A stretch of DNA of 44,818 bases from a virus, in the IMG/VR virus record IMGVR_UViG_3300045988_101875, positions 1 through 44,818 of that record. The stretch is one strand, 5' to 3'. Shown here in pieces: positions 1 through 44,818 of the stretch. The position numbers and the translations under genes were made by a program. The notes under the pieces were generated by a model. It searched no databases. It saw nothing but the letters and a program-made list of their open reading frames with translations, and had not been told where the DNA came from. Each line of letters begins with the position of its first letter. Positions within the stretch are counted from its first letter, which is position 1.

Positions 1-55
1 CGGGCGGTGCTATTAGCTACATTGAGTGTGCTGATATGACCAAGAATATTGATGC
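1..55. repeat. Terminal duplication of the window (identical to 44764-44818), indicating a circular or concatemeric assembly of a complete genome.
   Basis: Exact 55-nt identity between the first and last bases of the window. Confidence 0.9.
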
Positions 56-254
56 AGTTATGGCTGTTATTCAGTTTATCTATGACAACATTATGTATGC
101 TGAGCTGAATACCAAGAGTGACTATTGTCAGGTCTGTGGTTATGACGGCGAGATTAAGATTGTCACAGATAATGGCAGATTAGAATGGGAATGTCCGAAT
201 TGTGGTAATAGAGACAAAACCAAGATGAATGTGACACGTAGAACCTGTGGATAA
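1..254 (+). CDS. nrdD: Anaerobic ribonucleoside-triphosphate reductase NrdD, C-terminal part. The gene starts at 42936 and wraps across the window end.
   Basis: Frame is continuous with 42936..44818 (offset 44763, same phase). C-terminus has a CPNCG zinc ribbon and ends ...RRTCGY, the glycyl-radical motif of class III RNR. Confidence 0.85.
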   Translation, partial: GGAISYIECADMTKNIDAVMAVIQFIYDNIMYAELNTKSDYCQVCGYDGEIKIVTDNGRLEWECPNCGNRDKTKMNVTRRTCG

Positions 255-461
255 ATAATTGTCCACTTTAAACCCTTTAAACTGCGGGAAACTCCTTAGA
301 GCTGTAAATACTAAGTCATGCTGGTGACAGACATGATGGCTGTTAGTAACGGAACAGGTATAGTAAAAACTTTACAGATTGGACAATCAAACGCAACGAA
401 ACCTCTCTAGTAGAGGGACGCTCAACGACTATAATAAGGGACACTATCCTCTAAGGGAGGA

Positions 462-860
462 ATTATAATACTTAAAGAAATAGAAAACTTCAAAGGCTAT
501 TTTGTGTCGGATAATGGCACAATATTCTGCAATTTAGGCAAAGGTAATAGACGTAAAGGGAGGACTGTTCCCTTATATCCTATTACCCCACGTCCAACTA
601 AAAATGGTTATATGAGAATCTATGCTCGAAATAGCACTACCAACAAAAGACAAGACTTATATGTGCATAGATTAGTGGGACAATATTTTATCCCTAATCC
701 TCATAATAAAAGAGTTATTAACCATAAAAATTGTAATCGTGCAGATAACAGAGCATCTAATTTAGAATGGGTAACAACTAAAGAAAACATTGAATACTCT
801 ATGAATTTAAAGCATCTGTTGCGTGATGAAAAGACAGGCAGACTTGTAAGTGGACTTTAA
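462..860 (+). CDS. Free-standing HNH homing endonuclease (HNH_3-like). Probably uses a non-ATG start; the ORF-track start is GTG at 504.
   Basis: Frame is open from 438. Upstream residues ...ILKEIENFKGYFVSDNGTIFC match the typical HNH_3 N-terminus, followed by NGY..VHRLV...NHKN.N..DNRASNLEW.T..EN. Strong SD aagggagg at 453-460. Confidence 0.6.
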   Translation: MIILKEIENFKGYFVSDNGTIFCNLGKGNRRKGRTVPLYPITPRPTKNGYMRIYARNSTTNKRQDLYVHRLVGQYFIPNPHNKRVINHKNCNRADNRASNLEWVTTKENIEYSMNLKHLLRDEKTGRLVSGL

Positions 861-1147
861 AGGATAGTGTATGGTATAGTCTATTCCGTTTTAAATAATG
901 GGAAACCATCGGTATAAAAGATTTAGGTTCGCAATTTTGGAATCAGGGGCGCACTGAGGAGATTAGAGACCGCTTTATTCACCTCGGTGGAGACTTTAGT
1001 TCATAATACCCTCTGACACGCTCCAGGACGCTCGTAGAGCCATTTTTATAGACAATGCTAGTGTTTCTACCTATCAGGAAACTACAAGGCTCTATGAGCT
1101 TCCTAGAATCGTTTTTAAGACACTAAAATACAAAGGAGTGATAAACT

Positions 1148-1378
1148 ATGCAGATAGATGAGAAACTGCTAGATAAGCTTGCTATAGGTGAAGTCAATGC
1201 CCTTTTAGAAGGACTTGATGACCCTGAGCTGCGTCGCAACCCTGCTTTTCTTGCTAAGGTGCGTGAGTTCTTGAAGCAGAATAAATTACAGACCACCCCT
1301 GAAACCCAAGGGGTACAAAAGATTCAGAAGGTAGTAGAAGAAATTCCTACCTTTGATTTTGATGGGCAGGTGAGCTGA
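1148..1378 (+). CDS. Small terminase subunit (T7 gp18-like DNA maturase A).
   Basis: 76 aa, immediately upstream of and overlapping the large terminase. Helical pattern LEGLDDPELRRNPAFLAKVREFLKQNKLQ resembles T7 gp18 ADLSDHERRSPQLYNAINKLLDRHKFQ. Confidence 0.55.
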   Translation: MQIDEKLLDKLAIGEVNALLEGLDDPELRRNPAFLAKVREFLKQNKLQTTPETQGVQKIQKVVEEIPTFDFDGQVS

Positions 1379-3117
1379 TGTCTGAATGGACAGATGAACA
1401 GGTTGCCAAAGCCAAGGAGGACTTCAGGGTCTTCCTTTTTATCTTATGGAAAATGATTGGTCTTCCACCCCCTACACCTATCCAATATGCAATGGCGCAT
1501 TACTTGCAGTATCCCCCTAGTGACCGCATTATTCTTGAAGCGTTCCGTGGTGCTGCAAAGAGCTTTATTACCTGCGCCTTTGCCGGGTGGAGCTTATGGA
1601 ATAACCCTCAGATTAAAGTAGAGATTGTGTCTGCTTCAAAGGAACGTGCGGATGCCAACGCTGTCTTCATTAAGCGTATCCTTAATGTTCTGCCCTTTTT
1701 AGAGCATTTAAGACCTGATACAACCAAAGGCAACAGAGACACCATGAACCTGTTTGATGTTGCCCCTGCTGTGCCTGACATCTCCCCTTCTGTAAAGTCT
1801 GTAGGTATCTATGGTCAGATTACAGGCTCTCGTGCTGACCTGCTGATTGCTGATGATATTGAGATACCCTCAAACTCTGCAACGCAAATACAGAGAGATA
1901 AGCTAAGTGAAGCAGTTAAGGAATTTGATTCCATCCTTAAACCTAATGGACAGATTGTCTATTTAGGTACACCTCAATGTGAGATGTCTCTTTATAATGA
2001 GTTGCAAAATCGTGGCTACTCCTGCACCATTATCCCTGTTATCTACCCTGAGGATAAAAAGGCTCGTGATAATTATGGTAGCAGGTTGCATACCTTCATT
2101 GCTGATGCACTTGATAAAGACCCCACGTTAGCAGGTAAACCTACTGACCCTCTACGCTTCAATGATGAAGAAATTTTCAAACGTAGACTGTCCTATGGTA
2201 AAGCTGGCTTCGCCTTGCAGTTCCTGCTTGACACAAACCTCTCTGATGCTGAAAAGTATCCGCTCAAAGTGGCTGACTTTATTGTGGCTGACCTTGATAT
2301 GGATGAAGCATCTATGAAGTGGGCATGGGCAAGTGGGTATGAACAACGCCTAAAGGATGTACCCTGTACTGCCCTTAAAGGTGACTTCTTCTATGCCCCT
2401 TTTGACAGGTCTAAAGAAACTGCTAAATATACAGGTACTGTAATGGCTATTGACCCCTCAGGACGTGGTGCGGATGAACTTGCCTATGCTGTTATCAAGA
2501 TTCTCAATGGTTACCTGTTCCTCATGGAAGTTGGTGGCTATCGTGATGGTTATGGTGATGATACCCTCAACATCTTAGCTAATAAGTGTAAATTTTGGGG
2601 CGTGAATGATGTTGTCTCTGAAGCCAACTTCGGTGATGGTATGTGGGGGCAGCTCTTTAAACCTGTGCTGAATAAAGTACACCCTTGCACTTACACAGAA
2701 GTCAAGAACAACAAACAGAAAGAAGCTCGTATCATTGATACGCTTGAACCTGTTATGATGCGTCACAAGCTTATTGTCAACACCTCTGTTATCTATGATG
2801 ATTATAAGGTGTATGAGAATGACCAAAAGTATTCTTTAATCTATCAGCTCACAAGACTGACTAGAGATAAGGGTGCGCTTGCTCACGATGATAGACTTGA
2901 TGCTGTGACTATGGCTGTTGCCTTTTGGCTAGAGAGCTTAGACAGGGATGCTCAACAAGGTATTGATGAACTTGAAGAAGAACAGCTTATGAAATGGTGG
3001 GATTCTGACTTTGGTATTCTACATAAAGAATATAATCCTGAGCTTGTTCCGGAACGCTATAGAAAAAGACAACCACAATTTGGAGGAGCTACTGTGGTTG
3101 ATAACTTTTATAGCTAA
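1378..3117 (+). CDS. Terminase large subunit (T7 gp19-like).
   Basis: 579 aa. AFRGAAKSFITCAFAGWSLWNNPQIKVEIVSASKERADANAVFIKRI and C-terminal ALAHDDRLDA are near-identical in pattern to T7 gp19. Confidence 0.9.
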   Translation: MSEWTDEQVAKAKEDFRVFLFILWKMIGLPPPTPIQYAMAHYLQYPPSDRIILEAFRGAAKSFITCAFAGWSLWNNPQIKVEIVSASKERADANAVFIKRILNVLPFLEHLRPDTTKGNRDTMNLFDVAPAVPDISPSVKSVGIYGQITGSRADLLIADDIEIPSNSATQIQRDKLSEAVKEFDSILKPNGQIVYLGTPQCEMSLYNELQNRGYSCTIIPVIYPEDKKARDNYGSRLHTFIADALDKDPTLAGKPTDPLRFNDEEIFKRRLSYGKAGFALQFLLDTNLSDAEKYPLKVADFIVADLDMDEASMKWAWASGYEQRLKDVPCTALKGDFFYAPFDRSKETAKYTGTVMAIDPSGRGADELAYAVIKILNGYLFLMEVGGYRDGYGDDTLNILANKCKFWGVNDVVSEANFGDGMWGQLFKPVLNKVHPCTYTEVKNNKQKEARIIDTLEPVMMRHKLIVNTSVIYDDYKVYENDQKYSLIYQLTRLTRDKGALAHDDRLDAVTMAVAFWLESLDRDAQQGIDELEEEQLMKWWDSDFGILHKEYNPELVPERYRKRQPQFGGATVVDNFYS

Positions 3118-3437
3118 TGGGTCATATAAACCTGTGAAACTAATGGGTCACATACTCGATAAGAGTAGGAAAGGGACATTATATATACCTATAGATAACT
3201 ATAGATACCTTATAGTTACTATAGATACCATATGACCTTATATGATTCCATATGTAACCCTTAGATACCCTTGGTTCTATAGATACTATAGATACCTAAG
3301 GGTAATTGTTATTATTACTAATAAACCTAATTAATAGATACTTATAGATACCCTAAGGTTTCCTATACCTCCTAAGGATTCCTTAGGGTATTTTTTATTA
3401 TTACCTTAAATAACCTACTTATAGGAGACTATATACC
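3118..3437. repeat. AT-rich non-coding region A with many tatagatac(c) direct repeats and cctaagg/ccttagg palindromes. It is paralogous to region 12786-12960. Candidate genome-end, terminal-repeat or secondary-origin region.
   Basis: Follows the terminase stop. Repeated motifs are visible. Shares ttattaataactaataa-like and cctaagg motifs with region B. Confidence 0.5.
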
Positions 3438-3620
3438 ATGAAAGAAACCTTAATGAAACTAAAGACCTTCTTCCTTTATGGTCTTTTAATATCCATCCCC
3501 CTGTTTGTCTTCTTGTGGTTCGTGGATACTCTATCCTCATCGTTCAATCCTGAATATAGACCGCTACTTGGTTTCCTACAGATTGCAAACAGTCTGCTGC
3601 AAACCATTATAGGTATGTAA
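3438..3620 (+). CDS. Small membrane protein.
   Basis: SD aggaga 9 nt upstream. Hydrophobic 60-aa product. Confidence 0.5.
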   Translation: MKETLMKLKTFFLYGLLISIPLFVFLWFVDTLSSSFNPEYRPLLGFLQIANSLLQTIIGM

Positions 3621-3624
3621 TGCT

Positions 3625-4179
3625 ATGTTTACCACGAGAACTAAGAATATAATTGCTCTTTTACTGAGCTTTGCTATTGGAGCTGGTTGCTGCTACTTAT
3701 ATCTAAGAGGAGACAACAAAGCTTCAGAACCCCCTGTGTCCAGCTCAGATTCCAAGGGCGGACTTTTGTCTACCACAGGAATCCATGCTGAGACCAAAGA
3801 CAACCCCAATGATGAGGACTTGGTGTTGTCTAACAAATACGTCGCTGTTATTAATGGCGAGAAAGTGAGTGTGCCGATTGTTAAAAGAACTGCTGGTACT
3901 ATTAATCAACCTGATAGCACTAGTGGCTCTGCTAATGATGCACCACCGGGAGTAAAGGCTACTGTAGAACAGACTGTAGACCTCACTCCTGTGTTGTCTA
4001 AACTGCGCCCCTCTTGGGAGGTAGGTGCAGGTGTGTCCTATGTGAATGAACGTGCATATGTTCCTATATCTATCCAAAGGAACTATCAGGCTGATAAAGC
4101 ACTAGAGCTTACTGTACTTGTAGATACAGATGGTAAAGCTAAGGGTGCTATGGTACAACACAAATGGATGATAAAGTAA
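3625..4179 (+). CDS. Membrane-anchored or secreted protein (N-terminal TM/signal anchor); candidate superinfection-exclusion or conversion protein in the lysogeny module.
   Basis: N-terminal IIALLLSFAIGAGCCYLYL hydrophobic segment followed by a Ser/Thr-rich soluble domain. Confidence 0.5.
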   Translation: MFTTRTKNIIALLLSFAIGAGCCYLYLRGDNKASEPPVSSSDSKGGLLSTTGIHAETKDNPNDEDLVLSNKYVAVINGEKVSVPIVKRTAGTINQPDSTSGSANDAPPGVKATVEQTVDLTPVLSKLRPSWEVGAGVSYVNERAYVPISIQRNYQADKALELTVLVDTDGKAKGAMVQHKWMIK

Positions 4180-4349
4180 AACTTATAACTGCCCAAGAAG
4201 CAGCTAAGATTCTAAGACAAAATAAACCCGACAAGATTTACCTGCTAGTGAGGTCTAAATGCTTGTCGGGTTTCAAATGTGGTAAAAGGTGGCTTATAGA
4301 TGAGGATAGTGTCTATAAGTACATCAATAGGTGTCTTCTGAATCAATAG
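4164..4349 (+). CDS. xis: Excisionase / MerR-type HTH DNA-binding protein.
   Basis: ITAQEAAKILRQ...IYLLVRSKCLSGFKCGKRWLIDEDSVYKYI matches the excisionase-family HTH pattern. Convergent with the integrase. Confidence 0.6.
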   Translation: MDDKVKLITAQEAAKILRQNKPDKIYLLVRSKCLSGFKCGKRWLIDEDSVYKYINRCLLNQ

Positions 4350-4550
4350 TGACCAAAATAGTGACCACTATTCCAAGAATGGCTTAACCATGAGCTTTAC
4401 AGGCTCTAAAGAAAATGTTTTAACCAATACACGTATATGGTTATGTCAAATAGATTATAAAGAAATATATTGTCTAGGTAATAAACTTGTATTATTTTGA
4501 CAATGTATGCCCTTGTAAAACCTGTTGTTTGTGACTTTATAGTGTCACAG

Positions 4551-5696
4551 CTAAGCTTCTATCACAGCAACGTGTTTTTCCGAACATTCCTGCAAGATGT
4601 GTCCGTAGATAGCATAGGTAACCGCTATGCTGGTGTGTCCTAAGCGTTCTGTTATAAGAGCTATGGGTACATGCTTGTAAATCATGTTGGATGCGTTTGT
4701 GTGTCTCAGTCCATGGAACGTGAAAGGTCTAGTGATACCTGCGCCTTTCCTAGTGAAATCCCATGCATGGATAAGCAACCGCTCCACATAGAAGCTATCT
4801 CTTTTCCTATTATAGAAGATATATGGTGACTTGTCAAAGCTAAGTGGCTTTAAAGACATAAGAAGCTGTGTTGTCTTCTCAGATATTTTAATCGTGCGAT
4901 ACCCGGCTTGTGTCTTAGGGTATGTAACTATTGTCTTGTTATTCTTATCCTTAGCTAAGGTTCTTTTTACAGATATTGTATTAGCAGCATCATCAAGACA
5001 ATCCCACGTAAGAGCTAACAGCTCCCCTTCTCTCATGCCTGTTTCATAGGCAAGACAATACAGAGCATAGAACTGATACTTCAGCATAGGTTTCTCCTTG
5101 TGCTCCCATAGTGGCAGGAGGAACGCTTTGATTCGCTCGTGCTCCTCTTGCGATAAGACAACCACTTCATGTTTAGGTTTGTCACTTTTTGGTGTCTTCT
5201 GCATCGAAGTTACAGGTGACTTTCCAATAAGGTCTTGTTCTACACACCATTTGAAAAAGAGCCGTAAGCGACCTAGGTAATTGAGATAGGTATTAGTTGA
5301 ATAGTTCTTTTGTTGCCACTCTAAGAGCATGGTATCTATAGTATGAGTGGTAACCTTAGATAACGCTAAGCCATTAGCTGTGTTGTCTAGGAACTTTAGG
5401 ACACGTCTTGTGGTCAATATTACTGACCCTGACATCCGCTGAGCTTCTAGGTGCTTAAGGTACACCTCACCCTGATACTTTATTGTGTCTTCTTCTGCTT
5501 TTACTTGCAGACCTTTATCCTCTTTGTCTCTCTGAAGCTTCTTCAGCTTCTCCACAGCTTCCTTTTTTGTGTCTGCTGTGGCTGATAGCCATCGCCTTTT
5601 GCCATCCACAGGGTCTAATTCAACCCTGACACGTACTTTACCACTAGGGAGGACTATTATAGACCCCTCTCCTTTAGGTCTTCTACGAGATGGCAT
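4551..5696 (-). CDS. int: Tyrosine integrase (site-specific recombinase).
   Basis: C-terminal HGLRHTNAS...LGHTSIAVTYAIYGHI catalytic motifs. Probable start is ATG at 5696 with SD aggagg (reverse complement of 5704-5709); the ORF-track TTG at 5717 is less likely. Confidence 0.85.
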   Translation of the reverse strand: MPSRRRPKGEGSIIVLPSGKVRVRVELDPVDGKRRWLSATADTKKEAVEKLKKLQRDKEDKGLQVKAEEDTIKYQGEVYLKHLEAQRMSGSVILTTRRVLKFLDNTANGLALSKVTTHTIDTMLLEWQQKNYSTNTYLNYLGRLRLFFKWCVEQDLIGKSPVTSMQKTPKSDKPKHEVVVLSQEEHERIKAFLLPLWEHKEKPMLKYQFYALYCLAYETGMREGELLALTWDCLDDAANTISVKRTLAKDKNNKTIVTYPKTQAGYRTIKISEKTTQLLMSLKPLSFDKSPYIFYNRKRDSFYVERLLIHAWDFTRKGAGITRPFTFHGLRHTNASNMIYKHVPIALITERLGHTSIAVTYAIYGHILQECSEKHVAVIEA

Positions 5697-6209
5697 TATA
5701 AAACCTCCTGACTTCAAAAATTGCCAAAAATTGTGAAAGGGTATATATAATATAGAGATTGGCTGGTTTCCCCCCGTGCCCGGGGTCTTTGGGTCTCCTG
5801 TCGAAAATAGTGTACACTACATCTGAATAGCATATGCTATATCGGTGTTCCCAAGGGTACAAGTTACGTCCGATAATATATCTTATGTTAAATTTACCTT
5901 GTTTGTGGCAAGAGATAACCAAGCAAGCTATATGTTAGTACCTGCTTTTTATGGGGATATTGCGAACATATGTACATTATTACGAACACTTATATGTTTT
6001 ACTTTAGTATGGTAAAGTGTTAAAGTATCCAAAAATATGGCGTATAATGTATCTGTATTATATGCCCTAGGTATCTACTGTATCTACCATATCCACTATA
6101 TCCATTATATCCCTGAGCTGCCGTTGGTTGCTACTAGCTACATTACTATAGATACTATTGTTACCATTAATTACTATTGCTACAGACATTATACAGTCAC
6201 CAGCTACTA

Positions 6210-6398
6210 TTATATATCACTGCTGCGCTTGTGTGTAATGGTGGTATCCTGCTGCTCATGTATCCATTGAGTTATTAGCTGCCTGAGTAGCTCACTGCTA
6301 TTAATAGCCTTACTTTTACATAATGTTTGAAATTGCGTCCTTAACTCTTTTGATACTCTTACTTGTATAAATACGTCTTTTTGTTTTTCGTCAAACAT
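6210..6398 (-). CDS. Ribbon-helix-helix (Arc/CopG-type) DNA-binding protein; candidate lysogeny repressor.
   Basis: VRVSKELRTQFQTLCKSKAINSSELLRQLI is a beta-strand plus helix RHH pattern. Strong SD aaggagg. Divergent from the early promoter. Confidence 0.6.
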   Translation of the reverse strand: MFDEKQKDVFIQVRVSKELRTQFQTLCKSKAINSSELLRQLITQWIHEQQDTTITHKRSSDI

Positions 6399-6425
6399 GA
6401 AAAATTCCTCCTTTTCTCCATTATA

Positions 6426-6503
6426 CTACATCTCACTACATTATGCTACATTCTTATAAAATTTTCTATTTTTTTGTTGTGTAATGTATTGACATGTAAT
6501 GTG
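6426..6503. promoter_or_regulatory. Operator-like repeats: three CTACAT(T/C) copies at 10-bp spacing (6426, 6436, 6446), and two inverse-oriented TAATGT(A/G) copies flanking the -35 box (6481, 6496).
   Basis: Direct observation of repeats with helical periodicity, lying between the divergent RHH gene and the early promoter. Confidence 0.5.
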
Positions 6504-6517
6504 AACTGTGGTATTAT
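6489..6517 (+). promoter_or_regulatory. Near-consensus sigma70 promoter (TTGACA, 17-bp spacer, TGgTATTAT extended -10) driving the rightward early operon.
   Basis: -35 TTGACA at 6489-6494; 17-bp spacer; TG at 6509-6510; -10 TATTAT at 6512-6517. Confidence 0.7.
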
Positions 6518-6525
6518 ATAACCAT

Positions 6526-6563
6526 AGGGAGATACAAAAAGACTATATCCCTATATATTTTTT
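6526..6563 (+). terminator. Hairpin (agggagata/tatatccct) followed by atatatttttt in the early-promoter leader; candidate attenuator or terminator.
   Basis: 8 of 9 bp stem, 9-nt loop, then a T6 tract, located between the promoter and the first early ORF. Confidence 0.4.
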
Positions 6564-6609
6564 AAACGCCATGTAGTGACAACACACTACAAAAGGGAGG
6601 AAAAAGACA

Positions 6610-6789
6610 ATGAATGAAGAAAAAATCTTAACTTTTGCATTAAGAGAAGCCCTTAATGTTTGGAGTAAATGCAAGGATAGAGCGGATAGTATTCCTGACA
6701 ATAAAATTGCAGCATATAAGGAACAAAAAGCATGGAATGACGTGCTGTTCCTTAAAAAAATGCTTATATCCATTACTGCAGAAAAATAA
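6610..6789 (+). CDS. First early ORF (59 aa, hypothetical).
   Basis: Strong SD aagggagg 9 nt upstream. Preferred over the antisense ORF 6543..6827 because of this SD and the same-strand operon. Confidence 0.5.
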   Translation: MNEEKILTFALREALNVWSKCKDRADSIPDNKIAAYKEQKAWNDVLFLKKMLISITAEK

Positions 6790-6880
6790 GCTTTTATCGA
6801 TGCTACTAGCTGGCTAGCTAGTGGCATTCATTAAGAGCTTATTAAACTCTTAAACTTAATAACCTAGGAGGTAAATTAAT
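6788..6880 (+). repeat. Intergenic repeat element type A, copy 1: agcttttatcg, an imperfect palindromic hairpin, the conserved 27-mer tcattaagagcttattaaactcttaaa, then SD.
   Basis: The 27-mer is identical to the one at 7940-7966 and partially conserved at 8872-8920. It contains an internal taagag/ctctta inverted repeat. Confidence 0.7.
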
Positions 6881-7105
6881 ATGGTAAAAAATGTGTGTCT
6901 TATGCTGGCGGTGTTGCTCATGGTACACCTGAGCTGCGACGCTGCCACTGCTGGAGAGTGTGAAAGCTGCATGAGCGGTGAACCTACTACCCTGCAAGTT
7001 ATTATCCGTGATGTGTCTATGGGCAGCCTAAGTGCTGCTGCTGCTGATGCTGGCTTGTATGAGCTGGCGGATGTGTTGTTGTCTATGGAGGATACAAATA
7101 AATGA
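6881..7105 (+). CDS. Small secreted Cys-containing protein (signal peptide).
   Basis: MVKNVCLMLAVLLMVHLSCDAATA signal-like N-terminus. SD ctaggaggta. Confidence 0.5.
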   Translation: MVKNVCLMLAVLLMVHLSCDAATAGECESCMSGEPTTLQVIIRDVSMGSLSAAAADAGLYELADVLLSMEDTNK

Positions 7106-7440
7106 GTATGAGAGTTTATAAAAAGCATGTGCGTGCTGCATATCCTATAGTTGCTTACTGTGGCTATTGTGACTTGCAATATACTTTGTATTTTACCCCA
7201 AAATTCGGACACACCGAACGGGCTGAGGGTTGGGGCTGTGATGTATATGGAATCGCCCCGGACATTGCGTTGACTACCGGATATGATCCTTTTGGTAATC
7301 GTCGTTTACCGCTGGCATTTACAGAACGCTATGAGGAAAAAGCAAAGCAGATATTAGCGGAAAATACCTACAGCTACATTGCAAAGGGAAAATTAAAAGC
7401 GTTGATAAATGAGCTGGCAGCAGAGATAAGAACCCTTTAA
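7102..7440 (+). CDS. Hypothetical early protein.
   Basis: SD ggagg 10 nt upstream. 112-aa ORF. Confidence 0.5.
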   Translation: MSMRVYKKHVRAAYPIVAYCGYCDLQYTLYFTPKFGHTERAEGWGCDVYGIAPDIALTTGYDPFGNRRLPLAFTERYEEKAKQILAENTYSYIAKGKLKALINELAAEIRTL

Positions 7441-7512
7441 AGTTTTTCGGACACACAAGGTTATTTGTCTTGTGTGTCTCATAAAGCTTTAAAGCTTTAA
7501 AAATTTTAGGAG
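7441..7512 (+). repeat. Intergenic repeat element type B, copy 1: agttttt, a perfect 10-bp-stem hairpin (gacacacaag/cttgtgtgtc), ataaagctttaaagctttaa, then SD.
   Basis: Same architecture and motif at 9321-9400. Confidence 0.7.
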
Positions 7513-7521
7513 GTGGCTCAT

Positions 7522-7902
7522 ATGCCAAAAATTGTACATATGACATTGAGGGATATTGCAACAGGCAAGTATAACCATGCAAGCAATATTAAGCAACTGA
7601 TGCAAGCGGATACAGCCTATATCCTGCCGGTGGGAAAAGGTAAATGCTGTATTTATACCATTGATAAAAAAGACAATGGATTGAATGTAGTGTGGTATGG
7701 GTGGGATACAACCTGCCCAACACAAGAATATGATGAGCGTACACTTTATCTATTGCCGTATCAAGGTAGACAACGTGTAGACCCCTTGTATTGCTTTAAA
7801 GCTGCTATATATGATGTAGCGGACATGCTGCACACCCTTGATCCTGATTTGCATGTACATGTATCACATGGCGTGGGGAATAGTACTACACGCATGTACT
7901 AA
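7522..7902 (+). CDS. Hypothetical early protein.
   Basis: ATG at 7522 with SD taggaggtg 6 nt upstream. The track start 7513 is an in-frame GTG. Confidence 0.5.
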   Translation: MPKIVHMTLRDIATGKYNHASNIKQLMQADTAYILPVGKGKCCIYTIDKKDNGLNVVWYGWDTTCPTQEYDERTLYLLPYQGRQRVDPLYCFKAAIYDVADMLHTLDPDLHVHVSHGVGNSTTRMY

Positions 7903-7994
7903 TAAACTTTTATCGGTACTACCGCTCCGGCGGTGGTACTCATTAAGAGCTTATTAAACTCTTAAAATTTAATAACCTTGGAGGTACAAAAAAA
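7903..7994 (+). repeat. Intergenic repeat element type A, copy 2.
   Basis: acttttatcg, hairpin ggtactaccgc..gcggtggtact, then the identical 27-mer at 7940-7966, then SD. Confidence 0.7.
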
Positions 7995-8828
7995 ATGTAT
8001 GTCATTACACTTGAAGACTTAAGCTACAAACAAATGCATGAGCTTAATAACAAATTAGTGACGTTTGGCAGCGGTGTTAGCGCAACCAGCGTTGACGATG
8101 AGGGAAAAAGCTGGCGTGTATCGGTAACTACCGGGGATAACGCTTATACACGGCAAGTATTAGCTGCTATTACTGCCACACTGTCCCAATCTGTAGTTGT
8201 CCCCTACTACACTATAGACCAGCTACCCAGCGACGTGCAAAAAGAGGTTGCACAAAAAGCTATTGACGATAACTATTATTGGGACGTATGGCAAGGTGAG
8301 CGTAACAAGTCATTTGATACTATCTGTGAACGGTTAGACCTGCAATGGGGCTGTGATAACTATGATAACTATTATGTAGAGGAGACAAGCCCCGAATGGT
8401 ATGCAAAGGATATACAAGGCGCAAGCCGTGTTATTGCTTATATCCGTAATCGCTGGGGAGCTTTTAAAAACCCTATGTATGTAGACAAGGATAAACATAG
8501 CACTTTTTACAAGCTTCTGCATAAAAAAGGCGCTGCCCTGCCCCAAAAGTTTACTGAGGAGGCAATGCCCACCGGATACTGTGGCGACTATTGCTTTTAT
8601 GAAGCATATGCAAGGTTTTTAGAGCTTGTACGCAAGCAACCGGATACTATTACCCTTGCTGACTTTTGTAGCTGCCTTGCAGGTGCTTTTGAAAAAGAGT
8701 ATCAAGCAGACTATGAACAGGCAAACTCTATTGACTATGCTATAGAGTTTTTATGTCAAGATAACTACTATACATGGCAAGGCAAGGATATTACAGATGT
8801 AGTCAACGCCTATATGGTAGCAAAATAA
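7995..8828 (+). CDS. Hypothetical early protein (277 aa; Tyr/Trp/Cys-rich, no recognised domain).
   Basis: Long ORF with SD. Confidence 0.55.
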   Translation: MYVITLEDLSYKQMHELNNKLVTFGSGVSATSVDDEGKSWRVSVTTGDNAYTRQVLAAITATLSQSVVVPYYTIDQLPSDVQKEVAQKAIDDNYYWDVWQGERNKSFDTICERLDLQWGCDNYDNYYVEETSPEWYAKDIQGASRVIAYIRNRWGAFKNPMYVDKDKHSTFYKLLHKKGAALPQKFTEEAMPTGYCGDYCFYEAYARFLELVRKQPDTITLADFCSCLAGAFEKEYQADYEQANSIDYAIEFLCQDNYYTWQGKDITDVVNAYMVAK

Positions 8829-8928
8829 ATAGCTTTTATCGGGTACACCAGCTTATAACAGTTGGTGTATCTCATTAAGAGTTATTCGCATAACCCTTAA
8901 AAATATAAAGCTAGGAGGTATAGCAAAA
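8829..8928 (+). repeat. Intergenic repeat element type A, copy 3 (diverged).
   Basis: agcttttatcg, hairpin gtacaccagc..gttggtgtat, ctcattaagag..., then ctaggaggta. Confidence 0.55.
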
Positions 8929-9089
8929 GTGAAAAAATGTTTAGCATACCTGATTGAATGCTGCTTAGTATCTAAACGTACAAATCAGGTACTGAAAGAA
9001 ATAGCAAGATGTATAGCAGCCTTGCTTTTTGTCCTATTTTTCAGCATTGATTGGGATACAACGCTGAATGCGTGGGGGGTGCTTAAATA
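8929..9089 (+). CDS. Small hydrophobic protein (GTG start).
   Basis: SD ctaggaggta 8 nt upstream of the GTG. Stop overlaps the next ATG (TAATG). Confidence 0.35.
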
Positions 9090-9320
9090 ATGCTAGTTGC
9101 AGACAAAAATACTACCCCTATTGATTGGTTAAAATTTGAGTATGAGCAGCAACAGCAGCATTTACAAGCAATGCAAGCTGCATATGCTGACAAGTACGTC
9201 AAGACAAAAAAGCAACGGACAAAAGCAGCAAAAGCCTTAAAAGTAGAGATATACCGCCAGCAAGGGCAAATAATAGGCTTAGAAGCAGCTTTAAATATTT
9301 TTGAGCCTATTCCCTTTTAA
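9090..9320 (+). CDS. Hypothetical coiled-coil early protein.
   Basis: 76-aa ORF. Confidence 0.5.
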   Translation: MLVADKNTTPIDWLKFEYEQQQQHLQAMQAAYADKYVKTKKQRTKAAKALKVEIYRQQGQIIGLEAALNIFEPIPF

Positions 9321-9400
9321 GAGTTTTTAGGGCATGTAGGTAATAACCCTGCGTGCCTTATAAAGCTTTTAAAGCTTTAATATTAATACTCTAGGAGGTG
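9321..9400 (+). repeat. Intergenic repeat element type B, copy 2.
   Basis: gagttttt, hairpin, ataaagcttttaaagctttaa, then ctaggaggtg. Confidence 0.6.
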
Positions 9401-9406
9401 TTACAC

Positions 9407-9649
9407 ATGGATGTAACCTTAAAAAACGGCAAGCACTACAGTATTACCTTGCGTGCATGGGACGGGGCAAATTGGATGCCTGATTGTGCCGGGGACGTGT
9501 TGGCAACTTGGCAGCCTGAGACACAAGCAGACATTGACTGGCTAGTAGATGACTGCGACAACTTCAATGCAGGTGTAGATCTTGACTGGCTGGAGCACTG
9601 CCCAACGTGTCAAGAGGTGTCATTGGATGTACAGGAGGTACAGGAGTAA
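9407..9649 (+). CDS. Strongly acidic, Trp-rich small early protein (about 17 Asp/Glu against 3 Lys/Arg in 80 aa); candidate DNA-mimic or anti-restriction protein.
   Basis: ATG at 9407 with SD ctaggaggtg. Composition read directly from the translation. Confidence 0.5.
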   Translation: MDVTLKNGKHYSITLRAWDGANWMPDCAGDVLATWQPETQADIDWLVDDCDNFNAGVDLDWLEHCPTCQEVSLDVQEVQE

Positions 9650-9864
9650 TGGGAGAGCATAAGAGACAAGGTAAGACCTTTTTCGTGACTGTAGATGCTC
9701 ATATGCAAATTGCGGTACATCGTGCCCCCAGCGGACATTTTTCCTATATTATCTACTACGATGGTAGACAAACTACCGGGGCATTGCGTATCACACAGGC
9801 TCATGCAGCGGATAAGCTGAGATTGACGCTGCCGGAACTGCTGGAAAAATTCAAACTTGACTAG
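9649..9864 (+). CDS. Hypothetical early protein (71 aa); last gene of the early operon.
   Basis: ATG overlaps the preceding stop (TAATG). Followed by a terminator. Confidence 0.45.
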   Translation: MGEHKRQGKTFFVTVDAHMQIAVHRAPSGHFSYIIYYDGRQTTGALRITQAHAADKLRLTLPELLEKFKLD

Positions 9865-9877
9865 CTAAAAACTGAAC

Positions 9878-9911
9878 AGAGGTACGGACAAAACTGTACC
9901 TCTAATTTTTT
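9878..9911 (+). terminator. Rho-independent terminator ending the early operon.
   Basis: Stem agaggtac/gtacctct, then aatttttt. Confidence 0.7.
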
Positions 9912-9912
9912 G

Positions 9913-10131
9913 CACCCTTTTTTCGCCCCTCAACCAAACGGAACGAAACGATGTTCGTAGTTACCGAAGCTCACCTGAGCGGAACGAAACGTGTTGTCTT
10001 GTGCGACGCACGGAGCGAAACGAAACGAGGATGCAGGGGCAACCCAAGCTGACAAGGGGTGCAAGGGAATTTTAGGGCAAGCAAGGCAAGCCAAAGGGTC
10101 ACTGAATATTGAAGAAAGCAAGCAAGTTGCT
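9913..10131 (+). promoter_or_regulatory. GC-rich leader upstream of the RNAP gene, with three GGA(A/G)CGAAACG repeats and G-rich gcaagg repeats.
   Basis: Repeats at about 9939, 9981 and 10012. Composition clearly differs from the flanking sequence. Confidence 0.4.
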
Positions 10132-10159
10132 CAATGGGTACACGTAAATGAAAGAAGAC
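10132..10159 (+). promoter_or_regulatory. Conserved 28-bp element, copy 1 (caATGGGTACACGTAAAtgaaagaagac); candidate phage-RNAP promoter or regulatory site.
   Basis: Near-identical copies at 12782-12809 and 12965-12993. Confidence 0.45.
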
Positions 10160-10184
10160 CCATTATAACTAGGAGGTATTTATA

Positions 10185-12785
10185 ATGACAAATGAAGAAC
10201 TGATGCAAGAAGAATTGAACTTAGAATCATCTTACAGACAAGATGGTTACGAAGCAGCTTTATCTGCTCTCTATGAAGCCAAAGAAAAAGAGATGGTTGA
10301 TACTGCTTTGCCTATCGGACAAGCGTTCTTCAGACACAAAGCAATGGTTGTCAAGAAAACTATGGAAGAATGGCTCATTAAAAACATGAAGCCTAAAGCT
10401 GGTGTCAAGCAGAACTTTATCTTCCTGCTGGATGATTTGAAACGTGAATTTGTTACTGCTGATGGTGATGTGGATATTGATACTATTGCCAATATCTGCT
10501 CCTCTGTCACCCTCTCCTGCCTTATCAATGCCTTAACAACCAACAGCAGTAAAGGTATGGCGTTCTTTAATGATATAGGAGCACGTATCGGTGTTAACCT
10601 GATGTTTGAGTATCAGACACAATGCTTTGATAATTGGCTGAAGACCTTACCTAAAGAAGACAAAAACAGAAAAGCACTTGCAGGTATCGACAAGCGCATC
10701 GGTATGCATTATCGCTATGTATACATGAAGAAGGCTGTTAAAAACTGTGGTTACAACATGCCTACATGGGAACAAGGTGACAATGAAGCACTTATCAACT
10801 TAGGGTGTGCTCTGCTGACATTGACAGAAGACACAACAGGATATTGGTATCGTGATTCTGACATGCACACACCTACATACCTTGTCCCCACCCCTGAATT
10901 TATTGAAGCATGGGAACGAAACGAAGACAACATGCTTGCACTTGCCCACAAGAGCTGTCCTATGGTTGTTCCACCAAAAGAGTGGGTATCTTATGATGAG
11001 GGCGGTTACTATGGAGACCTTGCAGCTTTTTCAACATTCCTGCGCTTAAAATATGGACACAACGCTTTCAGAAAAACCTATGAAGCACGTCTGCATCAAT
11101 TAGATACCCCTGATGTTTATAAGGCAGTGAACAGTATCCAAGCAACAGCATGGTGCATCAACAAAGAGGTGTTGTCTATCATCAAACAATGCCGTACCTT
11201 AGGCTATATCCCCTACGGCAAGCAGAAAGACACACACATTATGAGCTTAGATTTGGATGATGGAAAACCTGCTGATTTGCCTGAACACCCTACGGATGAG
11301 ATGGTTAAGGAATACAAGAAAAATAAAGCTCAATGGTGGAAAGGGCAAAAAAGAAGAATATCTATTATCAATCGCTCTAATACCATGATAAACATAGCGG
11401 ATAAGTTCAGTGTCTATGAGAATATCTATTTTCCTTGGAATATGGATTTTAGAGGACGTATCTATCCTATTCCATCTTTCAGTCCCCAAGGTGATGATAT
11501 TTGCAAAGGCTTGTTGCTCTTTTCTGCTACCCCTCCTTGTCAAGACCCTAAAGATATTGAATGGCTTGCCATTACCGGAGCTAACCTTGCAGGTGAAGAC
11601 AAAATCAGCTATGCTGACCGCATCCAATGGGTTTATGCCAATGAAGAAGTTATTCTTGATGTAGCAAAAGACCCTATGGGTAACTTATGGTGGTTACATA
11701 AAGACAAAAAGCCTGTACAACTGCTGGCATGGTGTCTTGAATGGGCAAAAGCTAAGCAGTGGATAGCTGCCCATGGCTCTATTGTTGGTTGGGTAACAGG
11801 TCTCCCCTATGCTCAGGACGGCACATGCTCAGGTCTGCAACATTTCAGTGCTATTCTGCGTGACCCCATCGGTGGTGCTGCGGTGAACCTTGTACCCCAA
11901 GACAAACCGAATGACATCTATCGCTTGGTAGCTGACAAGGTAAATGTTGTCTTGAAGCAGGATGCTATGTCAGGCACTATTGACGAATGGGACGAAGAAA
12001 AGCTGAAGACCAAGTTCGGTACAAAAACTATGGCGCAGATATGGTTAAATTATGGTGTTAACCGCACTGTAACCAAAAGACCTACTATGACCCTTGCCTA
12101 TGGTGCTAAAAAGCGTGGCTACACTGAACAGATTATGGAAGATACAATCAGACCAGCTCTGAACGCTAAGACTACCTGTGGTTTTACAGAGACTAATGCC
12201 TATCAATGTGCTATGTATATGGCTGAGCTGATATGGAACTCTGTAGGTGCTACTGTTGTACGTGCTGTTGAGGGCATGGATTGGTTACATAAAGTTTCCA
12301 AACTTGTCACCAAAAATGCAAATGTAGTGTCTTGGTGCACACCTTTAGGTCTCTTGTTGCAACAAAATTATTTAAAGTATGAATCTAAGGTGATTAAGTT
12401 ACGTTGTGCCGGAAAGCGATTCAGAGTGTATGTCCCCCACCAAACAGGTGTGATTGATAAGACAAAACAGGCTAATGGTATTGCTCCGAACTTTATTCAC
12501 TCCATGGATGCCTGTCACCTTCAAATGACAGTATGCAGAGCTAAGGATGCTGGTATCAATCACTTTACCATGGTGCATGATTCTTATGGTTGCCCTATGT
12601 CTCAGGCTAAACTGATGTATGAGATTGTACGTAAAGCCTTTGTAGATATGTATACAGAGCATGATGTCTTGGATGAGTTTAGACAATATCTGCAACCTTT
12701 GGTGAATAAAGAACTCCCTGCTCCCCCTAAAAAAGGTGATTTAGACCTCAACATTGTATTGGACAGTAAGTACATCTTCTGCTAA
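10185..12785 (+). CDS. T7-like single-subunit DNA-directed RNA polymerase.
   Basis: 866 aa. Palm motifs ...PNFIHSMDACHLQ... and MVHDSYGC. Overall architecture and position as in T7 gene 1. Confidence 0.92.
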   Translation: MTNEELMQEELNLESSYRQDGYEAALSALYEAKEKEMVDTALPIGQAFFRHKAMVVKKTMEEWLIKNMKPKAGVKQNFIFLLDDLKREFVTADGDVDIDTIANICSSVTLSCLINALTTNSSKGMAFFNDIGARIGVNLMFEYQTQCFDNWLKTLPKEDKNRKALAGIDKRIGMHYRYVYMKKAVKNCGYNMPTWEQGDNEALINLGCALLTLTEDTTGYWYRDSDMHTPTYLVPTPEFIEAWERNEDNMLALAHKSCPMVVPPKEWVSYDEGGYYGDLAAFSTFLRLKYGHNAFRKTYEARLHQLDTPDVYKAVNSIQATAWCINKEVLSIIKQCRTLGYIPYGKQKDTHIMSLDLDDGKPADLPEHPTDEMVKEYKKNKAQWWKGQKRRISIINRSNTMINIADKFSVYENIYFPWNMDFRGRIYPIPSFSPQGDDICKGLLLFSATPPCQDPKDIEWLAITGANLAGEDKISYADRIQWVYANEEVILDVAKDPMGNLWWLHKDKKPVQLLAWCLEWAKAKQWIAAHGSIVGWVTGLPYAQDGTCSGLQHFSAILRDPIGGAAVNLVPQDKPNDIYRLVADKVNVVLKQDAMSGTIDEWDEEKLKTKFGTKTMAQIWLNYGVNRTVTKRPTMTLAYGAKKRGYTEQIMEDTIRPALNAKTTCGFTETNAYQCAMYMAELIWNSVGATVVRAVEGMDWLHKVSKLVTKNANVVSWCTPLGLLLQQNYLKYESKVIKLRCAGKRFRVYVPHQTGVIDKTKQANGIAPNFIHSMDACHLQMTVCRAKDAGINHFTMVHDSYGCPMSQAKLMYEIVRKAFVDMYTEHDVLDEFRQYLQPLVNKELPAPPKKGDLDLNIVLDSKYIFC

Positions 12786-12809
12786 TGGGTACACGTAAAC
12801 GAAGAAAGA
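12782..12809 (+). promoter_or_regulatory. Conserved 28-bp element, copy 2; overlaps the RNAP stop codon.
   Basis: taATGGGTACACGTAAAcgaagaaagac. Confidence 0.45.
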
Positions 12810-12960
12810 CAATAGATAACTATAGTTTTCTATAGATTCTATAGAGACCTTTAAGGACCTAAGGTTATGTTATTAATAACTAATAATAACTTACCTAAGG
12901 TAACTAAAGGTCTCTATTGTCTTTATAGTCCCTTTAAAATCCTTTAGGTAACTAAAGAAA
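12786..12960. repeat. AT-rich non-coding region B (origin-like). Contains a 12-bp inverted repeat atagagaccttt (12840-12851) / aaaggtctctat (12905-12916), cctaagg palindromes and tatagat repeats. Paralogous to region A.
   Basis: Direct observation. The position immediately after the RNAP gene parallels the T7 primary origin. Confidence 0.5.
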
Positions 12961-12964
12961 ATGC

Positions 12965-12993
12965 TAATGGGTACACGTAAACGAAGAAAAGAC
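12965..12993 (+). promoter_or_regulatory. Conserved 28-bp element, copy 3.
   Basis: taATGGGTACACGTAAAcgaagaaaagac. Confidence 0.45.
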
Positions 12994-13057
12994 AACACAC
13001 TTTTCAAAAATCTAAATCGAGCCGTTTCTATCAACCTTTCTGTGTGTTGTCTTTTCT
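12985..13057. repeat. Perfect 16-bp inverted repeat agaaaagacaacacac (12985-13000) / gtgtgttgtcttttct (13042-13057), separated by 41 bp.
   Basis: Exact reverse-complement match read from the sequence. Confidence 0.8.
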
Positions 13058-13083
13058 CAATAATTTTTAAGGAGGTATTGTCT

Positions 13084-13524
13084 ATGTTGAAACAGGACGC
13101 TCGTGTAGGTCAGAGGGTATCAGTTACACATGGTGCTGATAAAGGCTGCACAGGTATAGTAATAGGCTTAAGGTCTACACATGCTCTTGTCCATCTTGAT
13201 GGTAGTGAATCTGCGCTGGTTAGTTTTTTAAGTTACGACATGCTTGAACCTTATACACCTGACCATGCCACTAGCAATCAAGCAAAATATTATGATGAGC
13301 ATTATGCATCCATGGTAGGCTTAGAGCCTATCGAACTGATGCAGCTTGTGTTGTCTCCTGCTGAATTTATCGGCTTTCTCAAAGGCAACATCATCAAATA
13401 CACCCTGCGTGCTGGAAAGAAGCAAGGTGAAGCTGCAGAAAAGGATGCAGCTAAGGCTAAACGCTATACCGAATGGCTTACGAAACTTGGCTATAAGATG
13501 CCAATCAATCCAAAGGAGGACTAA
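13084..13524 (+). CDS. DUF3310-family protein (N-terminal KOW-like segment).
   Basis: C-terminal ...AEFIGFLKGNIIKYTLRAGKK... matches the DUF3310 signature. SD aaggagg. The track ORF start at 12961 lies in the non-coding promoter element. Confidence 0.6.
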   Translation: MLKQDARVGQRVSVTHGADKGCTGIVIGLRSTHALVHLDGSESALVSFLSYDMLEPYTPDHATSNQAKYYDEHYASMVGLEPIELMQLVLSPAEFIGFLKGNIIKYTLRAGKKQGEAAEKDAAKAKRYTEWLTKLGYKMPINPKED

Positions 13525-13527
13525 AAT

Positions 13528-14025
13528 TTGGTAAACATTAAATTCAAAAAACTTGACCCTAAAGCCACTCTCCCCCAAGCAATGACAGGTGGAGCTGCTG
13601 GTCTTGATTTGGTTTGTCTTAACCGCATGGCGGTGACACCGAACCGCTGGTCTTCAAAGGCAGCTATCATTCACACAGGCTTGGCTATGGAATTACCTGA
13701 AGGCTATTATGCTGAGGTTGTCTTGCGCTCCTCTACAGGCAGAGACACAAAACTCAGACTTGCTAATCAGGTTGGTATTATTGATTCTGATTATCGTGGT
13801 GAAATCATGTTGTATGTGGAGAATTTAGGTGACCATCTCGAAATTATTAATGCTGGTCAACGAATTGCGCAACTGTTGATTCACAAGATTGAAGAAGTGG
13901 TGATTGAAGAAGCCACTGATGAGCTGTCTAAGACTGAAAGAGGTCTTGAAAGTGGCAGTACAGGTAAAGGAACTAAACCTGCTGTGAAGACAAGAAGAAC
14001 CAAGGAGGGAGCTAAGGATGCCTAA
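13528..14025 (+). CDS. dut: dUTP diphosphatase.
   Basis: GAAGLDL, IIDSDYRGEI and RIAQL motifs. TTG start with SD aaaggagga. Confidence 0.85.
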   Translation: MVNIKFKKLDPKATLPQAMTGGAAGLDLVCLNRMAVTPNRWSSKAAIIHTGLAMELPEGYYAEVVLRSSTGRDTKLRLANQVGIIDSDYRGEIMLYVENLGDHLEIINAGQRIAQLLIHKIEEVVIEEATDELSKTERGLESGSTGKGTKPAVKTRRTKEGAKDA

Positions 14026-14434
14026 ATTTAAAGTTGGTGACAGAGTTATGGTACATCCATACAGCTATAGAGGGGAAATTACAGGTACTATCATTAGAGC
14101 TGTTGGGCGTTATCCTCTTTATGATGTGACATTAGATAAACCTTTTTTAGAAGGCATGAAAAACTATCTTGCTGCTGAAGGTGAGATTACCCCTGTTAAG
14201 GATGAGAAGGCTAAGATTGTCTTCTATGCAGAACCTAAAGAACGTACTGTTCATTGTAAGTTTTTTGGTTCTATGGGCATGGTGGCTCATACCAAGTCTG
14301 TATGCAGTCCTGATGATGATTTTGATTTTCTGACAGGTGTTCAGATTGCCCTGCAACGTATGCTGAAGTTGCAACACAAAAAGATGGTACTTCCATCATT
14401 TAATGATATTGAATTTATTGATTTTAAAAAATAA
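14018..14434 (+). CDS. Hypothetical protein.
   Basis: 138-aa ORF in the operon. Confidence 0.5.
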   Translation: MPKFKVGDRVMVHPYSYRGEITGTIIRAVGRYPLYDVTLDKPFLEGMKNYLAAEGEITPVKDEKAKIVFYAEPKERTVHCKFFGSMGMVAHTKSVCSPDDDFDFLTGVQIALQRMLKLQHKKMVLPSFNDIEFIDFKK

Positions 14435-14449
14435 AGGAGAATAACAAAT

Positions 14450-15037
14450 ATGGCAAAGAATGATTTTGCACAAATTACAACCCCTGCTGGTGAGGCGGTG
14501 TACCCTAAGCTCCGCAGCACCGAAGTATTTGATGGAGAGGATACCGGAAAGTATGTCTGCGGTATCAAATTGTCTAAAGAAGACACTGATAAGCTGATTC
14601 AACGTATCGAAAATGAATGGGAGATGGCTAAGAAGTCCCCCGACTTTGATGGCAAACGCTATGGTCGCAACTCTGCCCCTGCCCTTGGTTTCCATGAAGA
14701 CAAAGATGGTGATATTGTCTTTAAGGCTAAGACCAACGCTGTTATCAAGACCAAAGCTGGTGATGTTATCGAAAAGACTATGGCGGTCTTTGATAAGAAG
14801 GGTAAACCTATGGACGAAGAGATGGAAGTTGGCAACGGCTCTACCATTCGTCTGTGTATGCTTCTGCGTCCGTTCTACGCTTCTGCTACTGTCTATGGCA
14901 TCCAACTGCTCCTGAAGGCTGTTCAGGTTCTGAATTATGTAGCTCCTGCTGCTGGTTCTGTATCTGCTGATGATTGTGGCTTTGAGGTTGTCGCAGAGGA
15001 AGAATTTGACGAAAACAACCCGCCGTTTGACTTTTAA
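14450..15037 (+). CDS. Single-stranded DNA-binding protein (T7 gp2.5-like).
   Basis: Acidic C-terminal tail EEEFDENNPPFDF ending in Phe, as in gp2.5. Position as in T7. Confidence 0.75.
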   Translation: MAKNDFAQITTPAGEAVYPKLRSTEVFDGEDTGKYVCGIKLSKEDTDKLIQRIENEWEMAKKSPDFDGKRYGRNSAPALGFHEDKDGDIVFKAKTNAVIKTKAGDVIEKTMAVFDKKGKPMDEEMEVGNGSTIRLCMLLRPFYASATVYGIQLLLKAVQVLNYVAPAAGSVSADDCGFEVVAEEEFDENNPPFDF

Positions 15038-15039
15038 TC

Positions 15040-15507
15040 ATGGCTATCAAATTTAATCGCAGAGGTGGCTTTGCTACCCTCAACAAACCCTATCGCAGCG
15101 GTTTAGAAGACCGCCTAGCACAGCAACTTGAAAACGCAGGAGTGCCTAAGGTGTACGAAAAATACTCTATCGCCTATGAGATTCCTGCTACAAAGCATCA
15201 TTATACCCCTGACTTCATTCTGCCTAATGGCATCATCATTGAAGCCAAGGGTATCTTTGAAGCTGCTGACCGCAAGAAACATCTGCTTATCAGACAACAA
15301 TATCCTAATTTAGACATACGCTTTGTATTCTCCAACGCTAAGACAAGAATTGGTACAGGAGCTAAGACTACTGTGGCTGAATGGTGTGAGAAGCATGGTT
15401 TCCAATATGCCAGCAGAGAGATTCCCTCTCGTTGGTTCAAAGAGACCATGAAGGACACCAATGGTCTTGTCCTGCGTGGAAAAGGTGAGCGTATTGTCAC
15501 TCTTTAA
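15040..15507 (+). CDS. Endonuclease I (T7 gp3-like Holliday-junction resolvase).
   Basis: ...YTPDFILPNGIIIEAKG... catalytic core pattern. 155 aa. Confidence 0.8.
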   Translation: MAIKFNRRGGFATLNKPYRSGLEDRLAQQLENAGVPKVYEKYSIAYEIPATKHHYTPDFILPNGIIIEAKGIFEAADRKKHLLIRQQYPNLDIRFVFSNAKTRIGTGAKTTVAEWCEKHGFQYASREIPSRWFKETMKDTNGLVLRGKGERIVTL

Positions 15508-15835
15508 ATTCAAAGAGCGCACTGAGACCACACAGATATGTGTTGTCTTAAGAAACCTAAAGGGTAAGTGCAAACGTGAGCTGTTTAGGGAAGCTTACAG
15601 ACAAGGTGAAGTTGACACAGGCTTCCACTTTATTGTCTTCAACAATGGTCTTTTTGAGACCGACAGAGAAATAAAGGCAGTTGCCGGATATAATCTGCCT
15701 GAATGTGAGACTTCTGTGTATGTCTTAGCTGATACGCTAGGACGAAAGAAAATATCCGATGCTCAGCAGTATGTACTGAATGAGCTGAAGGCACAGTTTA
15801 ATGTGCCTATAAAATTTATTACTGACGAGGTGTAA
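15494..15835 (+). CDS. T7 lysozyme (gp3.5)-like protein lacking the zinc-binding catalytic residues; probably only the RNAP-regulatory function remains.
   Basis: LSLFKFKERTETTQICVVLRN aligns with T7 MARVQFKQRESTDAIFVHCSAT, and GFHFIVFNNG with GYHFIIKRDG. There is no His at the zinc site and the C-terminal His/Cys region is absent. Start is TTG at 15494 (SD aaaggtgag); ATG at 15461 is an alternative. Confidence 0.6.
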   Translation: MSLFKFKERTETTQICVVLRNLKGKCKRELFREAYRQGEVDTGFHFIVFNNGLFETDREIKAVAGYNLPECETSVYVLADTLGRKKISDAQQYVLNELKAQFNVPIKFITDEV

Positions 15836-15838
15836 CTT

Positions 15839-17452
15839 ATGGAGACACATCAACCCTGCCCTGCTTGTGGCAGCCATGATGCCCTAACCATCTATGAAGA
15901 TGGGCACAGCTATTGTTTCTCATGTAACACCTACTTTCGCAGTGACAAGGAGGAGAAAAAATTGTCAAGTGGTTTAAAGAAACAAGGTCTGATAGACCTA
16001 CAGGACATGGTGGTCTCCCCCTTGCCTAAGCGGAAACTGACAAAACAGACCTGTGCTAAATATGGCTACTTTACCTCTATGGCACATGGTCAGCCTGTGC
16101 AGGTTGCTTGTTACTATGACGATGATAATAAGCTCTTAGGGCAAAAAATCAGATATGCTGATAAGACCTTTGAAGCTAGAGGTTCTTTTAGTGAGCGGTT
16201 CTTTGGACAACATCTGTTCCAAGGTGGTGGCAAGAAGCTGGTAGTGACCGAGGGTGAGATTGATTGTCTTACAGTCTCGCAGGTACAGGGTAATAAATAT
16301 CCTGTTGTGAGTATTCCTACAGGTGCTGCTAGTGCTGCTAAAGTCTTCAGAGCTAACTTTAATTGGCTAGAGAGCTTTGAGGAAGTCATTGTCATGTTTG
16401 ATATGGATGATGCAGGAAGAAAAGCTGTGAAGGCTGTTAGCGGTATCTTGTCCCCTAACAAACTTAAGATAGCATGGCTACCTTGTAAAGACCCTAATGA
16501 GTGTTTACAGGAAGGCAAGGCTGATGCTGTTGTCAAAGCTGTTTGGGAAGCTAAGACATACACCCCTGCTGACATCATCAAAGGTGATGAACTGTGGGAG
16601 GTATTGTCTAAGCATGAAGAATCCCTGAACTACCCCTTGCCTTGGGACATCCCACTGCAAAACATGACTGATGGGTTACGAAAAGGTGAGCTGGTAGTTA
16701 TCACAGCAGGTACAGGTATAGGTAAAACTACGTTCGTTAGACAACTAGCCTATCATCTTGGTACTGAGTGCTATTGTAAAGTAGGGATGCTGATGTTGGA
16801 AGAAAACGTCAAGCACACCGCCAATGGTCTTGTGTGTCTGAAGCTTGGCAAACCTGCCCATAGACCTATCATTGACAGTGAGTACAAAAAAGCCTTTGAA
16901 GACATCATGGATAATTTTGTCTTCTACAATCACTTCGGCTCTCTCGAATGTGAAGACCTCTTGCAGACCATCCGTTACATGGTGACAGGTGAGCAGGTGG
17001 ATTTTGTTGTCTTAGACCACATCTCCATTGCTATCAGCGGTCTTGACATTGAAAATGAGCGTAAGGCTACTGATGTCCTTATGACGAAACTTCGTTCGCT
17101 TGTAGAAGAAACAGGTGTAGGAATGTTGGTTGTCTCTCACCTACGTAGAACTGACGGCACTCCTGCTGAAGAAGGTGGTGCTCTCTCCCTTTCACATCTG
17201 CGTGGTTCACAGGCTATCTCACAACTCTCTGATGCTGTGTGGGGTCTTGAAAGAAACCAGCAGGATGAGGGAATGAAGAAGAACCTTGTGCGTGTCAGGG
17301 TACTGAAGAACAGATATAGCGGTGATACAGGTATCGCCGGATACCTTGCATATGACAAGGAACATAATATCTTAAAAGCTGTAAAGGACTTATCAGAATA
17401 TAATGCACCTGAGTGTCCTTTTGATACTGAAGAAGAGAAAGGAGATTTTTAG
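15839..17452 (+). CDS. DNA primase/helicase (T7 gp4-like).
   Basis: N-terminal CPACGSHDALTIYEDGHSYCFSC zinc ribbon, TOPRIM segment, Walker A GTGIGKTT and DnaB-family motifs. Confidence 0.9.
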   Translation: METHQPCPACGSHDALTIYEDGHSYCFSCNTYFRSDKEEKKLSSGLKKQGLIDLQDMVVSPLPKRKLTKQTCAKYGYFTSMAHGQPVQVACYYDDDNKLLGQKIRYADKTFEARGSFSERFFGQHLFQGGGKKLVVTEGEIDCLTVSQVQGNKYPVVSIPTGAASAAKVFRANFNWLESFEEVIVMFDMDDAGRKAVKAVSGILSPNKLKIAWLPCKDPNECLQEGKADAVVKAVWEAKTYTPADIIKGDELWEVLSKHEESLNYPLPWDIPLQNMTDGLRKGELVVITAGTGIGKTTFVRQLAYHLGTECYCKVGMLMLEENVKHTANGLVCLKLGKPAHRPIIDSEYKKAFEDIMDNFVFYNHFGSLECEDLLQTIRYMVTGEQVDFVVLDHISIAISGLDIENERKATDVLMTKLRSLVEETGVGMLVVSHLRRTDGTPAEEGGALSLSHLRGSQAISQLSDAVWGLERNQQDEGMKKNLVRVRVLKNRYSGDTGIAGYLAYDKEHNILKAVKDLSEYNAPECPFDTEEEKGDF

Positions 17453-17686
17453 ATGTTTGAAATCTTAGAAAAGCTTATTGATTGGTGTACTTCCCTGCTG
17501 TCTTGGTTGTCGCGTAAGCAGGTCGAAGCTGCTAAGGCTCGTATCAAGAACTGCAATAGCATGATTCATAATGCTAACAAGGCTAAGATTGCATACTTGC
17601 AGAAGCATGAGAAGACAATCAATGCTCTTGAAAACGAGCGTGAGCGCATGGAATACTTCTTGTCGCAAGATGCTGTGGAGCTGTAA
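17453..17686 (+). CDS. Hypothetical protein (77 aa, coiled-coil).
   Basis: ORF contiguous with neighbours. Confidence 0.45.
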   Translation: MFEILEKLIDWCTSLLSWLSRKQVEAAKARIKNCNSMIHNANKAKIAYLQKHEKTINALENERERMEYFLSQDAVEL

Positions 17687-17688
17687 TT

Positions 17689-18130
17689 ATGTTGGATACA
17701 AAACAATGTAATACATGTGGTAGAATCCTGCCTTTATCCTCTTTTTATCTAAGAGGTAAGGGGGGATAGAGCAGCAGGAACACCACGTCATCAATGTAAA
17801 GAATGTCGAGCAAAGATAGCATCTGCATATTATCAAAAACATAAAGAAGCACACAATAAAGTTGCAAATAGGTATCACCGCTTGAAATTTGCAGGTTTTT
17901 CAGAAGACCATTACAATCAAAAATTTCAAGAACAAAAAGGGTGTTGTGCTATTTGTGGTAAGGCAGTTTCAGAAGTAAAGCGTAAAGTACTCTGTGCAGA
18001 CCATAATCATGCCACAGGTAAGCCTAGAGGTTTATTATGTCCTATATGTAATTTAATGCTTGGCTATGCTTATGATGATATTGCTGTTTTAGAAAAAGCA
18101 ATACAGTATTTAAAGAAATATGAGGAATAA
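17689..18130 (+). pseudogene. Endo VII-type HNH endonuclease interrupted by a +1 frameshift at a G6 run (17760-17765). The N-terminal CxxC...CxxC zinc-ribbon part is in frame 1 (17689-17769); the HNH core is in frame 2 (17753-18130).
   Basis: Removing one G fuses MLDTKQCNTCGRILPLSSFYLRGKG to DRAAGTPRHQCKECRAK...KGCCAICGK...DHNHATGKPRGLLCPICNLMLG. Paralogous to the intron-encoded ORF at 19490-20068. Confidence 0.55.
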
Positions 18131-18132
18131 TT

Positions 18133-19463
18133 ATGCTTTACTTTGATATAGAAACAGATGGTCTTTTAGATACCCTCACCAAAGGGCACTGCATGGTTAT
18201 TATTGATGAACAAAATAATATATCAGCGTATCGTCCTGATACTTTCAAAAAAGGAGCTATGAGATTAATTTCTGCTCTAAAAGATGGCGAAAGTATTGTA
18301 GGGCATAATATTATTTCCTTCGACTTAGAAGCTCTTGCTAAGCTCTATCCTGAGTTCCGCATAAAGCGAGAATGGAGACCACAAGTCTTAGATACTCTTG
18401 TACTTGCACGTCTTATCTGTGGCAACATAGAAGATACTGACCACGCTAGAGTACGTAATGGTACACTCCCTGCTAAGCTGCTTGGTAGGCAGTCTCTAAA
18501 GGCGTGGGGGTATCGCCTTGGGGAGCTTAAAGGTACGTATGGTGAACAAGAAGATGCATGGGATTCCTTTAGTGAAGAGATGCTCTCCTATTGTGTGCAG
18601 GATGTCACTGTCACAAAGAAGCTCTATACATACCTTATGAAGATTGGAGCACCTGCTAAGGCTATAGAGCTGGAGCATCAGGCACAATGGCTGATGTCTA
18701 AGCAGGAGCGAAATGGTTTTGTCTTTGATTTAGAAAAGGCAGAGAAGCTGAGGGAAACCTTAGAGCTACGCTATGCTGTGTTGTCTTCTCAGCTCGTGGC
18801 GATTGTGCCACAGATACCTGATAAGGTCTTCGTACCTAAGAGAGACAACAAACGCTTAGGTTATAAGAAGGGTGTCCCTATCCAAAGATATAAGGATTTT
18901 AATCCTAGTAGCAGACAGCAGGTGGCATGGGTGCTGGAACATCAATTTAATTATCTGCCGGAAAACGAAGACTGCTATGAGGATGAAAGACTGAAGATTG
19001 ATGGTGATACCTTTAAGTTTATTAAGGGTGACGAAAACGCACCACAGGAGCTAAGAGATTTAGCTGCTGTCTTTGAGGAATACCTTATGGTAGCTAAGCG
19101 TCTTGGACAGTTAGCCACAGGTAACCAAGCATGGCTGAAGCATGTTAAGGCTGATGGTAGAATCCATGGCAGCGTAAACCCTTGTGGTACTGTAACAGGA
19201 CGTGCTACCCATGCGAACCCTAATGTTGCCCAAGTACCCCACGTTGGCAGTCCCTACGGACAAGAGTGCAGGGAATTGTTTAGAGCACCTGAGGGTTGGT
19301 TTGAGGTGGGTGTAGATGCCTGTGGCTTGGAGCTTAGGTGTCTAGCACATTATCTTTATCCCTATGATAAAGGTGCTTATGCCCATGTTATCTTGAATGG
19401 TGATATCCACACATTGAATCAACAGGCTGCTGGGTTACCTACAAGAAACCAAGCGAAGACCTT
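18133..19463 (+). CDS. DNA polymerase (T7 gp5-like, family A), exon 1 (3'-5' exonuclease and N-terminal polymerase part).
   Basis: MLYFDIETDGL Exo I motif. ...GDIHTLNQQAAGLPTRNQAKTF aligns with T7 ...GDIHTKNQIAAELPTRDNAKTF. Confidence 0.9.
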
Positions 19464-20149
19464 TGACTAAATAGAGGTCTATAAACCCATTGAAAACGGT
19501 GAAACTCTCACTGAGACAATACCGTGCGAAGCTAAAAAGGAGAAGAATGACTAGAGAAGATTATCTACAAAAGATGCTACAAATTGTGGCAGGAAATAAA
19601 CCTAAGAAATTACAGACAGCAAAACCAAGTAAGTACCCACAAGGCTATTTCAAAGCAAAGAAATGTAAGCATTGTGGGTCTATTTTTATTCCTAAAGCTC
19701 CTTCTGAGCATTACTGCTGTGACTTCTGTAAAGATTATGGTGTCACCAATGCTTACTATAAAAGAGTGTATGGTCTTACCCTTGATGATGTATTAGATAT
19801 GGCAGAAAATCAAAATTTTGTCTGTGCTATTTGTCATGGTGATAACTTTGCTATGAATGATTGCCACTCAGGGGTGCTTGTTGTTGACCATGACCACGAG
19901 ACAGGTAAAGTGCGTGGGTTGGTCTGTCATAACTGTAATCGTGCCTTAGGTTTGCTACATGATGATGTTGATAATTTCCGTAGAGCTATTTCCTATTTAG
20001 AACGTGTAACGACTATTCCGGAAGGAAGTACAGTACAAGCTGATGGTGCTGGAAGCGGTGGGCATTGATGATATAGTCTGCTCTCATAGGTGACTATGAG
20101 CTGTCCTTATGGACGCATAGGGTGTTGCGAACCCTATGGAACATTTTGG
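19464..20149 (+). mobile_element. Approx. 686-bp intervening sequence in the DNA polymerase gene, carrying an HNH endonuclease ORF; most likely a group I intron.
   Basis: Joining 19463 to 20150 restores KTF|IYAFLYGSGD (T7: KTFIYGFLYGAGDE). The upstream exon ends in T, the insertion ends in G, and the insertion carries in-frame stops. Confidence 0.7.
19490..20068 (+). CDS. Intron-encoded HNH (Endo VII-type) homing endonuclease.
   Basis: CKHCG...CCDFC zinc ribbon and VVDHDHETGKVRGLVCHNCNRALG HNH core. The true start may be ATG at 19547 (SD aaaaggag). Confidence 0.75.
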   Translation: MKTVKLSLRQYRAKLKRRRMTREDYLQKMLQIVAGNKPKKLQTAKPSKYPQGYFKAKKCKHCGSIFIPKAPSEHYCCDFCKDYGVTNAYYKRVYGLTLDDVLDMAENQNFVCAICHGDNFAMNDCHSGVLVVDHDHETGKVRGLVCHNCNRALGLLHDDVDNFRRAISYLERVTTIPEGSTVQADGAGSGGH

Positions 20150-20675
20150 TATTTATGCATTTCTCTATGGTAGTGGAGACAAAAATCTTGGCAAGCTTCT
20201 TGGTGGTGATGAAGCTATGGGCAAGAAAGCAAAGAATAAGTTTCTGAAGGCTACCCCTGCTATCAAGATGCTGCGTGAAGCTGTCAAGAATACACTTGTG
20301 GTTGAGTACCACGGCAAAATTAAAGAATGGAAACGAAAATATTTAAGAGGGTTGGATGGCAGACATCTCCATGTGAGAAGTCTACATTCAGCTCTCAATT
20401 TGCTTTTACAGTCCTGTGGTGCATTGATATGTAAAAAATGGACTGTAACTTGGGAAGAAAATATGGTGAAGGCTGGCTATGACCATGGCAAAGACTTCTT
20501 TTGGATGGCAAATATTCATGATGAATCCCAAATAGCCTGCCGTACTAAAGAGATAGCTGAAGATGCTAGCCGAATTGCCCAAGAATCTATGAGACAAACA
20601 CAAGAATATTATGGAATCAGATGCCAATTAGATACCGAGGGAAAGATTGGTCAAAATTGGTATGATTGTCATTGA
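20150..20675 (+). CDS. DNA polymerase exon 2 (motifs B and C, C-terminus).
   Basis: IYAFLYGSGDKNLGKLL...VHDESQIACR...LDTEGKIGQNWYDCH aligns with the T7 gp5 C-terminus (...LDTEGKMGPNWAICH). Confidence 0.88.
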
Positions 20676-20684
20676 GGTGTAAGA

Positions 20685-21071
20685 ATGTTTAACATCCCTA
20701 CTCTACTCTTAGTCATATGCACCGCCTATACCCCTGCCTTTGACGAATGTGGCAAGAACGATGGCATCACAGCAAGCGGACACCCTGCAATCATGGGGCA
20801 AACAGTAGCCTGTGATGGACTACCTCTAGGAACTGAGGTGGTTATTGATGGACACAGCTATATCGTTCAGGACAGGTTCGGCGGTGATTATGGTAAGACA
20901 AAAATTGATATTTTTATGAACACTAAAGCAGAAGCCTTTAGGTTCGGAAGACAAACAAAAATTGTGGAGGTAAAGCCTTATGTCGAAACAAAAGCAACCT
21001 TTTGTGCCAAAGATTGGTCAGAAGGTCTATATAAAACGTCAGAACTCCTTAGGAGAGACCGTTTATTTTGA
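20685..21071 (+). CDS. 3D-domain (MltA/YuiC-like) peptidoglycan-lytic lipoprotein or secreted protein.
   Basis: Signal-like N-terminus, then GITASGHPAIMGQTVACDGLPLGTEVVIDGHSYIVQDRFGGDYGKTKIDIF (3D-domain pattern). Confidence 0.6.
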   Translation: MFNIPTLLLVICTAYTPAFDECGKNDGITASGHPAIMGQTVACDGLPLGTEVVIDGHSYIVQDRFGGDYGKTKIDIFMNTKAEAFRFGRQTKIVEVKPYVETKATFCAKDWSEGLYKTSELLRRDRLF

Positions 21072-21195
21072 GGGTGTGGTAACAAGAATCCGCATCGAAA
21101 TCCAATGTAAACAAGGTGGCTTTATGACTATTGCATCCCCACATACCTTAGAGACCAAAGCAAAGGGTCTTGTAGCAGGAGGTGCCCTGTTCTAA
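20980..21195 (+). CDS. Hypothetical protein (71 aa); overlaps the 3' end of the previous gene in another frame.
   Basis: SD ggaggt 9 nt upstream of ATG 20980. KOW/SH3-like KIGQKVYIKRQ...VVTRIRIE segment. Confidence 0.4.
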   Translation: MSKQKQPFVPKIGQKVYIKRQNSLGETVYFEGVVTRIRIEIQCKQGGFMTIASPHTLETKAKGLVAGGALF

Positions 21196-21815
21196 TGCCT
21201 ACTGTTGGACTTATTTCTATGACCCCTAACTACATGGCACTCTTGGAGTGTGCTTGTAGACAACCCTATGGTAAAGATGTTAACGAGAAGTCTATCAAGA
21301 AAATTATTGAGAGCGGACATCTTAGTGTCTTGGAGCACTGCTATGCTTCCTTTTTGGTGACATGTTCTGTGCGTGTCTTAGGACAACTCACGAGACATCG
21401 CCACCTCAGCTTCACCTGTAAATCTGCTAGAGGCAGTGTCTTTGATACCTGCATTATCCCTGATGGTATGTATGATTTTGCTAAAAAGCATGGCGTACCT
21501 AAAGAAGTAGTTGATTCTATGATTGATAAGCATCCTATGCTTCATGCTTACAAAGAATGTATTGCTGATGGTCTTAGTGAGCAGGATGCTGCCTATTTTT
21601 TGCCACAGGGTGTTGAAACATCCCTTGTTGTAACCGGAAACTTTAGAGCATGGTGTGAATACTTGCCTAAGCGTTTGTGCAAGAGAGCCATGCCTGAGCA
21701 TAGAAAGTTAGCTGAAGCCATCCAAAAATGTTTGGCTGATGCTGCACCTGAAATCTTTGATAGAAGCTTTATGAACTGTGCTCACTGTACTGAAAGGAGC
21801 TGTGATTTTAAATGA
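21195..21815 (+). CDS. thyX: Flavin-dependent thymidylate synthase ThyX.
   Basis: RHRHLSFTCKSAR matches the ThyX RHRxxSxxxxSxR signature. Confidence 0.8.
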   Translation: MPTVGLISMTPNYMALLECACRQPYGKDVNEKSIKKIIESGHLSVLEHCYASFLVTCSVRVLGQLTRHRHLSFTCKSARGSVFDTCIIPDGMYDFAKKHGVPKEVVDSMIDKHPMLHAYKECIADGLSEQDAAYFLPQGVETSLVVTGNFRAWCEYLPKRLCKRAMPEHRKLAEAIQKCLADAAPEIFDRSFMNCAHCTERSCDFK

Positions 21816-21943
21816 ATTGGAGAGCTATTGCTATTTATATCCTCTTGCTTATCCTGTTTCTCACTGTTGTTTATGGTCTGATTGTTGGTGGTATCCTTGG
21901 TATTATCCACCTGCTGATGGGGGTATTCAACCTTGGTTGCTAA
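21812..21943 (+). CDS. Small hydrophobic peptide (43 aa).
   Basis: ATGA overlap with the thyX stop. Single TM helix. Confidence 0.3.
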   Translation: MNWRAIAIYILLLILFLTVVYGLIVGGILGIIHLLMGVFNLGC

Positions 21944-22706
21944 ATCTTTAGAACTGTTCTTTGATGCGGACATGATTGTCTTTCGCACCTGTGCAGCAGC
22001 AGAGCAGGAAATTAATTGGTATGGTGACCTGTGGACACTACACTCTGACTTAGCAGAGGTTAAGGATGCTATTGACACAATGGTTGTCAGTATCACCGAT
22101 AAAGTCCTGCGTCACATGGAGCACGAGGGAGCATATACGATTAACATGTGCTTCTCCAGCTACCCCTACTTCCGCTCTAAGGTCTATCCCCCTTATAAGC
22201 TCAATCGTGTGGCTAAGAGAAAACCTCTTGCTTACCATTCTGCTGTTGAGTGGGTAAAGAAAAGCTATAATGTGTTGTCTATCCCAAGTCTTGAAGCAGA
22301 TGATATTTTAGGTATCTATGGAACAGCCCCCTCTACCTCTGCTGTTATTATCAGCGGTGATAAGGATATGCGGTCTATCCCCTGTCCTTTTTACAACTTC
22401 ATTCAGGATACATTCCATAAGACAACAAAAGCAGAAGCTGATTATCAGTTCCTGTATCAAACCCTTGTCGGTGATGCTACTGATAACTACAAAGGTTGTC
22501 CTAAGATTGGTGAGGTTGGTGCAAAGAAAATCCTAGACAAAGACTGCTCATGGGATGCCGTGGTGGCTGCCTATGAGAAAGCAGGTTTGTCTGAGGAAGA
22601 AGCACTGACACAGGCAAGAGTTGCACGTATTCTCAGATTTGAGGATGTTGATAAAGACTTTAAGCCTATCCTTTGGACACCCAAAGGGTCACAAAAGAGA
22701 CAATAA
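21933..22706 (+). CDS. 5'-3' exonuclease (T7 gp6-like FEN family).
   Basis: C-terminal ARVARILRFEDVDKDFKPILWTP matches T7 gp6 QMARILRFNEYNFIDKEIYLWRP. Internal SIPSLEADDILG and ISGDKDM motifs. TTG start; the alternative is ATG at 21972. Confidence 0.8.
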   Translation: MVAKSLELFFDADMIVFRTCAAAEQEINWYGDLWTLHSDLAEVKDAIDTMVVSITDKVLRHMEHEGAYTINMCFSSYPYFRSKVYPPYKLNRVAKRKPLAYHSAVEWVKKSYNVLSIPSLEADDILGIYGTAPSTSAVIISGDKDMRSIPCPFYNFIQDTFHKTTKAEADYQFLYQTLVGDATDNYKGCPKIGEVGAKKILDKDCSWDAVVAAYEKAGLSEEEALTQARVARILRFEDVDKDFKPILWTPKGSQKRQ

Positions 22707-22729
22707 AGTAAAGGGGCATATAAGCGACA

Positions 22730-22945
22730 ATGAATATTAATATTGTAACTAATAAAGGGGATGATGGAGAAAAACTACCATATGTAAACCCTATGATTTA
22801 TGAACATTTAGAGAAAGCCTACAGTCTTGGTAGCCTTATGACACACAACTTCAAAACAAATGACGAGCATATTGGATATATTAAGGGAGTTATGGATGTG
22901 CTTGGGCATATCAAGATGATGGCTAACTTGAATGACGAGGAGTGA
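22730..22945 (+). CDS. Hypothetical protein (71 aa).
   Basis: ORF with SD aaagggg. Confidence 0.45.
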   Translation: MNINIVTNKGDDGEKLPYVNPMIYEHLEKAYSLGSLMTHNFKTNDEHIGYIKGVMDVLGHIKMMANLNDEE

Positions 22946-22949
22946 TAAG

Positions 22950-23138
22950 ATGTGCTGGAAGATTAAGACACCCAGCGTAAATACTGATGTATCTGCATCC
23001 TCCTTAGTACCGGAAACCAATGCTAAAGACCCTGATAGTCCTGAGTATGGTGGTACTGCTGATACCTTTAACAAGAAAAAAGGTAGACAACAACTGACGA
23101 TTGCTCGCAATGGCGTGTACAATCCCACACAGTTGTAG
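22950..23138 (+). CDS. Hypothetical small protein (62 aa).
   Basis: ATG at 22950 with SD ggagtg 7 nt upstream. The track start at 22932 lies inside the previous gene. Confidence 0.4.
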   Translation: MCWKIKTPSVNTDVSASSLVPETNAKDPDSPEYGGTADTFNKKKGRQQLTIARNGVYNPTQL

Positions 23139-23150
23139 AGAGGAGGAACT

Positions 23151-23330
23151 ATGTGCGGTAAAAAACCAAAAGTACAACAAGCTGCTCCTGCTGCTGCCCC
23201 TGTTGCAGCACCCTTGAAGATTGATAATGTGGCTGAGGATACCAAAAAGGAAAATCCGAACGCTAAGACCAAGGGTAAAAAGAAGCTTACCATTACTCAG
23301 ATTGGTAGCGGTACAGGGGTGAACCTTTAA
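23151..23330 (+). CDS. Small Ala/Lys-rich protein (59 aa); not in the ORF track because it is under 60 aa.
   Basis: SD agaggagga 4 nt upstream. Stop overlaps the portal ATG. Confidence 0.45.
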   Translation: MCGKKPKVQQAAPAAAPVAAPLKIDNVAEDTKKENPNAKTKGKKKLTITQIGSGTGVNL

Positions 23331-24877
23331 TGGCAGAGACAGCAAAAGCTTTATATGAGCGATTGGCTATTGAGCGTGAGGTGTATATTGATAGAGCTGA
23401 GGATTGTGCAAAATATACAATCCCTTTTTTATTTCCTAAAAAAGAAGCTAATGGTACTACTAAGTACCCTACGCCCTACCAAGCAGTAGGTGCAAGAGGT
23501 GTCAATAACCTCACTTCAAAGCTGGTATTAGCTCTGTTCCCTCCAAACACACCCTTTTTCAGACAAGACATCCGAGATGATGTCCTCAAATACTATGAGA
23601 GCAAACCTGAAGACAAACAAGAGATAGAGCAAGCATTAGTACAAAGAGAACAAACGGCTCAGAAATACTTTGAATCTTCGCAGATGCGTGTCTCCATGGA
23701 GGTGTGTCTGAAACAGCTTATTATAGCTGGCAATGCTTTACTGTTCTTCCCTCCTAAAGAGGGGGGCATTAAAGTCTATAAGCTGAATAGCTATGTGGTA
23801 CAAAGAGACTTTGTGGGACATCCTATTCAGATGATTACCTGTGACAAACTTGCTATCAACACCCTGCCCTATGAGGTCTTAGGACAACTAGATATTGATT
23901 TGTCTACCAAACGTGGTGATGAATTGGTTGAGGTCTATACCCATATCACCTATTCGTCTAAAGACAACAGATATTATAGTTACCAAGAGATTGAGGGTAA
24001 ACAGATTGATGGTTATGAGCAGTCTTTCCCTGCTGATGTTTGTCCTTGGATTCCTGTCCGTCTCTTTAAGATGGATGGTGAACATTATAGTCGCTCGTAT
24101 GTTGAGGAATATATTGGTGACTTAAAGACCTTAGAAGGTCTCTCTAAAGCCATTGCAGAGATGTCTGCTATTGCTGCTTCTGTAATCTACCTTGTGCGCC
24201 CTAATGGTGTGACACAGCCTAGCAAGATTATGAAGACAAAAAATGGTGGCTTTGTAACAGGTAACAAGGAAGATGTTACTTGCCTGTCGCTGGACAAGAC
24301 ACAAGATATGCAGATTGCCAAAATGACTGCTGATGCTATTGAAAGCAGATTGTCTTATGCGTTCATGCTAAATTCTGCTGTCCAACGTAGTGGCGAACGT
24401 GTAACGGCTGAGGAAATCCGCTATGTGGCTAATGAGTTAGAAGATACACTAGGTGGTATTTATTCTATCCTGTCACAAGAATTGCAGTTACCCTTAGCTA
24501 ACACACTTTTAAATATCCTTTCCAAAAAAGGTGAAATCGCTGATGTCCCTAAAGATATTGTGTCTCTTGCCGTAACTACAGGCATGGAAGCTATCGGACG
24601 TGGACATGACCAACAGAAGCTGACTGTCTTTATCCAAGGCATTGCTCAGATTCCTGATGCAGCATCTGTTGTGAATTGGGAAGGTGTTGCTCGTGCTTGG
24701 GCAAACAGTTGTAATCTTGATACCACAGGTTTGATTAAGACTGCTGAACAGATTCAACAGGAACAACAACAGGCACAAATGATGGCAATGGCACAGGCTG
24801 CTGTACCTAATGCAACCAAAGGTGCTATGGATGCCATGAATCAGCAAACACAGGGAGGTAGTGAATCTAATGGCTGA
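23330..24877 (+). CDS. Portal (head-to-tail connector, T7 gp8-like).
   Basis: 515 aa at the gp8 position, followed by scaffold and capsid genes. Confidence 0.8.
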   Translation: MAETAKALYERLAIEREVYIDRAEDCAKYTIPFLFPKKEANGTTKYPTPYQAVGARGVNNLTSKLVLALFPPNTPFFRQDIRDDVLKYYESKPEDKQEIEQALVQREQTAQKYFESSQMRVSMEVCLKQLIIAGNALLFFPPKEGGIKVYKLNSYVVQRDFVGHPIQMITCDKLAINTLPYEVLGQLDIDLSTKRGDELVEVYTHITYSSKDNRYYSYQEIEGKQIDGYEQSFPADVCPWIPVRLFKMDGEHYSRSYVEEYIGDLKTLEGLSKAIAEMSAIAASVIYLVRPNGVTQPSKIMKTKNGGFVTGNKEDVTCLSLDKTQDMQIAKMTADAIESRLSYAFMLNSAVQRSGERVTAEEIRYVANELEDTLGGIYSILSQELQLPLANTLLNILSKKGEIADVPKDIVSLAVTTGMEAIGRGHDQQKLTVFIQGIAQIPDAASVVNWEGVARAWANSCNLDTTGLIKTAEQIQQEQQQAQMMAMAQAAVPNATKGAMDAMNQQTQGGSESNG

Positions 24878-25622
24878 TGTTGAAAATCAAAACACACAGG
24901 TCAATGAAGAACCTAAGGAAACACAGGTAGATATTACTGATACTACTATTGTTTCTAATGGTGAAGTAATTGATACCACTAAAAATGAAGGTGGCAATGG
25001 TGAGGAAGAAACCACCACTAGTGAAAAAGACACCAAAGAAGAAAAAGAAGACAAACCTGCTGAGGAGCAGGAAGACTACCAAAAAGCTAAAGGTGAGATT
25101 GAATCTGCCAAGACCGAGCTGGAAGGTAAAGGCATTGACTATGCTGCCTTAGAAGCTGAATACAATGAAAAAGGTGAGTTGTCTGAAGACAGTTATAAAC
25201 TGTTGGAAGAAAAAGGCTACCCTAAAGCTCTTGTAGAAGCAGCTCTTGCAGGTTGGCAAGCTAAGGCTGATGCTTTTGCTAACAAGATTATTGAGGATGC
25301 AGGTGGTATCAATGAGTACAAACGTATCCAAAAATTTGTTCAGTCCCAAGGTGCAGGTGCTGTCAGTGCCTTCAATGCTATTGTAAACAAAGATGATTTG
25401 TCTGTTGTGTCTGCTTACATTGCAGGTGTAAAGGCTCAAATGGTAGCGCAACATGGTACTGCTAATCCTACTTTAGGTGGCAGTGGTAACGTGGGTAAAT
25501 CCAAAGGCTATACTGATGCCAATGAGATGATTAAGGCTATGAGTGACCCACGCTATGGCAAAGACCCTAACTACATGCAGGAAGTAGAGCGTAAAGTCGC
25601 TGCTTCTAAATTCTTTGGTTAA
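24861..25622 (+). CDS. Scaffolding protein (gp9-like).
   Basis: Highly acidic, Glu/Lys-rich, helical 253-aa protein between portal and capsid. Confidence 0.7.
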   Translation: MNLMADVENQNTQVNEEPKETQVDITDTTIVSNGEVIDTTKNEGGNGEEETTTSEKDTKEEKEDKPAEEQEDYQKAKGEIESAKTELEGKGIDYAALEAEYNEKGELSEDSYKLLEEKGYPKALVEAALAGWQAKADAFANKIIEDAGGINEYKRIQKFVQSQGAGAVSAFNAIVNKDDLSVVSAYIAGVKAQMVAQHGTANPTLGGSGNVGKSKGYTDANEMIKAMSDPRYGKDPNYMQEVERKVAASKFFG

Positions 25623-25633
25623 GACAAAAACGT

Positions 25634-25668
25634 TAACCCCCTCCCATAAGTGGAGGGTTATTTTTTTT
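25634..25668 (+). terminator. Rho-independent terminator between the scaffold and capsid genes.
   Basis: Stem taaccc(cc)tcc/ggagggtta with a 2-nt bulge, followed by T8. Confidence 0.65.
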
Positions 25669-25695
25669 ATTCAAAATTATTAAAGGAGTGATTTA

Positions 25696-26709
25696 ATGGC
25701 TGATATGATTATTGCCAACCCCGGTCTTGCACAATCTGATAAAGGCAAAGACCGCTTAGGTTTATTTCTGAAAATGTTTACCGGTGAAGTTCTCACCGCT
25801 TTCTCTCAATCCACTATTACCGGTGGTCGCTTCTCTGAGCGTACTATCGAACATGGTAAATCTGCTATCTTCCCCATTGTAGGTCGTGCAAAAGCTAAGT
25901 ACCTGAAAGCAGGTAAGAACTTGGATGACCTGCGCACCCCCATTGAGCACAATGAGCGCACTATCGTGCTGGATGGTCTGCTGACCTCTGACTGCATGAT
26001 TTTTGATTTGGATGAAGCTATGAACCACTTTGAGCTGCGCTCTAAGTATTCTAAGGAAATGGGTGAAGCATTGGCTGTTGCTCAGGACTGCGCTATCTTG
26101 GCTGAAGTAGCTAAGATGATTGTAGCAGACAAAGAGAACTTGCCTACCAATGCTACTACTGGTGTTAAAGGCACTGGCAAAGGTCTGATTGTCACCGAGA
26201 CTGTGGCAACCGCTGACTATGGCGAGACTGAAGCTATGGGTGTAGCTATCTTTAAGGAACTGCTGAAAATCAAGACCAAAATGTCTGAGAACAATGTTCC
26301 GCTGGCAGGTCGCAACTGCTACATCAAACCGATGGCACTCAATGCACTGATCGCCAACAAAGACATCATCAACAAACTGTATGGTGCTTCTATGACCATT
26401 GAGGGTAACAACCCTCCGAAACTGATTGGTTTCGATTTGATTGAAGCTCCTCTGCTGACCGAGGGTGGTGTAGATAACGAGAATGTTATGCAAGGTGATG
26501 GTCATGTATTCCCTACTACCTACAAAGACACCTGCCAATTCATTGTGGCACATCCGTCTTCTGCTGGTATCTTGACCCTCAAAGGTCTTGGTATGGAACA
26601 TGCTCGCCGTCCTGAATATCAGGCTGACCAAATTATTGCTAAATATGCAAAAGGCTTTGGTGGTCTGCGCCCTGAAGCAGCCTTCATGGGTGTTGTAACT
26701 CAGGCTTAA
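25696..26709 (+). CDS. Major capsid protein (T7 gp10-like).
   Basis: LGLFLKMFTGEVLTAFS... and C-terminal YQADQIIAKYAKGFGGLRPEAA align closely with T7 gp10A. Confidence 0.92.
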   Translation: MADMIIANPGLAQSDKGKDRLGLFLKMFTGEVLTAFSQSTITGGRFSERTIEHGKSAIFPIVGRAKAKYLKAGKNLDDLRTPIEHNERTIVLDGLLTSDCMIFDLDEAMNHFELRSKYSKEMGEALAVAQDCAILAEVAKMIVADKENLPTNATTGVKGTGKGLIVTETVATADYGETEAMGVAIFKELLKIKTKMSENNVPLAGRNCYIKPMALNALIANKDIINKLYGASMTIEGNNPPKLIGFDLIEAPLLTEGGVDNENVMQGDGHVFPTTYKDTCQFIVAHPSSAGILTLKGLGMEHARRPEYQADQIIAKYAKGFGGLRPEAAFMGVVTQA

Positions 26710-26726
26710 TTTTAAACTACTAACCT

Positions 26727-26759
26727 TAGGGGATGGCGTATGCTGTCCCCTATTTTTTC
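26727..26759 (+). terminator. Rho-independent terminator after the capsid gene (Tphi-like position).
   Basis: agggga...tcccct hairpin, then tatttttt. Confidence 0.65.
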
Positions 26760-26781
26760 TAAATAATGAAAGGAGATGTCA

Positions 26782-27351
26782 ATGCAACTAACAGCGTTAA
26801 CTGAACTTGATGCAGTCAATAGTATCATTGGTACTATTGGTGAAGCTCCTATCAACAGTCTTGAAGAAATGACAGATGTGGATGCTATTAATGCCTTACG
26901 TATCCTGCGGAATATTAGCAGACAAGAGCAGTCACGTGGATGGACTTTTAACAAGACACCCCACTTCACCCTTAACCCTGACGTAGACACCAAAAAGATT
27001 CCATGGAACAGTAACTACTTGTATCTTAAGGATAACCATGGTGTCAAACTTGTTAGACAGGGTGACTATGTGAAAGACCTGTTCAAAGACACACTGATAT
27101 TTGAGCATCCTTTGGATGTAGAGATGGTGCTTTATCTTGACTTTGAGAATTTGCCGGAGCAGATGAGAAACTATATCTTAGCTAAGGCATGTTTTGTCTT
27201 CCAAAGCTCCTACTTTGGTGATGATAGTCTGACCAAGGTTACCCAGCAAGAGATTGCTGAAGCATGGCAACATCTGATGGAATTTGAGGTAGACAATAAC
27301 AGCTACTCTATGCTGGAGCATACCTATGTGCATAAGCTGAGATTGAGGTGA
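26782..27351 (+). CDS. Tail tubular protein A (gp11-like).
   Basis: ...NSIIGTIGEAPINSLEE...QSRGWTFN resembles T7 gp11 N-terminus (...VNDILASIGEPPVSTLEG...QSRGWTFN). ATG at 26782 has proper SD spacing; the track start is 26776. Confidence 0.8.
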   Translation: MQLTALTELDAVNSIIGTIGEAPINSLEEMTDVDAINALRILRNISRQEQSRGWTFNKTPHFTLNPDVDTKKIPWNSNYLYLKDNHGVKLVRQGDYVKDLFKDTLIFEHPLDVEMVLYLDFENLPEQMRNYILAKACFVFQSSYFGDDSLTKVTQQEIAEAWQHLMEFEVDNNSYSMLEHTYVHKLRLR

Positions 27352-27355
27352 GACT

Positions 27356-30097
27356 ATGGGATTGATTAATCAAGACATAAAGAACCTTGTTAGTGGTGTG
27401 TCTCAGCAACCCCCTATTCTCAGACACCCTGAACAGCTAGAGGAACAGTTGAATGGTTATTCTAGTGAAGCAGGTGGTTTACAAAAGCGTCCCCCTACTA
27501 TCTTTGAAGCCAATCTAGGTAAGAGGGGCAATGCTATCAATAAGCCTTTGATACACTTTATAGATAGAGATATTAATGAAAAATATATTGTCATTTTCAC
27601 AGGTGCAGGTATTGATGTTTTTGACCTACAAGGTAACAAGAAAACTGTGACGATGAAGGAGGATACCTCCTATATTTATACACAAAGTCCGCGCAGTAAT
27701 ATTAAGGTTATTACTATTGCTGATTATACCTTTATCGCCAATACAGTACAGAAAGCTAAAATGTTAGATAAAGTGGATGATATATCATGGAACACCCAAG
27801 GGTTACTTGTGAATATCAAGAGTGGTCAGTATGGCAGAACCTATAAGATTGTAGTAAACAATGAAACTGTTGCAAGCTTTGAAACACCTGATGGTAGTGA
27901 TAAGTCACATACTAAGCAGATTGCTACAGACTATATTGTAGAACAATTAGCTGCGCAATGTAGTGATAAAGGGTACACTACTAAAACAGGTTCTTCGTGG
28001 TTGTATCTTAAGAAAAGTGCTTTTGTTACTGAAACAGGTGAGACTGTACCTATACAACCTTCTACTACCTCAGCTCAACAGGAGGATATTTTTAAGGGAC
28101 TAAATTATAATTATCTTTATATGTGGAATCGTTTTTATGATGTGTACACCCCTTCCACTGTAGTACGCACTTTAGGTAAGATTATTGTAACTATTCCAAA
28201 GAGAAAGGTTCTGACTGATGCTGCGGATATAGAAGCCTATAACAAAATTAAAGCCGAAATTGATAGATGTGCTTCTGATAGATGGACTGTCACTACTGCT
28301 GATGCTGAATTAATAGTTTATCGTAACAATAAGCCTACATTAGATAAAACAGAAGCAGATGCCTACACTATTGAGTATGGTGAAGACACCAATACACCTT
28401 CTTATAGTACAGCTAAGTCCCTTATTACTTCTGCTGAAGTATTCGATGGTTATAACAATCAGGCTGCCTTTGGTATCCTTAAGTCGGTGCAGAAGTTCAC
28501 CAACCTTCCTGCTACTGCTCCTGATGGTTACCTTGTAAAGATTGTAGGTGAAGAAGGCAGTAACACTGATGATTATTATGTCAAATATAGTGCAGAAGAA
28601 AAGGTATGGAAAGAGTGTGCTAGACCTAACTTGAAGAACCATTTTGATACCTCTACGCTCCCTCATGTTCTTGTACGTGAAGCTGATGGTACTTTTACTT
28701 TCCGTAGAGCCGAATGGGAATCTAGGGATATTGGTGATGAAGACAGCAACCCTCTCCCCTCTTTTATAGGGCAGACAATAAATGATGTCTTCTACCACAG
28801 AAACCGCTTAGGCTTCTTAAGTGGTGAGAATGTTATCTTGACACGCTCTGCTAACTTCTTTAACTTTTGGATGACTAGTGCAACCAAAGTGCAGGACACA
28901 GACCCTATTGATTTAGCGGTCTCTGATAACACCATTAGCACCCTCTATAATGCTGTCACATTTGATACTGACCTTATCTTATTCAGTCAAGAAGCACAAT
29001 TCATGCTCTCCGCTGATGGTGTCTTGACACCTACAAGTGCTAATCTGTCCCCGGCAGTTACCCACTATGAAGCTAGTCTGAAAGCTAAGCCTGTCAATGC
29101 AGGACGCAATGTTTACTTTGTAGCTGAAAGAGCTAAATATACTACTGTGCGTGAGTTCTTCACCGCAGCAGACAACACAGATGCTAAAGATGTTCAAGAC
29201 ATAACATCTCACGTGCCTAACTACATTCCTAATGGTGTCTATAAAATCATTCCTTCTACTGTTGAGAATGTCATGCTTTATCTTACTGAAGGTGATGAGA
29301 CATCAATGTATGTCTATAAGTACCTCTTTATTGACAGCCAGCGTGTACAGGCTGCGTGGTCTAAGTGGGATATGCAGGGTGTTGTCTATGGAGGGCAATT
29401 TATTGACAACTATCTTTATCTAATAGTTGAGCGTAATGGCTACTACTGTTTGGAGAAGGTTTCCTTTACCATTAATACTACTGACTTTGATAGTGAAGCC
29501 TATCGTATCTTGTTGGACTGCAAACACTCCTATCAGATTCCTGCTGATTGCTATGATTCCCTAAAGGATGAAACTACAGTAAATGTAAGTGGCATCTTTG
29601 GATATATATATGAGCAGGATAGACAATACAGTGCTGTTGCTTCTGATGGTACATATGCTAAGGCTAAAGAAGGCAAGATGGTCTTTATTGGTGACTATTC
29701 TAACCAAGTATTGACTGTAGGTATCAATTATAACTTTAAGATTGTTATGTCAACTATTATGGTTAAGCAGTCTGATAATGGTAATACTCAGGCTCTCATT
29801 GAGGGTAGATTGCAACTTCGTCAGATGTGGTTTAACTATGCTGATAGTGGCTACTTTAAAGTAACTGTGGATATTAAAGACAAACAAGCCTATGTCTATG
29901 AGTATACCTCTAGGCTCTTAGGTACTCGTTTTAATATCTTAGGTGCAATGCCCTTTACCACAGGCTCTTTTAAGTTCCCTATCCAAGCCAAAAATGAAAA
30001 CGTAAACATTTGTTTGGAAACAGACACCCCACTTCCTGTATCTCTTGTAGGTGCAGGTTGGATTGGTAACTATCAAAGGAGGACGAGACTATTTTAA
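27356..30097 (+). CDS. Tail tubular protein B (gp12-like).
   Basis: 913-aa protein following gp11, in conserved order. Confidence 0.75.
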   Translation: MGLINQDIKNLVSGVSQQPPILRHPEQLEEQLNGYSSEAGGLQKRPPTIFEANLGKRGNAINKPLIHFIDRDINEKYIVIFTGAGIDVFDLQGNKKTVTMKEDTSYIYTQSPRSNIKVITIADYTFIANTVQKAKMLDKVDDISWNTQGLLVNIKSGQYGRTYKIVVNNETVASFETPDGSDKSHTKQIATDYIVEQLAAQCSDKGYTTKTGSSWLYLKKSAFVTETGETVPIQPSTTSAQQEDIFKGLNYNYLYMWNRFYDVYTPSTVVRTLGKIIVTIPKRKVLTDAADIEAYNKIKAEIDRCASDRWTVTTADAELIVYRNNKPTLDKTEADAYTIEYGEDTNTPSYSTAKSLITSAEVFDGYNNQAAFGILKSVQKFTNLPATAPDGYLVKIVGEEGSNTDDYYVKYSAEEKVWKECARPNLKNHFDTSTLPHVLVREADGTFTFRRAEWESRDIGDEDSNPLPSFIGQTINDVFYHRNRLGFLSGENVILTRSANFFNFWMTSATKVQDTDPIDLAVSDNTISTLYNAVTFDTDLILFSQEAQFMLSADGVLTPTSANLSPAVTHYEASLKAKPVNAGRNVYFVAERAKYTTVREFFTAADNTDAKDVQDITSHVPNYIPNGVYKIIPSTVENVMLYLTEGDETSMYVYKYLFIDSQRVQAAWSKWDMQGVVYGGQFIDNYLYLIVERNGYYCLEKVSFTINTTDFDSEAYRILLDCKHSYQIPADCYDSLKDETTVNVSGIFGYIYEQDRQYSAVASDGTYAKAKEGKMVFIGDYSNQVLTVGINYNFKIVMSTIMVKQSDNGNTQALIEGRLQLRQMWFNYADSGYFKVTVDIKDKQAYVYEYTSRLLGTRFNILGAMPFTTGSFKFPIQAKNENVNICLETDTPLPVSLVGAGWIGNYQRRTRLF

Positions 30098-30144
30098 AAG
30101 TATCTAAATTAAACATTGCACAGCTCTGTGACTTTAGAGAAAAC

Positions 30145-30519
30145 ATGAGAGAGGAAGACAGACTAGAGTGGTATTATGCTTCAGGCTGTTCTTTTGGTCT
30201 CACCCCTGTTCTAGAGTTGAAAGATGCTTTGTGTCTTTATGATGATGAGACACACAAGGTCTATGCCGTTGGTGGTATTGAAGCTGACTTAATATGGGTT
30301 GTCTGCACTACAGAAGTAGACAAGCACCCTATTAAATTCCTACGCTTCTGTAAACCTTTTTTCAAGAAGTGGGTACAATGGCATGTCAGCAATTATGTAT
30401 GGATGAAGAATATCAAACATATCAGATGGCTCACATGGTTAGGTGCTAAATTCTACAAATACAAAGAAATCAATGGAGAGCCATTTCAGAAATTTAGTTT
30501 ATATCCGGCAAAGGAGTGA
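30145..30519 (+). CDS. Internal virion protein (gp13-like), putative.
   Basis: Position and size only. Confidence 0.4.
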   Translation: MREEDRLEWYYASGCSFGLTPVLELKDALCLYDDETHKVYAVGGIEADLIWVVCTTEVDKHPIKFLRFCKPFFKKWVQWHVSNYVWMKNIKHIRWLTWLGAKFYKYKEINGEPFQKFSLYPAKE

Positions 30520-30525
30520 TGTCTT

Positions 30526-31170
30526 ATGTGCAGTCCTATGGTGGCTGCTGGTATCAGTACAGGCTTGCAAGTAGCAGGTGACTACATGGGGCAACGTGCG
30601 CAAGCTAAGGCAGCACAGGCTACCATGAACGCACAGGCTAAGGCAGCTATTACTGAAATGAATTGGAATATTATGGATTTAGAACAGCAGCGCACAGATG
30701 CCTTTGACCAAGCTGTTGTAGAGATTAGCAACACTAGGTTGAACTCTATGCAACTCAATAGTGGTGTAAAGGCTGCTGTGAACGAGACCATGAGCGGACG
30801 TACTGCCAACCTCATTGTACGTGCTGCCGAAGGTGATACCGCTCGTGCTGTGTCCTCTATCCAAGACAACTATAAACGGAAATCTAATGAGGTTGACTTG
30901 AATCGTGAGCGTCAGGTAAAATCCACTCACGAATATTTAGAGAACCTTAATGCTTCTGCTCCTAAGATGCCTAGTAGATTCACTAACTTATTGTCTTCTG
31001 CTGCAACAGGCTTGAATAATTATACACAAGCTAAGAATATTATGAATCAGCAGAAGATTACAGGTGGTGTTAGTAAAACAGCTAAAAATGCTACTAAGAC
31101 ATGGGTAGGCAACGCTCCACGTAGCGTCCATGAGAAGCTAGGTATTGGCAATGGTATTTATAGGAGGTAA
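30526..31170 (+). CDS. Internal virion protein B (gp14-like), putative.
   Basis: Position and size. N-terminal hydrophobic segment. Confidence 0.45.
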   Translation: MCSPMVAAGISTGLQVAGDYMGQRAQAKAAQATMNAQAKAAITEMNWNIMDLEQQRTDAFDQAVVEISNTRLNSMQLNSGVKAAVNETMSGRTANLIVRAAEGDTARAVSSIQDNYKRKSNEVDLNRERQVKSTHEYLENLNASAPKMPSRFTNLLSSAATGLNNYTQAKNIMNQQKITGGVSKTAKNATKTWVGNAPRSVHEKLGIGNGIYRR

Positions 31171-31175
31171 GAAGA

Positions 31176-33266
31176 TTGAGTAAAGAAGTACAGGCAGCGG
31201 TAGGTACTCAACGGCAGTTTGCAAAACAACCGGAGATTCCCTATGCGCTGTCCTTAAATAAATTCAATGCATCTACAGGTATCTCACAACGTACAGATTT
31301 AGATGCACAACGCTTAGCATCATCTTTAGGTCTCCTTGGTAAGAATATCATGGAGGAGCGTATTGCTGATGAGAAGCGTACCCAAGACCAAGCAGTATTG
31401 GTCAATGCAGACAAACTCCTTGCAGGTAAGACACAAGAAGACCTGAAGAAGTTTGACCGCATGGCAGCTTTGCAGAACTCTAGTGCTGATTTTGACTTGA
31501 CAGATAACCGCTATGCTATGGCTGTTCTTGAAAAAGGTATTGGTAAGATGGCAAGCCAATATGCCAAAGAGCAATGGGCAAATGACCCTGCTTCTGAAAA
31601 GCCTAAGAGTGTATCTGAAGCTGTTAGTCTTTTCAATAAGTATCTACAGGAGAACAGAGCTAACTTCAGTGATGATGGTATCTCTAATAAGGTAGCATTT
31701 GACCAAGGCTATTATGAGGGTGCTGTTCAAGACACAATAAAAATAGCTAATGAAGCTGACAAGAGAATCAATGATGATAAACGTCAGAAGATGGTCATGT
31801 TAGGTTTTAGTGAGTTTCAAGACCTTGTGTATAGTGGAGCTAAGGGTGAAGACTTCCTCACTCGTGGTAATGAAGCATTGCGTAAGGTGCAATTAGGTGC
31901 TAGAGATAGAGATGGCTTCATTAAAGCTGTTGCCCCTCTTGCTCAGATGATTGCTGACCAAGATTTTGATACAGCAAGATTGGATGCCTTAGGTGACTAT
32001 CAATACGAAGATGGTTTGTCTTTAAAGCAGATGGTTAACCTCTATCCCTCCTATACCAAGATAGCAGATAACTTCAATCTGAGAGTTACCGATGATATTG
32101 TGTCTAAATGCACCCGTCCTGATGGTACTGTTGACCTCTCAAAAGCTGAAGCATTGTTGTCTCAGTTACCTACGGAAACTACAAATGCTGATGGTATTCC
32201 TGAAGCTAACCTGCCTATCTCGCAGGGAGACAACCCCGACTTAGCAGACCTGTCCCCCACTATGAAAAGTGTGTTACCTATGGTTGGCGGTGCTATCTAT
32301 CAGTTAGGCTTTAAGGATGCACAGATTACTAGTGGCTACCGCACGGCAGAACATAATGCATCTGTGGGCGGTGTACCAAACTCAGAGCATACCCAAGGCA
32401 ATGCTGTGGATATTTATTTAGGTGACAATGTGGATGAAGCACAGGCTAATAAAGCATTGTCTTATTTTAAGCAATACTTTGGTGAGGTCTTATTCCATGA
32501 TGCTGGCACAGGTAGACATCTGCATCTTGCTGATTACCATGGTGGTATGAAAGCTGCTAACCCTAAAGAGCAATCTGCTGCTGCCTATAACCCCCAACGT
32601 GTCAATAAGATACGTCAGGCTGTCTATGCTAAACAAGCACAGGCTCAGCGTGTTAAGGCTCAACGTGATGCTGAGGAAAGAGACCGAATCAATATGGCTC
32701 TTTTGCAGACCAATGACCCCAACGAGCAATTACAGATTATTAATAGCTCTAATTTACCAGCAGCAACTAAGGCTACGATGGCTCGTACTATTACACGCCA
32801 AGCACGTCAGGCTGCTAAAGGCTATGGTAATGATGCAGAAGCTAAACATTTTTGGTCATATGAAAATGGCTATCAATATATCAAAGACACTCAGACATAT
32901 GCTGAATGGTATAAAGCTTATCAAGACCCTGATGTTGATGGTGATTCTGATGAGTATAAGGCTTTACAAAAGAGAGCTAATAGAGCCACAGCAAGGCTTA
33001 ATGCCTTGTTAGAGTTCAAAAAGAAACGTGGGTATATCCCTAGTGAGCAGGAGACAACACCGGCTAATGAACCTCCTGATGATACCCCTATGTTCTCTCA
33101 GAAAGACAAGGATATTGCTGAAATGAAGATATGGGCAAACAGTAATCCTAAAAATTCTGCTGGCGTACCCCTAGATGAAGACCAAATACGTGATGCTATT
33201 GATAAGTTTGCTATACGTAATGGTCTTGATGTGAATGATATTGAGGAGGAGGTCTTTGGTTCATAA
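31176..33266 (+). CDS. Internal virion protein C (gp15-like) with an embedded peptidase-M15 (VanY/L-Ala-D-Glu peptidase-like) domain.
   Basis: TSGYRTAEHNASVGGVPNSEHTQGNAVDIY motif (about 32330-32420). TTG start with SD taggaggta. Confidence 0.65.
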   Translation: MSKEVQAAVGTQRQFAKQPEIPYALSLNKFNASTGISQRTDLDAQRLASSLGLLGKNIMEERIADEKRTQDQAVLVNADKLLAGKTQEDLKKFDRMAALQNSSADFDLTDNRYAMAVLEKGIGKMASQYAKEQWANDPASEKPKSVSEAVSLFNKYLQENRANFSDDGISNKVAFDQGYYEGAVQDTIKIANEADKRINDDKRQKMVMLGFSEFQDLVYSGAKGEDFLTRGNEALRKVQLGARDRDGFIKAVAPLAQMIADQDFDTARLDALGDYQYEDGLSLKQMVNLYPSYTKIADNFNLRVTDDIVSKCTRPDGTVDLSKAEALLSQLPTETTNADGIPEANLPISQGDNPDLADLSPTMKSVLPMVGGAIYQLGFKDAQITSGYRTAEHNASVGGVPNSEHTQGNAVDIYLGDNVDEAQANKALSYFKQYFGEVLFHDAGTGRHLHLADYHGGMKAANPKEQSAAAYNPQRVNKIRQAVYAKQAQAQRVKAQRDAEERDRINMALLQTNDPNEQLQIINSSNLPAATKATMARTITRQARQAAKGYGNDAEAKHFWSYENGYQYIKDTQTYAEWYKAYQDPDVDGDSDEYKALQKRANRATARLNALLEFKKKRGYIPSEQETTPANEPPDDTPMFSQKDKDIAEMKIWANSNPKNSAGVPLDEDQIRDAIDKFAIRNGLDVNDIEEEVFGS

Positions 33267-36200
33267 TGAGTATTATTGAGGATTTAAATAAACTTGGTGA
33301 TGAATCATATGGTGATTTACAAGCCAAGGGTGAAGAACAGCTCCAAAAGATACAGCACCAAGGCTATAATCCTTTTGATGACTTTGCTGGAGCGGTTACT
33401 GAATGGATTGCAGACATAAATAAATCAGGTCAGAAGCTGGCTGTGGCTGCTGGTGAAGCTTATAAAACAGGTAATTTTGATGCTATTGATGATATGTCTT
33501 TACCTGACACTGATGCTTCTTCCTCTTCTCCTGCACAGGAAAAGGTTGCACAGGCTTTGCAGGATGCTGTGGATGATGCTCGCTATGTGGCTACTAAAGA
33601 CCCCCTTACTCTCGTAGGTGATGTAGCTGGTGCTGCTAGTCCTTGGATTCCCTTAGCTGTTCAAGTACCTATCATGGTACATGAGATGCAAAAGGCACAG
33701 GAAGTTGAAAACGCTCCTGATATGTCTGACCAAGCCAAAGCATCCCTGCTCCCTATGATGGCAGGTACTGTGGCAGCTTCTGTGACACATGGCGTGGGGG
33801 GGCTTTTATCTAAGGCTGCCCCCACAGTCTCTAAGGTTATGACTACACCTTTTGTGGGTAGTGGTATCGCAGCAGGTACAGTTCTTGCTATGGACGAAAA
33901 TGTTCGTAAGTATGCAGAAGAACATCCTGCTCGTTTTGCTGTCAGCCAATTCCTGACAGATACTGCTATTGGTGCTAAAAAGATTGCCAAAGCAGATTGG
34001 TCTGCTAAGACAACCCCTATCACGGATGCAGAGATTGTGTCTGAAAAGACAAACCCTGCTACTGAGGTTATGGCTGATAAGACTAAGGTTGAGGAGACAA
34101 ACAAAAAGTTAGGTTCTCCTACTAAAGAGAAGAATAAAAGAAAACGTAAGCATCGTAAGCAGCATCGTGAGAATGTATGGGATGTTGATAATGACTATGA
34201 GGAGATGGTTACACCTGCTCAGGTTACAAAGCGTGAACCAAAGACAACCGCTGAAAAAGCTTATCCTGAACAGATGCCTGAACAGCAGATGCAACAGGAT
34301 GCTATTGCTAATCAGTTAGCTAAAGAGCATCTCGAAGCTAGACAGACACCTGAAATTATGCAGGGTGCGCATGGTGATGAGCTTAAATATAGTAAAGATA
34401 ATCTCTATCCTCATCCTGTGAGTGCAGAGGATATATGGGAAACTGCAAAGGCTATGTTCCCTATTCGCCCCGGTAGGTTGGATTTAGCTGATAGTGATAG
34501 AACACTAGGCTACTTTATGCCCCATGGTAAGGGTATTCGTATCCGTGGTTTCCGTGCATGGTCTGTAATCTGTCACGAAATCGGACATGGTTTGTCTGAT
34601 AAATTTGGTTGGGGTAAAGATACAGCAGTTCAAAAAGAACTTTATGATGGTGCTACTTCCATATGGCAACATGGTGAGTATGGTAATAGATATGCTCCGG
34701 AAAACTATACTACTTATGTAGAAGAAGGACGTGCTGCCTTTATGAATGAGTATTGTGTCAACCCTGAGATGGCTAAGAAGCACTTCCCTCTTGCCTATGC
34801 TGAATTTGAAAAGGCTATTGCAAGTGATAGATTCTATCAGGCACAGATGAACCTTTTAGGGCAACAGGTGCGTCGATGGGGTTCTCAGTCTGACTTCAGT
34901 AAAGCTGCTGGTATGTTTCATTGGGCAGACAAAGAGCTTGGCAAAAGAATTGATAAACTCATTGGTACTTGGACTGCTACTAAAAAACATTTTGCTTGGG
35001 AGTATGCTGACCTTGACGAAAGCATAAGAGCTTATGAGGATAACCAAGGTGTAAAGATAGCTATGGAGAATGACCCTGCTGTCTTAGCACAGTATGCAAA
35101 GCAAGCAGGTAATGATACTGTTGGTTGTCTTCTGAATGGTAATAATCTAGGCACTAGAGCTGCTGTTAAAATGATGCAGACAAAATTCAATATTGCACTT
35201 AATAATGTTGTAGCTACTGACATCTTGAAACCTTTGGATGCACAAGGTAAGCGTGGTGCTGAACTTCAAAAGTGGCTTAAAGAAACTGAGTACAGAGATT
35301 TTTATGATGCTTGGAATACTTATCAGGTTGCAAAGCATGAGCTGGAAGTCATGGCAACAGGGCGTAAGACAACACACACTTATGCTGAATGTAAGAAAAT
35401 CATTGCTAAAGCAGAAGAACTTCCTGAAATGAAACTTGCTTCTGACCTGTGGAAACAATGGAATGAAAATGTACTGCGCATTGCTGTCGCAGGGCAGATT
35501 CTTCCTAGAGAGGTTGCTAATAAGTTCTTAAAAGAATACCCTGAGTACATTCCTATGACACGCTCATTCGAGATTGAGGGTACTAGTGACTTCTTGGCAT
35601 CCCACAAAGCTATGACTGTTGAGGGGTCTGAACGTATTATTAAAGACCCTCTTGTCCAAGCTGTTAAGAATATGCAGAGTATTGTCACTAAAGTAGAGCG
35701 CAATCGTGTTGGTCTTGCTCTTGCTGATTTAGCTCAGGGTGAAAAGGGGCATTTTCTTATGATGCCTGTAAAAGATGGTAAATACAAGCATGTTTCACAA
35801 ATTATTACTGTTTATGAAGATGGACACCCTAAATACTACCAATGTATGATGAAAGGTCTCTATGAAGCTATGACTTCCGAAGATGGAAATATGAGTGCTT
35901 CTAAACTTGACATTATTGAGAAAATCTCTCATGGCGCAGCAACAGCTTTACGTATTGGCTCTACTAGCACACCTATGTTTGCTACCGCTAACCTCTGCAA
36001 AGATATTCTTGAAGCAACTATTATGAACGCTGATGGGCGTAGTGCTTCTCACATTCCCCTTGTTGCTCCTATGAAAATCTTTTGGCAGGGATTGCAGATG
36101 CTCAATAGTGACAATGCTTTTGGTAAACTTATCATCCGCAACAACAGAGAACGTGCTCTGCTTAGACAATACAAAAGAGAATTTAGGTCTAATGGTGTCA

Positions 36201-37453
36201 CTATGTCCACACGCTTAGGCTCTATTGCTGAAATCAATAAAGACTTTAGGAAAATTGTAGACCCTAACATTAGTGATTCTGTCCTTGATAAAATCTTATA
36301 TCCTATCAAAGTATTATGGAATTGGAATGTAGCATATGGTGAAGCTATGGAACAGTTACCACGTATGGCTCTTTATCGACGTGCTAAAGGACGTGGTGCT
36401 TCTATGATTGAAGCTGCTATGGTTGCTTCTGACAGTACCCTTAATTTTGCGAAGAGTGGTACTACTGTTAAAATTCTTAACAGACATACACCTTTTTTAA
36501 ATGCTGCTTTTCAAGGTACTTTAAAGACAGCTAGAGAGCTTTCTAAAACTCCTCTCAGTGTTGGTCTTGCTATGGCAGAGCATGTACTATTCCCTACCTT
36601 GTTACTGTGGTATTGGAACAAGGATGAAGATTGGTATAAGGACATGCCAATGGAGATGAAGAATAAAGCGTGGTACATCAAGATAGGAGATACTATCTAT
36701 GATTATCCTAAACCCCCCTTTATCGGACAATTATCCGGTTCTATACCTGAGCGATTATTAGATGTTATGTCTGAGGGTGAAGATAAGCAAGTTATTGCTG
36801 ATGCTGTCTATAAGCTCATCAAAGACCTTGCCCCTTCCGGTGCTCCTCCTATCATAGAGAAATTCTATGAATGGCAGACAAACCACTCTATGTATCGTAA
36901 TCGTCCTCTTGTTGACCAACGTCTTGAAAAGCTTAGTCCTAAGAACCAATACAATCAATATACCTCTATGCCAGCACGTTGGATTGGTCAGGCAACTAAC
37001 CTCTCACCTATCAAGATAGACAATACAATCTATGGTCTCACAGGCTCTATGGGTTATGCCCTTATGAATGCTGTGGATACGGTGGCTAGGGATAATATTA
37101 CCCCCAGCAAGAAATGGACTGAATATACTCGCTTTACTTATACTGAGGGTACAGGTACTTCCCGCAGCAAGGATGTATTCTTTGGTGGTCTTGATAAGCT
37201 GGAGACACAATATGCAGATGCCTCTTTTGAGGGTAGGAAGCCTAAGGTGGACAAAGAACTTAAAGGTATGCGTAAAGCTAGGGCAGATGCTATGAAAGTT
37301 TCTAAGGCTATCAGGGAGCTGTATGCAGACAAAACTATGGATGCAGACACTAAGCGTGCTAAACTTGATGAGCTGAATAAGAAACAAAATAGTATTTTCA
37401 GAACTGCCAATAAGAAATACTTAAATTACAAATATATACAAGTCCCAAAATAA
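33266..37453 (+). CDS. Internal virion protein D (gp16-like, 1395 aa) containing an HExxH zinc-metallopeptidase-like motif.
   Basis: Size and position as gp16. ICHEIGHGL motif at 34574-34588. Confidence 0.7.
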   Translation: MSIIEDLNKLGDESYGDLQAKGEEQLQKIQHQGYNPFDDFAGAVTEWIADINKSGQKLAVAAGEAYKTGNFDAIDDMSLPDTDASSSSPAQEKVAQALQDAVDDARYVATKDPLTLVGDVAGAASPWIPLAVQVPIMVHEMQKAQEVENAPDMSDQAKASLLPMMAGTVAASVTHGVGGLLSKAAPTVSKVMTTPFVGSGIAAGTVLAMDENVRKYAEEHPARFAVSQFLTDTAIGAKKIAKADWSAKTTPITDAEIVSEKTNPATEVMADKTKVEETNKKLGSPTKEKNKRKRKHRKQHRENVWDVDNDYEEMVTPAQVTKREPKTTAEKAYPEQMPEQQMQQDAIANQLAKEHLEARQTPEIMQGAHGDELKYSKDNLYPHPVSAEDIWETAKAMFPIRPGRLDLADSDRTLGYFMPHGKGIRIRGFRAWSVICHEIGHGLSDKFGWGKDTAVQKELYDGATSIWQHGEYGNRYAPENYTTYVEEGRAAFMNEYCVNPEMAKKHFPLAYAEFEKAIASDRFYQAQMNLLGQQVRRWGSQSDFSKAAGMFHWADKELGKRIDKLIGTWTATKKHFAWEYADLDESIRAYEDNQGVKIAMENDPAVLAQYAKQAGNDTVGCLLNGNNLGTRAAVKMMQTKFNIALNNVVATDILKPLDAQGKRGAELQKWLKETEYRDFYDAWNTYQVAKHELEVMATGRKTTHTYAECKKIIAKAEELPEMKLASDLWKQWNENVLRIAVAGQILPREVANKFLKEYPEYIPMTRSFEIEGTSDFLASHKAMTVEGSERIIKDPLVQAVKNMQSIVTKVERNRVGLALADLAQGEKGHFLMMPVKDGKYKHVSQIITVYEDGHPKYYQCMMKGLYEAMTSEDGNMSASKLDIIEKISHGAATALRIGSTSTPMFATANLCKDILEATIMNADGRSASHIPLVAPMKIFWQGLQMLNSDNAFGKLIIRNNRERALLRQYKREFRSNGVTMSTRLGSIAEINKDFRKIVDPNISDSVLDKILYPIKVLWNWNVAYGEAMEQLPRMALYRRAKGRGASMIEAAMVASDSTLNFAKSGTTVKILNRHTPFLNAAFQGTLKTARELSKTPLSVGLAMAEHVLFPTLLLWYWNKDEDWYKDMPMEMKNKAWYIKIGDTIYDYPKPPFIGQLSGSIPERLLDVMSEGEDKQVIADAVYKLIKDLAPSGAPPIIEKFYEWQTNHSMYRNRPLVDQRLEKLSPKNQYNQYTSMPARWIGQATNLSPIKIDNTIYGLTGSMGYALMNAVDTVARDNITPSKKWTEYTRFTYTEGTGTSRSKDVFFGGLDKLETQYADASFEGRKPKVDKELKGMRKARADAMKVSKAIRELYADKTMDADTKRAKLDELNKKQNSIFRTANKKYLNYKYIQVPK

Positions 37454-37484
37454 TGTGGTATAATACTTATTGGGAGTGATGCTT

Positions 37485-37829
37485 ATGCAAAGATTTAAGA
37501 TAAAAAATGTGGAGAAGTATTTAACTATCATTGTTTGGACGATGCTAATCTCAGTTGTATTTTGCATAATATTTGACATAGAGGGTTCAAAAGTTTTTGT
37601 AGATGTTGTGACAGGAGGTTTTGTCTATCTTTTCTTTGGTAGTTTTGCATTTTGCATAGTAGTTATGATAGTCTCTTTTCTTTTTAATGCTATTTGTGAG
37701 ATACGTAAAAAGAAAGACAATAAACTTATCGCTACTATATCTCTTATCCTTTTTCTTATATTCTTTGCTATTACATTTATTTTTGATAGTGGCATAGATA
37801 TTCCCTATGCTCGCTTCTATGCTAGATAA
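37485..37829 (+). CDS. Small multi-pass membrane protein (3-4 TM), AT-rich; looks like an acquired moron.
   Basis: Hydrophobic segments LTIIVWTMLISVVFCIIF, VYLFFGSFAFCIVVMIVSFLF and LIATISLILFLIFFAITFIF. SD gggagtg 6 nt upstream of ATG 37485. Confidence 0.55.
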   Translation: MQRFKIKNVEKYLTIIVWTMLISVVFCIIFDIEGSKVFVDVVTGGFVYLFFGSFAFCIVVMIVSFLFNAICEIRKKKDNKLIATISLILFLIFFAITFIFDSGIDIPYARFYAR

Positions 37830-37917
37830 CATTCTCCCCGAGGTGATTCCAATGTACAGCCACTAACTCCATACCTACCCTTGTTCCTTTTCCATCCAAT
37901 GAAAGGAGTTCTGTCCC

Positions 37918-38472
37918 ATGGAATTAAGTGCTGATATTCAACGTGAAATACAGCAACAGTTTAAAAATAGCTATGCCCAACTTTTAGCGGACATAACTCG
38001 TATCTATGAGCAGGGTGCTATGCGTGATGCCCTCACAGGACTGTACAATAAGCAAGCCTTTGAGCGTGACAGTACCACTAATCACTTTGGTTTCGTTGGT
38101 ATCCTTTTCGCAGACATCAATGGTCTGAAATATACCAATGACCACTTTGGACACAGTGCAGGGGATAAACTGATAAAGGACTTTGCAGCTAAGCTTAAGG
38201 AAACCTTTATCTCCCCTATTTATAACTGTTATCATATATCAGGTGATGAGTTTATAGTAGCTGGGTTTGATATTAAAATCCACGAGTTTCTTGGAAGTGT
38301 GTTGTCTTTCCATAAGTCCCTATGGGATAAAGACAACCCTCCCCTAGCTGCTTTAGGCTACTCTGCTGGTGTCTTCTCAGATATTGCAGAGATTACAGAG
38401 TGCGCAGAAAAAGCAATGTATGAAGACAAACAAAAATTTTATGATAATTTTCCTCAGATGAGGAGACAATAA
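37918..38472 (+). CDS. Stand-alone GGDEF-domain protein (diguanylate-cyclase-like). The catalytic motif reads SGDEF, and it has no sensor domain and no I-site.
   Basis: RDALTGLYNKQAF, DINGLKYTNDHFGHSAGD and HISGDEFIV align to the PleD/WspR GGDEF domain. SD aaaggag 10 nt upstream. Confidence 0.75.
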   Translation: MELSADIQREIQQQFKNSYAQLLADITRIYEQGAMRDALTGLYNKQAFERDSTTNHFGFVGILFADINGLKYTNDHFGHSAGDKLIKDFAAKLKETFISPIYNCYHISGDEFIVAGFDIKIHEFLGSVLSFHKSLWDKDNPPLAALGYSAGVFSDIAEITECAEKAMYEDKQKFYDNFPQMRRQ

Positions 38473-38483
38473 ATTGAATTGTG

Positions 38484-38522
38484 ACCGCTGGCTCTTTAAG
38501 AGCTGGTGGTCTTTTTATTTTT
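38484..38522 (+). terminator. Weak hairpin plus T-tract upstream of the tail fiber gene.
   Basis: gctggctctttaagagctggtgg followed by ctttttattttt; imperfect stem. Confidence 0.3.
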
Positions 38523-38531
38523 GTAAAGGAG

Positions 38532-40229
38532 ATGATTAATATAGCTATTAAATTGGCAACCTCCATTACTTACACAGCAGATGGTTCTCAAACGAATTTC
38601 TCTATTCCCTTTGATTACCTACGCCCTTCCTTTGTGCATGTGGCTGTGAATGATGCTGAGGTATCTGAAGGATTCACTGTAAGTAATCGTGGAATTATGT
38701 TTGATACTGCTCCTGCAAAGGATGCCCTTGTCAAAATTTATCGTAAGACCCCTACCTCTCGTTTGGTGTCTTGGGCAGATGCTAGTATCCTGAAAGCTAT
38801 AGATATGACTATTGCAGAAGTGCAACAGTTGCATATCTTAGAGGAAACTTCTGATTGGACTAAGACAAACTCTATGGCACTCAATGATGAGGGTACTGCA
38901 TGGCAGGGTTGGAAGCATCGTATAGAAAATGTTGCTGACCCTGTGGATGCACAGGATGTTGTAACCAAACACTACTTAGACAACGAAGAAGGTTCGTTCA
39001 CAGCAACAATGAACGCCCTTAAAACCAAGACAGAAGAAGCTGCAAGTACCGCAGAAACCAATGCCAAACAAGCACGTTTTAATGCGGAGAAGGCTGATTC
39101 TGCTGCTGTTGGTGCAGAGCGTGATGCTGCAACTGCTTTGAAGTCTGCAAACAATGCAAAGACTAGCGAAACCAATGCTGACACCAGCAAAGAAGCAGCA
39201 CAAACTGCTGCTACCAATGCAGGTAACTTTGCAACTAGCGCAAGTCAGAGTGCTAATGAAGCTCAAAATTATCGAGATGCTGCAAAAAACTATGCAACTA
39301 ATGCTAAGAATTATAGTGAGAATGTCAATGTATTTGTCCCTAGTGTATCTACGGATGGTGTCTTAAGCTGGTCTAATAAAGCAGGACTTACTAACCCTCC
39401 CTCTGTGAACATTAAGGGTAAAGATGGTGCTGATGGTGGTGTAACTGTTGATGATGCCCTCTCTGATACCTCTACTAATGCTATTCAGAACAAAGTAGTA
39501 AAAGCTGCACTTGATAACAGAGCAGTGCTTGATGAAGCTAACACTTTTACTTCTCCTAATAGATTTGATGATATTTATATGGCAGATGGCATGAGTAGTC
39601 TTAAGTGGTATAATGGTTCGCCTAACTTTGTTGTTGCTTCTATCAATTCTGAAAGATACACAGGTGAAGCAAACACGGCAAAGAAAGCATCAAAAGACAG
39701 TGCAGGTAATGTAATTACTGATACTTACGCTACCAAAACAGAACTCAATAGCTGTGTTAAGACTGTTAATAATGTTGCCCCGGATGCTAGTGGTAATGTC
39801 AATATTACTGCTAGTGGTGGAGGCAGTAGTAGTAATGGTGTAAGCCTATCGGCACAGAACACATGGACAGCCCAACAGACCTTTGATATTGCATTGTTAG
39901 AGTTTGAAAAATATGTAACTGCATACGATAGTGGTACATCTCTCACGCCCATGAAATCTACTGCTGTCTATACAGCAACAGGTAACTTTACGCTGGACTT
40001 AACAACAGATACTTATTTACTTAGTAATGGACAATCACAGGTGCTTACAGTCTACATTAAGTCAAGTGCGGACTATGCGTTAACCTTAAAGGGAGCAGGA
40101 ACAGTTAAATATATTGGAGCTGCATCCGATTTAGCAATCACTAGCACAGGATTATTGCTCAACATCCTTATGATGTCTGATAGCAGCGGTGGCATTACAA
40201 GCATCGTACAGGCATCCAAGTTATCATAA
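38532..40229 (+). CDS. Tail fiber protein (T7 gp17-like).
   Basis: MINIAIKLATSITYTADGSQTNFSIPFDYL aligns with T7 gp17 MANVIKTVLTYQLDGSNRDFNIPFEYL. Central Ala/Asn/Thr-rich coiled coil. Confidence 0.85.
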   Translation: MINIAIKLATSITYTADGSQTNFSIPFDYLRPSFVHVAVNDAEVSEGFTVSNRGIMFDTAPAKDALVKIYRKTPTSRLVSWADASILKAIDMTIAEVQQLHILEETSDWTKTNSMALNDEGTAWQGWKHRIENVADPVDAQDVVTKHYLDNEEGSFTATMNALKTKTEEAASTAETNAKQARFNAEKADSAAVGAERDAATALKSANNAKTSETNADTSKEAAQTAATNAGNFATSASQSANEAQNYRDAAKNYATNAKNYSENVNVFVPSVSTDGVLSWSNKAGLTNPPSVNIKGKDGADGGVTVDDALSDTSTNAIQNKVVKAALDNRAVLDEANTFTSPNRFDDIYMADGMSSLKWYNGSPNFVVASINSERYTGEANTAKKASKDSAGNVITDTYATKTELNSCVKTVNNVAPDASGNVNITASGGGSSSNGVSLSAQNTWTAQQTFDIALLEFEKYVTAYDSGTSLTPMKSTAVYTATGNFTLDLTTDTYLLSNGQSQVLTVYIKSSADYALTLKGAGTVKYIGAASDLAITSTGLLLNILMMSDSSGGITSIVQASKLS

Positions 40230-40241
40230 AGAGGTGACAAT

Positions 40242-40694
40242 ATGGGACTTAATCGCTTATTTATGTACAAAAAGACAGATAGTGGCAGCGGAGGTGGTGG
40301 TACTGAAACACCGGAGAATGTTTTTACCATGACGATGGGGCAGCAAGGTTCACAATTTGGTTATAGTAGATACAATGCAACCATCGGTGAAGTTGAAGGT
40401 GAGGTGTACCATGACGGCAAAGCAGTAACTCTTGTAATGATGAGCTATTATGGTGGTTGGCTTGACGTAGCTTTTAAGGTAGACGGAGTAACGAGTGGTA
40501 GTTATAATATCAATCTCAACCTCACGCCTATGGAAACAGGTGTTACTGTAAATTTAGCGGTAGGCAAGATTTCCTATGGTGGTGCTAGTACAGGTTTTTA
40601 TACATATGTCCAAAAAGTACCCTCAAATATCTCTAGTATGTTTACTGCTGCTAACGTGGGAAAGAAATTTAGAGTCGAAATTATCTTTAACTAA
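40242..40694 (+). CDS. Hypothetical beta-rich protein downstream of the fiber gene (possible receptor-binding accessory protein).
   Basis: Position only. Confidence 0.4.
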   Translation: MGLNRLFMYKKTDSGSGGGGTETPENVFTMTMGQQGSQFGYSRYNATIGEVEGEVYHDGKAVTLVMMSYYGGWLDVAFKVDGVTSGSYNINLNLTPMETGVTVNLAVGKISYGGASTGFYTYVQKVPSNISSMFTAANVGKKFRVEIIFN

Positions 40695-40703
40695 GGAGGA
40701 CAA

Positions 40704-41207
40704 ATGAAAACAACCTATACATATAAAAATAAAGACTACACAACCTTCCGAGAGCTTTCTGAAACTCTAGGCAAAGATGGCATCTTTATCCCTCTGTCTA
40801 TTTCCGAGGAATCCCTTAAAGACTTAGGTGTCACTATAACCACCGAAGAAGAAAGTCTTGAAAGTATCAAAGAACACAAGATTCTTACTCTTAAGATTCA
40901 ACGTGATAACTTAGAGGTAGAACCAATTACTTACCAAGGCTATGCTTTTGACTATGACAGCAAGGCAAGAGATAGAATCAGTGCTGCTATTATTGCTCTT
41001 GAAGTGGCAGGTTCTTCTGCCCTGCTCACATGGACTACCACAGACAATCAAGATGTAAAAGTATCTGCATCTGACCTGCGTGGTGTTATTGCACAGGTTG
41101 CGTTGAGAAGTGATAAACTTCACACAGCTTATAGAAAAGCTAAGGAAAAAGTCGAAGCTGCTACAACTAAAGAAGAAGTTGAAGCTGTTGAATTAATTAT
41201 GGAATAA
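40704..41207 (+). CDS. Tail-fiber-assembly-like protein (DUF4376-like C-terminus).
   Basis: C-terminal ...LTWTTTDNQDVKVSASDLRGVIAQVALRSDKLHTAYRKAK...EEVEAVE pattern. Located after the fiber gene. Confidence 0.45.
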   Translation: MKTTYTYKNKDYTTFRELSETLGKDGIFIPLSISEESLKDLGVTITTEEESLESIKEHKILTLKIQRDNLEVEPITYQGYAFDYDSKARDRISAAIIALEVAGSSALLTWTTTDNQDVKVSASDLRGVIAQVALRSDKLHTAYRKAKEKVEAATTKEEVEAVELIME

Positions 41208-41229
41208 AAAGACAGGGTTGTTGTCTTTT
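41207..41229 (+). terminator. Hairpin aaaagaca/tgtctttt (7-nt loop) after the fiber-assembly gene; possible terminator.
   Basis: The U-tract is part of the stem, so this is not a classical terminator. Confidence 0.35.
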
Positions 41230-41269
41230 CCCTTTAGGGGTTTATGGGTGGGCAGAAAGGATTTTTATT

Positions 41270-41506
41270 ATGGAAAAGAATCGTAAAAAGGCTCGTGCTT
41301 GGCTTAAGTCCTCTACTCTCACTGAGTACAAGGCAATCACAACAGAAGCTAAGCTCACACCAAGACAACAAGACATCCTTGACAAAATCATCATTAGTGA
41401 CTACTCCCAGCAAAAGCTTGCTATGGAGTACCACGAGGATGTGTCTTGTATCAAACGTGCCTTAAGACAAATATATGACAAAGTATATCTTGTCCTTTTC
41501 AAGTAA
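41270..41506 (+). CDS. GerE/LuxR-type (sigma-70 region-4-like) stand-alone HTH protein.
   Basis: LTPRQQDILDKIIISDYSQQKLAMEYHEDVSCIKRALRQIYDKV matches the LuxR/sigma-r4 HTH pattern. 78 aa. Confidence 0.55.
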   Translation: MEKNRKKARAWLKSSTLTEYKAITTEAKLTPRQQDILDKIIISDYSQQKLAMEYHEDVSCIKRALRQIYDKVYLVLFK

Positions 41507-41580
41507 CTTTATAGACATTTAGTTACAACTTTCAATTCCTTAATTCATGTTATCATAATAGCAGGAGGTGACTAGTCACT

Positions 41581-41763
41581 ATGCAATATAACATGAACCA
41601 AAACAAACTTATGCAAATGATGATGATGCAAGCCTTGAAACAGGTTTCTCCTGAACTGTTAGCAATGGTTGAGGAAGAAGCTCGTAAGCGTGGGATGTCG
41701 AATGAAGACATCAACGCAGGTAAAGCGTACATCAACCAAGTTCAAAAAGGAGTTGAAAAGTAA
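41581..41763 (+). CDS. Hypothetical Met-rich small protein.
   Basis: SD aggaggtg. Confidence 0.4.
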   Translation: MQYNMNQNKLMQMMMMQALKQVSPELLAMVEEEARKRGMSNEDINAGKAYINQVQKGVEK

Positions 41764-42299
41764 TGGAAATGGCTAATGCTGGCGTAGGTCTCGGTGATGC
41801 CCTGATGCTCGCCAAACAAGGTTCTAATGGTAATGAGATGTGGAATAACCCCTTTGTTTACCTTATCCTCTTAGCTGCCTTTGGCGGTGGCTTTGGTGGT
41901 TTCGGTGGTTGGGGTGGCAATGGTTCTGCTTTCCAAGGCACTGTAACTCGTGCAGAACTGTCTGAAGGCTTAGACAACCAAGACATCAAAGCTAGTCTGC
42001 GTGGTATCCAAAGCGGTTTATGTGATGGCTTCTACACTGTAGGCATGAACGAAAAAGAAACCGGATACAAAGTAGCTAGTGTTGGTGAGAGTATCAATCG
42101 TAACATTGATGCCCTGCGCTTTGAGGGTGCTGCAAACACCTGTAAGGTTACCACCGCCATCCATGAGGAAGGTGAGAAAACTCGTGCTCTGATTACCTGC
42201 AACACTATGCAAGCTCTGCGTGATAAGCTGGCAGATAAGGATAGAGAACTGCTCTATCTGAAACTTAAGTTACCTGCTACCACTACTGCTACTGCATAA
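41763..42299 (+). CDS. Membrane protein with Gly-rich TM segment (FVYLILLAAFGGGFGGFGGWGG) and C-terminal coiled coil; possible spanin or other lysis component.
   Basis: Topology read from the sequence. Lies in the lysis-gene neighbourhood. Confidence 0.4.
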   Translation: MEMANAGVGLGDALMLAKQGSNGNEMWNNPFVYLILLAAFGGGFGGFGGWGGNGSAFQGTVTRAELSEGLDNQDIKASLRGIQSGLCDGFYTVGMNEKETGYKVASVGESINRNIDALRFEGAANTCKVTTAIHEEGEKTRALITCNTMQALRDKLADKDRELLYLKLKLPATTTATA

Positions 42300-42306
42300 T
42301 GTTACC

Positions 42307-42340
42307 GAGGGTTGGCTAGAAGCTGACCCTCTTTTATTTT
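42307..42340 (+). terminator. Rho-independent terminator.
   Basis: 10-bp stem gagggttggc/gctgaccctc (two G-U pairs), then ttttatttt. Confidence 0.7.
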
Positions 42341-42355
42341 ATTATGGAGGATATT

Positions 42356-42526
42356 ATGGACAATGAAATTGTAAAGACAACCCCTCCTATTGGTGTCTCC
42401 ACCCTATCCCTCATGGGCATCCCTCTGTCCGATTGGGTGTATATTGTCACCATTATGTATGTCTTGATTCAGATTTGGGTCTTGTTGTATAAGACCTTTT
42501 TTAAAAAGGAGGAATGTAATAAGTGA
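42356..42526 (+). CDS. Holin-like small membrane protein.
   Basis: TM segments. Immediately upstream of and overlapping the endolysin. SD ggagga. Confidence 0.45.
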   Translation: MDNEIVKTTPPIGVSTLSLMGIPLSDWVYIVTIMYVLIQIWVLLYKTFFKKEECNK

Positions 42527-42879
42527 AATTATCTGCTCATTTTGATTCTAGTGAATTTGCCTGTAAATGTGGCTGTGGTGGTCTCCACAATGGTGCTGAC
42601 ATCAATCCACGGCTTGTACAGGTATTAGAGCGTATGCGTGCTATCATTGGCAAGCCTTTGGTGCTGTCCTGTGGTTACCGCTGTCCTGCCCACAATGCTG
42701 AGGTAGGTGGCGTGTCTAACAGCCAGCATATCTATGGTACTGCTGCGGATGTGCAATGCCCTGATGGTGTTATGTTGCAGACTTTGTATGATGCTGCAGT
42801 AACTGCAGGTGCTGATGGTATTGGTATCTATAGCTGGGGTGTCCATGTGGATGTCCGTGGCTATCCTGCACGTTGGTAA
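42523..42879 (+). CDS. Endolysin, peptidase M15 (YcbK/DUF882-like zinc D,D- or L,D-peptidase).
   Basis: FDSSEFACKCGCGG...PLVLSCGYRCPAHNAEVGGVSNSQHIYGTAADV motif. GTG start with SD aaaggagg. Confidence 0.75.
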   Translation: MKLSAHFDSSEFACKCGCGGLHNGADINPRLVQVLERMRAIIGKPLVLSCGYRCPAHNAEVGGVSNSQHIYGTAADVQCPDGVMLQTLYDAAVTAGADGIGIYSWGVHVDVRGYPARW

Positions 42880-42886
42880 GATTTAC

Positions 42887-42916
42887 GAGGGAGCTTAGTC
42901 TCCCTCTTTTATTTTT
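42887..42916 (+). terminator. Rho-independent terminator after the endolysin.
   Basis: gagggag/ctccctc stem, then ttttattttt. Confidence 0.7.
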
Positions 42917-42935
42917 AAAGGAGGTCTATATAGAT

Positions 42936-44818
42936 TTGAAAATTAAGAAACGTGATGGGTCTCTCGTAGACTTTAATAAAGACAAAATTATTAATGCTAT
43001 CTCTAAGGCTGGCTTTGTAGCTTCAAAGACAAAAAATGCTATTGCTGATGTTGTTGAAAAGATGGCAAAAAAAGAAACACTAACTGTGGAAAAGATACAA
43101 GATATTGTGGAAACTGAGCTTATGCTGAACTATTACCCTGAGGTAGCTAGAGAATATGTTCGCTATCGCTATAAACGTGAGCTTATCCGTAATACCAAAG
43201 GTGCTTTGAGTGAAGTGCTTGAAATTGTCAACCTCAGCAACCAAGATGTGAATGAGGAGAACTCTAATAAGAACCCTGTTATTTTGTCGACCCAACGTGA
43301 CTATATGGCAGGTATGGTCTCTAAAGAGCTTTCTGAAAAGCTGTTGTTCCCTCCGGATGTAATGAAGGCACATAAAGCAGGTATCATCCATGTGCATGAT
43401 ATGGACTATGCTATCCAAAAGATGTACAACTGTGCTCTGTTAGACATGGAAGACATGCTCCAAAATGGCACTGTAATCAATGGTACGATGATTGAAAAGC
43501 CACATAGCTTTGCTACTGCTTGCAATATTGCTACTCAGATTATGGCACAGGTCGCTTCTAACCAATATGGTGGGCAAAGTGTGTCGGTAGCACATTTAGC
43601 TCCTTTTGTCAATACCTCTAGACAAAAAATTAAAGAAGAAGTTAAGCAGGAACTAGAAGATATTCAGGCAGAGTATTGTGAGACAGACTTAGACTATATC
43701 ACAGAAAAGCGATTGAAAGCTGAAATCACTAAGGGTGTACAGACAATGCAATATCAGATTAATACCCTTATGACATCCAATGGTCAGACACCCTTTGTTA
43801 CCTTATTCTTATATCTTAATGAAGCTAAGAACGAGCAGGAGAAGAAAGACCTTGCTATGGTGATTGAGGAAATCATCCGTCAACGCTATCAGGGTGTCAA
43901 GAATGAAAAGGGTGCATGGATTGCTGCTGCGTTTCCTAAGCTGATTTATGTCTTAGAGGAAGACAACATCCGTAAGGGTACACCCTATTATTACCTCACA
44001 GAGATGTGTGCTAAATGTACTGCTAAGCGTATGCAGCCTGATTATTTGTCTGAGAAGATTATGCTGAAGAACAAGAAGACTGAAGATGGTGTGGGTCACT
44101 GCTATCCACCTATGGGATGCAGAAGCTTCTTGACACCCTATCTTGATGAGAATGGTAAAGCTAAATTCTATGGTCGCTTCAACCAAGGTGTTGTCTCCAT
44201 CAACCTTGTGGATGTGGCGTTGTCCGCTGGTAAAGACAAAAATAAATTTTGGTCTATTCTTGATGAGCGTTTGGAGTTGTGCCATAAAGCCTTACGTGTA
44301 AGACACCAAAACCTTAAAGGTACAATCTCTAATGTCTCCCCTATCCATTGGCAATATGGTGCTATTGCTCGTCTGCAAAAAGGTGAGAAGATTGACAAGC
44401 TGTTGGAAAATGGCTACTCCACTATCTCCCTTGGCTATGCAGGTCTCTATGAGTGTTGTATGGCAATGTTCGGTAAATCTCATACTGACCCTACTGTGAA
44501 ACCCTTTGCTCTCTCTGTCATGCAACATCTTAATGACAAATGTGCTGAATGGAAAGCTAAGGAACATTTAGGCTATAGTGTCTATGGTACTCCTATGGAG
44601 ACCACCACATATAAGTTTGCGAAGTGTCTTCGTGACCGCTTTGGGGTAATCAAGGAAGTCACTGACCATGATTACATTACCAATAGCTATCATGTGAATG
44701 TCCGTGAACCTATTGACCCCTTCACCAAACTGCAATTTGAATCTGAGTTTCAACTGCTCAGTCCGGGCGGTGCTATTAGCTACATTGAGTGTGCTGATAT
44801 GACCAAGAATATTGATGC
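42936..44818 (+). CDS. nrdD: Anaerobic ribonucleoside-triphosphate reductase NrdD, N-terminal and main part; continues at 1..254.
   Basis: TTG start with SD aaaggagg. N-terminal ATP-cone KIKKRDGSLVDFNKDKIINAI. Frame open to the window end. Total length 693 aa including the wrap. Confidence 0.85.
   Translation, partial: MKIKKRDGSLVDFNKDKIINAISKAGFVASKTKNAIADVVEKMAKKETLTVEKIQDIVETELMLNYYPEVAREYVRYRYKRELIRNTKGALSEVLEIVNLSNQDVNEENSNKNPVILSTQRDYMAGMVSKELSEKLLFPPDVMKAHKAGIIHVHDMDYAIQKMYNCALLDMEDMLQNGTVINGTMIEKPHSFATACNIATQIMAQVASNQYGGQSVSVAHLAPFVNTSRQKIKEEVKQELEDIQAEYCETDLDYITEKRLKAEITKGVQTMQYQINTLMTSNGQTPFVTLFLYLNEAKNEQEKKDLAMVIEEIIRQRYQGVKNEKGAWIAAAFPKLIYVLEEDNIRKGTPYYYLTEMCAKCTAKRMQPDYLSEKIMLKNKKTEDGVGHCYPPMGCRSFLTPYLDENGKAKFYGRFNQGVVSINLVDVALSAGKDKNKFWSILDERLELCHKALRVRHQNLKGTISNVSPIHWQYGAIARLQKGEKIDKLLENGYSTISLGYAGLYECCMAMFGKSHTDPTVKPFALSVMQHLNDKCAEWKAKEHLGYSVYGTPMETTTYKFAKCLRDRFGVIKEVTDHDYITNSYHVNVREPIDPFTKLQFESEFQLLSPGGAISYIECADMTKNID

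Follow-up and report, generated by a model that had tools for sequence, protein, structure and literature searches.

A ribbon-helix-helix protein as candidate prophage repressor beside the integration genes of a temperate T7-like phage from Phascolarctobacterium

A temperate T7-like phage of the human gut

Temperate T7-like phages are already known, among them Agrobacterium phage Pasto, the pelagiphage HTVC019P group, Pseudomonas phage LUZ100 and T7-like Pseudomonas prophages (PMC10134795; bioRxiv 10.1101/410191), and PMC10134795 further cites Boeckman et al. 2022 for the temperate T7-like kind. In the described group a MarR-like regulator is found beside int (PMC10134795), the attB site lies in a tRNA gene and attP is placed between int and the RNA polymerase gene (bioRxiv 10.1101/410191). 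The premise of the original prediction for this DNA, that T7-like phages are classically virulent, is outdated (PMC10134795; bioRxiv 10.1101/410191), and the novelty of the locus is lower than that prediction implied.

The stretch of DNA analysed here (the window, 44,818 nucleotides) is a complete, circularly assembled T7-like genome, and its host is a human-gut Phascolarctobacterium, a diderm Firmicute (Negativicute). The early region carries a gene for a T7-type single-subunit RNA polymerase (RNAP; PF00940, E=1e-98; PHROG 414, E=4e-225) with at most 38% identity to any phage in INPHARED, a GenBank-derived collection, and the collinear T7 gene order (SSB, endonuclease I, primase-helicase, DNA polymerase, exonuclease, portal, scaffold, capsid, tail, terminase) was read from the Pfam annotation of near-identical and related loci together with the ORF map of the window. 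No tRNA or tRNA fragment was detected in the window. Region 4164-6610 is, in the most probable reading, the integration and immunity module of this temperate phage (Table 1). Should our reading of it be right, temperate T7-like phages would be recognised for the first time in a Firmicute (Phascolarctobacterium), as a lineage widespread across human guts.

With Pasto, the HTVC019P group and LUZ100 this phage shares a T7-type genome encoding both a single-subunit RNAP and a tyrosine integrase, a small regulator gene that lies next to int, precedes the RNAP gene and is proposed to hold RNAP off, and the occurrence of integrated copies in host genomes; with LUZ100 it may also share a phage-type promoter right before the RNAP gene (phi1 in LUZ100, the candidate at 10133 here). 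However, the regulator is a 62-aa ribbon-helix-helix (RHH) protein instead of a MarR-like winged helix, and its gene diverges from the early sigma-70 promoter, whereas the regulator of the known group is co-transcribed upstream of int. Likewise, attB is intergenic between thiE and purL with a 7-bp core and not in a tRNA gene, attP is found downstream of int, with the xis-like gene on its other side, and not between int and the RNAP gene, and the host is a Negativicute, while those of the known group are proteobacterial or cyanobacterial.

Table 1. Positions of the features of the module and of the adjoining early region in the window
Feature	Position	Strand	Basis or remark
xis-like gene, 61 aa, HTH_17/MerR-type excisionase family	4164..4349	+	PF12728, PHROG 66
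Tandem AATAGTGACCA, two copies 12 bp apart, P arm	4345..4367	+	direct repeat; 50-70 bp from core
attP core/overlap TTTTAAC, 7 bp, between xis and int	4418..4424		junction alignments
Tyrosine integrase gene, 381 aa from ATG at 5696; alternative upstream TTG 5717	4551..5696	-	PF00589, PHROG 1
Conserved noncoding spacer between RHH gene and int	5697..6209		13-locus alignment
RHH protein gene, 62 aa, candidate prophage repressor	6210..6398	-	weak Pfam matches, AlphaFold model
Candidate operator O3, four CT(A/C)CAT half-sites exactly 10 bp apart	6416..6451		overlaps the repressor's own promoter
Candidate operator O1, ATGTA 6484 and 6494, 10 bp apart, plus ATGTG 6499	6484..6503		overlaps early-promoter -35 box and spacer
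Early promoter TTGACA-17 nt-TGgTATTAT, sigma-70 type, extended -10	6489..6517	+	11/12 match, TG present
Leader hairpin, 11-bp arms, then T-run; intrinsic-terminator-like or attenuator-like	6524..6565	+	inverted repeat; ~10 nt after predicted transcription start
Candidate operator O2, inverted half-sites ATGTAGTG / CACTACAA, early 5' leader	6571..6592		inverted and direct repeat search
First early gene, 59 aa, no family match	6610..6789	+	profile searches (Pfam, PHROG)
Strong intrinsic terminator between early genes and RNAP gene	9878..9903	+	conserved 270-nt leader follows
AATGGGTACACGTAAATGAA, candidate phage-RNAP promoter directly upstream of RNAP gene	10133..10152	+	1 of 3 copies
T7-type single-subunit RNAP gene, switch output	10185..12785	+	PF00940, PHROG 414

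Integration and excision

The original prediction placed a plus-strand xis gene convergent with a minus-strand int gene, and this arrangement was confirmed at the same coordinates with both domain matches above their cut-offs. The catalytic domain of the integrase matched PF00589 with 86.6 bits against a cut-off of 27.1 (E=2.2e-24; PHROG 1, E=2.7e-60), and the residues R222 (MREGE), H328 and R331 (HGLRH), H354 (LGH) and Y364 (IYGH) are present, assigned by motif from the translation and not by structural alignment. The xis-like protein matched PF12728 over residues 7-57 of 61 with 31.6 bits against 27, and PHROG 66 with E=0.0017; its gene overlaps an upstream 184-aa late-strand ORF by 16 nt, and its stop codon at 4349 lies 69 bp from the attP core. 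By its domain and its position beside attP and int, the product is a candidate excisionase, its placement at the late-strand end, which bears on the timing of excision, counting against the explanation that we favour. The tandem AATAGTGACCA pair might provide arm-type Int or Xis sites.

An integrated copy with attL and attR, which the original prediction suggested looking for, was indeed found: junctions, attP and empty attB share one 7-bp core, TTTTAAC being in the junction alignments the sole sequence common to attP, attL, attR and attB. In Phascolarctobacterium contigs, related prophages have attL beside purL and attR beside thiE, with int at the attL end and the xis-like gene at the attR end. 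Related phage sequence was found inside contigs of up to 220 kb, and one prophage lies within a Phascolarctobacterium MAG and encodes an integrase 98% identical. The reconstructed empty attB, intergenic between thiE and purL, was matched exactly in 65 gut metagenome contigs, and in the five of these that were inspected the host flanks were contiguous and exactly 7 bp apart. Free circular forms with an intact attP are represented by the window and by the related genomes L014 and L017 (98-100% identical to the window across attP). At the level of assembled sequences, these junctions establish site-specific integration into the host genome, although some of the prophages could be defective. Int would recombine the attP core with the thiE-purL attB, so that one end of the prophage would carry int, the RHH gene, the early promoter and the RNAP gene, and the opposite end xis.

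The candidate repressor, its proposed operators and the early promoter

The minus-strand ORF at 6210-6398, proposed in the original prediction to encode an RHH protein, matched Pfam families below their cut-offs (DUF6290, 1e-4, 22.6 bits against 27; RHH_1, 4e-3, 17.5 bits against 20.5), and its homologues carry weak precomputed PF10723 and PF01402 matches. The AlphaFold2 monomer (pLDDT 80.6) comprises an extended segment at residues 1-16 and helices at 17-30 and 34-60, and its top Foldseek matches in the PDB are overwhelmingly RHH proteins (ParD, CopA, ParG, AmrZ, Arc and CopG; TM 0.6-0.76, probability up to 0.99), with weak E-values, as expected at about 45 residues; the best PDB match by sequence is ParG (E=0.05). 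As modelled, the 62-aa protein has the RHH fold. A repressor of the lambda CI type is excluded by the size, the fold and the lack of an S24 (LexA-like autocleavage) domain. Homologues have a nearly constant C-terminal half (helix-helix plus tail) and differ over residues ~3-24, which sort into discrete alleles with a variable strand at ~8-16. The early ORFs yielded no second DNA-binding regulator, and no MarR match came from the ORFs of the module and early region that were scanned.

The near-perfect sigma-70 promoter of the original prediction stands, with TTGACA at 6489-6494, TG at 6509-6510 and TATTAT at 6512-6517, and its element TGGTATTAT is conserved in all related loci. Diverging from it, the RHH gene has a perfect TATAAT -10 on the minus strand (6425-6420) that is conserved in all allele types. 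The repeats described in the original prediction were likewise recovered: the three periodic CTACAT copies of O3 start at 6426, 6436 and 6446, with 0.00 such triplets expected in 100 shuffles, and a fourth, imperfect copy (CTCCAT) lies at 6416. The two ATGTA copies of opposite orientation (6484-6488 and 6494-6498) flank the -35 box or overlap it. Six ATGTA/TACAT copies fall in the 210-bp intergenic region, where 0.58 are expected, and no other sliding window exceeds this number, which is a joint maximum. The claim of a complete switch was supported for every element listed and understated its extent: the proposed switch also includes the repressor -10, the position of attP, O2 just ahead of the first early gene's ribosome-binding site, the leader hairpin, the terminator before the RNAP gene and the candidate phage promoter that follows it. 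The leader hairpin has an RNA fold z-score of -4.35 and shows compensatory GGG/CCC to GAG/CTC changes in other loci, and downstream of the terminator at 9878-9903 comes a 270-nt leader of high conservation (89% mean identity in the alignment). Three copies of AATGGGTACACGTAAATGAA occur against 0.01 expected, and the one at 10133 suggests positive feedback of RNAP on its own gene. In all, two repeated motif families, each with few copies, are candidate phage promoters (AATGGGTACACGTAAAYGAA, three copies; TATAGATACTATAGATACC, four copies).

Evidence linking the RHH protein to these repeats comes from 18 related loci, in which its N-terminal strand occurs as at least nine alleles. A repeat motif, (A/T)TGT-N4-ACA(T/A), changes with the RHH allele at three fixed places, namely the repressor's own promoter (O3), the early-promoter spacer (O1) and the early 5' leader (O2), and the cognate sites keep constant positions relative to the promoter. 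In 14 loci the cognate hexamer occurs 4-8 times per ~210-bp intergenic region, versus 0-2 times for non-cognate hexamers. The window belongs to type A, whose operators are direct repeats or imperfect sites, whereas other types carry clean 12-bp palindromes: a cognate one occupies the O1 position, and the O2 position in types B, D, E, F, G and I holds a cognate palindrome plus a third half-site. Type C is without O2 and has a different repeat, GTTATAAC, in its place. Four alleles (F, G, H and I) were examined only after the rule had been stated, and three fitted it clearly and one (H) loosely; F and G bring new motifs to the same three places, and I combines a type B strand and a type B palindrome with an otherwise divergent phage. 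The original proposal that the repeats are operators is thus supported by this allele-specific covariation, itself a comparison of sequences that includes prospective cases, and the RHH beta-ribbon would set operator specificity. Covariation in discrete alleles is a signature of immunity specificity. If so, at least nine heteroimmune repressor-operator cassettes would constitute a natural 'recognition code' relating RHH beta-strand residues to the central 4 bp of TGT-N4-ACA. The first early gene, considered as a dedicated Cro, was rejected as such, since it shows no linkage to the RHH allele.

In the reading that we consider probable, this is a temperate integrating phage whose prophage is kept silent by the RHH repressor acting on a single sigma-70 early promoter. 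The protein, presumably as cooperatively assembling dimers, would bind O1, O2 and O3 by inserting its N-terminal beta-ribbon into (A/T)TGT-nn half-sites. Occupation of O1, and perhaps of O2, would keep host RNA polymerase off the early operon, and with the operon off no phage RNA polymerase would be made and all middle and late genes would remain silent, while occupation of O3 would allow the repressor to regulate itself. The leader hairpin and the terminator before the RNAP gene probably reduce background read-through, and the candidate phage-type promoter before that gene probably makes exit from lysogeny self-amplifying. Points that weigh against this reading are the sub-threshold Pfam matches of the RHH protein, the imperfect or direct-repeat sites of type A, the missing O2 of type C and the loose fit of allele H. 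We lean, with less assurance, towards the wider proposal that this Firmicute T7-like lineage rests its whole lysis-lysogeny decision on one RHH protein and one sigma-70 promoter, with terminator back-up, RNAP feedback and at least nine heteroimmune cassettes.

The RHH protein could instead bind the same sites as an Arc- or Cro-like modulator of early host-polymerase transcription, during lytic growth or establishment, while lysogeny is maintained by other means, for instance a host factor, a LexA-type site between the RHH gene and int, or the terminators before the RNAP gene. P22 Arc, itself an RHH protein, is such a modulator, T7-like phages normally shut off host transcription once the early phase ends, and no sensor or autocleavage domain is recognisable in the RHH protein, a point against its being the maintenance repressor. 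The terminator-like elements at 6524-6565 and 9878-9903 would fit such a scheme, as would the LexA/Cheo-box-like CGAACATATGTACA (5963-5976) in an invariant block of the conserved spacer; this box, however, has two mismatches and overlaps no identified promoter. The spacer also contains a GC hairpin (~5768-5790), a 9-bp tandem array (~6066-6110) and a 19-nt motif in single copy (6147-6165). The RHH gene lies on the strand opposite to the whole lytic programme, in the orientation of int and with its own sigma-70-type -10, as expected for a lysogenic transcript, its product is the only DNA-binding regulator detectable in the module, and its discrete alleles with matching operators bear the mark of immunity specificity. 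We regard a modulator without a maintenance role as unlikely.

Readings in which the repeats do not serve the early promoter fare worse. The RHH protein might be a cargo antitoxin or a plasmid-type regulator like CopG, ParG or omega, whose repeats serve only its own small operon and owe their closeness to the early promoter to chance; its closest structural and sequence neighbours are ParD, CopA, ParG and the Pfam families RepB-RCR_reg and DUF6290, and one database source labels a homologue an antitoxin of the RelBE/YafQ-DinJ type. Yet no toxin or partition gene adjoins it, the RHH gene being followed by ~490 bp without a conserved ORF and then by int, for which reason a type II toxin-antitoxin system was rejected. 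Moreover, cognate sites extend beyond the RHH upstream region into the early-promoter spacer and, except in type C, the early leader, all 79 homologue clusters found carry the same nearly invariant C-terminal half, and every one of the 18 loci whose context was read is a T7-like phage; we hold this explanation very improbable. Slightly less credible still is that the repeats are RNA structure or chance AT-rich repetition, with no protein sites and an unregulated early promoter. Taken alone, the 5-mer indeed says little (the window has 12 copies of ACTACAT versus 9 expected), and as RNA the O2 palindrome can form a hairpin too, but the periodic triplet has an expectation of zero, the motif tracks the protein allele at three positions, and O1 and O3 lie outside the early-promoter transcript.

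Comparison with known repressor systems

The favoured reading, an RHH protein as prophage repressor, has partial counterparts in other viruses and in plasmids. P22 relies for primary immunity on the HTH repressor C2, and its RHH proteins Arc and Mnt (immI) govern the antirepressor only; in the lysogen of the Sulfolobus virus SSV1, F55 has been reported to bind tandem repeats both in early promoters and in the promoter of its own gene. A small RHH protein reading operators with an N-terminal beta-ribbon, promoter-overlapping operators and autoregulation would be common to these systems and to the present phage. There is no significant sequence similarity between these proteins and the RHH protein described here, which, unlike Arc and Mnt, is apparently the sole and primary repressor.

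Among plasmid proteins, omega of pSM19035, CopG and ParG are RHH regulators recognising short repeats whose orientation varies, in binding units of ~7 bp set in direct or inverted arrays about one helical turn or less apart. The RHH fold, the arrays of repeated binding units and the repression of several promoters by one protein would be shared. However, those proteins serve plasmid copy number or partition and not a prophage switch, and, unlike theirs, the half-sites here are 10 bp apart or form 12-bp palindromes and operator specificity has diversified into many alleles.

The organization of the module also recalls the lambdoid immunity regions, based on CI and Cro and known in heteroimmune variants such as imm434, imm21 and immP22. 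Both would combine divergent repressor and early promoters with common operators, autoregulation, an int-xis-attP module and, as far as the alleles suggest, recombinational exchange of repressor-operator cassettes that gives rise to heteroimmune relatives. In contrast to lambdoids, there is here no HTH CI, no LexA-like cleavage domain and no operator-linked Cro, and one early promoter would control everything through the phage RNA polymerase in place of an antitermination cascade. Relative to Pasto, the pelagiphages and LUZ100, the temperate T7-like kind is already known, and what is new is the proposed RHH regulator together with the non-tRNA attachment site.

Integration at the thiE-purL intergenic region

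As judged from its gene content, the window is a T7-type phage genome, with a single-subunit RNA polymerase (RNAP) gene and replication, structural and terminase genes in a collinear T7 set. The identical ends of 55 bp revealed by repeat search on the 44,818-bp window indicate a circularly assembled, complete genome of ~44.76 kb that was cut within the nrdD gene. The closest RNAP among 50,697 deposited phage genomes is 38% identical. When 25 kb of the window was compared with these records by megablast, none matched, which points to a lineage absent among isolates. For the 187-aa ORF at 12961-13524 no exact match was recovered; exact-protein look-ups located the phage family in metagenome contigs of 50-220 kb. 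In the window the DNA polymerase gene is split (18133-20675; 445 aa, 192 aa and 179 aa), and the counterpart of the interrupting ORF in a close relative, L006, is an ORF with an Endonuclease_7 domain. The gene is unbroken, at 618 aa, in some of the relatives compared (loci L004-L013), and ORFs for HNH and other homing-endonuclease-like proteins are scattered differently from genome to genome.

The original prediction placed an excisionase gene and a tyrosine integrase gene in this genome. Both are present as claimed, and the search for an integrated copy with attL and attR, which the original prediction had called for, was positive, yielding junctions in both directions as well as the empty attB. 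Similarity to the window ends at 4418 in the metagenomic loci L009, L002 and L020, followed by the host purL gene (attL), and, coming from the xis side, at 4424 in L015, L018 and L019, followed by host thiE-thiM-thiD (attR). Alignment of the junctions left TTTTAAC as the only sequence common to attP, attL and attR, and its 7 bp are the size of a tyrosine-recombinase overlap region. The unoccupied site was predicted by fusing both host flanks around this core, and the resulting 28-nt pattern was matched exactly in 65 human-gut metagenome contigs; in all five that were checked, 1.2 kb of each host flank was contiguous, exactly 7 bp apart. The attB is thus located in the thiE-purL intergenic region, ~60 bp upstream of the purL start, and a prophage in the purL promoter region might also affect host purine gene expression. 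A scan of genome collections identified one lysogen as the Phascolarctobacterium MAG HGM14019, whose integrase is 98% identical to that of the window. Free circular forms with intact attP (the window, L014 and L017) are 98-100% identical to the window across attP, so that, together with the prophage junctions, both states of the element have been sampled. These sequence comparisons show that site-specific integration at thiE/purL is real. Neither tRNAs nor Rfam families were matched anywhere in the window, ruling out a tRNA-type attP, and a sensitive Rfam scan of 4300-6650 returned chance-level matches only. Since xis is the final gene on the late strand and overlaps the ORF before it, excision may depend on late transcription.

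An att site within the 5' end of the RNAP gene was suggested by the junction of L001 at ~10245. This 55-kb scaffold (L001/L016; ENA ERZ28621273 scaffold_80) carries a 99%-identical phage copy fused at RNAP codon ~20 to Bacteroidales-type genes (NigD, OMP beta-barrel, ECF sigma). We rejected the site because the same scaffold retains an intact attP, with xis adjoining int, because the junction cuts the RNAP to 32 aa and because all other junctions fall at 4418-4424; the scaffold is most likely a chimeric assembly.

Features of the window and half-sites of the candidate operators
Feature	Position	Remarks
HNH_3 protein ORF	504-860	after nrdD
19-nt motif TATAGATACTATAGATACC	3118-3440, 6147-6165, 12806-12880	4 copies, + strand, 0 expected
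xis-like gene	4164-4349 (+)	HTH_17 above Pfam threshold
attP core	4418-4424	TTTTAAC
Tyrosine integrase	4551-5696 (-)	PF00589 E=2e-24; catalytic R, H-x-x-R, H, Y readable
RHH-int spacer	5697-6209	490 bp
GC-rich hairpin	~5768-5790	in spacer
LexA-like box	5963-5976	CGAACATATGTACA
9-bp tandem array	~6066-6110	TATCTACNN
RHH ORF	6210-6398 (-)	62 aa
TATAAT	6425-6420 (-)	21 nt upstream of RHH start codon
CTACAT repeats	6426, 6436, 6446	imperfect fourth copy at 6416
Inverted ATGTA copies	6484, 6494	
Early promoter	6489-6494, 6509-6517	TTGACA, 17 nt, TGg-TATTAT
Leader hairpin	6524-6565	11-bp arms, then T-run; ~10 nt past predicted early transcript start
Inverted pair	6571-6592	ATGTAGTG...CACTACAA, early 5' leader
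Intergenic elements	6785-6873, 7443-7514, 7897-7986	~90 bp
Strong intrinsic terminator	9878-9903	then 270-nt noncoding leader before RNAP gene
20-nt motif AATGGGTACACGTAAAYGAA	10133-10152, 12784-12803, 12966-12985	all +; 3 copies vs 0.01 expected
RNAP	10185-12785	PF00940 E=1e-98, PHROG 414 E=4e-225
Candidate operator O1		early-promoter spacer, ending immediately before TGG of extended -10
Candidate operator O2		~+54 to +77 in leader, just before ribosome-binding site
Candidate operator O3		just upstream of RHH gene; 10-bp-spaced direct repeats or palindrome
Type A (window)		half-site ATGTAGT / ACTACAT
Type B		half-site/palindrome ATGTAGCTACAT
Type C		half-site/palindrome TTGTTGCAACAT
Type D		half-site/palindrome ATGTATATACA
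Type E		half-site/palindrome ATGTAATTACAT

The ribbon-helix-helix protein and its candidate operators

The ORF for the candidate prophage repressor, a ribbon-helix-helix (RHH) protein, was confirmed; its sequence matches to RHH families are sub-threshold and its fold matches RHH. Fold comparison was needed because a profile built from 32 homologues, when run against PDB sequences, picked up nothing but spurious RNase H matches, confined to the conserved helix. The AlphaFold model (pLDDT 80.6) consists of an extended N-terminus and two helices, and its PDB fold matches are essentially RHH only (ParD, CopA, ParG, AmrZ, Arc, CopG), with TM ≤0.76. In 14 related loci the C-terminal half (LCKxKAINSSELLRQLITQWIHEQQDTTIxHKRSSDI) is nearly invariant, and residues ~3-24 fall into discrete types A-E. 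The β-strand of RHH proteins inserts into the major groove, and the variable residues include this DNA-contacting strand. A database search extended the same invariant/variable pattern to 79 clusters, with at least four further strand alleles. The protein is without a sensor domain. Its tail, EQQDTTIxHKRSSDI (6210-6260), modelled at low confidence, is kept even where the helices have diverged (type E), and could be a degradation tag or partner-binding peptide for induction, or a recombination boundary of the immunity cassette. The early ORFs yielded no further match to a DNA-binding protein. The first early gene varies independently of RHH type in the related loci, so that a dedicated Cro is lacking.

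The early promoter and the periodic repeats that had been read as operators are also present as described: three CTACAT copies exactly 10 bp apart, a periodic pattern never encountered in shuffled sequence, and two inverted ATGTA copies, also 10 bp apart, that flank or overlap the -35 box. The inverted pair in the early 5' leader had been missed by the original prediction. Across the 14 loci, the intergenic DNA motif changes together with the RHH strand allele; each region of ~210 bp contains the cognate hexamer 4-8 times versus 0-2 times for non-cognate ones, giving a clean diagonal matrix, and the sites map to the same O1, O2 and O3 positions in every type, except that O2 is missing in type C. 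As a prospective test, loci were fetched for four alleles (F, G, H and I) unused in forming the rule. For allele F, the promoter spacer contains TTGTCATGACAA and the leader GTCATGAC, and GTCAT occurs twice, at a 10-bp spacing, upstream of the RHH gene; for allele G, the spacer contains TTGTGTCCACAA, and the leader two copies of GTACACAA spaced by 10 bp. Allele I combines a type B strand (TVIRLRV) with an otherwise divergent protein and phage, and the type B palindrome is present; allele H, which resembles type A, has A-like sites and is less clear. The general form of the predicted operator is (A/T)TGT-N4-ACA(T/A), in which the invariant TGT/ACA appears to parallel the invariant strand Arg14 and the central bases to track residues 10 and 12. 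The covariation supports the prediction that the repeats behave as RHH operators.

In type C (L013, L005), the leader equivalent to 6520-6600 has neither the leader hairpin nor O2 and contains at least four copies of GTTATAACA/TATAACA, suggesting either that a second factor binds DNA or that the leader is structured differently.

Promoter context, leaders and motif islands

The perfect minus-strand TATAAT upstream of the RHH gene is kept in all types, mostly as an extended -10 (TGnTATAAT), the copy in the window being without TG. Its location places the O3 array over the repressor core promoter, ~-7 to -38, the arrangement that would be expected for autoregulation. The only strong rightward sigma-70 promoter is that of the operon running towards the RNAP gene, and O1 is situated between its -35 and -10 boxes. 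The leader hairpin (RNA fold z=-4.35) shows compensatory stem changes between loci, is kept in types A, B, D and E, and resembles a terminator or attenuator immediately following the main early promoter. We also considered ATAGGGAGA, after the -10 box (6524-6532), as a T7-type phage promoter and rejected it, since the genome holds a single copy of the 16-mer.

Mean identity of the 270-nt leader of the RNAP gene over nine loci is 89%, above that of neighbouring coding DNA. Within 9878-10184, this leader holds three GGAACGAAACG repeats together with GCAAGCAAGG repeats, one of the leader repeats overlapping CGAAACGATGTTCG, a LexA-box arm pattern with one mismatch; the leader may act as a structured RNA or in regulation. 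A distance of 33 nt separates the first copy of AATGGGTACACGTAAAYGAA from the RNAP start codon downstream, and there is a degenerate tandem copy at ~10095; the central bases of the motif differ in relatives with divergent RNAP, and we regard the motif as a candidate phage-polymerase promoter. From their inferred roles, the hairpin, the terminator preceding this leader and the 20-nt motif, none of them part of the original prediction, probably sharpen the switch. The intergenic elements between early genes have internal inverted repeats, recur in related loci and recall the sites between early genes at which RNase III processes T7 transcripts.

The RHH-int spacer is conserved across 13 loci, and none of its small ORFs, one of which is 40 aa long and has a D-x-V repeat, is conserved across loci. 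Its invariant block GATATTGCGAACATATGTACAT contains a LexA/Cheo-box-like 14-mer, and the conserved CGAACATATGTACA matches the Firmicute LexA box at 12 of 14 positions, the best match in the window; as a clue to induction, this sequence likeness is only a lead. The copy number of the tandem array varies between loci. Regulation or a promoter of int, an origin and a genome terminus are all candidate roles for the spacer. Short repeats of the TATAGATA(A)C and CCTAAGG-like kinds abound in the TATAGATACTATAGATACC islands, and the largest island, which follows the terminase gene, is reminiscent of the short repeats close to the ends of the T7 genome; the islands could represent termini or a concatemer junction, or else phage promoters of a second class.

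Proposed switch and known temperate T7-like phages

Overall, the integration evidence and the allele-operator covariation support the lysogeny switch originally proposed. In this model, Int would integrate the phage at thiE/purL, and the RHH protein would block the early promoter and restrict its own synthesis; with early transcription off, no phage RNA polymerase would be made and middle and late genes would all remain silent. Should the 20-nt motif in front of the RNAP gene act as a phage promoter, positive feedback would result, as proposed for the phi1 promoter of LUZ100 (PMC10134795).

The most valuable products of this analysis are the allele-operator series and the sequence-based evidence of site-specific integration. 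With a single repressor, a single host promoter and a single phage polymerase, the switch would be unusually minimal and easily dissected. The allele series offers ready-made orthogonal RHH repressor-operator pairs, which could be useful in synthetic circuits built on T7-type polymerases, and a natural data set on DNA reading by the β-ribbon for studies of protein-DNA recognition. A well-documented and abundant case from the human gut is added to the few known temperate T7-like phages, whose range is thus extended to Firmicutes. This has a bearing on the temperate origin proposed for the T7-like group and on the assumption in phage-therapy screening that T7-like means lytic. The literature searched, whose silence is no proof of absence, held no paper mentioning Phascolarctobacterium together with T7-like phages, and a preprint on Negativicute prophages makes no mention of T7-like ones.

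The RHH repressor has no significant sequence similarity to P22 Arc/Mnt, SSV1 F55 or the plasmid omega/CopG proteins, which we take to be its functional counterparts. Temperate T7-like phages already described (PMC10134795; bioRxiv 10.1101/410191) include Agrobacterium phage Pasto, HTVC019P pelagiphages, LUZ100 and T7-like Pseudomonas prophages; there, a MarR-like regulator adjoins int, attB lies in tRNA genes and attP is located between int and the RNAP gene. For T7-like cyanophages, integration without stable lysogeny is reported (PMC8776855). The window phage shares with the known temperate T7-like phages the logic of holding the phage polymerase off, but departs from three of their defining features in having an RHH protein instead of MarR, a non-tRNA attB and an attP between xis and int; its host, moreover, is a Firmicute.

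Follow-up and report, generated by a model that had tools for sequence, protein, structure and literature searches.

Predicted promoters for a phage-encoded T7-type RNA polymerase and a candidate replication origin in a T7-like phage known from metagenomes

Results

The window analyzed here, the whole 44,818 nucleotides of IMG/VR record IMGVR_UViG_3300045988_101875, carries a triplicated element that is very probably a promoter for the phage's own T7-type single-subunit RNA polymerase (RNAP), judging from its sequence. The explanation we favor on balance is that the three copies (P1, P2 and P3) act as promoters and that the AT-rich block between P2 and P3 is a plausible T7-type primary origin. 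This layout of predicted promoters and candidate origin is well built and fairly ordinary within this T7-like phage family.

Three co-oriented copies of one element around the RNAP gene

Inspection of the window reveals three exact copies of the 16-mer AATGGGTACACGTAAA, at 10133, 12784 and 12966 and on the + strand only. Three matches were seen in 0 of 100 shuffles, and a search of both strands of the window with up to three mismatches to the 15-mer returned no further copy. A preliminary description had reported a 28-bp element occurring three times. The three sites stand, but the quoted string is 27 nt long and exact only at 12784, with three mismatches each (ungapped) in the copies at 10133 and 12966; the features it listed are all present, at coordinates 1-2 nt away from those given.

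All three copies are oriented with the genes, one before the RNAP gene, one at its stop codon and one before the replication module. P1 (10132-10160, + strand) joins the promoter copy CAATGGGTACACGTAA (10132-10147) to a purine-rich leader, ATGAAAGAAGAC, and AATGGGT (10133-10139) is complementary to the nearby ACCCATT (10158-10164). P1 precedes the RNAP start codon (10185) by ~52 bp and would therefore be autocatalytic, providing positive feedback on RNAP synthesis. P2 (12783-12812, + strand) contains the copy TAATGGGTACACGTAA (12783-12798), in which the RNAP stop codon TAA (12783-12785) forms part of TAATGGG; its leader, ACGAAGAAAGACAA, is U-free, the first T being at 12813. P3 (12965-13000, + strand) contains the same copy, TAATGGGTACACGTAA (12965-12980), 182 bp past P2, followed by the U-free leader ACGAAGAAAAGACAACACAC. 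It stands at the head of the replication-gene module, the first gene of which (ribosome-binding site AAGGAGG at 13069-13075 and ATG at 13084, spanning 13069-13086 on the + strand) encodes a nucleotide-kinase-like protein of 146 aa and is followed by genes for a dUTPase, a gp2.5-like SSB, endonuclease I, a primase/helicase and a DNA polymerase.

An 866-aa open reading frame of this genome (10185-12785) encodes the cognate RNAP and matches phage RNAPs down to an E value of 1e-141. It aligns to the T7 and Syn5 enzymes with its catalytic motifs conserved and is 35% identical to T7 RNAP and 26% identical to Syn5 RNAP.

The element shares its register with Syn5 and KpnP/KP32 promoters

The experimentally defined Syn5 promoter reads ATTGGGCACCCGTAA followed by G, with +1 directly after GTAA. 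The element is identical to ATTGGGCACCCGTAA at 12 of 15 positions, a match of which 0.84 are expected by chance per 45-kb window and which is thus not rare alone. In register, GGGxAC at -12 to -7 is common to the element and to the validated KpnP/KP32 promoters (AATTAGGGCACACTATA followed by G). The preliminary description pointed out that, if these are promoters, their recognition geometry differs from that of T7, and looked to GGG for transcript starts; the triplet instead corresponds to positions -12 to -10 in both promoter types. That is to say, GGG is an upstream contact and not the +1 to +3 GGG of T7, which resolves the geometric puzzle and places the start ~16-18 nt past the T of TAATGGG. 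The +1 retains some ambiguity, since the spacing between TAAT and the conserved GAAG leader differs across the three clades (17, 18 and 19 nt); we infer starts at 10148-10150 for P1, 12799-12801 for P2 and 12981-12983 for P3, taking the register at P2 from the Syn5 and KpnP/KP32 promoters. The recognition part would comprise the 16-17 bp of TAATGGGTACACGTAA, followed by a conserved, U-free and purine-rich initially transcribed leader.

Likeness to Syn5 extends beyond the GGG at -12 to -10 and the CGTAA at -5 to -1. Both Syn5 promoters are reported with a U-free leader, and the leader here is likewise U-free, purine-rich and the 5' arm of a hairpin. Copies are very few and sited at the RNAP gene and the terminase stop codon, as in Syn5, where one promoter lies inside the RNAP gene and a second 6 bp past the terminase stop; few promoters per genome are normal in this promoter class, and the processivity of Syn5 RNAP exceeds 30 kb. 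P3 would head the replication genes and, as no further copy lies downstream of it, probably drive the entire late region, as in Syn5. The two systems differ in that the RNAP is nearer to that of T7 than to that of Syn5, that A is predicted at +1, or else G two bases on, and that three strong copies are present here, one of them upstream of the RNAP gene where the Syn5 copy sits inside it. The Syn5 promoter at the RNAP gene also has no following repeat or AT-rich block. With respect to the K11-type KpnP/KP32 promoters, which carry GGGCAC at -12 to -7, relatives with TAATGGGGCACAAACAT followed by GAAG fit the 17-nt geometry exactly. This contrasts with positions -6 to -1, which are CGTAAA or AAACAT here and near-universally CTATA/CTAAA there, and with the leader, which is of GAAGAA type here and GGGA there.

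Element versions change with the N-terminal domain of the RNAP

In a comparison set of ~25 related metagenomic phages (26 related loci), the three sites are kept, and the version of the element is clade-specific, changing in concert at all three. Every relative has P1 at this location, its downstream half differing by clade. The version is ACACGTAAAC in the clade of the phage studied here (W), ACACATAAAC in all three copies of locus L002, CA[C/T]AAACATG in the 84% clade and CACAGAATATTG in the 64% clade. The upstream half TAATGGG is constant across clades, as is the specificity loop of the RNAP, and the homologue of the AT-rich loop is also identical across RNAP clades. Between the W and 84% clades, RNAP residues 431-866, which include the specificity loop, are 97% identical, versus 66-74% for residues 1-430. 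The RNAP of L002 differs from that of W at 32 of 866 residues, four of which (R223S, D224A, M227I and H228R) lie in one six-residue stretch, in the part of the enzyme that aligns with the intercalating hairpin of T7; each of the three promoter copies shows a single-base difference near -4 between this pair. At the sequence level, promoter changes track the N-terminal domain of the RNAP, this group of four substitutions in the intercalating-hairpin homologue included.

The upstream half of the element (TAAT plus GGGxAC, ~-12 to -7) may be read by the AT-rich-recognition loop together with the specificity loop, and the downstream half (-6 to +1) may be matched to the N-terminal domain and intercalating hairpin. 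More speculatively, the clades could represent natural, near-isogenic, orthogonal RNAP-promoter pairs that have TAATGGGxxAC in common and are wholly different at ~-6 to +1 (CGTAAAC, CATAAAC, AAACATG and AGAATATTG), with specificity switched outside the specificity loop, this and the AT-rich loop being identical, and with a constant palindromic, origin-like cassette that takes any flanking promoter. If true, the N-terminal domain would read the melting and initiation region in a sequence-specific manner and add a second determinant of specificity that could be engineered. At greater distance, in L028 (RNAP 39% identical), the layout of promoter, repeat array, AT-rich segment and promoter is kept, and the core is completely different, of T7 type (ATTGTAACTCACA).

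A conserved palindromic block between P2 and P3

The AT-rich block that the preliminary description saw as full of inverted repeats is present between P2 and P3, with a GC content of 0.267 at 12812-12961 (z -3.1), a stretch that shares the 4th to 5th rank among the genome's lowest-GC 150-bp windows. At 0.25-0.27, the block ranks as the 4th to 9th most AT-rich 150-bp window in the genome and is not unique in this respect. It is the genome's strongest palindrome cluster: only five inverted-repeat pairs occur genome-wide (seed 11, arms within 200 bp), three of them in this block and one past the terminase gene. A 12-bp inverted repeat, ATAGAGACCTTT and AAAGGTCTCTAT, and CCTAAGG palindromes (at 12858 and 12894) are found as had been described, the former within a larger imperfect palindrome. 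This long palindrome (12805-12924), in which the P2 leader AAAGACAATAG pairs with CTATTGTCTTT, could form a hairpin in RNA or single-stranded DNA (RNA fold dG -49.7 kcal/mol, z -6.1; DNA fold z -6.6), and its imperfect repeats pair 12830-12865 with 12893-12928 (36 nt, 78%) and 12805-12827 with 12902-12924 (23 nt, 87%). Its center, 12866-12893, is almost pure A/T.

Three further features mark the block. Tandem 9-10-bp units with palindromic CTATAG (at 12820, 12830 and 12839) occupy 12820-12849, their number varying among relatives from two (L010) through three in most to four (L024). A 55-bp core (12852-12906) lies between the arms GAGACCTT (12844-12851) and AAGGTCTC (12907-12914) and is reverse-complemented in 7 of the 26 related loci (L004, L006, L007, L008, L014, L017 and L025), which come from four different datasets and one promoter subclade. 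Directly before P3, 12929-12960 holds short repeats of CCTTTA/CTTTAGG type and a small hairpin (CCTTTAGGTAACTAAAGG).

Relative to the 64%-RNAP clade, nucleotide identity is 90-92% over the 150-bp block and 88-90% over the P3 leader, versus 72% for the adjacent RNAP coding DNA, 73% for the promoter elements and ~53% for the next gene. Part of this conservation could stem from recent recombination in a mosaic genome. The block may be a conserved cis-module that works with any flanking promoter variant.

The block as a candidate T7-type primary origin

The most likely role of the block, which we assign tentatively and by analogy, is that of a transcription-activated primary origin of the kind formed in T7 by phi1.1A/B. 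Transcription from P2 would open and prime the palindromic, AT-rich core that immediately precedes the replication operon. The positional analogy with T7 drawn in the preliminary description is sound: T7 gene 1 ends at 5822, phi1.1A and phi1.1B follow at 5848 and 5923, and gene 1.1 starts at 6007. In T7 the primary origins are phi1.1A/B, with phiOR as a secondary origin. Here, too, two cognate promoters, both predicted, follow the RNAP gene directly and precede the class II replication genes; an AT-rich segment (12812-12961) is adjacent to and downstream of a promoter, and its short motifs resemble CTTAAG and CCTTAAGG. A second predicted promoter-plus-repeat module past the terminase gene recalls phiOR. 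The arrangement is unlike that of T7 in that P2 and P3, 182 bp apart, flank the block, whereas the T7 promoters are 75 bp apart with the AT-rich stretch after the second, and in that this candidate origin combines tandem 10-bp units with a long imperfect palindrome. GC/AT skew, considered as a proxy for the origin, gave positive GC-skew values along the whole genome and no inflection at 12.9 kb, and is uninformative because the genome is transcribed almost entirely from one strand.

Weighing RNA-level and protein-binding roles

The strongest competing account, which we consider unlikely, retains P2 and P3 as a tandem promoter pair serving the replication and late genes and confines the block and P3 hairpin to RNA-level functions with no part in replication, as an R1.1-like RNase III site that defines and stabilizes the 3' end of the RNAP mRNA and as 5' leader hairpins that protect transcripts or tune their translation. 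In T7, the RNase III site R1.1 lies between phi1.1A and phi1.1B, a position that counts in favor of this account, and the 120-nt hairpin of the P2 transcript, with its pronounced stability, is likewise a long imperfect hairpin between both post-RNAP promoters. Unlike R1.1, this candidate site is much longer, AT-rich and without compensatory covariation. Every leader (AAAGACAA) has a complement downstream (TTGTCTTT), the inverted core retains its fold, and the Syn5 post-terminase transcript leader also forms a 5' hairpin, CAAGAGA...TCTCTTG. Common stem polymorphisms are all of the A-U to G.U kind, pair-breaking changes being singletons, which points to selection on RNA pairing, instead of or besides a DNA role. 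Against an exclusive RNA role, compensatory double changes were found in 0 of 70 predicted pairs, and the primary sequence is conserved, unpaired parts and tandem CTATAG units included. A homologous block also lies past the terminase gene, where there is no obvious need for an mRNA 3' end or 5' leader. Rfam 15 yielded no family match on either strand, only sub-threshold miRNA-precursor models that reflect a generic hairpin shape.

A perfect 16-bp inverted repeat with a 41-nt spacer had been noted after the third copy, and its arms (12985-13000 and 13042-13057) prove 100% complementary; in the P3 transcript they would form a leader hairpin (12985-13057, + strand). Across relatives, the arms are conserved with A-U to G.U changes only, and the loop varies with indels. 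Against an RNA role, this 41-nt loop is open and unstructured, and the fold is only modest (z -2.2). The repeat was also considered as an intrinsic (rho-independent) terminator, which calls for a GC-rich stem, a loop of 3-8 nt and a T-run directly behind it, and rejected, its loop being 41 nt and a scan of 9800-13300 raising no flag. Alongside the origin role that we prefer, the block would still form long hairpins in the transcript, probably also serving mRNA processing or stabilization.

Elements related to the promoters recur past the terminase gene. The weaker variants of taatgggtca noted there previously are real (TAATGGGTCA variants at 3115 and 3141), and together they span 3115-3165 on the + strand: TAATGGGTCATATAAACC at 3115 overlaps the terminase stop codon, and the element at 3141 consists of TAATGGGTCACATACTC followed by GATAAGAG. 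Their position parallels the verified Syn5 promoter past the terminase stop, and as they retain the upstream promoter half, weaker promoters are possible. In 24 of 26 relatives they are close to invariant, with nothing beyond single-base changes, irrespective of RNAP clade and without the co-variation seen at P1-P3. A second block of the same type follows at 3180-3410, with 10-bp CTATAGATACC units, CCTAAGG/CCTTAGG motifs and AT-rich TTATTATTACTAATAA. Within it, 3275-3366 is homologous to 12828-12917 (local alignment score 50 versus 20.2 +/- 2.7, maximum 31, for shuffles). A third non-coding region, near 6070-6170 and adjoining the integrase gene, carries similar units.

Such recurrence invites an account, to our judgment improbable, in which the phased CTATAG/CCTAAGG units of all three regions are iterons or operators for a phage or host DNA-binding protein (a lysogeny regulator or a packaging or end-recognition factor) that could block or modulate P2 and P3. 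Palindromic hexamers 9-10 bp apart would suit such a protein, as would the differing copy number of units between relatives, the similar units by the integrase gene, and a phage that encodes an integrase and an HTH_17 protein. Of the genome's 20 CTATAG copies, 8 lie in 12820-12849 or 3189-3286, which likewise favors it. CCTAAAG-type repeat arrays adjoin the terminal repeats of T7, which also speaks for this account, and L028 carries TACCTAAAGG arrays at the equivalent post-RNAP site. Opposing it, CTATAG shows no global over-representation (20 observed versus 15.6 expected), and no repressor-like gene was found, the sole HTH hit being HTH_17, which adjoins the integrase gene and is of a kind we take to be usually linked to excisionases. 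The post-terminase array, moreover, is not overlapped by any + strand promoter of sigma-70 type.

That the element is no promoter at all, and instead a recombination "boundary" sequence or other cis-signal whose copies gene conversion keeps alike among mosaic phages, its likeness to Syn5 coincidental, is very improbable: the genomes are indeed mosaic (phages of different RNAP clades share a terminase module with ~100% identity, the N- and C-terminal halves of the RNAP differ in history, and the gene after P3 has alternative versions) and the Syn5 match has its ~0.8 chance expectation, but boundary sequences should be conserved, whereas the elements are diverged (73%) inside conserved flanks (90%), shift in concert with the RNAP N-terminal domain, are all co-oriented and upstream of genes, and have the register and U-free leader common to validated promoters.

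Discussion

These findings extend the T7/Syn5 paradigm and overturn nothing in current understanding. They supply a candidate promoter set and transcription map for an integrase-carrying, T7-like phage lineage known from metagenomes only, with identities to the nearest isolates of 35-38% for RNAP and 57% for terminase. The map comprises three strong predicted promoters, one of them self-amplifying ahead of the RNAP gene. Clade-wise promoter switches with an unchanged specificity loop would amount to a natural experiment in the recognition of positions -6 to +1 by single-subunit RNAPs, and synthetic biology could gain further orthogonal polymerase/promoter pairs from them. As a candidate origin, the conserved block between P2 and P3 lends itself to study in a four-protein T7-style system.

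A triplicated element is very probably a phage RNA polymerase promoter

The window derives from a T7-like podophage of ~44.8 kb with nearly all genes on the + strand. Its bases 1-55 are identical to 44764-44818, and this 55-bp overlap of both ends indicates that the assembly was circularised, so the window sequence defines neither the physical ends of the genome nor any terminal repeat. The terminase large subunit is encoded at 1378-3117 and a single-subunit RNA polymerase (RNAP, 866 aa) at 10185-12785, followed 3' by genes for a nucleotide-kinase-like protein, dUTPase, gp2.5-like SSB, endonuclease I, primase/helicase and DNA polymerase. The closest isolated phages are distant (RNAP at most 38% identical, terminase at most 57.5%); megablast and blastn searches of 50,697 phage records with the RNAP region, the AT-rich block 3' of it and a second block past the terminase gene returned no match, and IMG/VR holds ~45 related contigs. 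Scanning GTDB genome contigs with the RNAP gave no match and pointed to no host. In one relative (L025, 4001-6594), the RNAP match spans 2594 nt, not a multiple of three, with translated similarity gone beyond residue ~260; this RNAP gene is frameshifted, through assembly error or as a pseudogene.

The preliminary description reported a triplicated element around the RNAP gene, and indeed exact copies of AATGGGTACACGTAAA lie at 10133, 12784 and 12966, each on the + strand (P1, P2 and P3), with three matches in 0/100 shuffles. The longer repeat described for these sites held in part, as the 27-mer is exact at 12784 but three positions differ at each other site. Apart from the three copies, no site in the genome matches the 15-mer core with three or fewer mismatches. 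Two weaker TAATGGGTCA elements were confirmed near the terminase stop, at 3115 and 3141. The TAA of TAATGGG in the second copy is the RNAP stop codon. The late region was searched for extra copies and for promoters of another class, with none found; its intergenic gaps contain terminator-like hairpins only. Beyond close relatives, an exact-motif scan of IMG/VR recovered isolated, scattered single matches only.

We consider it very probable that the element is a promoter for the phage RNAP, of a known kind, namely T7-group promoters in the Syn5/KP32 register. For Syn5, experiments have defined the promoter as ATTGGGCACCCGTAA, placing +1 directly after GTAA, and the element is identical to it at 12/15 positions. 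Validated KpnP/KP32 promoters (AATTAGGGCACACTATA followed by G) place GGGCAC at -12..-7 and have the GGG register in common with Syn5. Because of this register, the GGG of the element is read as an upstream contact and not as T7's initiating GGG, which removes the earlier puzzle of conservation lying downstream of GGG. The chance expectation of a 12/15 match is ~0.8 per 45 kb, but the Syn5 match carries weight because it falls on the sole triplicated element. At P2, the +1 candidates are the A at 12799 (Syn5/KP32 register) or 12801 (the conserved G-start of a U-free leader), and the distance from TAAT to GAAG is 17, 18 or 19 nt by clade. Initial transcripts from both Syn5 promoters contain no U, and Syn5 transcription drops when the first nine nucleotides include more than two U; the window's three leaders are ACGAAGAAAGACAA, ACGAAGAAAAGACAACACAC and ATGAAAGAAGACCCA. 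Syn5 has only two promoters, one within the RNAP gene and one 6 bp past the terminase stop, served by an RNAP whose processivity extends beyond 30 kb, and 'Syn5-like' promoters number a mean of two per genome. The window fits this class, since three strong copies lie by the RNAP gene, two weaker ones at the terminase stop and none before the late genes.

A conserved palindromic block separates P2 and P3

P2 and P3 enclose a ~150-bp non-coding block whose AT-richness is real (GC 0.25-0.27, z about -3), although several other windows match or exceed it. Both types of inverted repeat described for this region were recovered: a perfect 16-bp repeat at 12985-13000 / 13042-13057 with a 41-nt spacer, and a nested, imperfect 120-nt palindrome at 12805-12924 with a centre of almost pure A/T. 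The whole genome contains five inverted-repeat pairs of such quality, three of them here and one in the post-terminase block.

Judged by nucleotide identity, the block is an island of conservation. Against relatives whose RNAP is ~64% identical (the 64% clade), the block is 90-92% and the P3 leader 88-90% identical, compared with 72% for the 3'-terminal 600 nt of the RNAP gene, 73% for the two promoter elements and ~53% for the next gene, where the two clades carry alternative genes. The 9-10-bp units of the block contain a palindromic CTATAG hexamer, present in 2, 3 or 4 copies among relatives. A 55-bp AT-rich core (12852-12906), bounded by short inverted arms (GAGACCTT / AAGGTCTC), is reverse-complemented in 7/26 loci from four datasets (L004, L006, L007, L008, L014, L017 and L025). 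Because the inverted loci form one subclade, the flip was probably a single ancestral event at a palindrome, and the function of the core, whatever its nature, is orientation-independent. A small ORF of 26 codons from 12868, read by eye, was rejected given the inversion of the core in seven relatives.

Related sequence recurs elsewhere. Positions 3275-3366 are homologous to 12828-12917 (local score 50 versus 20 +/- 2.7 in shuffles); this post-terminase block comes after the two TAATGGGTCA elements and is near-invariant in 24 relatives whatever their RNAP clade, and a sigma-70 scan of it revealed no convincing + strand promoter. A third non-coding region, at 6060-6180, carries 9-bp repeats of the TATCCACTA type together with a CTATAGATAC unit and resembles the post-terminase block (local score ~40). 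The layout is kept 3' of the RNAP gene in L028, a relative whose RNAP is only 39% identical, as promoter, TACCTAAAGG array, AT-rich stretch and promoter, the promoter core ATTGTAACTCACA being T7-like and wholly unlike the window's. An IMG/VR scan for the L028 unit TACCTAAAGGTATCC, seeking recurrence at the L028 genome end, found only the post-RNAP site in that contig, which is incomplete; other matches (e.g. L093) were attributed to chance.

The block may act as a replication origin

The preliminary description likened this region to the T7 primary origin; the layout does correspond, but the origin function is one that we infer. In T7, gene 1 ends at 5822 and is followed by phi1.1A (5848), phi1.1B (5923) and then gene 1.1. 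The two promoters constitute the primary origin, a secondary one (phiOR) lies near the right end, and every T7 origin requires a T7 promoter. Downstream of phi1.1B, T7 has, like the block, CCTTAAGG/CTTTAAG-flavoured motifs and an AT-rich run. From this matching layout we favour, tentatively and as an unproven reading, a transcription-activated replication origin, and assignment to T7-style post-RNAP origin regions is reasonable. Transcription from P2 would enter the block and open its AT-rich palindromic core, and the P2 transcript would supply the primer for DNA synthesis just ahead of the P3-driven replication genes. GC/AT and cumulative skew of the rotated genome were positive throughout with no inflection at the block, and are uninformative for an origin.

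Function of the block and leader at the RNA level is at least an additional explanation and possibly a sufficient one. The folded P2 transcript forms a long hairpin (dG -49.7, z -6.1), the P2 and P3 leaders (AAAGACAA) each pair with TTGTCTTT downstream, and the P3 stem is kept around a 41-nt loop that varies and carries indels. Common stem polymorphisms change A-U to G.U in every case, and compensatory double changes are absent from the stems. The Syn5 post-terminase promoter likewise starts a leader hairpin, and an Rfam scan of 9800-13400 returned chance hairpin-shaped matches only. A small hairpin of the AAAGACA / TGTCTTT motif found in the P2/P3 leader hairpins also lies at 41208-41232 (AAAGACAGGGTTGTTGTCTTTTCCC). 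Alternatively, the phased CTATAG units could be protein-binding iterons or operators in a phage that encodes an integrase and an HTH_17 protein, yet a Pfam scan of the early ORFs for a CTATAG-binding repressor yielded no candidate, only the HTH_17 protein, a type commonly linked to excisionases. The 16-bp inverted repeat is dismissed as a terminator by its 41-nt loop.

The tyrosine-integrase gene (4554-5717, minus strand; PHROG integrase, E 3e-60) faces that of the 61-aa HTH_17 protein (4164-4349), and no gap in the genome is more AT-rich than 4405-4504, which lies between the two genes (GC 0.22). This arrangement suggests that the T7-like phage is temperate, with attP in the 4164-5717 region. 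Several related IMG/VR contigs end ~1065 or 1477 bp past the terminase stop, equivalent to window ~4180-4600.

A proposed transcription scheme

A near-consensus host-type promoter, TTGACA-17-TATTAT with extended TG, lies at about 6490-6520 (within 6480-6525) and would drive the early operon. An early element, GTGGCATTCATTAAGAGCTTATTAAACTCTTAAACTTAATAACCTAGGAGGT, occurs three times (6821-6890, 7933-8003, 8892-8937) as a TTAAGAG...CTCTTAA hairpin followed by a ribosome-binding site, and may mark a processing site between cistrons or a terminator. Upstream of P1, a strong intrinsic-terminator-like hairpin (9878-9903), followed by a T-run, is separated from the promoter by a non-coding leader of ~220 bp containing GGAACGAAACG and GCAAGCAAGG repeats, kept in all relatives with RNAP 64-98% identical; the conserved leader ahead of P1 measures 280 bp. 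This leader could be an attenuator or regulator-binding region for first polymerase expression. The first polymerase would be made by terminator read-through, P1 would amplify its expression, after which replication and late genes would be transcribed from P2/P3. GC hairpins that resemble intrinsic terminators and have T-runs are present at 25640-25672, 26727-26760 and 42885-42915; the first two flank the probable major capsid gene (25696-26709), the one 3' of it recalling T7, where T-phi follows gene 10.

Promoter halves and polymerase domains vary together

Comparison among relatives provides what we regard as the strongest argument for the promoter reading. All three sites persist in 25 relatives, at about -52 of the RNAP ATG, at the RNAP stop codon and ~182 bp further, and the element sequence is clade-specific, altered in concert at all three. 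The window, L001 and L003 share TAATGGGTACACGTAAAC; L002, with RNAP 96% identical, carries a G-to-A change in 3/3 copies (ACACATAAAC); the ~84% RNAP clade has TAATGGG[G/T]CA[C/T]AAACAT followed by GAAG, and the ~64% clade TAATGGGTCACAGAATATT followed by GAAG. Across clades, the TAATGGGxxA upstream half is invariant and the -6..+1 half is swapped.

The polymerase mirrors this pattern of a fixed upstream and a switched downstream half. Between the window and the 84% clade, RNAP residues 431-866 are 97% identical, compared with only 66-74% for residues 1-430, and the specificity loop and the counterpart of T7's AT-rich-recognition loop (KNMKPKAGVK) are both identical across these clades. The window and L002 polymerases differ at 32/866 residues, among them R223S, D224A, M227I and H228R, which cluster within six residues in the stretch aligning with the intercalating hairpin of T7. 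In T7 this hairpin opens the duplex at about -4/-5, the point at which the L002 promoters differ.

Just 5' of P1, window 10093-10118 reads AAAGGGTCACTGAATATTGAAGAAAG, like the 64%-clade promoter TAATGGGTCACAGAATATTGAAG but without TAAT; this suggests a promoter relic and turnover of promoters. In L019-L021, three tandem promoter-like elements lie 5' of the RNAP genes. The most interesting point, in our view, is that the downstream promoter half co-varies with the N-terminal domain of the RNAP, with the specificity loop unchanged.

Follow-up and report, generated by a model that had tools for sequence, protein, structure and literature searches.

Introduction

T7 lysozyme, the product of gene 3.5 (gp3.5), is a textbook example of a bifunctional phage protein: it cleaves the cell wall as an amidase, it also inhibits T7 RNA polymerase (RNAP), and it underlies pLysS/pLysE control in pET expression systems. 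In numbering without the initiator Met, its zinc ligands are His17, His122, and Cys130 and its catalytic residues are Tyr46 and Lys128; these positions were confirmed on the sequence, and the roles are taken from established knowledge. Zinc is reportedly required for amidase activity and dispensable for RNAP inhibition, a result said to come from Cheng and colleagues in 1994. In the T7 genome, gene 3.5 is flanked by gene 3 (endonuclease I) and gene 4 (primase-helicase). Structures of the lysozyme include 1LBA and, with RNAP, 1ARO; the protein crystallised for 1LBA lacked residues ARVQF, and the 146-aa 1LBA chain, which begins KQR, is consistent with this. The Amidase_2/PGRP fold also occurs in animal PGRP-SA, PGRP-LC, and PGRP-LF, which are non-enzymatic binding modules through loss of zinc ligands. 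Such non-catalytic animal PGRPs are extracellular receptors that comprise a full-length domain with its peptidoglycan groove, and usually only the Cys ligand is lost.

Several observations separate T7 lysozyme's two roles. Its RNAP-interaction domain comprises residues 2-52 according to PMC5445346, and an R3S change weakens RNAP inhibition (PMC10138996). In T7 AFK136 (Zhang and Studier 2004, as related in PMC2680503), in which codons 130-135 are deleted, the lytic function of the protein is lost and RNAP binding is kept. Another described relative is Lys17 (ORF17, 104 aa, "lysozyme") of Aeromonas phage PZL-Ah152 (MW671054), which a 2025 paper treats as an endolysin and develops as an antibacterial lysin (PMC12817945).

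Here we describe a natural, short gp3.5-like protein from an uncultivated virus. The original prediction, made from the DNA, was that this protein is a T7 lysozyme homolog that has lost its zinc-binding and catalytic residues, and that it probably retains only the RNAP-regulatory role.

Results

The genome of a T7-like phage

The window, i.e., the whole 44,818-nucleotide stretch of DNA that was analysed (IMG/VR record IMGVR_UViG_3300045988_101875), is a complete, circularly assembled genome of ~44.76 kb, in which positions 44764-44818 exactly repeat bases 1-55. Its gene content and gene order are those of a T7-like phage. The order is terminase (1378-3117), tyrosine integrase (4551-5717, minus strand), a T7-type single-subunit RNAP of 866 aa (10185-12785, plus strand; Pfam RNA_pol, E 1.4e-98), dUTPase, a gp2.5-like SSB (14450-15037), endonuclease I, which is the homolog of T7 gene 3 (15040-15507, plus strand; Pfam Phage_endo_I, E 1.5e-57), the 113-aa ORF that is the subject of this study (15494-15835, plus strand), and a primase-helicase, which is the homolog of T7 gene 4 (15839-17452, plus strand; Pfam Helic-prim_T7_N, Toprim_2, and DnaB_C). 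These are followed by genes for a DNA polymerase, ThyX, an exonuclease, the portal, the capsid, the tail, the internal virion proteins, a holin, and an M15 endolysin. With endonuclease I on its 5' side and primase-helicase on its 3' side, the ORF is in the T7 gene 3.5 position.

The DNA of positions 14000-18000 had no megablast match among deposited phages, and the window phage has no close cultured relative. The phage is probably temperate, and an integrase is also encoded by three of its relatives (L001-L003).

A conserved TTG start overlaps the endonuclease I gene

The short gp3.5 gene runs from a TTG start codon to a TAA stop codon. The ORF list also contains an optional in-frame upstream extension from an ATG at 15461 (15461-15493, plus strand), which would add 11 residues (124 aa). 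This ATG is confined to the sublineage of the window, an equivalent is absent in P0002-P0009, L001, L004, and L040-L042 (relatives that are 66-80% identical), and it is probably not the main start. The TTG at 15494 was found in every lineage examined, and since the relatives start at the equivalent codon, the conserved gene is 15494-15835 and its product has 113 aa.

A purine-rich, GGTG-type Shine-Dalgarno (SD) sequence, AAAGGTGA, is located at 15481-15488 (plus strand), 5-6 nt upstream of the TTG and still within the 3'-terminal part of the gene for endonuclease I. Both TTG and SD are also found in relatives that are only 66-74% identical (L001, L004, and L040-L042), in which GGAGGTG/AGGTGGTG motifs equivalent to the SD of the window precede the TTG. 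The final 14 nt of the endonuclease I gene overlap the short gp3.5 gene, and the position of the TTG inside this gene end suggests low-level, coupled translation. The primase gene begins 4 nt past the stop codon of the short gp3.5 gene. The final codons GAG GTG TAA are near-invariant, and their GAGGTG doubles as the SD of the primase-helicase gene; GAGGTGTAA is kept at the 3' end across relatives, and L001 has GATGTGTAA.

Sequence and fold identify a true gp3.5 homolog

Homology to T7 lysozyme was borne out by sequence and fold as well as by gene position. Pairwise BLASTP aligned the window protein with T7 lysozyme at E 6e-9 (31% identity over 74 aa), and hhalign aligned window residues 1-106 with T7 residues 1-120 at 99.1% probability (E 4e-19). 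Both motifs on which the original prediction was based are aligned, but the homology is not limited to the N-terminal 60 residues, as had been proposed, and instead covers residues 1-106. Used as a single query, the window protein matched only the two T7 lysozyme chains among PDB sequences (E 0.012). In the reverse search of the whole window with T7 lysozyme (tblastn), the sole credible match was at 15494-15694 (E 1e-5; the next best had E 0.41).

A profile of 10 sequences matched T7 lysozyme at E 1.7e-5 with Met1 aligned to Met1, and a profile of 99 sequences (alignment A2, drawn from the 106 clusters described below) matched 1ARO_L at E 6.3e-20 and 1LBA at E 2e-17, versus E 1e-9 to 1e-3 for other Amidase_2 endolysins and PGRPs. 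The window protein had no match to Pfam Amidase_2 (PF01510) even at E<=1, which is why the nine closest homolog clusters carry neither a name nor a precomputed Pfam domain. It matched PHROG 822 "amidase" only at E 0.006, and 29 of the 99 family members matched PF01510 at E<0.01.

In structure prediction with AlphaFold2, the 10-sequence alignment resulted in a pLDDT of 47.6, and the model that we used, which is based on the 99-sequence alignment, has a pLDDT of 84.9 and a pTM of 0.74. The predicted order of elements (strand, helix, strands, strand, helix, strand) is that of the Amidase_2 core. Among solved structures, Foldseek ranked 1ARO_L (E 1.6e-7, TM 0.74) and 1LBA highest, ahead of Amidase_2 endolysins and PGRPs. 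The product of ORF 15494-15835 is a true gp3.5 homolog with an alpha/beta PGRP-type fold. Both the KFKxRxxT arm at its N terminus and the GYHF motif are shared with T7 lysozyme, yet it has 113 aa compared to 151 aa and lacks the C-terminal helix.

The zinc site and the catalytic residues are lost

The loss of active-site residues agrees with what had been predicted. The zinc ligand His17 of T7 lysozyme is replaced by Val18, and the chain stops at about the position of His122, where it has no His, and before the positions of Lys128 and Cys130. Strand 5 (PIKFI) aligns with GLRAH of T7 lysozyme, seven residues follow the last aligned position, and the chain ends 4 residues short of the Cys130 position. 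The catalytic residues are lost as well, Tyr46 being replaced by Phe44 and Lys128 lying beyond the chain end. The only His of the window protein, H45, is equivalent to T7 His47, and with a single His, a His/His/Cys zinc site is impossible.

These features are not peculiar to the window protein. At the His17 position, 46 of the 99 family members have Val, 10 have His, seven Thr, six Leu, and five Asp; at the Tyr46 position, 49 have Tyr and 37 have Phe. None of the 99 aligned members has the H...K.C tail, and the tail past strand 5 has a median length of 6 residues in the family versus 31 in T7. A split gene, with the catalytic C-terminal part encoded elsewhere in the window, was considered and rejected: tblastn with T7 lysozyme and with its last 46 residues gave a best E of 0.38 apart from the gene itself, and the absence of a C-terminal fragment from the window, together with the start of the primase gene so close to the stop codon, excludes this arrangement.

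Short gp3.5 proteins form a large family with a conserved gene position

An exhaustive HMM search of 1.84 billion representatives identified at least 106 clusters (50% identity) at E<=1e-3. Nearly all have 100-125 aa (median 114 aa), and the short architecture is common to them. The gene is carried by ~38 IMG/VR contigs, most of which have versions 94-98% identical to that of the window. In the clade of the window (L001-L005), the gene is always located between the genes for endonuclease I and primase-helicase, and a T7-type RNAP is present. In six diverse members with readable context, including those on the distant contigs L048, L049, L051, L052, and L053, the gene has endonuclease I as its neighbour and/or is followed closely by primase-helicase. 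The distant members (P0064, P0019, P0100, P0030, and P0085) have 24-40% identity. Where a distant contig includes both flanks, the gene follows endonuclease I and precedes primase-helicase, and shorter contigs show one of the two neighbours. The RNAP was seen on every contig that is long enough, namely L001-L005 and the two distant contigs L048 and L053.

One family member (P0085, on L053) is encoded by a T7-like prophage whose host chromosome (3.53 Mb) bears the label uncultured Anaeromusa sp. This prophage encodes HTH repressors, an integrase, an RNAP, endonuclease I, the short gp3.5, a primase, a polymerase, a ligase, and a portal protein, and it adjoins a P-type ATPase gene. A 114-kb contig of a Phascolarctobacterium MAG carries a copy of the window gene that is 95% identical. 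The Anaeromusa prophage and the Phascolarctobacterium copy point to Negativicutes as the probable hosts of the window phage and its relatives.

Searches of deposited phages with three family members (tblastn) found only full-length gp3.5 amidases, with 25-38% identity. The "lysozyme" of Pelagibacter phage HTVC105P was tried as a short form and rejected, as it has 144 aa. Our literature search did not turn up any account of zinc-less gp3.5 proteins that are truncated in nature, and this natural, widespread, and conserved amidase-less form of gp3.5 appears to have been unrecognised so far. Databases already contain short members, misleadingly named "lysozyme"; the Foldseek search of viral models identified A0A8S5T7U2 (uncultured phage, 113 aa, TM 0.84) and A0A8A6C5V8 (PZL-Ah152, 104 aa). 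Similar to the window protein, Lys17 of PZL-Ah152 is a short gp3.5 homolog whose gene adjoins endonuclease I, its first zinc His is replaced (Ser at the His17 position), and the C-terminal ligands are absent. PZL-Ah152 differs in that it belongs to the Studiervirinae, and Lys17 diverges past ~residue 75, where it has a proline run; because of this C-terminal divergence, its truncation looks independent.

The RNAP-interaction region is retained

The region that matches T7 residues 2-52, comprising the N-terminal arm and helix 1, is present in the window protein, and the arm aligns gap-free from Met1 to Met1. The arm and this region are the best-conserved parts of the family. The best-conserved segment is the KFKxRxxT arm at positions 4-12, with 2.28 bits per position versus 1.57 for positions 50-106, and T7 lysozyme is the only Amidase_2 structure in the PDB that aligns over it. 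Two features speak against RNAP binding: Arg3 of T7 lysozyme is Leu in the window protein, and family members differ in how far the arm extends ahead of KFK.

The presumed partner, the window RNAP, aligns with T7 RNAP at E 2.4e-124, with an alignment that reaches the C-terminal foot, and it is at most ~38% identical to any deposited RNAP. Counted by hand on this alignment, two of the 17 lysozyme-contact residues of T7 RNAP, as listed in PMC5445346, are identical in the window RNAP (R307 and L853), and about four more are conservative. Residues 708-719 of T7 RNAP, beside the fingers contact, are deleted. As judged from the alignment, the divergent contacts are compatible with an interface that may have co-evolved, and they give no positive support for binding.

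A holin and an M15 endolysin form a separate lysis cassette

The original prediction assigned lysis to separate M15 and 3D-domain hydrolases, and the first part of this assignment was supported. A T7-family, gp17.5-like holin of 60 aa (42344-42526, plus strand) matches Pfam Phage_holin_2_2 at E 2e-7 (31.0 bits versus a cut-off of 25.4) and has a hydrophobic segment in its translation. It is followed by the gene for an M15 peptidase endolysin (42523-42879, plus strand), which matches Pfam Peptidase_M15_3 at E 8.7e-21 and the PHROG 894 endolysin at E 2.7e-35. The part of the 3D-domain protein is weak: the small protein in question (20685-21071, plus strand) is encoded in the replication module, its match to Pfam 3D is below threshold (E 7.3e-5; 23.3 bits versus a gathering cut-off of 23.8), and it has PHROG matches to peptidase families. 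It is possibly a second wall-active protein. In contrast to T7, in which gp3.5 is the amidase, lysis in the window phage is assigned to the M15 peptidase, which, to judge by gene content, would replace the amidase function of gp3.5.

Discussion

The retained arm, the conserved region corresponding to T7 residues 2-52, the constant co-occurrence with a T7-type RNAP, and the precedent of AFK136 lead us to read short gp3.5 as an RNAP regulator; when the holin and M15 endolysin encoded elsewhere are also weighed, it is best read as a regulator of RNAP only. We therefore favor, with moderate confidence, the view that short gp3.5 is a pseudo-enzyme that keeps the RNAP-regulatory role and no other. 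The short protein has kept the N-terminal arm, helix 1, and central sheet of the T7 lysozyme fold, and has shed the zinc site, both catalytic residues (Tyr46 and Lys128), and 30 residues at the C terminus. Its translation starts at a weak TTG that overlaps the end of the endonuclease I gene, inside the DNA-metabolism block. Like T7 lysozyme, it would then bind the T7-type RNAP of its own phage with a regulatory effect, and may damp or tune transcription, along with dependent steps in replication and packaging. The short protein would be without peptidoglycan amidase activity, and the wall would be broken down at lysis by the holin and M15 endolysin cassette.

AFK136 appears to be an engineered counterpart of the short family, since it too has a C-terminal zinc/catalytic lesion. 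It was, however, made in the laboratory by removing six codons and is full length apart from these, and as described in PMC2680503, the phage lyses late and compensates via gp16, whereas in the window family more has been lost, the loss is ancient, and the phage has a dedicated endolysin as well.

The alternative that survives best, although we regard it as unlikely, is that short gp3.5 has a function unrelated to RNAP and that its likeness to gp3.5 is ancestral only. Under this alternative, it could bind something else, such as muropeptides, an amidase or wall-recycling enzyme made by the host, a further replication protein, or a component of host defence. The poor conservation of the T7 RNAP contact residues in the window RNAP fits such a function, as do Q91, D89, and Y102, which are conserved across the family and lie outside the region matching T7 2-52. 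Animal PGRPs also use the fold as a non-catalytic binding module, and the fold matches include PGRP-SA, -LC, and -LF. Those proteins, however, have the complete groove, while the peptidoglycan groove of the window protein is incomplete without the C-terminal 30 residues, and the window protein belongs to a cytoplasmic context of phage gene regulation: it has no signal peptide, and its gene is located among replication genes. The conserved gene position and the constantly co-occurring T7-type RNAP also argue against a function unrelated to RNAP, and conservation is highest in an arm that, of the solved Amidase_2 structures, only T7 lysozyme has.

We consider it improbable that short gp3.5 is still a wall hydrolase or lysis accessory that acts via residues outside the His/His/Cys site. 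In support of this, Amidase_2 is still touched by 29 of the 99 members at E<0.01, A0A8S5T7U2 (113 aa) and A0A8A6C5V8 (104 aa) are recorded as "lysozyme", and Lys17 kills after outer-membrane permeabilisation (PMC12817945). This killing, however, was measured as colony counts and occurred only with EDTA or citrate, and Lys17 alone or with holin was without effect (PMC12817945). As evidence for muralytic activity, the one published contrary claim that we found, these data are weak. Moreover, the short gene of PZL-Ah152 is directly followed by ORF16, which has M15-type motifs in its sequence and encodes an M15-like peptidase. The window protein has none of the three zinc ligands, neither of the catalytic residues, and only a single His, and the window holds a complete holin and M15 endolysin cassette.

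Least of all do we expect a functionless, decaying remnant of gene 3.5, which the short length, the lost catalytic residues, and the weak TTG start codon might suggest: the sharing of the same architecture by 106 or more clusters (50% identity) and a dN/dS of 0.16-0.22 at dS 0.8-1.7 (Nei-Gojobori) between the window gene and its relatives, across lineages whose synonymous divergence is saturating, rule out a pseudogene, and the start codon and SD are conserved and the fold is predicted confidently. Judged from these sequence comparisons, the loss of zinc ligands and catalytic residues is ancient and kept under purifying selection.

If short gp3.5 has shed the enzyme half and kept the RNAP-binding part, evolution would have repeatedly separated the two functions of gp3.5, and the regulatory role would be the one retained across distant T7-like phages. 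For annotation, the sequence evidence speaks against the labels "lysozyme" and "endolysin" on short gp3.5 proteins. The proteins would also supply ready-made inhibitors that are not toxic and come matched to orthogonal phage RNAPs for synthetic biology, in which the toxicity of the amidase restricts the use of phage lysozymes as RNAP repressors (PMC10138996).

A broader and quite tentative proposal is that short, zinc-less gp3.5 proteins are a large, old, and hitherto unrecognised class of dedicated, non-enzymatic governors of phage single-subunit RNAPs, which restrain leaky RNAP in temperate T7-like phages. If this is true, phages such as that of the window and the Anaeromusa prophage would be able to restrain their RNAP in lysogeny or early induction without a wall-degrading enzyme that is toxic when produced from a prophage; we speculate that a non-lytic RNAP brake is especially sensible for a prophage. 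The conserved core function of gene 3.5 would then be the control of RNAP, not lysis.

gp3.5 homologues in named phages and lysis genes

ORF17 of Aeromonas phage PZL-Ah152 (MW671054; locus L046, 4775-5423), which is annotated as "lysozyme" and published as the endolysin Lys17, is a degenerate gp3.5 homologue of 104 aa from which the zinc ligands are absent. The adjoining ORF16 is labelled "hypothetical" and possesses M15-peptidase motifs; it is more likely than ORF17 to be the endolysin of this phage. In Pelagibacter phage HTVC105P, gp17 (locus L006, 3001-3435; "lysozyme", 144 aa) retains the first zinc His and a C-terminal Cys, and a quick MAFFT alignment placed no His at the position of His122. 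This protein may be another partly degenerate gp3.5.

The window itself encodes a compact holin-endolysin cassette (42344-42879), in which the gene for a T7-family holin (PF10746) and the start of the M15 endolysin gene overlap by 4 nt, whereas the holin and lysozyme genes of T7 lie far apart.

Genome ends, repeats, and inserted genes

Positions 1-55 of the window are identical to positions 44764-44818, and this exact 55-bp overlap of the termini is the assembly signature of a complete genome, circular or terminally redundant, of about 44,763 bp. The GC content is 41.3%.

Three exact copies of AATGGGTACACGTAAA (10133-10148, 12784-12799, and 12966-12981) flank the RNA polymerase gene, each embedded in longer repeats of 28-39 nt. 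Three copies were reached in 0 of 100 shuffles, and the repeats may be promoters or regulatory sites.

The DNA polymerase gene consists of two ORFs (18133-19470 and 20136-20675) with an Endonuclease_7 ORF inserted between them (19490-20068), which is of the HNH type and homing endonuclease-like; in two close relatives (L001 and L004), the polymerase is a single, unsplit ORF of 618 aa. Another relative, L005, has its RNA polymerase gene (298-3758) in two pieces of 549 aa and 278 aa, separated by a 202-aa ORF that has no Pfam domain and is possibly another mobile insertion. In the window, the gene for the large terminase subunit is immediately preceded by an HNH_3 endonuclease ORF (504-860). A gene for a GGDEF (diguanylate cyclase) domain protein (37918-38472; Pfam E-value 2e-14) lies between the tail fibre genes and the gene for the gp16-like internal virion protein, and it is an unusual gene to find in the structural module of a T7-like phage.

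Lifestyle and hosts

A tyrosine integrase is encoded on the minus strand (4551-5717), and relatives L001-L003 also encode an integrase. Given this gene within a T7-like genome, the window phage is probably temperate. The 3.53-Mb chromosome of an uncultured Anaeromusa sp. carries a related, integrated prophage of the T7-like type, in which HTH repressors and an integrase are encoded (locus L053, 1-5300), and a 114-kb contig of a Phascolarctobacterium MAG (L045) carries a copy of the gp3.5-like gene that is 95% identical. The hosts are probably Negativicutes.

Follow-up and report, generated by a model that had tools for sequence, protein, structure and literature searches.

A predicted mobile group I intron without helix P8 in the motif B codons of a T7-like phage DNA polymerase gene

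A family-A DNA polymerase gene in IMG/VR virus record IMGVR_UViG_3300045988_101875 (positions 1 to 44,818, the entire 44,818-nt stretch analyzed here and called the window) is interrupted within its O-helix (motif B) codons by what is very probably a mobile group I intron of subgroup IA2. Judged from its sequence, the insertion is an IA2 group I intron that carries its own homing-endonuclease gene; the preliminary description had called it group-I-intron-like, a reading now supported by RNA structure, a covariance model, and homologous phage introns. The intron belongs to a small clade in which helix P8, present in all other recovered members of its family, is absent.

The interrupted polymerase gene

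The gene and its interruption comprise the following features.

18133..19463, plus strand: DNA polymerase exon 1 (3'-5' exonuclease domain, thumb, and fingers up to K-T-F of motif B)
19457-19463, plus strand: terminal 7 nt of exon 1, AGACCUU, the 5' strand of P1
19464..20149, plus strand: group I intron, subgroup IA2, 686 nt, beginning after U19463 and ending with G20149 (assigned from sequence)
19468..19470, plus strand: in-frame TAA in loop L1, 5 nt into the intron, closing the reading frame of exon 1
20150..20675, plus strand: DNA polymerase exon 2 (remaining motif B IYAFLYGSGD, motif C HDE, and C-terminus)
20150-54, plus strand: initial 5 nt of exon 2, paired with the guide sequence (P10)

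The exon-1 open reading frame (18133..19470) encodes 445 amino acids before the TAA at 19468-19470, and from 20136 the polymerase frame is open again, with IYAFLYGSGD encoded from 20151. The frame was indeed broken by an insertion of about 686 bp, as first described; it occupies exactly 19464-20149. The proposed boundaries are correct to the base and agree with those demanded by the RNA structure and by the intron-less alleles. With 19463 joined to 20150, the frame runs through 1857 nt and encodes a 618-amino-acid protein reading ...NQAKTF|IYAFLYGSGD, with the predicted ligated junction ...AAGACCUU|UAUUUAUGC.... That this join restores KTF|IYAFLYGSGD was borne out both by alignment of the joined protein and by the intron-less alleles. 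In tblastn searches the joined protein aligned with uninterrupted polymerases as a single piece, with 100% query coverage and a best identity of 52%. It is a family-A polymerase, aligned with T7 gp5 through AKTFIYGFLYGAGD, and the Pfam DNA_pol_A domain was found on both halves. The joined polymerase is 86 amino acids shorter than T7 gp5 (618 versus 704). A missing thioredoxin-binding loop of about 75 amino acids had been suggested; the region is shorter here, T7 residues 257-327 corresponding to 28 amino acids, but this accounts for only ~43 amino acids of the shortfall, and the other absent residues lie elsewhere, mostly in the exonuclease half.

An extremely improbable alternative is a split polymerase, in which the 445-amino-acid and ~179-amino-acid parts would be translated separately and associate noncovalently, the insertion being a free-standing endonuclease cassette. 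Both halves are open, with an in-frame ATG at 20136 in the second, and the public annotations of Klebsiella phages IME184 and Kpp-61 give two separate polymerase coding sequences. However, the alignment with T7 gp5 places the break inside the contiguous O-helix of motif B (KTF|IYAFLYG), and the ATG at 20136 lies within the 3' strand of P9.2 without a Shine-Dalgarno sequence. Also against it are the conservation of the noncoding parts, the group I helices with their covariation, and a P1/P10 guide of canonical form that fits both exon ends, and so are the intron-less alleles, by which an uninterrupted gene is the norm.

Architecture of the intron RNA

The intron RNA is laid out as P1, P10, P3-P7 with no P2, P7.1/P7.2, P9-P9.2, and a terminal G. 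Its elements, all on the plus strand, are as follows.

19469..19480, plus strand: internal guide sequence, read from the sequence
19469-73 with 20150-54, plus strand: P10, AAAUA with exon-2 UAUUU, 5 bp
19457-63 with 19474-80, plus strand: P1, exon-1 AGACCUU with GAGGUCU, 7 bp, with a G19474·U19463 wobble at the splice site
19486..19536, plus strand: 5' half of the core, from nhmmer and covariance model matches
19486-92, plus strand: P3 5' strand CCCAUUG, followed by J3/4 AAA
19496-501 and 19520-25, plus strand: P4 ACGGUG and P4' UACCGU
19506-16 and 19526-28, plus strand: P5 UCUC-ACU-GAGA and P6 GCG
19532-36, plus strand: P6a 5' strand CUAAA
19996..20030, plus strand: 3' core segment from P6a' to the linker, from family comparison and the covariance model
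19996-20000 and 20003-05, plus strand: P6a 3' strand UUUAG and P6 3' strand CGU, then J6/7 GUAA
20010-16, 20017-26, and 20028-30, plus strand: P7 5' strand CGACUAU, P7.1 UCC-GGAA-GGA, and GUA linker
20031..20051, plus strand: P7.2 CAGUAC/GUGCUG, 6 bp, with the 9-nt loop AAGCUGAUG
20056..20080, plus strand: segment from P3 3' strand to P7 3' strand, with no P8 hairpin
20056-62, plus strand: P3 3' strand CGGUGGG, followed directly by CAUU and J8/7 (to 20072)
20073-80, plus strand: P7 3' strand AUAGUC(U)G
20083..20149, plus strand: P9 to the 3' end, with P9 CUCAUAG-GUGA-CUAUGAG at 20083-100
20104-13, plus strand: P9.1 UCC-UUAU-GGA
20116-38, plus strand: P9.2 CAUAGGG-UGUUGCGAA-CCCUAUG, followed by the 3' tail GAACAUUUUGG ending in G20149

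All parts of a group I core were located: P3-P4-P5-P6, P7, J8/7-P7 ("GAUAUAGUC," the S element), and J6/7-P7 (the R element). The ends are likewise those of a group I intron, with the 5' exon U paired to a guide G in P1 and G as the final base of the intron; the T and G named for these positions in the preliminary description are U19463 and G20149. AUAAA and P3 come immediately after P1, with no P2 in between, and P7.1 and P7.2 are joined by G-U-A, a combination taken from PMC3428280 as characteristic of IA2 introns in T7-like polymerase genes. P6a (CUAAA/UUUAG) encloses the Shine-Dalgarno sequence, the ATG, and most of the endonuclease open reading frame. Ribozyme sequence homology and an insertion site in common with known members were found by blastn, junction comparison, and covariance model, and in Yersinia phage Berlin, RCIP0053, and IME184 the sequence of P1 differs while its pairing is kept.

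The intron family and its covariance model

A pattern scan of IMG/VR returned 119 loci with the same P7..P7' core, which places the intron among more than 100 related phage introns. A consensus fold from 43 members (RNAalifold) contained 35 pairs, and compensatory double changes were seen at 28 of these; such changes occur in P3, P4, P5, P6, and P6a. A covariance model, R1, was built from 24 independent family members with the P8-less clade left out. It matched the 3' half of the window intron at 57.9 bits (E=1e-16), the 5' half at 32 bits (E=2e-8), and an ORF-less sister intron (L170) at 133.5 bits (E=3e-40). In the ORF-less relatives, a short loop closes P6a. By blastn, the IME184 intron matched with E=4e-36 over 88% of the intron. 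Among isolate phages, megablast found no match for the whole region, and only sensitive blastn and protein searches were successful.

The preliminary description had looked to Rfam group I models for confirmation. There the general model stayed below threshold, and it was the family covariance model that matched. Nothing was found at Rfam gathering thresholds, the RF00028 score of 23.1 bits falling short of the required 50; a low score is expected because of the 470-nt ORF insertion and the lack of P2 and P8. When RF00028 was run in E-value mode, the 3' half was aligned correctly but P1-P3 and P8 were put inside the endonuclease ORF, a placement ruled out by comparison with homologues. The low score and the wrong 5'-half alignment count against the intron reading. 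Single-sequence folding of the ORF-less sister intron gave a structure not significantly more stable than shuffled sequences (z=-1.9); minimum-free-energy folding of this kind is uninformative here, the P3/P7 pseudoknot being beyond such prediction.

An intact endonuclease gene

Two further features lie within the intron.

19547..20068, plus strand: homing-endonuclease ORF, 173 amino acids, in loop L6a; start ATG 19547, stop TGA 20066-68
19537-42, plus strand: Shine-Dalgarno sequence AAGGAG of the endonuclease ORF

The claim that the insertion encodes an HNH endonuclease held: the internal ORF matched Pfam Endonuclease_7 (PF02945) with E=2e-19 and 69.8 bits against a cutoff of 23.6. The N-terminal region of the protein is rich in Cys; its C-terminal part is an Endonuclease VII/HNH domain, a beta-beta-alpha-metal domain that aligned with Hpy99I and T4 endonuclease VII from the PDB through DHDH..G.VRGL.C..CN. 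It is 59% identical to the ORF in the Berlin intron. Synonymous to nonsynonymous codon differences from three relatives were 9:0, 7:1, and 12:6; the ORF is intact and under purifying selection.

A start at TTG 19490 was rejected, since ATG 19547 has the Shine-Dalgarno sequence, homologues begin MT(R/K)EDYL, and the sequence upstream is the ribozyme core P3-P6. An intein was rejected as well: the exon-1 frame meets a stop codon 5 nt into the insertion, and the internal ORF, which has a Shine-Dalgarno sequence of its own, is read in a different frame. The terminal 19 codons of the ORF span P6', P7, P7.1, P7.2, and P3'. With this overlap from P6' to P3', translation could interfere with folding.

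Intron-less alleles and the signature of homing

About 30 metagenomic relatives carry an uninterrupted polymerase gene of 1854 nt with 92-94% amino acid identity. Across the site these alleles read AAGACCTTTATTTACGCC, the same as the predicted ligated junction, and one of them (L148) matches that junction exactly, with the site sequence around AAGACCTTTATTTACGCCTTCCTC. Intron-plus and intron-minus alleles coexist within one phage population. The intron varies less than the sequence around it, with 96-100% identity between genomes whose exons differ by 6-12%. The extreme case is L097, with an intron identical at 686 of 686 positions, a distal exon 1 that differs by 12%, and 200-nt flanks that differ by 6-7.5%. 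The noncoding parts of the insertion are its most conserved parts. An intron more conserved than its exons, together with endonuclease changes that are mostly synonymous, fits a history of recent homing as read from these sequences. Within this phage lineage there are three intron insertion sites in ~125 codons of the polymerase gene, the third of which (H567|D568) is occupied in relatives such as L157 and empty in the window. The lineage is in this sense an intron hot spot and a natural record of the movement and recombination of introns and endonuclease genes.

A group I core without P8

P8 is counted as part of the conserved P3-P8 domain of group I introns. No helix lies between P3' and J8/7 in the window intron. 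GAAG and P7' lie 21 nt apart here; of the 70-odd further unique cores of the family that were parsed, none has less than 28 nt, apart from one shorter value that is a parsing artefact. When the ORF-less sister intron was aligned to the covariance model, 11 model positions at P8 were collapsed to 1 nt. MAFFT misaligned the P3' of the window (alignment A1), and the absence of P8 is taken from direct reading, the length parse, and the covariance model alignment. P8 was present in all other family members recovered and absent only from the window intron and five variants. A second peculiarity found only in the P8-less clade is a 5-nt insertion, UGAUG (20041-45), in L7.2; in other family members P7.2 has 5 bp and an AAGY tetraloop. 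An isolated case of a missing P8 would suggest a crippled ribozyme.

It is very improbable that loss of P8 killed the ribozyme and that the window is a defective genome or the assembly of one, although the presence of P8 in all 70-odd other unique family cores and the sub-threshold Rfam scores are in keeping with decay. The P8-less core occurs as six sequence variants in samples from at least six IMG datasets, at two insertion sites 16 nt apart with guide sequences re-matched, and in three ORF states, carrying either the EndoVII ORF, another HNH ORF, or none (the 233-nt sister intron). Where members of the clade differ within P7.2 and P3, pairing is preserved (U·G to C-G, G-C to G·U, and C-G to U·G). 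The polymerase exons are intact, as is the endonuclease ORF with its purifying selection, and an inactive intron lodged in an essential gene would fail to spread. A P8-less lineage that persists at two sites and in three ORF states therefore probably still splices in vivo.

Another reading, which we consider unlikely if less so than decay, is that P8 was replaced rather than lost. The L7.2 insertion and the P8 deletion co-occur and do so only in the P8-less clade. In one form of this reading (model B), the 3' region adopts a different register, with P3' GAUGG and a new P8, GUGCU/GGCAU; this fold is worth about -6 to -9 kcal/mol versus -12.8 for the homologous fold (P7.2 plus P3), and it gives up a P3 that the window has in common, base for base, with L053 and L087, relatives that keep P8 (L053 as CCUC-UUAG-GGAG). 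In the other (model C), UGAUG (20041-45) pairs with the complementary CAUUG (20063-67) in a pseudoknot between L7.2 and the linker, a helix stacked on P3 in the place of P8. The sole polymorphism in UGAUG, an A for G20042 in L080 and L183, replaces a U·G with a U-A pair, as this model would have it. However, the helix is worth only ~-0.7 kcal/mol and would sequester the initial nucleotides of the conserved J8/7 strand, and CAUUG is invariant and provides no covariation. Both models were set aside as P8 substitutes, B as energetically and phylogenetically worse and C as very weak; possibly the L7.2 insertion supplies a substitute contact for P8.

On balance, we favor loss of P8 without loss of function: an actively spreading natural group I ribozyme clade would work without P8 and without P2, and P8 would be dispensable for the phage IA2 core. 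Crude full-text searches returned no relevant report of group I introns lacking P8, a result that is not proof of novelty. If this reading is true, the P8-less, P2-less intron represents a new minimal architecture for group I catalysis, and if the 233-nt form is self-splicing, it would be a small natural ribozyme suited to structural studies and to probing the role of P8.

Predicted splicing and homing

From conservation, the occurrence of intron-plus and intron-minus alleles, and the essential nature of the polymerase, we infer guanosine-dependent self-splicing as the probable fate of the intron RNA. The polymerase gene would be transcribed as a single pre-mRNA in which the intron folds into P1, P3-P7, P7.1, P7.2, and P9-P9.2. 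An external guanosine would attack after U19463, which the G·U wobble holds in P1; the 3'-OH thereby released on exon 1 would then attack after G20149, with P10 aligning exon 2, to yield the mRNA for the 618-amino-acid polymerase. Ribosomes on unspliced RNA would halt at the TAA 5 nt into the intron. The Endonuclease-VII-type HNH enzyme is predicted to cut or nick intron-less alleles near the site during mixed infection, and repair of the cut allele would copy the intron in.

Comparison with known phage introns

Introns that carry a homing endonuclease within a T7-like polymerase gene have been described since 2004, and the window intron adds one more. In that year Bonocora and Shub reportedly described polymerase introns of phages PhiI and W31, with the endonuclease I-TslI, that self-splice in vitro and splice in vivo. 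PMC3428280 likewise has the PhiI/W31 introns self-splicing in vitro and splicing in vivo, and gives them the features seen in the window: subgroup IA2, no P2, P7.1/P7.2 joined by G-U-A, and an HNH ORF in P6a, all in a T7-like polymerase gene. The same paper places them at Pol I position 881, in the HDE motif, which corresponds to H567|D568 in the phage lineage of the window and is separate from the motif B site occupied here. The intron of cyanophage Pf-WMP3 (I-PfoP3I) is also an IA2 intron without P2 in a T7-like polymerase gene, with an exon-1 frame stop codon at the intron start and an HNH ORF that runs from P6a and overlaps P6, P7, P7.1, and P7.2; in contrast to the window, it lies at Pol I position 674, encodes another HNH subfamily, and has P8 (PMC3428280).

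Yersinia phage Berlin has its insertion point, AKTF|IYGFLYG, at the same site as the window, and RCIP0053 shares the KTF|IY junction. The Berlin polymerase coding sequence is annotated as a two-piece join with an endonuclease VII gene inside. The host polymerases are ~45% identical. The Berlin intron shares with that of the window P1, the lack of P2, the ORF in P6a, P7.1/P7.2, P9-P9.2, and a homologous 3' core (blastn and covariance model). It differs in its 4-bp P8 (GCGC-UGAG-GCGC) and 5-bp P7.2 with a tetraloop, where the window has no P8 and an enlarged L7.2, and in an ORF that stops at the UAA in J6/7, whereas that of the window continues for 19 codons.

The closest isolate DNA match is with Klebsiella phages IME184 and Kpp-61 (Molineuxvirinae), at 67-70% identity over the intron, with the same ORF type and the same core. 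Their introns lie 11 nt further downstream (KTFIYAF^LYG), with the guide re-matched and P8 present (CACC-UACG-GGUG). Both are annotated as two polymerase coding sequences with an "endonuclease VII" between them and no intron, and several public phage records show such polymerases as two genes, which gives the comparison made here value for annotation.

An intron within the DNA polymerase gene

The family A DNA polymerase gene starts at 18133, is halted by a TAA at 19468-19470, and resumes its frame downstream. Joining 19463 to 20150 yields 1857 nt in frame and a 618-amino-acid protein (...AKTF|IYAFLYGSGD...), a reading-frame join that reproduces exactly the split frame, the 19463|20150 junction, the 686-nt insertion, and the T...G boundary bases of the preliminary description. 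The joined protein aligned in a single piece, over 100% of its length, to polymerases that many phages encode without interruption (best, 52% identity), and its alignment with T7 gp5 ran through the O-helix motif AKTFIYGFLYGAGD. Pfam identified DNA_pol_A in both polymerase halves and Endonuclease_7 in the internal ORF.

18133-19463, polymerase exon 1
19464-20149, intron, 686 nt
20150-20675, polymerase exon 2

It is very unlikely that the two halves form a two-polypeptide split polymerase instead of a spliced one: the break falls within the O-helix, exon 2 lacks a ribosome-binding site, and the noncoding parts of the insertion are its most conserved, with a guide sequence matching both exons. 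Reading the insertion as an intein was excluded by its stop codons.

The polymerase is 86 amino acids shorter than T7 gp5. The thioredoxin-binding loop, previously suggested to account for about 75 missing amino acids, is indeed much reduced, as just 28 amino acids here align with T7 residues 257-327 and ~43 are thus gone; the match to 75, however, is a coincidence of totals, with ~36 amino acids also missing from the N-terminal half and ~7 from the C-terminal half.

Intron family and RNA architecture

The general group I model of Rfam did not reach threshold on the insertion. Run permissively, it gave 23.1 bits (E = 0.002 on 1 kb); the alignment was convincing over J8/7-P7-P9, but its 5' part was wrongly set inside the ORF. 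Sensitive blastn recovered homologous insertions in Klebsiella phages IME184 and Kpp-61 (E = 4e-36, 88% of the intron), in Klebsiella phage RCIP0053, and in the Yersinia phage Berlin group; read side by side, these sequences share one RNA architecture, and Berlin and RCIP0053 have the junction at the same place as the window (AKTF|IYGFLYG). Scanning IMG/VR with a pattern from the common P7...P7' strands gave at least 119 loci with at least 79 unique cores. RNAalifold on 43 of these cores predicted P3, P4, P5, P6, P6a, P7.1, P7.2, and P9, with compensatory double changes in 28 of 35 pairs. Covariance model R1, built from 24 family members with the window's own clade left out, matched both the 3' half of the window intron (19933-20109; 57.9 bits; E = 1e-16) and the 5' half (19479-19621; 32 bits; E = 2e-8), as well as an ORF-less sister intron, L170 (133.5 bits; E = 3e-40). 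Family homology, the covariance model, and the Endonuclease_7 match thus bear out the earlier proposal of a group-I-intron-like insertion with an HNH ORF. The insertion belongs to the family of subgroup IA2 introns in polymerase genes of T7-like phages, with the following elements.

P1: AGACCUU 19457-63 / GAGGUCU 19474-80, U19463 facing G19474
P10: exon 2 UAUUU 20150-54 / AAAUA 19469-73, abutting the P1 guide on its 5' side
P2: absent
P3: CCCAUUG 19486-92 / CGGUGGG 20056-62
P4: 19496-501 / 19520-25
P5: 19506-16
P6: GCG/CGU
P6a: CUAAA 19532-36 / UUUAG 19996-20000, enclosing the ORF
J6/7: GUAA
P7: CGACUAU 20010-16 / AUAGUC(U)G 20073-80
P7.1: 20017-26, followed by a GUA linker
P7.2: 20031-51
P9: 20083-100, loop GUGA
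P9.1: 20104-13
P9.2: 20116-38
Terminal intron G: 20149

The ORF was called mechanically from TTG 19490; we rejected this start for ATG 19547, since AAGGAG precedes the latter, homologous ORFs open with MT(K/R)EDYL, and the stretch upstream is ribozyme core. The 173-amino-acid product combines a Cys-rich region at the N terminus with an Endonuclease VII/HNH domain at the C terminus (Pfam E = 2e-19), and it matched Hpy99I and T4 endonuclease VII in the PDB. Whereas the IME184 and Berlin intron ORFs end at the J6/7 UAA, the window ORF extends beyond it: its final 19 codons run across P6', P7, P7.1, P7.2, and P3', and its TGA stop lies in J8/7. Pf-WMP3 offers a precedent for an ORF overlapping an intron core (PMC3428280).

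Directly upstream of the polymerase start lies a free-standing Endonuclease-VII-type HNH gene (17882-18130, 82 amino acids; Pfam E = 2e-20), whose product is 38% identical to the catalytic domain of the intron endonuclease. The 445-bp block containing it (17687-18131) is missing in three relatives otherwise 88-92% identical, indicating a separate mobile insertion.

Loss of helix P8

All other family members among the matches listed carry a 4-7-bp P8 hairpin between P3' and J8/7 (e.g., Berlin, GCGC-UGAG-GCGC; IME184, CACC-UACG-GGUG; locus L053, CUCC-UUAG-GGAG). The window has no P8: its P3', CGGUGGG as in P8-bearing L053 and L087, leads via CAUU into J8/7. Spacing from the J7.2/3 GAAG to P7' is 21 nt, versus at least 28 nt elsewhere among the matches listed, a single shorter value being a parsing artifact. 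In the covariance-model alignment of L170, only 1 nt remains of the 11 P8 positions, and the loop of P7.2 grows from 4 to 11 nt. A UGAUG insertion in L7.2 and a 6-bp P7.2 occur, among the matches listed, only in this P8-less clade, whose core has six sequence variants.

Window's site: window sequence (identical core flanks in L097 and L158); L088; L080
16 nt downstream: L155, 691 nt, same EndoVII ORF
16 nt downstream: L183, 655 nt, different and unrelated HNH ORF
16 nt downstream: L170/L171, 233 nt, no ORF

P7.2 and P3 stay paired despite substitutions between variants (U·G to C-G, G-C to G·U, C-G to U·G). A decayed, inactive intron is unlikely, as the P8-less core has persisted through site changes and ORF exchanges within an essential gene, which a dead ribozyme would not; this pattern of sequences leads us to infer in vivo splicing by the P8-less core. 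A re-registered fold restoring P8 was rejected, being energetically worse (about -6 to -9 versus -12.8 kcal/mol) and giving up the P3 common to P8-containing relatives. In a second possible rescue of P8, the L7.2 insertion would pair with CAUUG; this pairing contributes no more than about -0.7 kcal/mol and would sequester J8/7, and the sole UGAUG polymorphism, G to A, fits it without proving it. A crude full-text literature search returned no description of a group I intron without P8, which does not in itself establish novelty.

Signs of mobility and other insertion sites

A protein-guided scan for related polymerases gave 66 loci, about 30 of which had an uninterrupted 1854-nt gene (92-94% protein identity). 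One of the 66, L148, reads AAGACCTTTATTTACGCC across the insertion site, an exact match to the predicted ligated junction. The window's intron is also present, at the identical position, in four contigs from other samples; it is 96-100% identical there, in L097 at 686 of 686 positions, while the exons have diverged (12% in distal exon 1, 6-7.5% in the flanking 200 nt), the pattern expected of recent homing with flank co-conversion. ORF differences are mostly synonymous (synonymous to nonsynonymous, 9:0, 7:1, and 12:6).

The downstream site (L155, L183, and L170/L171; about 4348 onward) lies between Leu449 and Tyr450 of FLYG, equivalent to after 20165 in the window, and there the guide sequence is re-matched to the new exon (GUUCCUU/GAGGAAC). 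These loci form a series, arisen in nature, in which the intron has been re-targeted and ORFs exchanged. A third site, in the catalytic HDE motif (H567|D568; about 20519 and empty in the window), is filled by about 630 nt in L150, L155, L157, L158, L175-L177, and L182, one of which has, at the window's own site, an intron identical to that of the window. R1 matched the third-site insertions weakly (25-29 bits), so they are probably a more distant group I intron.

A second intron and its genomic setting

The phage is T7-like and carries a single-subunit RNA polymerase (10185-12785) and a T7-type terminase. The last ~55 nt (44764-44818) repeat positions 1-55, indicating a circularized assembly with genes crossing its ends. 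Nucleotide-metabolism genes include a ThyX-type thymidylate synthase in the replication module (21195-21815; Pfam Thy1, E = 3e-37) and the anaerobic ribonucleotide reductase gene nrdD, which holds a second group I intron at its glycyl-radical motif (RRTCG|YLG).

About 42900-44818, wrapping to 1-252: nrdD, first part
253-920: nrdD intron (junction 252|921), P1 GUGGAU/GUCCAC with U252·G, terminal base G920
504-860: HNH_3 ORF (Pfam E = 3e-10)
About 873-881: true J8/7-P7', GGUAUAGUC, 3' of the HNH_3 ORF
921-1000: nrdD exon 2

This intron matched Rfam RF00028 (26.4 bits; E = 1.8e-4 on 1 kb), and with the exons joined, the NrdD C terminus aligned continuously with solved NrdD structures over the junction.

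Comparison with known introns

Several public records already hold relatives of the polymerase intron. IME184 (MZ398244) and Kpp-61 (PQ570679) are annotated with the polymerase as two CDSs and an "endonuclease VII" between them; in both, the insertion is a homologous group I intron placed 11 nt further downstream than in the window (KTFIYAF^LYG). RCIP0053 (OR532847) has its intron at the window's site, and its record annotates hypothetical proteins only. The Berlin record gives the polymerase CDS as a join of two pieces enclosing an "endonuclease VII" gene; its intron and the window's are alike in insertion site, ORF type (59% identity), and fold. The polymerase introns of PhiI/W31 and Pf-WMP3 were assigned to subgroup IA2 by P7.1 and P7.2 joined by G-U-A, no P2, and an ORF in P6a (PMC3428280). 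PMC3428280 places those of PhiI/W31 at Pol I position 881, in the HDE motif, which is the third site of the window's lineage. The window intron is mostly ordinary, new within a known family and informative for its population context, and the peculiarity worth experiment is its loss of P8.

Follow-up and report, generated by a model that had tools for sequence, protein, structure and literature searches.

Genes and features of the locus

The window (the whole stretch of DNA that was analyzed, 44,818 nucleotides in length) derives from a temperate, T7-like gut phage. It carries an integrase gene at 4551-5717, and a prophage 92-94% identical to it was present in a 114-kb Phascolarctobacterium MAG contig, which bears out the temperate lifestyle presumed in a preceding reading of the letters alone (hereafter the sequence-only reading). 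An exact look-up of the integrase for integrated copies returned no record, and the host was taken from MAG contigs. On this basis it is probably Phascolarctobacterium, a member of the Negativicutes and common gut commensal; the TM-A gene described below was also present on a 237-kb contig of that name. A close relative of the phage was not found among GenBank phage records by megablast.

The locus of interest lies on the plus strand, which is also that of the surrounding late structural operon. Its left flank is formed by the gene for a gp16-like internal core/ejection protein (33266-37453; 1395 aa with an LPD38 domain, PF18857, 108 bits), and its right flank by a T7-type tail fibre gene (38532-40229; PF03906, 104 bits) whose product aligns at its N-terminus, MINIAIKLATSITYTADGSQTNFSIPFDY, with the fibres of relatives. 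The ATG of the fibre gene was placed at 38532, a minor correction. Both ORFs that the sequence-only reading had reported between these genes were found as described. The first (37485-37829) starts with an ATG at 37485, 8 nt downstream of the Shine-Dalgarno sequence GGGAG, and encodes a small membrane protein of 114 aa, here called TM-A. The second (37918-38472), preceded at 9 nt by the ribosome-binding site AAAGGAG, encodes a stand-alone SGDEF diguanylate cyclase (DGC)-like enzyme of 184 aa. A relation between the latter and the other 184-aa ORF of the window (3625-4179) was not found.

Beyond the two ORFs the cassette includes a promoter, a terminator and, in its leader, a mini-ORF (37852-37866). 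The predicted host-type promoter (37435-37464) consists of TATACA, a spacing of 18 nt and a TG-extended -10 element, TGGTATAAT, at 37456-37464, 3 nt past the gp16 stop; it scored 10/12 in a consensus scan. Its -35 element overlaps the gp16 coding sequence, so that conservation of this element is uninformative. TGnTATAAT was retained in 36 of 43 junction copies from relatives, and the homologous GGDEF genes of L015 and L016, which represent two other phage backbones, have a TGnTATAAT promoter of their own directly upstream. We infer that the element acts as a host σ70/SigA-type promoter. The intrinsic terminator (38483-38521) comprises a G+C-rich hairpin of 13 bp (38483-38511) followed by TTTTTATTTT, and was the best-scoring terminator-like site between 33 and 43 kb. 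In relatives, 15 sequence variants were present at this site, all of them hairpins of 11-15 bp with a T-run and with compensatory changes.

The two-gene block is an insertion

T7-like phages had been said to proceed directly from gp16 to the fibre gene. This is indeed the arrangement in a sister clade (L141-L150 and L171): 45-300 nt of hairpin-containing non-coding DNA separate the gp16 stop from the fibre gene there. The block between the two genes is therefore a true insertion, present in relatives of the phage and missing from the sister clade. Since a hairpin is present at this junction in the sister clade as well, the terminator may predate the insertion and thus be ancestral rather than brought in with the block. 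On its left side the variable slot is anchored for recombination by the last 40 or so codons of the gp16 gene; in prophage L020 an extra copy of the 3' end of a foreign gp16 gene was left behind as a scar at 7400-7530.

The description of the insertion as AT-rich applies to one of its genes only. The TM-A gene has a GC content of 0.30 compared to about 0.40 in its neighbours, which results partly from amino acid composition (GC2 of 0.27) and partly from codon choice (GC3 of 0.25 versus 0.29-0.36; ATA makes up 10 of 19 Ile codons versus 16% in the structural genes). The composition of the GGDEF gene is that of the background (GC 0.40, GC3 0.36), which points to an old resident. Taken together, the locus carries DNA that related phages lack at this junction and has, at the level of sequence, its own promoter and terminator. 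This anatomy fits the definition of a moron (PMC3594210), and the cassette is most likely a moron-like accessory unit.

The 184-aa protein is a GGDEF domain with an intact catalytic set

Residues 34-173 of the 184-aa protein matched positions 1-157 of the 161 positions of PF00990 (E 2e-14; 54.1 bits versus a cutoff of 23.8), and TIGR00254 was matched with 56.6 bits (cutoff 37.4). In the AlphaFold2 model (pLDDT 90.2) a helix of residues 5-34, i.e., an N-terminal stalk of 30 residues, precedes a palm-like α/β GGDEF fold. The 50 best Foldseek hits in the PDB were GGDEF-domain proteins only, nearly all of them DGCs (probability 1.0). Both the profile search and the structure prediction thus agree with the assignment made from the sequence alone.

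The hallmark residues listed in that assignment were all seen: RDALTGLYN, D66-I-N-G-L-K71...N74-D-H-F-G-H79 and S108-G-D-E-F112. The equivalents of the metal-binding Asp D327, Lys K332 and C-terminal Lys K442 of PleD are kept, as is the Glu of the GG[D/E]EF pair that acts as general base (PMC6456294). Within the family (22 members) D66, K71, N74, H79, D83, GDEF and K171 are invariant. The same catalytic residues were invariant in 49 phage copies (35 distinct proteins), with D66, K71, D110, E111 and K171 present in 48-49 of the 49. N74 and D83 correspond to the guanine-specific pair Asn335/Asp344 of PleD; Hypr enzymes, which produce cGAMP, have Ser at the latter position (GacA Ser348), and the invariant Asp83 sets the protein apart from them and predicts specificity for GTP (PMC6456294). 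The protein is a genuine GGDEF domain that has kept its catalytic and guanine-specificity residues intact, and it is predicted to make c-di-GMP from GTP.

Two regulatory elements are absent, as had been remarked before: the 184-aa protein has no sensor domain, and where the RxxD I-site would stand, five residues ahead of the motif, the sequence reads SPIY; the I-site is missing throughout the phage family. Further, the signature reads Y-H-I-S-G-D-E-F instead of R-x-G-G-[D/E]-E-F. Family-wide, the consensus is departed from at three or four positions (Ser for Gly368, His106 for Arg366, Tyr175 for Arg446, and Lys45 in place of the cross-dimer Arg), so that activity or product could differ; the R-x-G-G-[D/E]-E-F signature, R446 and the cross-dimer Arg are, to be sure, consensus features and not absolute requirements. 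These four departures are the starting point for the view that the SGDEF/His106/Tyr175 variant is degenerate or re-purposed, making another nucleotide or acting as a regulator that binds a nucleotide or protein. Catalytically inactive GGDEF proteins are a familiar class, and models of the GdpS and LapD type are among the NCBIfam matches of the protein. Degenerate GGDEF domains, however, usually lose exactly the catalytic and guanine-reading residues. Here purifying selection is strong, and the metal Asp, the P-loop Lys, the general-base Glu and both guanine-reading residues (Asn and Asp) do not vary. In addition, SGDEF is found in active DGCs (PMC9683572), the Asp at the Hypr position speaks for GTP (PMC6456294), and the DKxxFY C-terminus is shared with relatives that have canonical GGDEF and RxGG motifs (P0026 and P0027). 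We consider a degenerate enzyme distinctly unlikely.

Descent, distribution and selection of the cyclase

Long relatives of the cyclase (P0007-P0024) are PAS-GGDEF proteins of 280-300 aa, with which the 184-aa protein shares the first 23 or so residues, the linker and the catalytic domain. An alignment gap of about 100 residues corresponds to the PAS core. The N-domain of these proteins matched no Pfam model, but the fold of a long homolog is PAS-like, its best full-length matches being a LOV-DGC (8c05) and a PAS-GGDEF-EAL protein (5xgb). On these grounds the short cyclase is a PAS-deleted derivative. Because the N-domain of the long homologs is soluble and devoid of TM helices, an origin of the TM ORF as the split-off N-terminal part of a membrane-anchored GGDEF protein was rejected.

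The 90% cluster of the cyclase has 962 member sequences and is abundant in human-gut metagenomes. The long PAS-GGDEF relatives are known from at least three further phage backbones and from a site next to a bacterial tmRNA gene; homologs in three other backbones and at the tmRNA gene lack a multi-TM neighbour. By tblastn, GGDEF genes were detected in 115 GenBank phage records, with a best identity of 25-33%, and seven PHROG families match GGDEF. The earlier statement that such a module is not a described system was thus too strong as regards the annotation of phage GGDEF genes; a functionally characterized phage-encoded DGC, however, was not found in the literature.

The cyclase is the constant part of the cassette and is under purifying selection (ω 0.05-0.14), with 68-73% amino acid identity between phages whose adjacent gp16 proteins share 44-52%. 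Conservation above that of neighbouring essential genes would be expected of a gene that itself serves phage fitness, and the GGDEF gene has the phage's own codon composition. The cassette also lies amid the late structural operon, so that transcription by the phage RNA polymerase is to be expected in lytic growth as well. These points speak for a role before lysis: under late transcription a flood of c-di-GMP might reprogramme envelope or metabolism, or exclude competitors, with the cyclase, possibly joined by the TM protein, as effector. For late expression, though, the conserved host-type extended -10 promoter, found likewise in the two other backbones, would be superfluous, and decayed cyclase copies in the otherwise intact phages L126 and L129 indicate that the gene is dispensable for growth. 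A lytic effector is rather unlikely as the main function; lytic and lysogenic roles are not mutually exclusive.

The upstream slot holds exchangeable membrane proteins

Of the three to four TM helices originally attributed to TM-A, three were recovered, with hydrophobic segments at about 14-31, 44-70 and 82-101. The positive-inside rule predicts an N-in/C-out topology with loops of at most 14 residues. TM-A has no soluble domain, its cytoplasmic parts are tiny and not conserved, and the sole conserved motif is the C-terminal tail DIPYARFYAR, predicted to be periplasmic. No family in Pfam, PHROG, PADLOC or NCBIfam was matched above threshold. Between phages with GGDEF proteins 70-73% identical, TM-A is 26-31% identical (ω about 0.55-0.7, with dS saturated).

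At least five unrelated families or stacks of small TM proteins, with 1 to 4 TM helices, occupy the slot upstream of the cyclase and are swapped among close relatives; five alternative slot proteins yielded zero matches in Pfam and PHROG. Five TM architectures are found within one GGDEF cluster of at least 97% identity, and identical GGDEF cores follow TM-B in L132 and TM-D plus TM-E in L112. Mean GGDEF identity was 0.903 for pairs with the same and 0.894 for pairs with a different TM architecture, and the TM type does not follow the GGDEF tree. The TM gene is therefore a separate, exchangeable passenger and not a dedicated partner of the cyclase. Nevertheless, every T7-like cyclase copy has at least one small TM gene upstream and none stands alone, so that the cyclase may depend in some generic way on a co-transcribed membrane protein.

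These data bear on two proposals that tie the membrane protein to the cyclase. One of them, put forward in the sequence-only reading, likens the pair to CBASS and Pycsar modules, in which an infection-triggered cyclase signal activates a small membrane protein that kills or arrests the cell. It draws on gene order, a cyclase and a small multi-TM protein being encoded side by side in a shared transcription unit as in some such operons, and on the regular presence of a TM gene in the T7-like clade. Its core, the pairing, was not supported: the TM type is uncoupled from the cyclase, the TM families are mutually unrelated and lack soluble sensing domains, and homologs elsewhere do without TM neighbours. 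Both cassette proteins failed to match PADLOC models at E values up to 0.1, and a GGDEF protein is neither a CD-NTase nor a Pycsar-type cyclase. Moreover, the cyclase has lost its sensor and looks constitutive; such an enzyme does not fit a suicide signal that infection must trigger. A module of the CBASS/Pycsar type is very improbable.

The other proposal holds that the small TM protein recruits or dimerizes the sensor-less cyclase at the inner membrane and is a scaffold in place of the PAS domain. The TM gene is always co-transcribed upstream, the cyclase keeps a free N-terminal amphipathic helix, and small DGC activators are known, a SiaC-SiaD structure (7e6g) being the top fold match. Yet unrelated TM families of 1 to 4 TM helices would all have to bind one helix, and the cytoplasmic parts of TM-A are, as noted, tiny and not conserved. 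The long, PAS-bearing versions in L006 and L018 also have a TM gene upstream, so that the membrane protein does not compensate for the loss of PAS. Membrane anchoring is accordingly regarded as highly improbable. TM-A itself is most likely a superinfection-exclusion or otherwise envelope-acting protein, judged by analogy.

An invariant leader precedes the cyclase gene

The leader element (37840-37866) consists of the Shine-Dalgarno-like sequence GAGGTGA, a spacing of 5 nt and a mini-ORF, ATG TAC AGC CAC TAA (MYSH*). It includes the 17-mer GGTGATTCCAATGTACA at 37842-37858, which was found without mismatch in 51 of 52 loci while conservation of the flanks drops to about 65%. Relatives encode MYSY, MYN, MYSH or MYSD, with synonymous AGC/AGT and AAT/AAC changes. 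Exact copies of the 17-mer in IMG/VR numbered 42, of which 39 lie upstream of the GGDEF gene of the same locus and three are chance matches.

Several functions were considered for the 17-mer and rejected. It occurs once in the window and other, repeated motifs are better candidates for phage RNA polymerase promoters. A riboswitch or structured RNA was discarded, as the leader matched no Rfam family at gathering or permissive thresholds and neither conserved structure nor covariation was found. A widespread mobile linker is at odds with the restriction of 39 of the 42 exact matches to one locus type.

Proposed role of the cassette

The interpretation that we favour, with slightly better than even confidence, is that of a lysogenic-conversion moron which combines a c-di-GMP synthase expressed from the prophage with an exchangeable slot for membrane proteins. 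The alternative of lysogenic conversion or superinfection exclusion offered in the sequence-only reading thereby comes out as the best account of the locus. In lysogens the extended -10 host promoter would drive the gene for the small inner-membrane protein, the leader with its translated mini-ORF and the 184-aa enzyme, and the hairpin terminator would end the unit. The enzyme is expected to condense two molecules of GTP to c-di-GMP. Its stalk helix, kept after deletion of PAS, could bring about dimerization, and without sensor and RxxD site it would be constitutively active and not inhibited by its product. Expression from the prophage would then give the lysogen a higher c-di-GMP level, with altered envelope, adhesion or biofilm properties and possibly masked phage receptors. 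The membrane protein would be an independent passenger of the transcription unit with an exclusion function like that of HK97 gp15, rather than a receptor for the cyclase product. Among 45 ORFs scanned, a phage-encoded c-di-GMP receptor (PilZ or similar) was not recognizable, and literature on c-di-GMP in Phascolarctobacterium was not found. Precedents exist in dgcX, which hitch-hikes beside lambdoid prophages (PMC4287979), and in phage peptides that raise c-di-GMP via YfiN (PMC8085984).

A more speculative variant treats the constant leader and cyclase with their changing membrane proteins as an exclusion island, with prophage c-di-GMP as the immunity signal. The nucleotide might gate the resident membrane protein, or remodel the diderm envelope such that related gp14-16 ejectosome channels are blocked, and the leader of three to four codons might tune translation of the cyclase to the translational or tRNA state. 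Such a scheme, which we deem very unlikely, would amount to virus-encoded superinfection exclusion based on a cyclic dinucleotide.

Indirect interference of phages with c-di-GMP is known already. The lysogenic-conversion moron proposed here offers a clean test case, as its cyclase is small, soluble, devoid of sensor and feedback site, and more constrained than the adjacent virion gene. If the enzyme is active, a virus can set the second-messenger level of its gut host and thereby surface and community behaviour. The invariant mini-ORF leader and the hypervariable slot with its unannotated small membrane proteins provide two further tractable questions. The locus also teaches that a nucleotide cyclase beside a small TM gene is insufficient to call a CBASS-like system.

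Comparison with known systems

The likeness to CBASS and Pycsar operons is superficial and limited to gene order, given a different cyclase superfamily, a TM-A protein without nucleotide-sensing domain, an unconserved pairing and a cyclase that looks constitutive. The stalk or coiled-coil DGCs such as DgcB of C. crescentus (6ttr), SiaD of P. aeruginosa (7e6g), WspR and PleD have the same fold (Foldseek probability 1.0, E about 1e-10), share the metal-binding, phosphate-binding, general-base and guanine-reading residues, and likewise have an N-terminal helix directly before the DxLTG turn. Like 6ttr and 7e6g, the constitutively dimeric GCN4-WspR fusion (3i5c) is among the best PDB matches and has a stalk-plus-GGDEF make-up. 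Unlike these enzymes, the phage protein has SGDEF instead of GG[D/E]EF, and His, Tyr and Lys in place of three Arg; it lacks RxxD, receiver and sensor, and is 17-25% identical to solved structures. Sensor cyclases of the PAS/LOV-GGDEF type (8c05; PA0861, 5xgb) show the architecture of the long relatives, from which the PAS domain has been deleted in the 184-aa protein.

With regard to phages, annotations of GGDEF genes exist for Pseudomonas YuA-like phages, Bacillus phage G and further phages; a reported function was found for none of them. E. coli DgcX resembles the present cyclase as a DGC that travels with a temperate phage and is expected to raise the c-di-GMP level of its carrier; it differs as a membrane-sensor DGC with an intact I-site that is encoded beside, not inside, the prophage (PMC4287979). 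For the cassette as a whole, a parallel is seen in the morons of temperate phages, above all gene 15 of HK97, a moron inside the tail operon which encodes a small inner-membrane superinfection-exclusion protein (PMC3594210). Sequence similarity of TM-A to gp15/YebO or other known Sie proteins was not found with Pfam or PHROG, and its likeness to HK97 gp15 and P22 SieA is functional and architectural only. Shared with HK97-type morons are the extra DNA in a late operon, an own promoter and terminator, a deviant GC content of the TM gene and a small inner-membrane protein in first position (PMC3594210). Compared to HK97 gene 15, the cassette described here comprises two genes, resides in a T7-like rather than lambdoid backbone, exposes a hypervariable slot and uses a terminator that is possibly ancestral.

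Gene content of the gp16-fibre junction

Between the gp16-like gene, which stops at 37453, and the fibre gene, which starts at 38532, the window contains two ORFs (37485-37829 and 37918-38472), as the sequence-only reading had described. For comparison of this junction, 80 IMG/VR loci were fetched by the gp16 C-terminus and classed by downstream content. The order small TM ORF(s), 17-mer, GGDEF gene and fibre gene was found in all relatives with a gp16 identity of at least 86%, and also in the more distant loci L136-L140 (42-50% gp16 identity). In a sister clade (L141-L150 and L171; gp16 42-44% and fibre N-terminus 50-56% identical), only a hairpin-containing non-coding stretch of 45-300 nt separated the gp16 stop from the fibre gene. 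These junctions bear out, for this lineage, the earlier statement that T7-like phages pass from gp16 to the fibre gene without genes between. The cassette, consisting of promoter, TM gene, leader, GGDEF gene and terminator, is an insertion.

The promoter has a TG-extended -10 element (TGGTATAAT; 37456-37464) located 3 bases past the gp16 stop, with TATACA upstream at 18 nt. The motif TGnTATAAT was retained in 36 of 43 junction copies from relatives. Host RNA polymerase would transcribe the TM gene, the leader and the cyclase gene from the prophage; that this unit, lying among virion genes, is used mainly in the lytic cycle is considered unlikely. Ten bases past the GGDEF stop starts a terminator composed of a 13-bp hairpin and TTTTTATTTT, which was the top-scoring terminator-like site within 33-43 kb. 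Its hairpin occurred in 15 sequence variants in relatives, all foldable, with compensatory changes. Since the sister-clade junction also has a hairpin, the terminator may predate the insertion.

The leader between the TM-A and GGDEF genes contains the 17-mer GGTGATTCCAATGTACA (37842-37858), which was identical in 51 of 52 loci while its flanks were down to about 65% identity. A Shine-Dalgarno sequence (GAGGTGA) and a 5-nt spacer are followed by ATG TAC, the start of an ORF of 3-4 codons that encodes MYSH in the window and MYSY, MYN or MYSD in other loci, with synonymous variation at the Ser and Asn codons. The 17-mer occurs once in the window genome, and 39 of its 42 exact matches in IMG/VR were at this same locus, the remainder being chance matches. 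No Rfam family was matched by the leader, and no conserved RNA structure was found in it. We read the 17-mer as a putative translated leader mini-ORF or ribosome-loading site that is part of the cyclase unit.

Membrane proteins encoded upstream of the cyclase

The product of the TM-A gene (37485-37829) is 114 aa long, contains three hydrophobic segments and had no family match. The slot between promoter and 17-mer is occupied differently among the loci. TM-A (114-120 aa, 3 TM) was found in the window and about 15 loci, TM-B (73-77 aa, 2 TM; 145 aa in the T7-like relative L018) in about 14 loci, and TM-C (55 aa, 2 TM) in L113 and L130. TM-C followed by TM-A was present in prophage loci L020 and L100, TM-D plus TM-E (84 and 71 aa) in L112, and TM-F (148-152 aa) plus TM-D (84 aa) and TM-E (71 aa) in L114, L116 and L136-L138. 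The families are mutually unrelated, and searches against Pfam and PHROG revealed no related family. In L020, 7231-7530 covers the extra 55-aa, 2-TM ORF with what follows it (see also L100, 9670-9837): before TM-A come a remnant (about 38 codons) derived from the 3' end of a foreign gp16 gene and another copy of the promoter. Such an arrangement is a recombination scar and shows that the gp16 end and the promoter serve as the exchange anchor of the slot.

Five architectures were present within one cluster of 30 GGDEF proteins at ≥97% identity, and the cyclase cores of L132 (TM-B) and L112 (TM-D and TM-E) were identical. Mean cyclase identity was 0.903 for loci of the same architecture and 0.894 for those of different architectures. 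The proposal that cyclase and membrane protein form a pair resembling CBASS or Pycsar systems thus fails on the pairing, because the TM type switches behind near-identical cyclases, and also on effector architecture and cyclase family; a PADLOC search with the TM-A and cyclase proteins gave no match. A CBASS-like signalling pair is the least likely of the explanations weighed. Every cyclase copy in the T7-like clade has at least one TM gene upstream, which we attribute to the two conserved recombination anchors framing the slot; a generic dependence of the cyclase on an upstream TM gene is still conceivable. Judged from the exchange of TM types, the TM protein does not appear to be a partner of the cyclase, and a role as its scaffold is very improbable.

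TM-A evolves fast (29% identity; ω ~0.55-0.7, with dS saturated). Its AT codon bias exceeds the effect of composition (GC3 0.25; ATA accounts for 10 of 19 Ile codons). The sole part conserved among 29%-identical members is the tail motif D-[IV]-P-Y-x(3-6)-[FY]-x-R (37787-37826); by the positive-inside rule, the C-terminal tail DIPYARFYAR is predicted to be periplasmic. The lysis proteins are not those of the slot, because a holin and an M15 endolysin are encoded elsewhere in the phage; both are also present in relatives.

Conservation of the cyclase

The 184-aa protein matched Pfam GGDEF (54 bits, cutoff 23.8) and TIGR00254. All residues listed in the sequence-only reading are present, including the SGDEF motif; His occupies the usual Arg position, and RxxD is absent. 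The AF2 model (pLDDT 90.2) consists of a 30-residue N-terminal helix followed by a GGDEF fold. Its top 50 matches in the PDB were without exception proteins with a GGDEF domain, and almost all of them are diguanylate cyclases; SiaD (7e6g), DgcB (6ttr), WspR and GCN4-WspR (3i5c) align over both stalk helix and domain.

Residue conservation was assessed in an alignment of 22 family members and across 49 phage copies of full length (35 distinct proteins). The catalytic residues were invariant in the former and, save one D66N and one S108L, in the latter: the metal-binding D66, the P-loop K71, the guanine-reading pair N74 and D83, the conserved H79, the acidic pair D110 and E111, and the C-terminal K171. 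The second acidic residue of the pair is the general base, and Asp rather than Ser at the position of D83 marks GTP-specific as opposed to Hypr enzymes (PMC6456294). Family-wide departures comprise Ser for the motif Gly, His for Arg two residues ahead of the motif, Tyr175 for the second phosphate-binding Arg and Lys45 for the cross-dimer Arg; active cyclases with SGDEF motifs exist (PMC9683572). Pairwise dN/dS was 0.05-0.14 (dN 0.020 and dS 0.236 for the unsaturated pair of window and locus L001). Between phages, the cyclase domain was 68-73% identical where gp16 C-termini were only 44-52% identical, and the 90% cluster of the cyclase has 962 member sequences. With the departures on one side and the invariant residues and low dN/dS on the other, an inactive or re-purposed GGDEF protein is rather improbable. 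Within the cassette, the conserved cargo is the cyclase.

The gene has decayed in two otherwise intact phages, L126 (45-aa remnant, 17-mer lost) and L129 (frameshift), both of which kept TM-B. Phage propagation thus does not require the cyclase.

Relationship to PAS-GGDEF proteins

Database homologs of the cyclase fell into two groups, of 183 aa (window-like) and 280-300 aa. In the alignment the short form retains the linker and the N-terminal ~23 residues and misses about 100 residues, which in the long form constitute a predicted PAS-like β2-α-β3 module. The best full-length structure matches of the long form were the LOV-activated diguanylate cyclase 8c05 and the PAS-GGDEF-EAL protein PA0861. 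Carriers of the long form were further T7-like relatives (L006, L018), a phage that encodes a giant polyvalent protein (L014), a temperate phage with a serine recombinase, in which the gene adjoins lysis genes (L015), another tailed phage (L016) and a bacterial contig (L010). L015 and L016 have a TGnTATAAT promoter of their own directly upstream of the gene, and L014 a plain TATAAT. The window cyclase derives from a mobile phage gene by deletion of the PAS domain. With the sensor lost, no I-site and the stalk helix kept, it would presumably form dimers constitutively and escape inhibition by its product.

The bacterial homolog (L010, 4485-5871; 49% identical) is located immediately 3' of smpB and the tmRNA gene, a classic hot spot for integration, so that the 'chromosomal' copy may be a mobile-element relic. 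In L015, an Abi_2 (abortive-infection) gene (4019-5005) a few kb upstream of the PAS-GGDEF homolog is another accessory or defence cargo of the same late region. In a related phage that carries the long form, genes for a DUF6273 protein and for a reverse transcriptase (RVT_1) follow closely downstream of the fibre genes (L008, 3048-6155; L009, 2601-5708), which suggests a diversity-generating retroelement acting on a receptor-binding protein.

Genome and host of the phage

Bases 1-55 are repeated identically at 44764-44818 (repeat family D5), which shows the window to be a complete, circularly assembled genome of ~44.76 kb. Its T7-like gene set is full, with single-subunit RNA polymerase, primase-helicase, SSB, endonuclease I, split family-A DNA polymerase, exonuclease, terminase, portal, scaffold, capsid, tube, nozzle, gp13, gp14, a gp15-like protein with an M15 peptidase domain, a gp16-like protein with an LPD38 domain, and fibre. 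A tyrosine integrase is encoded on the opposite strand (4551-5717). Integrase and single-subunit RNA polymerase identify a temperate T7-like phage.

The polymerase ORFs (18133-19470 and 20136-20675) flank an Endonuclease VII-type gene (19490-20068), an arrangement that looks like a homing-endonuclease insertion or a split polymerase. Clusters of CTATAGATAC-type repeats (3191-3406, 6144-6166 and 12828-12850; families D4, D8, D9 and D13) lie 3' of terminase, after the integrase region and directly after the RNA polymerase gene; faintly like the T7 promoter core ACTATAG, they could be phage promoters or genome-end repeats. The 28-nt motif TGCTAATGGGTACACGTAAACGAAGAAA occurs three times around the RNA polymerase gene (10129-10156, 12780-12807 and 12962-12989; two copies identical) and may act as a promoter or other regulatory element. 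The interval from endolysin to terminase is filled in the window by three minus-strand ORFs that have no annotation (43080-44567), where the close relative L100 encodes the anaerobic ribonucleotide reductase NrdD (16228-18393; ATP-cone and glycyl-radical domains), which marks a second variable cargo region.

Relatives of the phage came from human-gut metagenomes. Window 30270-44818 and onward has a 92-94% identical counterpart in a 114-kb MAG contig assigned to Phascolarctobacterium, and a member of the TM-A cluster is encoded on a 237-kb contig named uncultured Phascolarctobacterium at NCBI; a near-identical prophage is present in these MAG contigs (loci L020 and L100). Phascolarctobacterium is a Negativicute and has an outer membrane, which fits a T7-like podovirus. 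LUZ100 is a precedent for a temperate T7-like phage (PMC10134795); no description of T7-like prophages of Negativicutes was found in the literature searched.

Proposed function and comparison with known systems

On balance we favour, with some reserve, a moron cassette that is expressed from the prophage and raises c-di-GMP constitutively, accompanied by an independent TM protein. Raised c-di-GMP would alter envelope or adhesion traits of the lysogen; a PilZ protein, another c-di-GMP receptor or a riboswitch was not found in the window phage. The TM protein would act independently at the inner membrane and might plausibly block entry of related phages, a role modelled on HK97 gp15, which blocks phage entry (PMC3594210). 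Although less exotic than first proposed, the cassette is a good starting point for experiments on how a virus might directly control the c-di-GMP of a commensal gut bacterium.

The unit fits the definition of a moron, and its enzyme belongs to the GGDEF family and has a variant signature. Prophage-riding diguanylate cyclase genes are already known (dgcX; PMC4287979), as is the raising of c-di-GMP by phages via host YfiN (PMC8085984), and GGDEF ORFs are annotated in 115 phage records of GenBank and in seven PHROGs without an assigned function. New are the location of such a cassette within the structural operon of a temperate T7-like phage whose host is a Negativicute, the SGDEF/His form of the cyclase with its PAS domain deleted and no I-site, the hypervariable small-TM slot, and the invariant mini-ORF leader.
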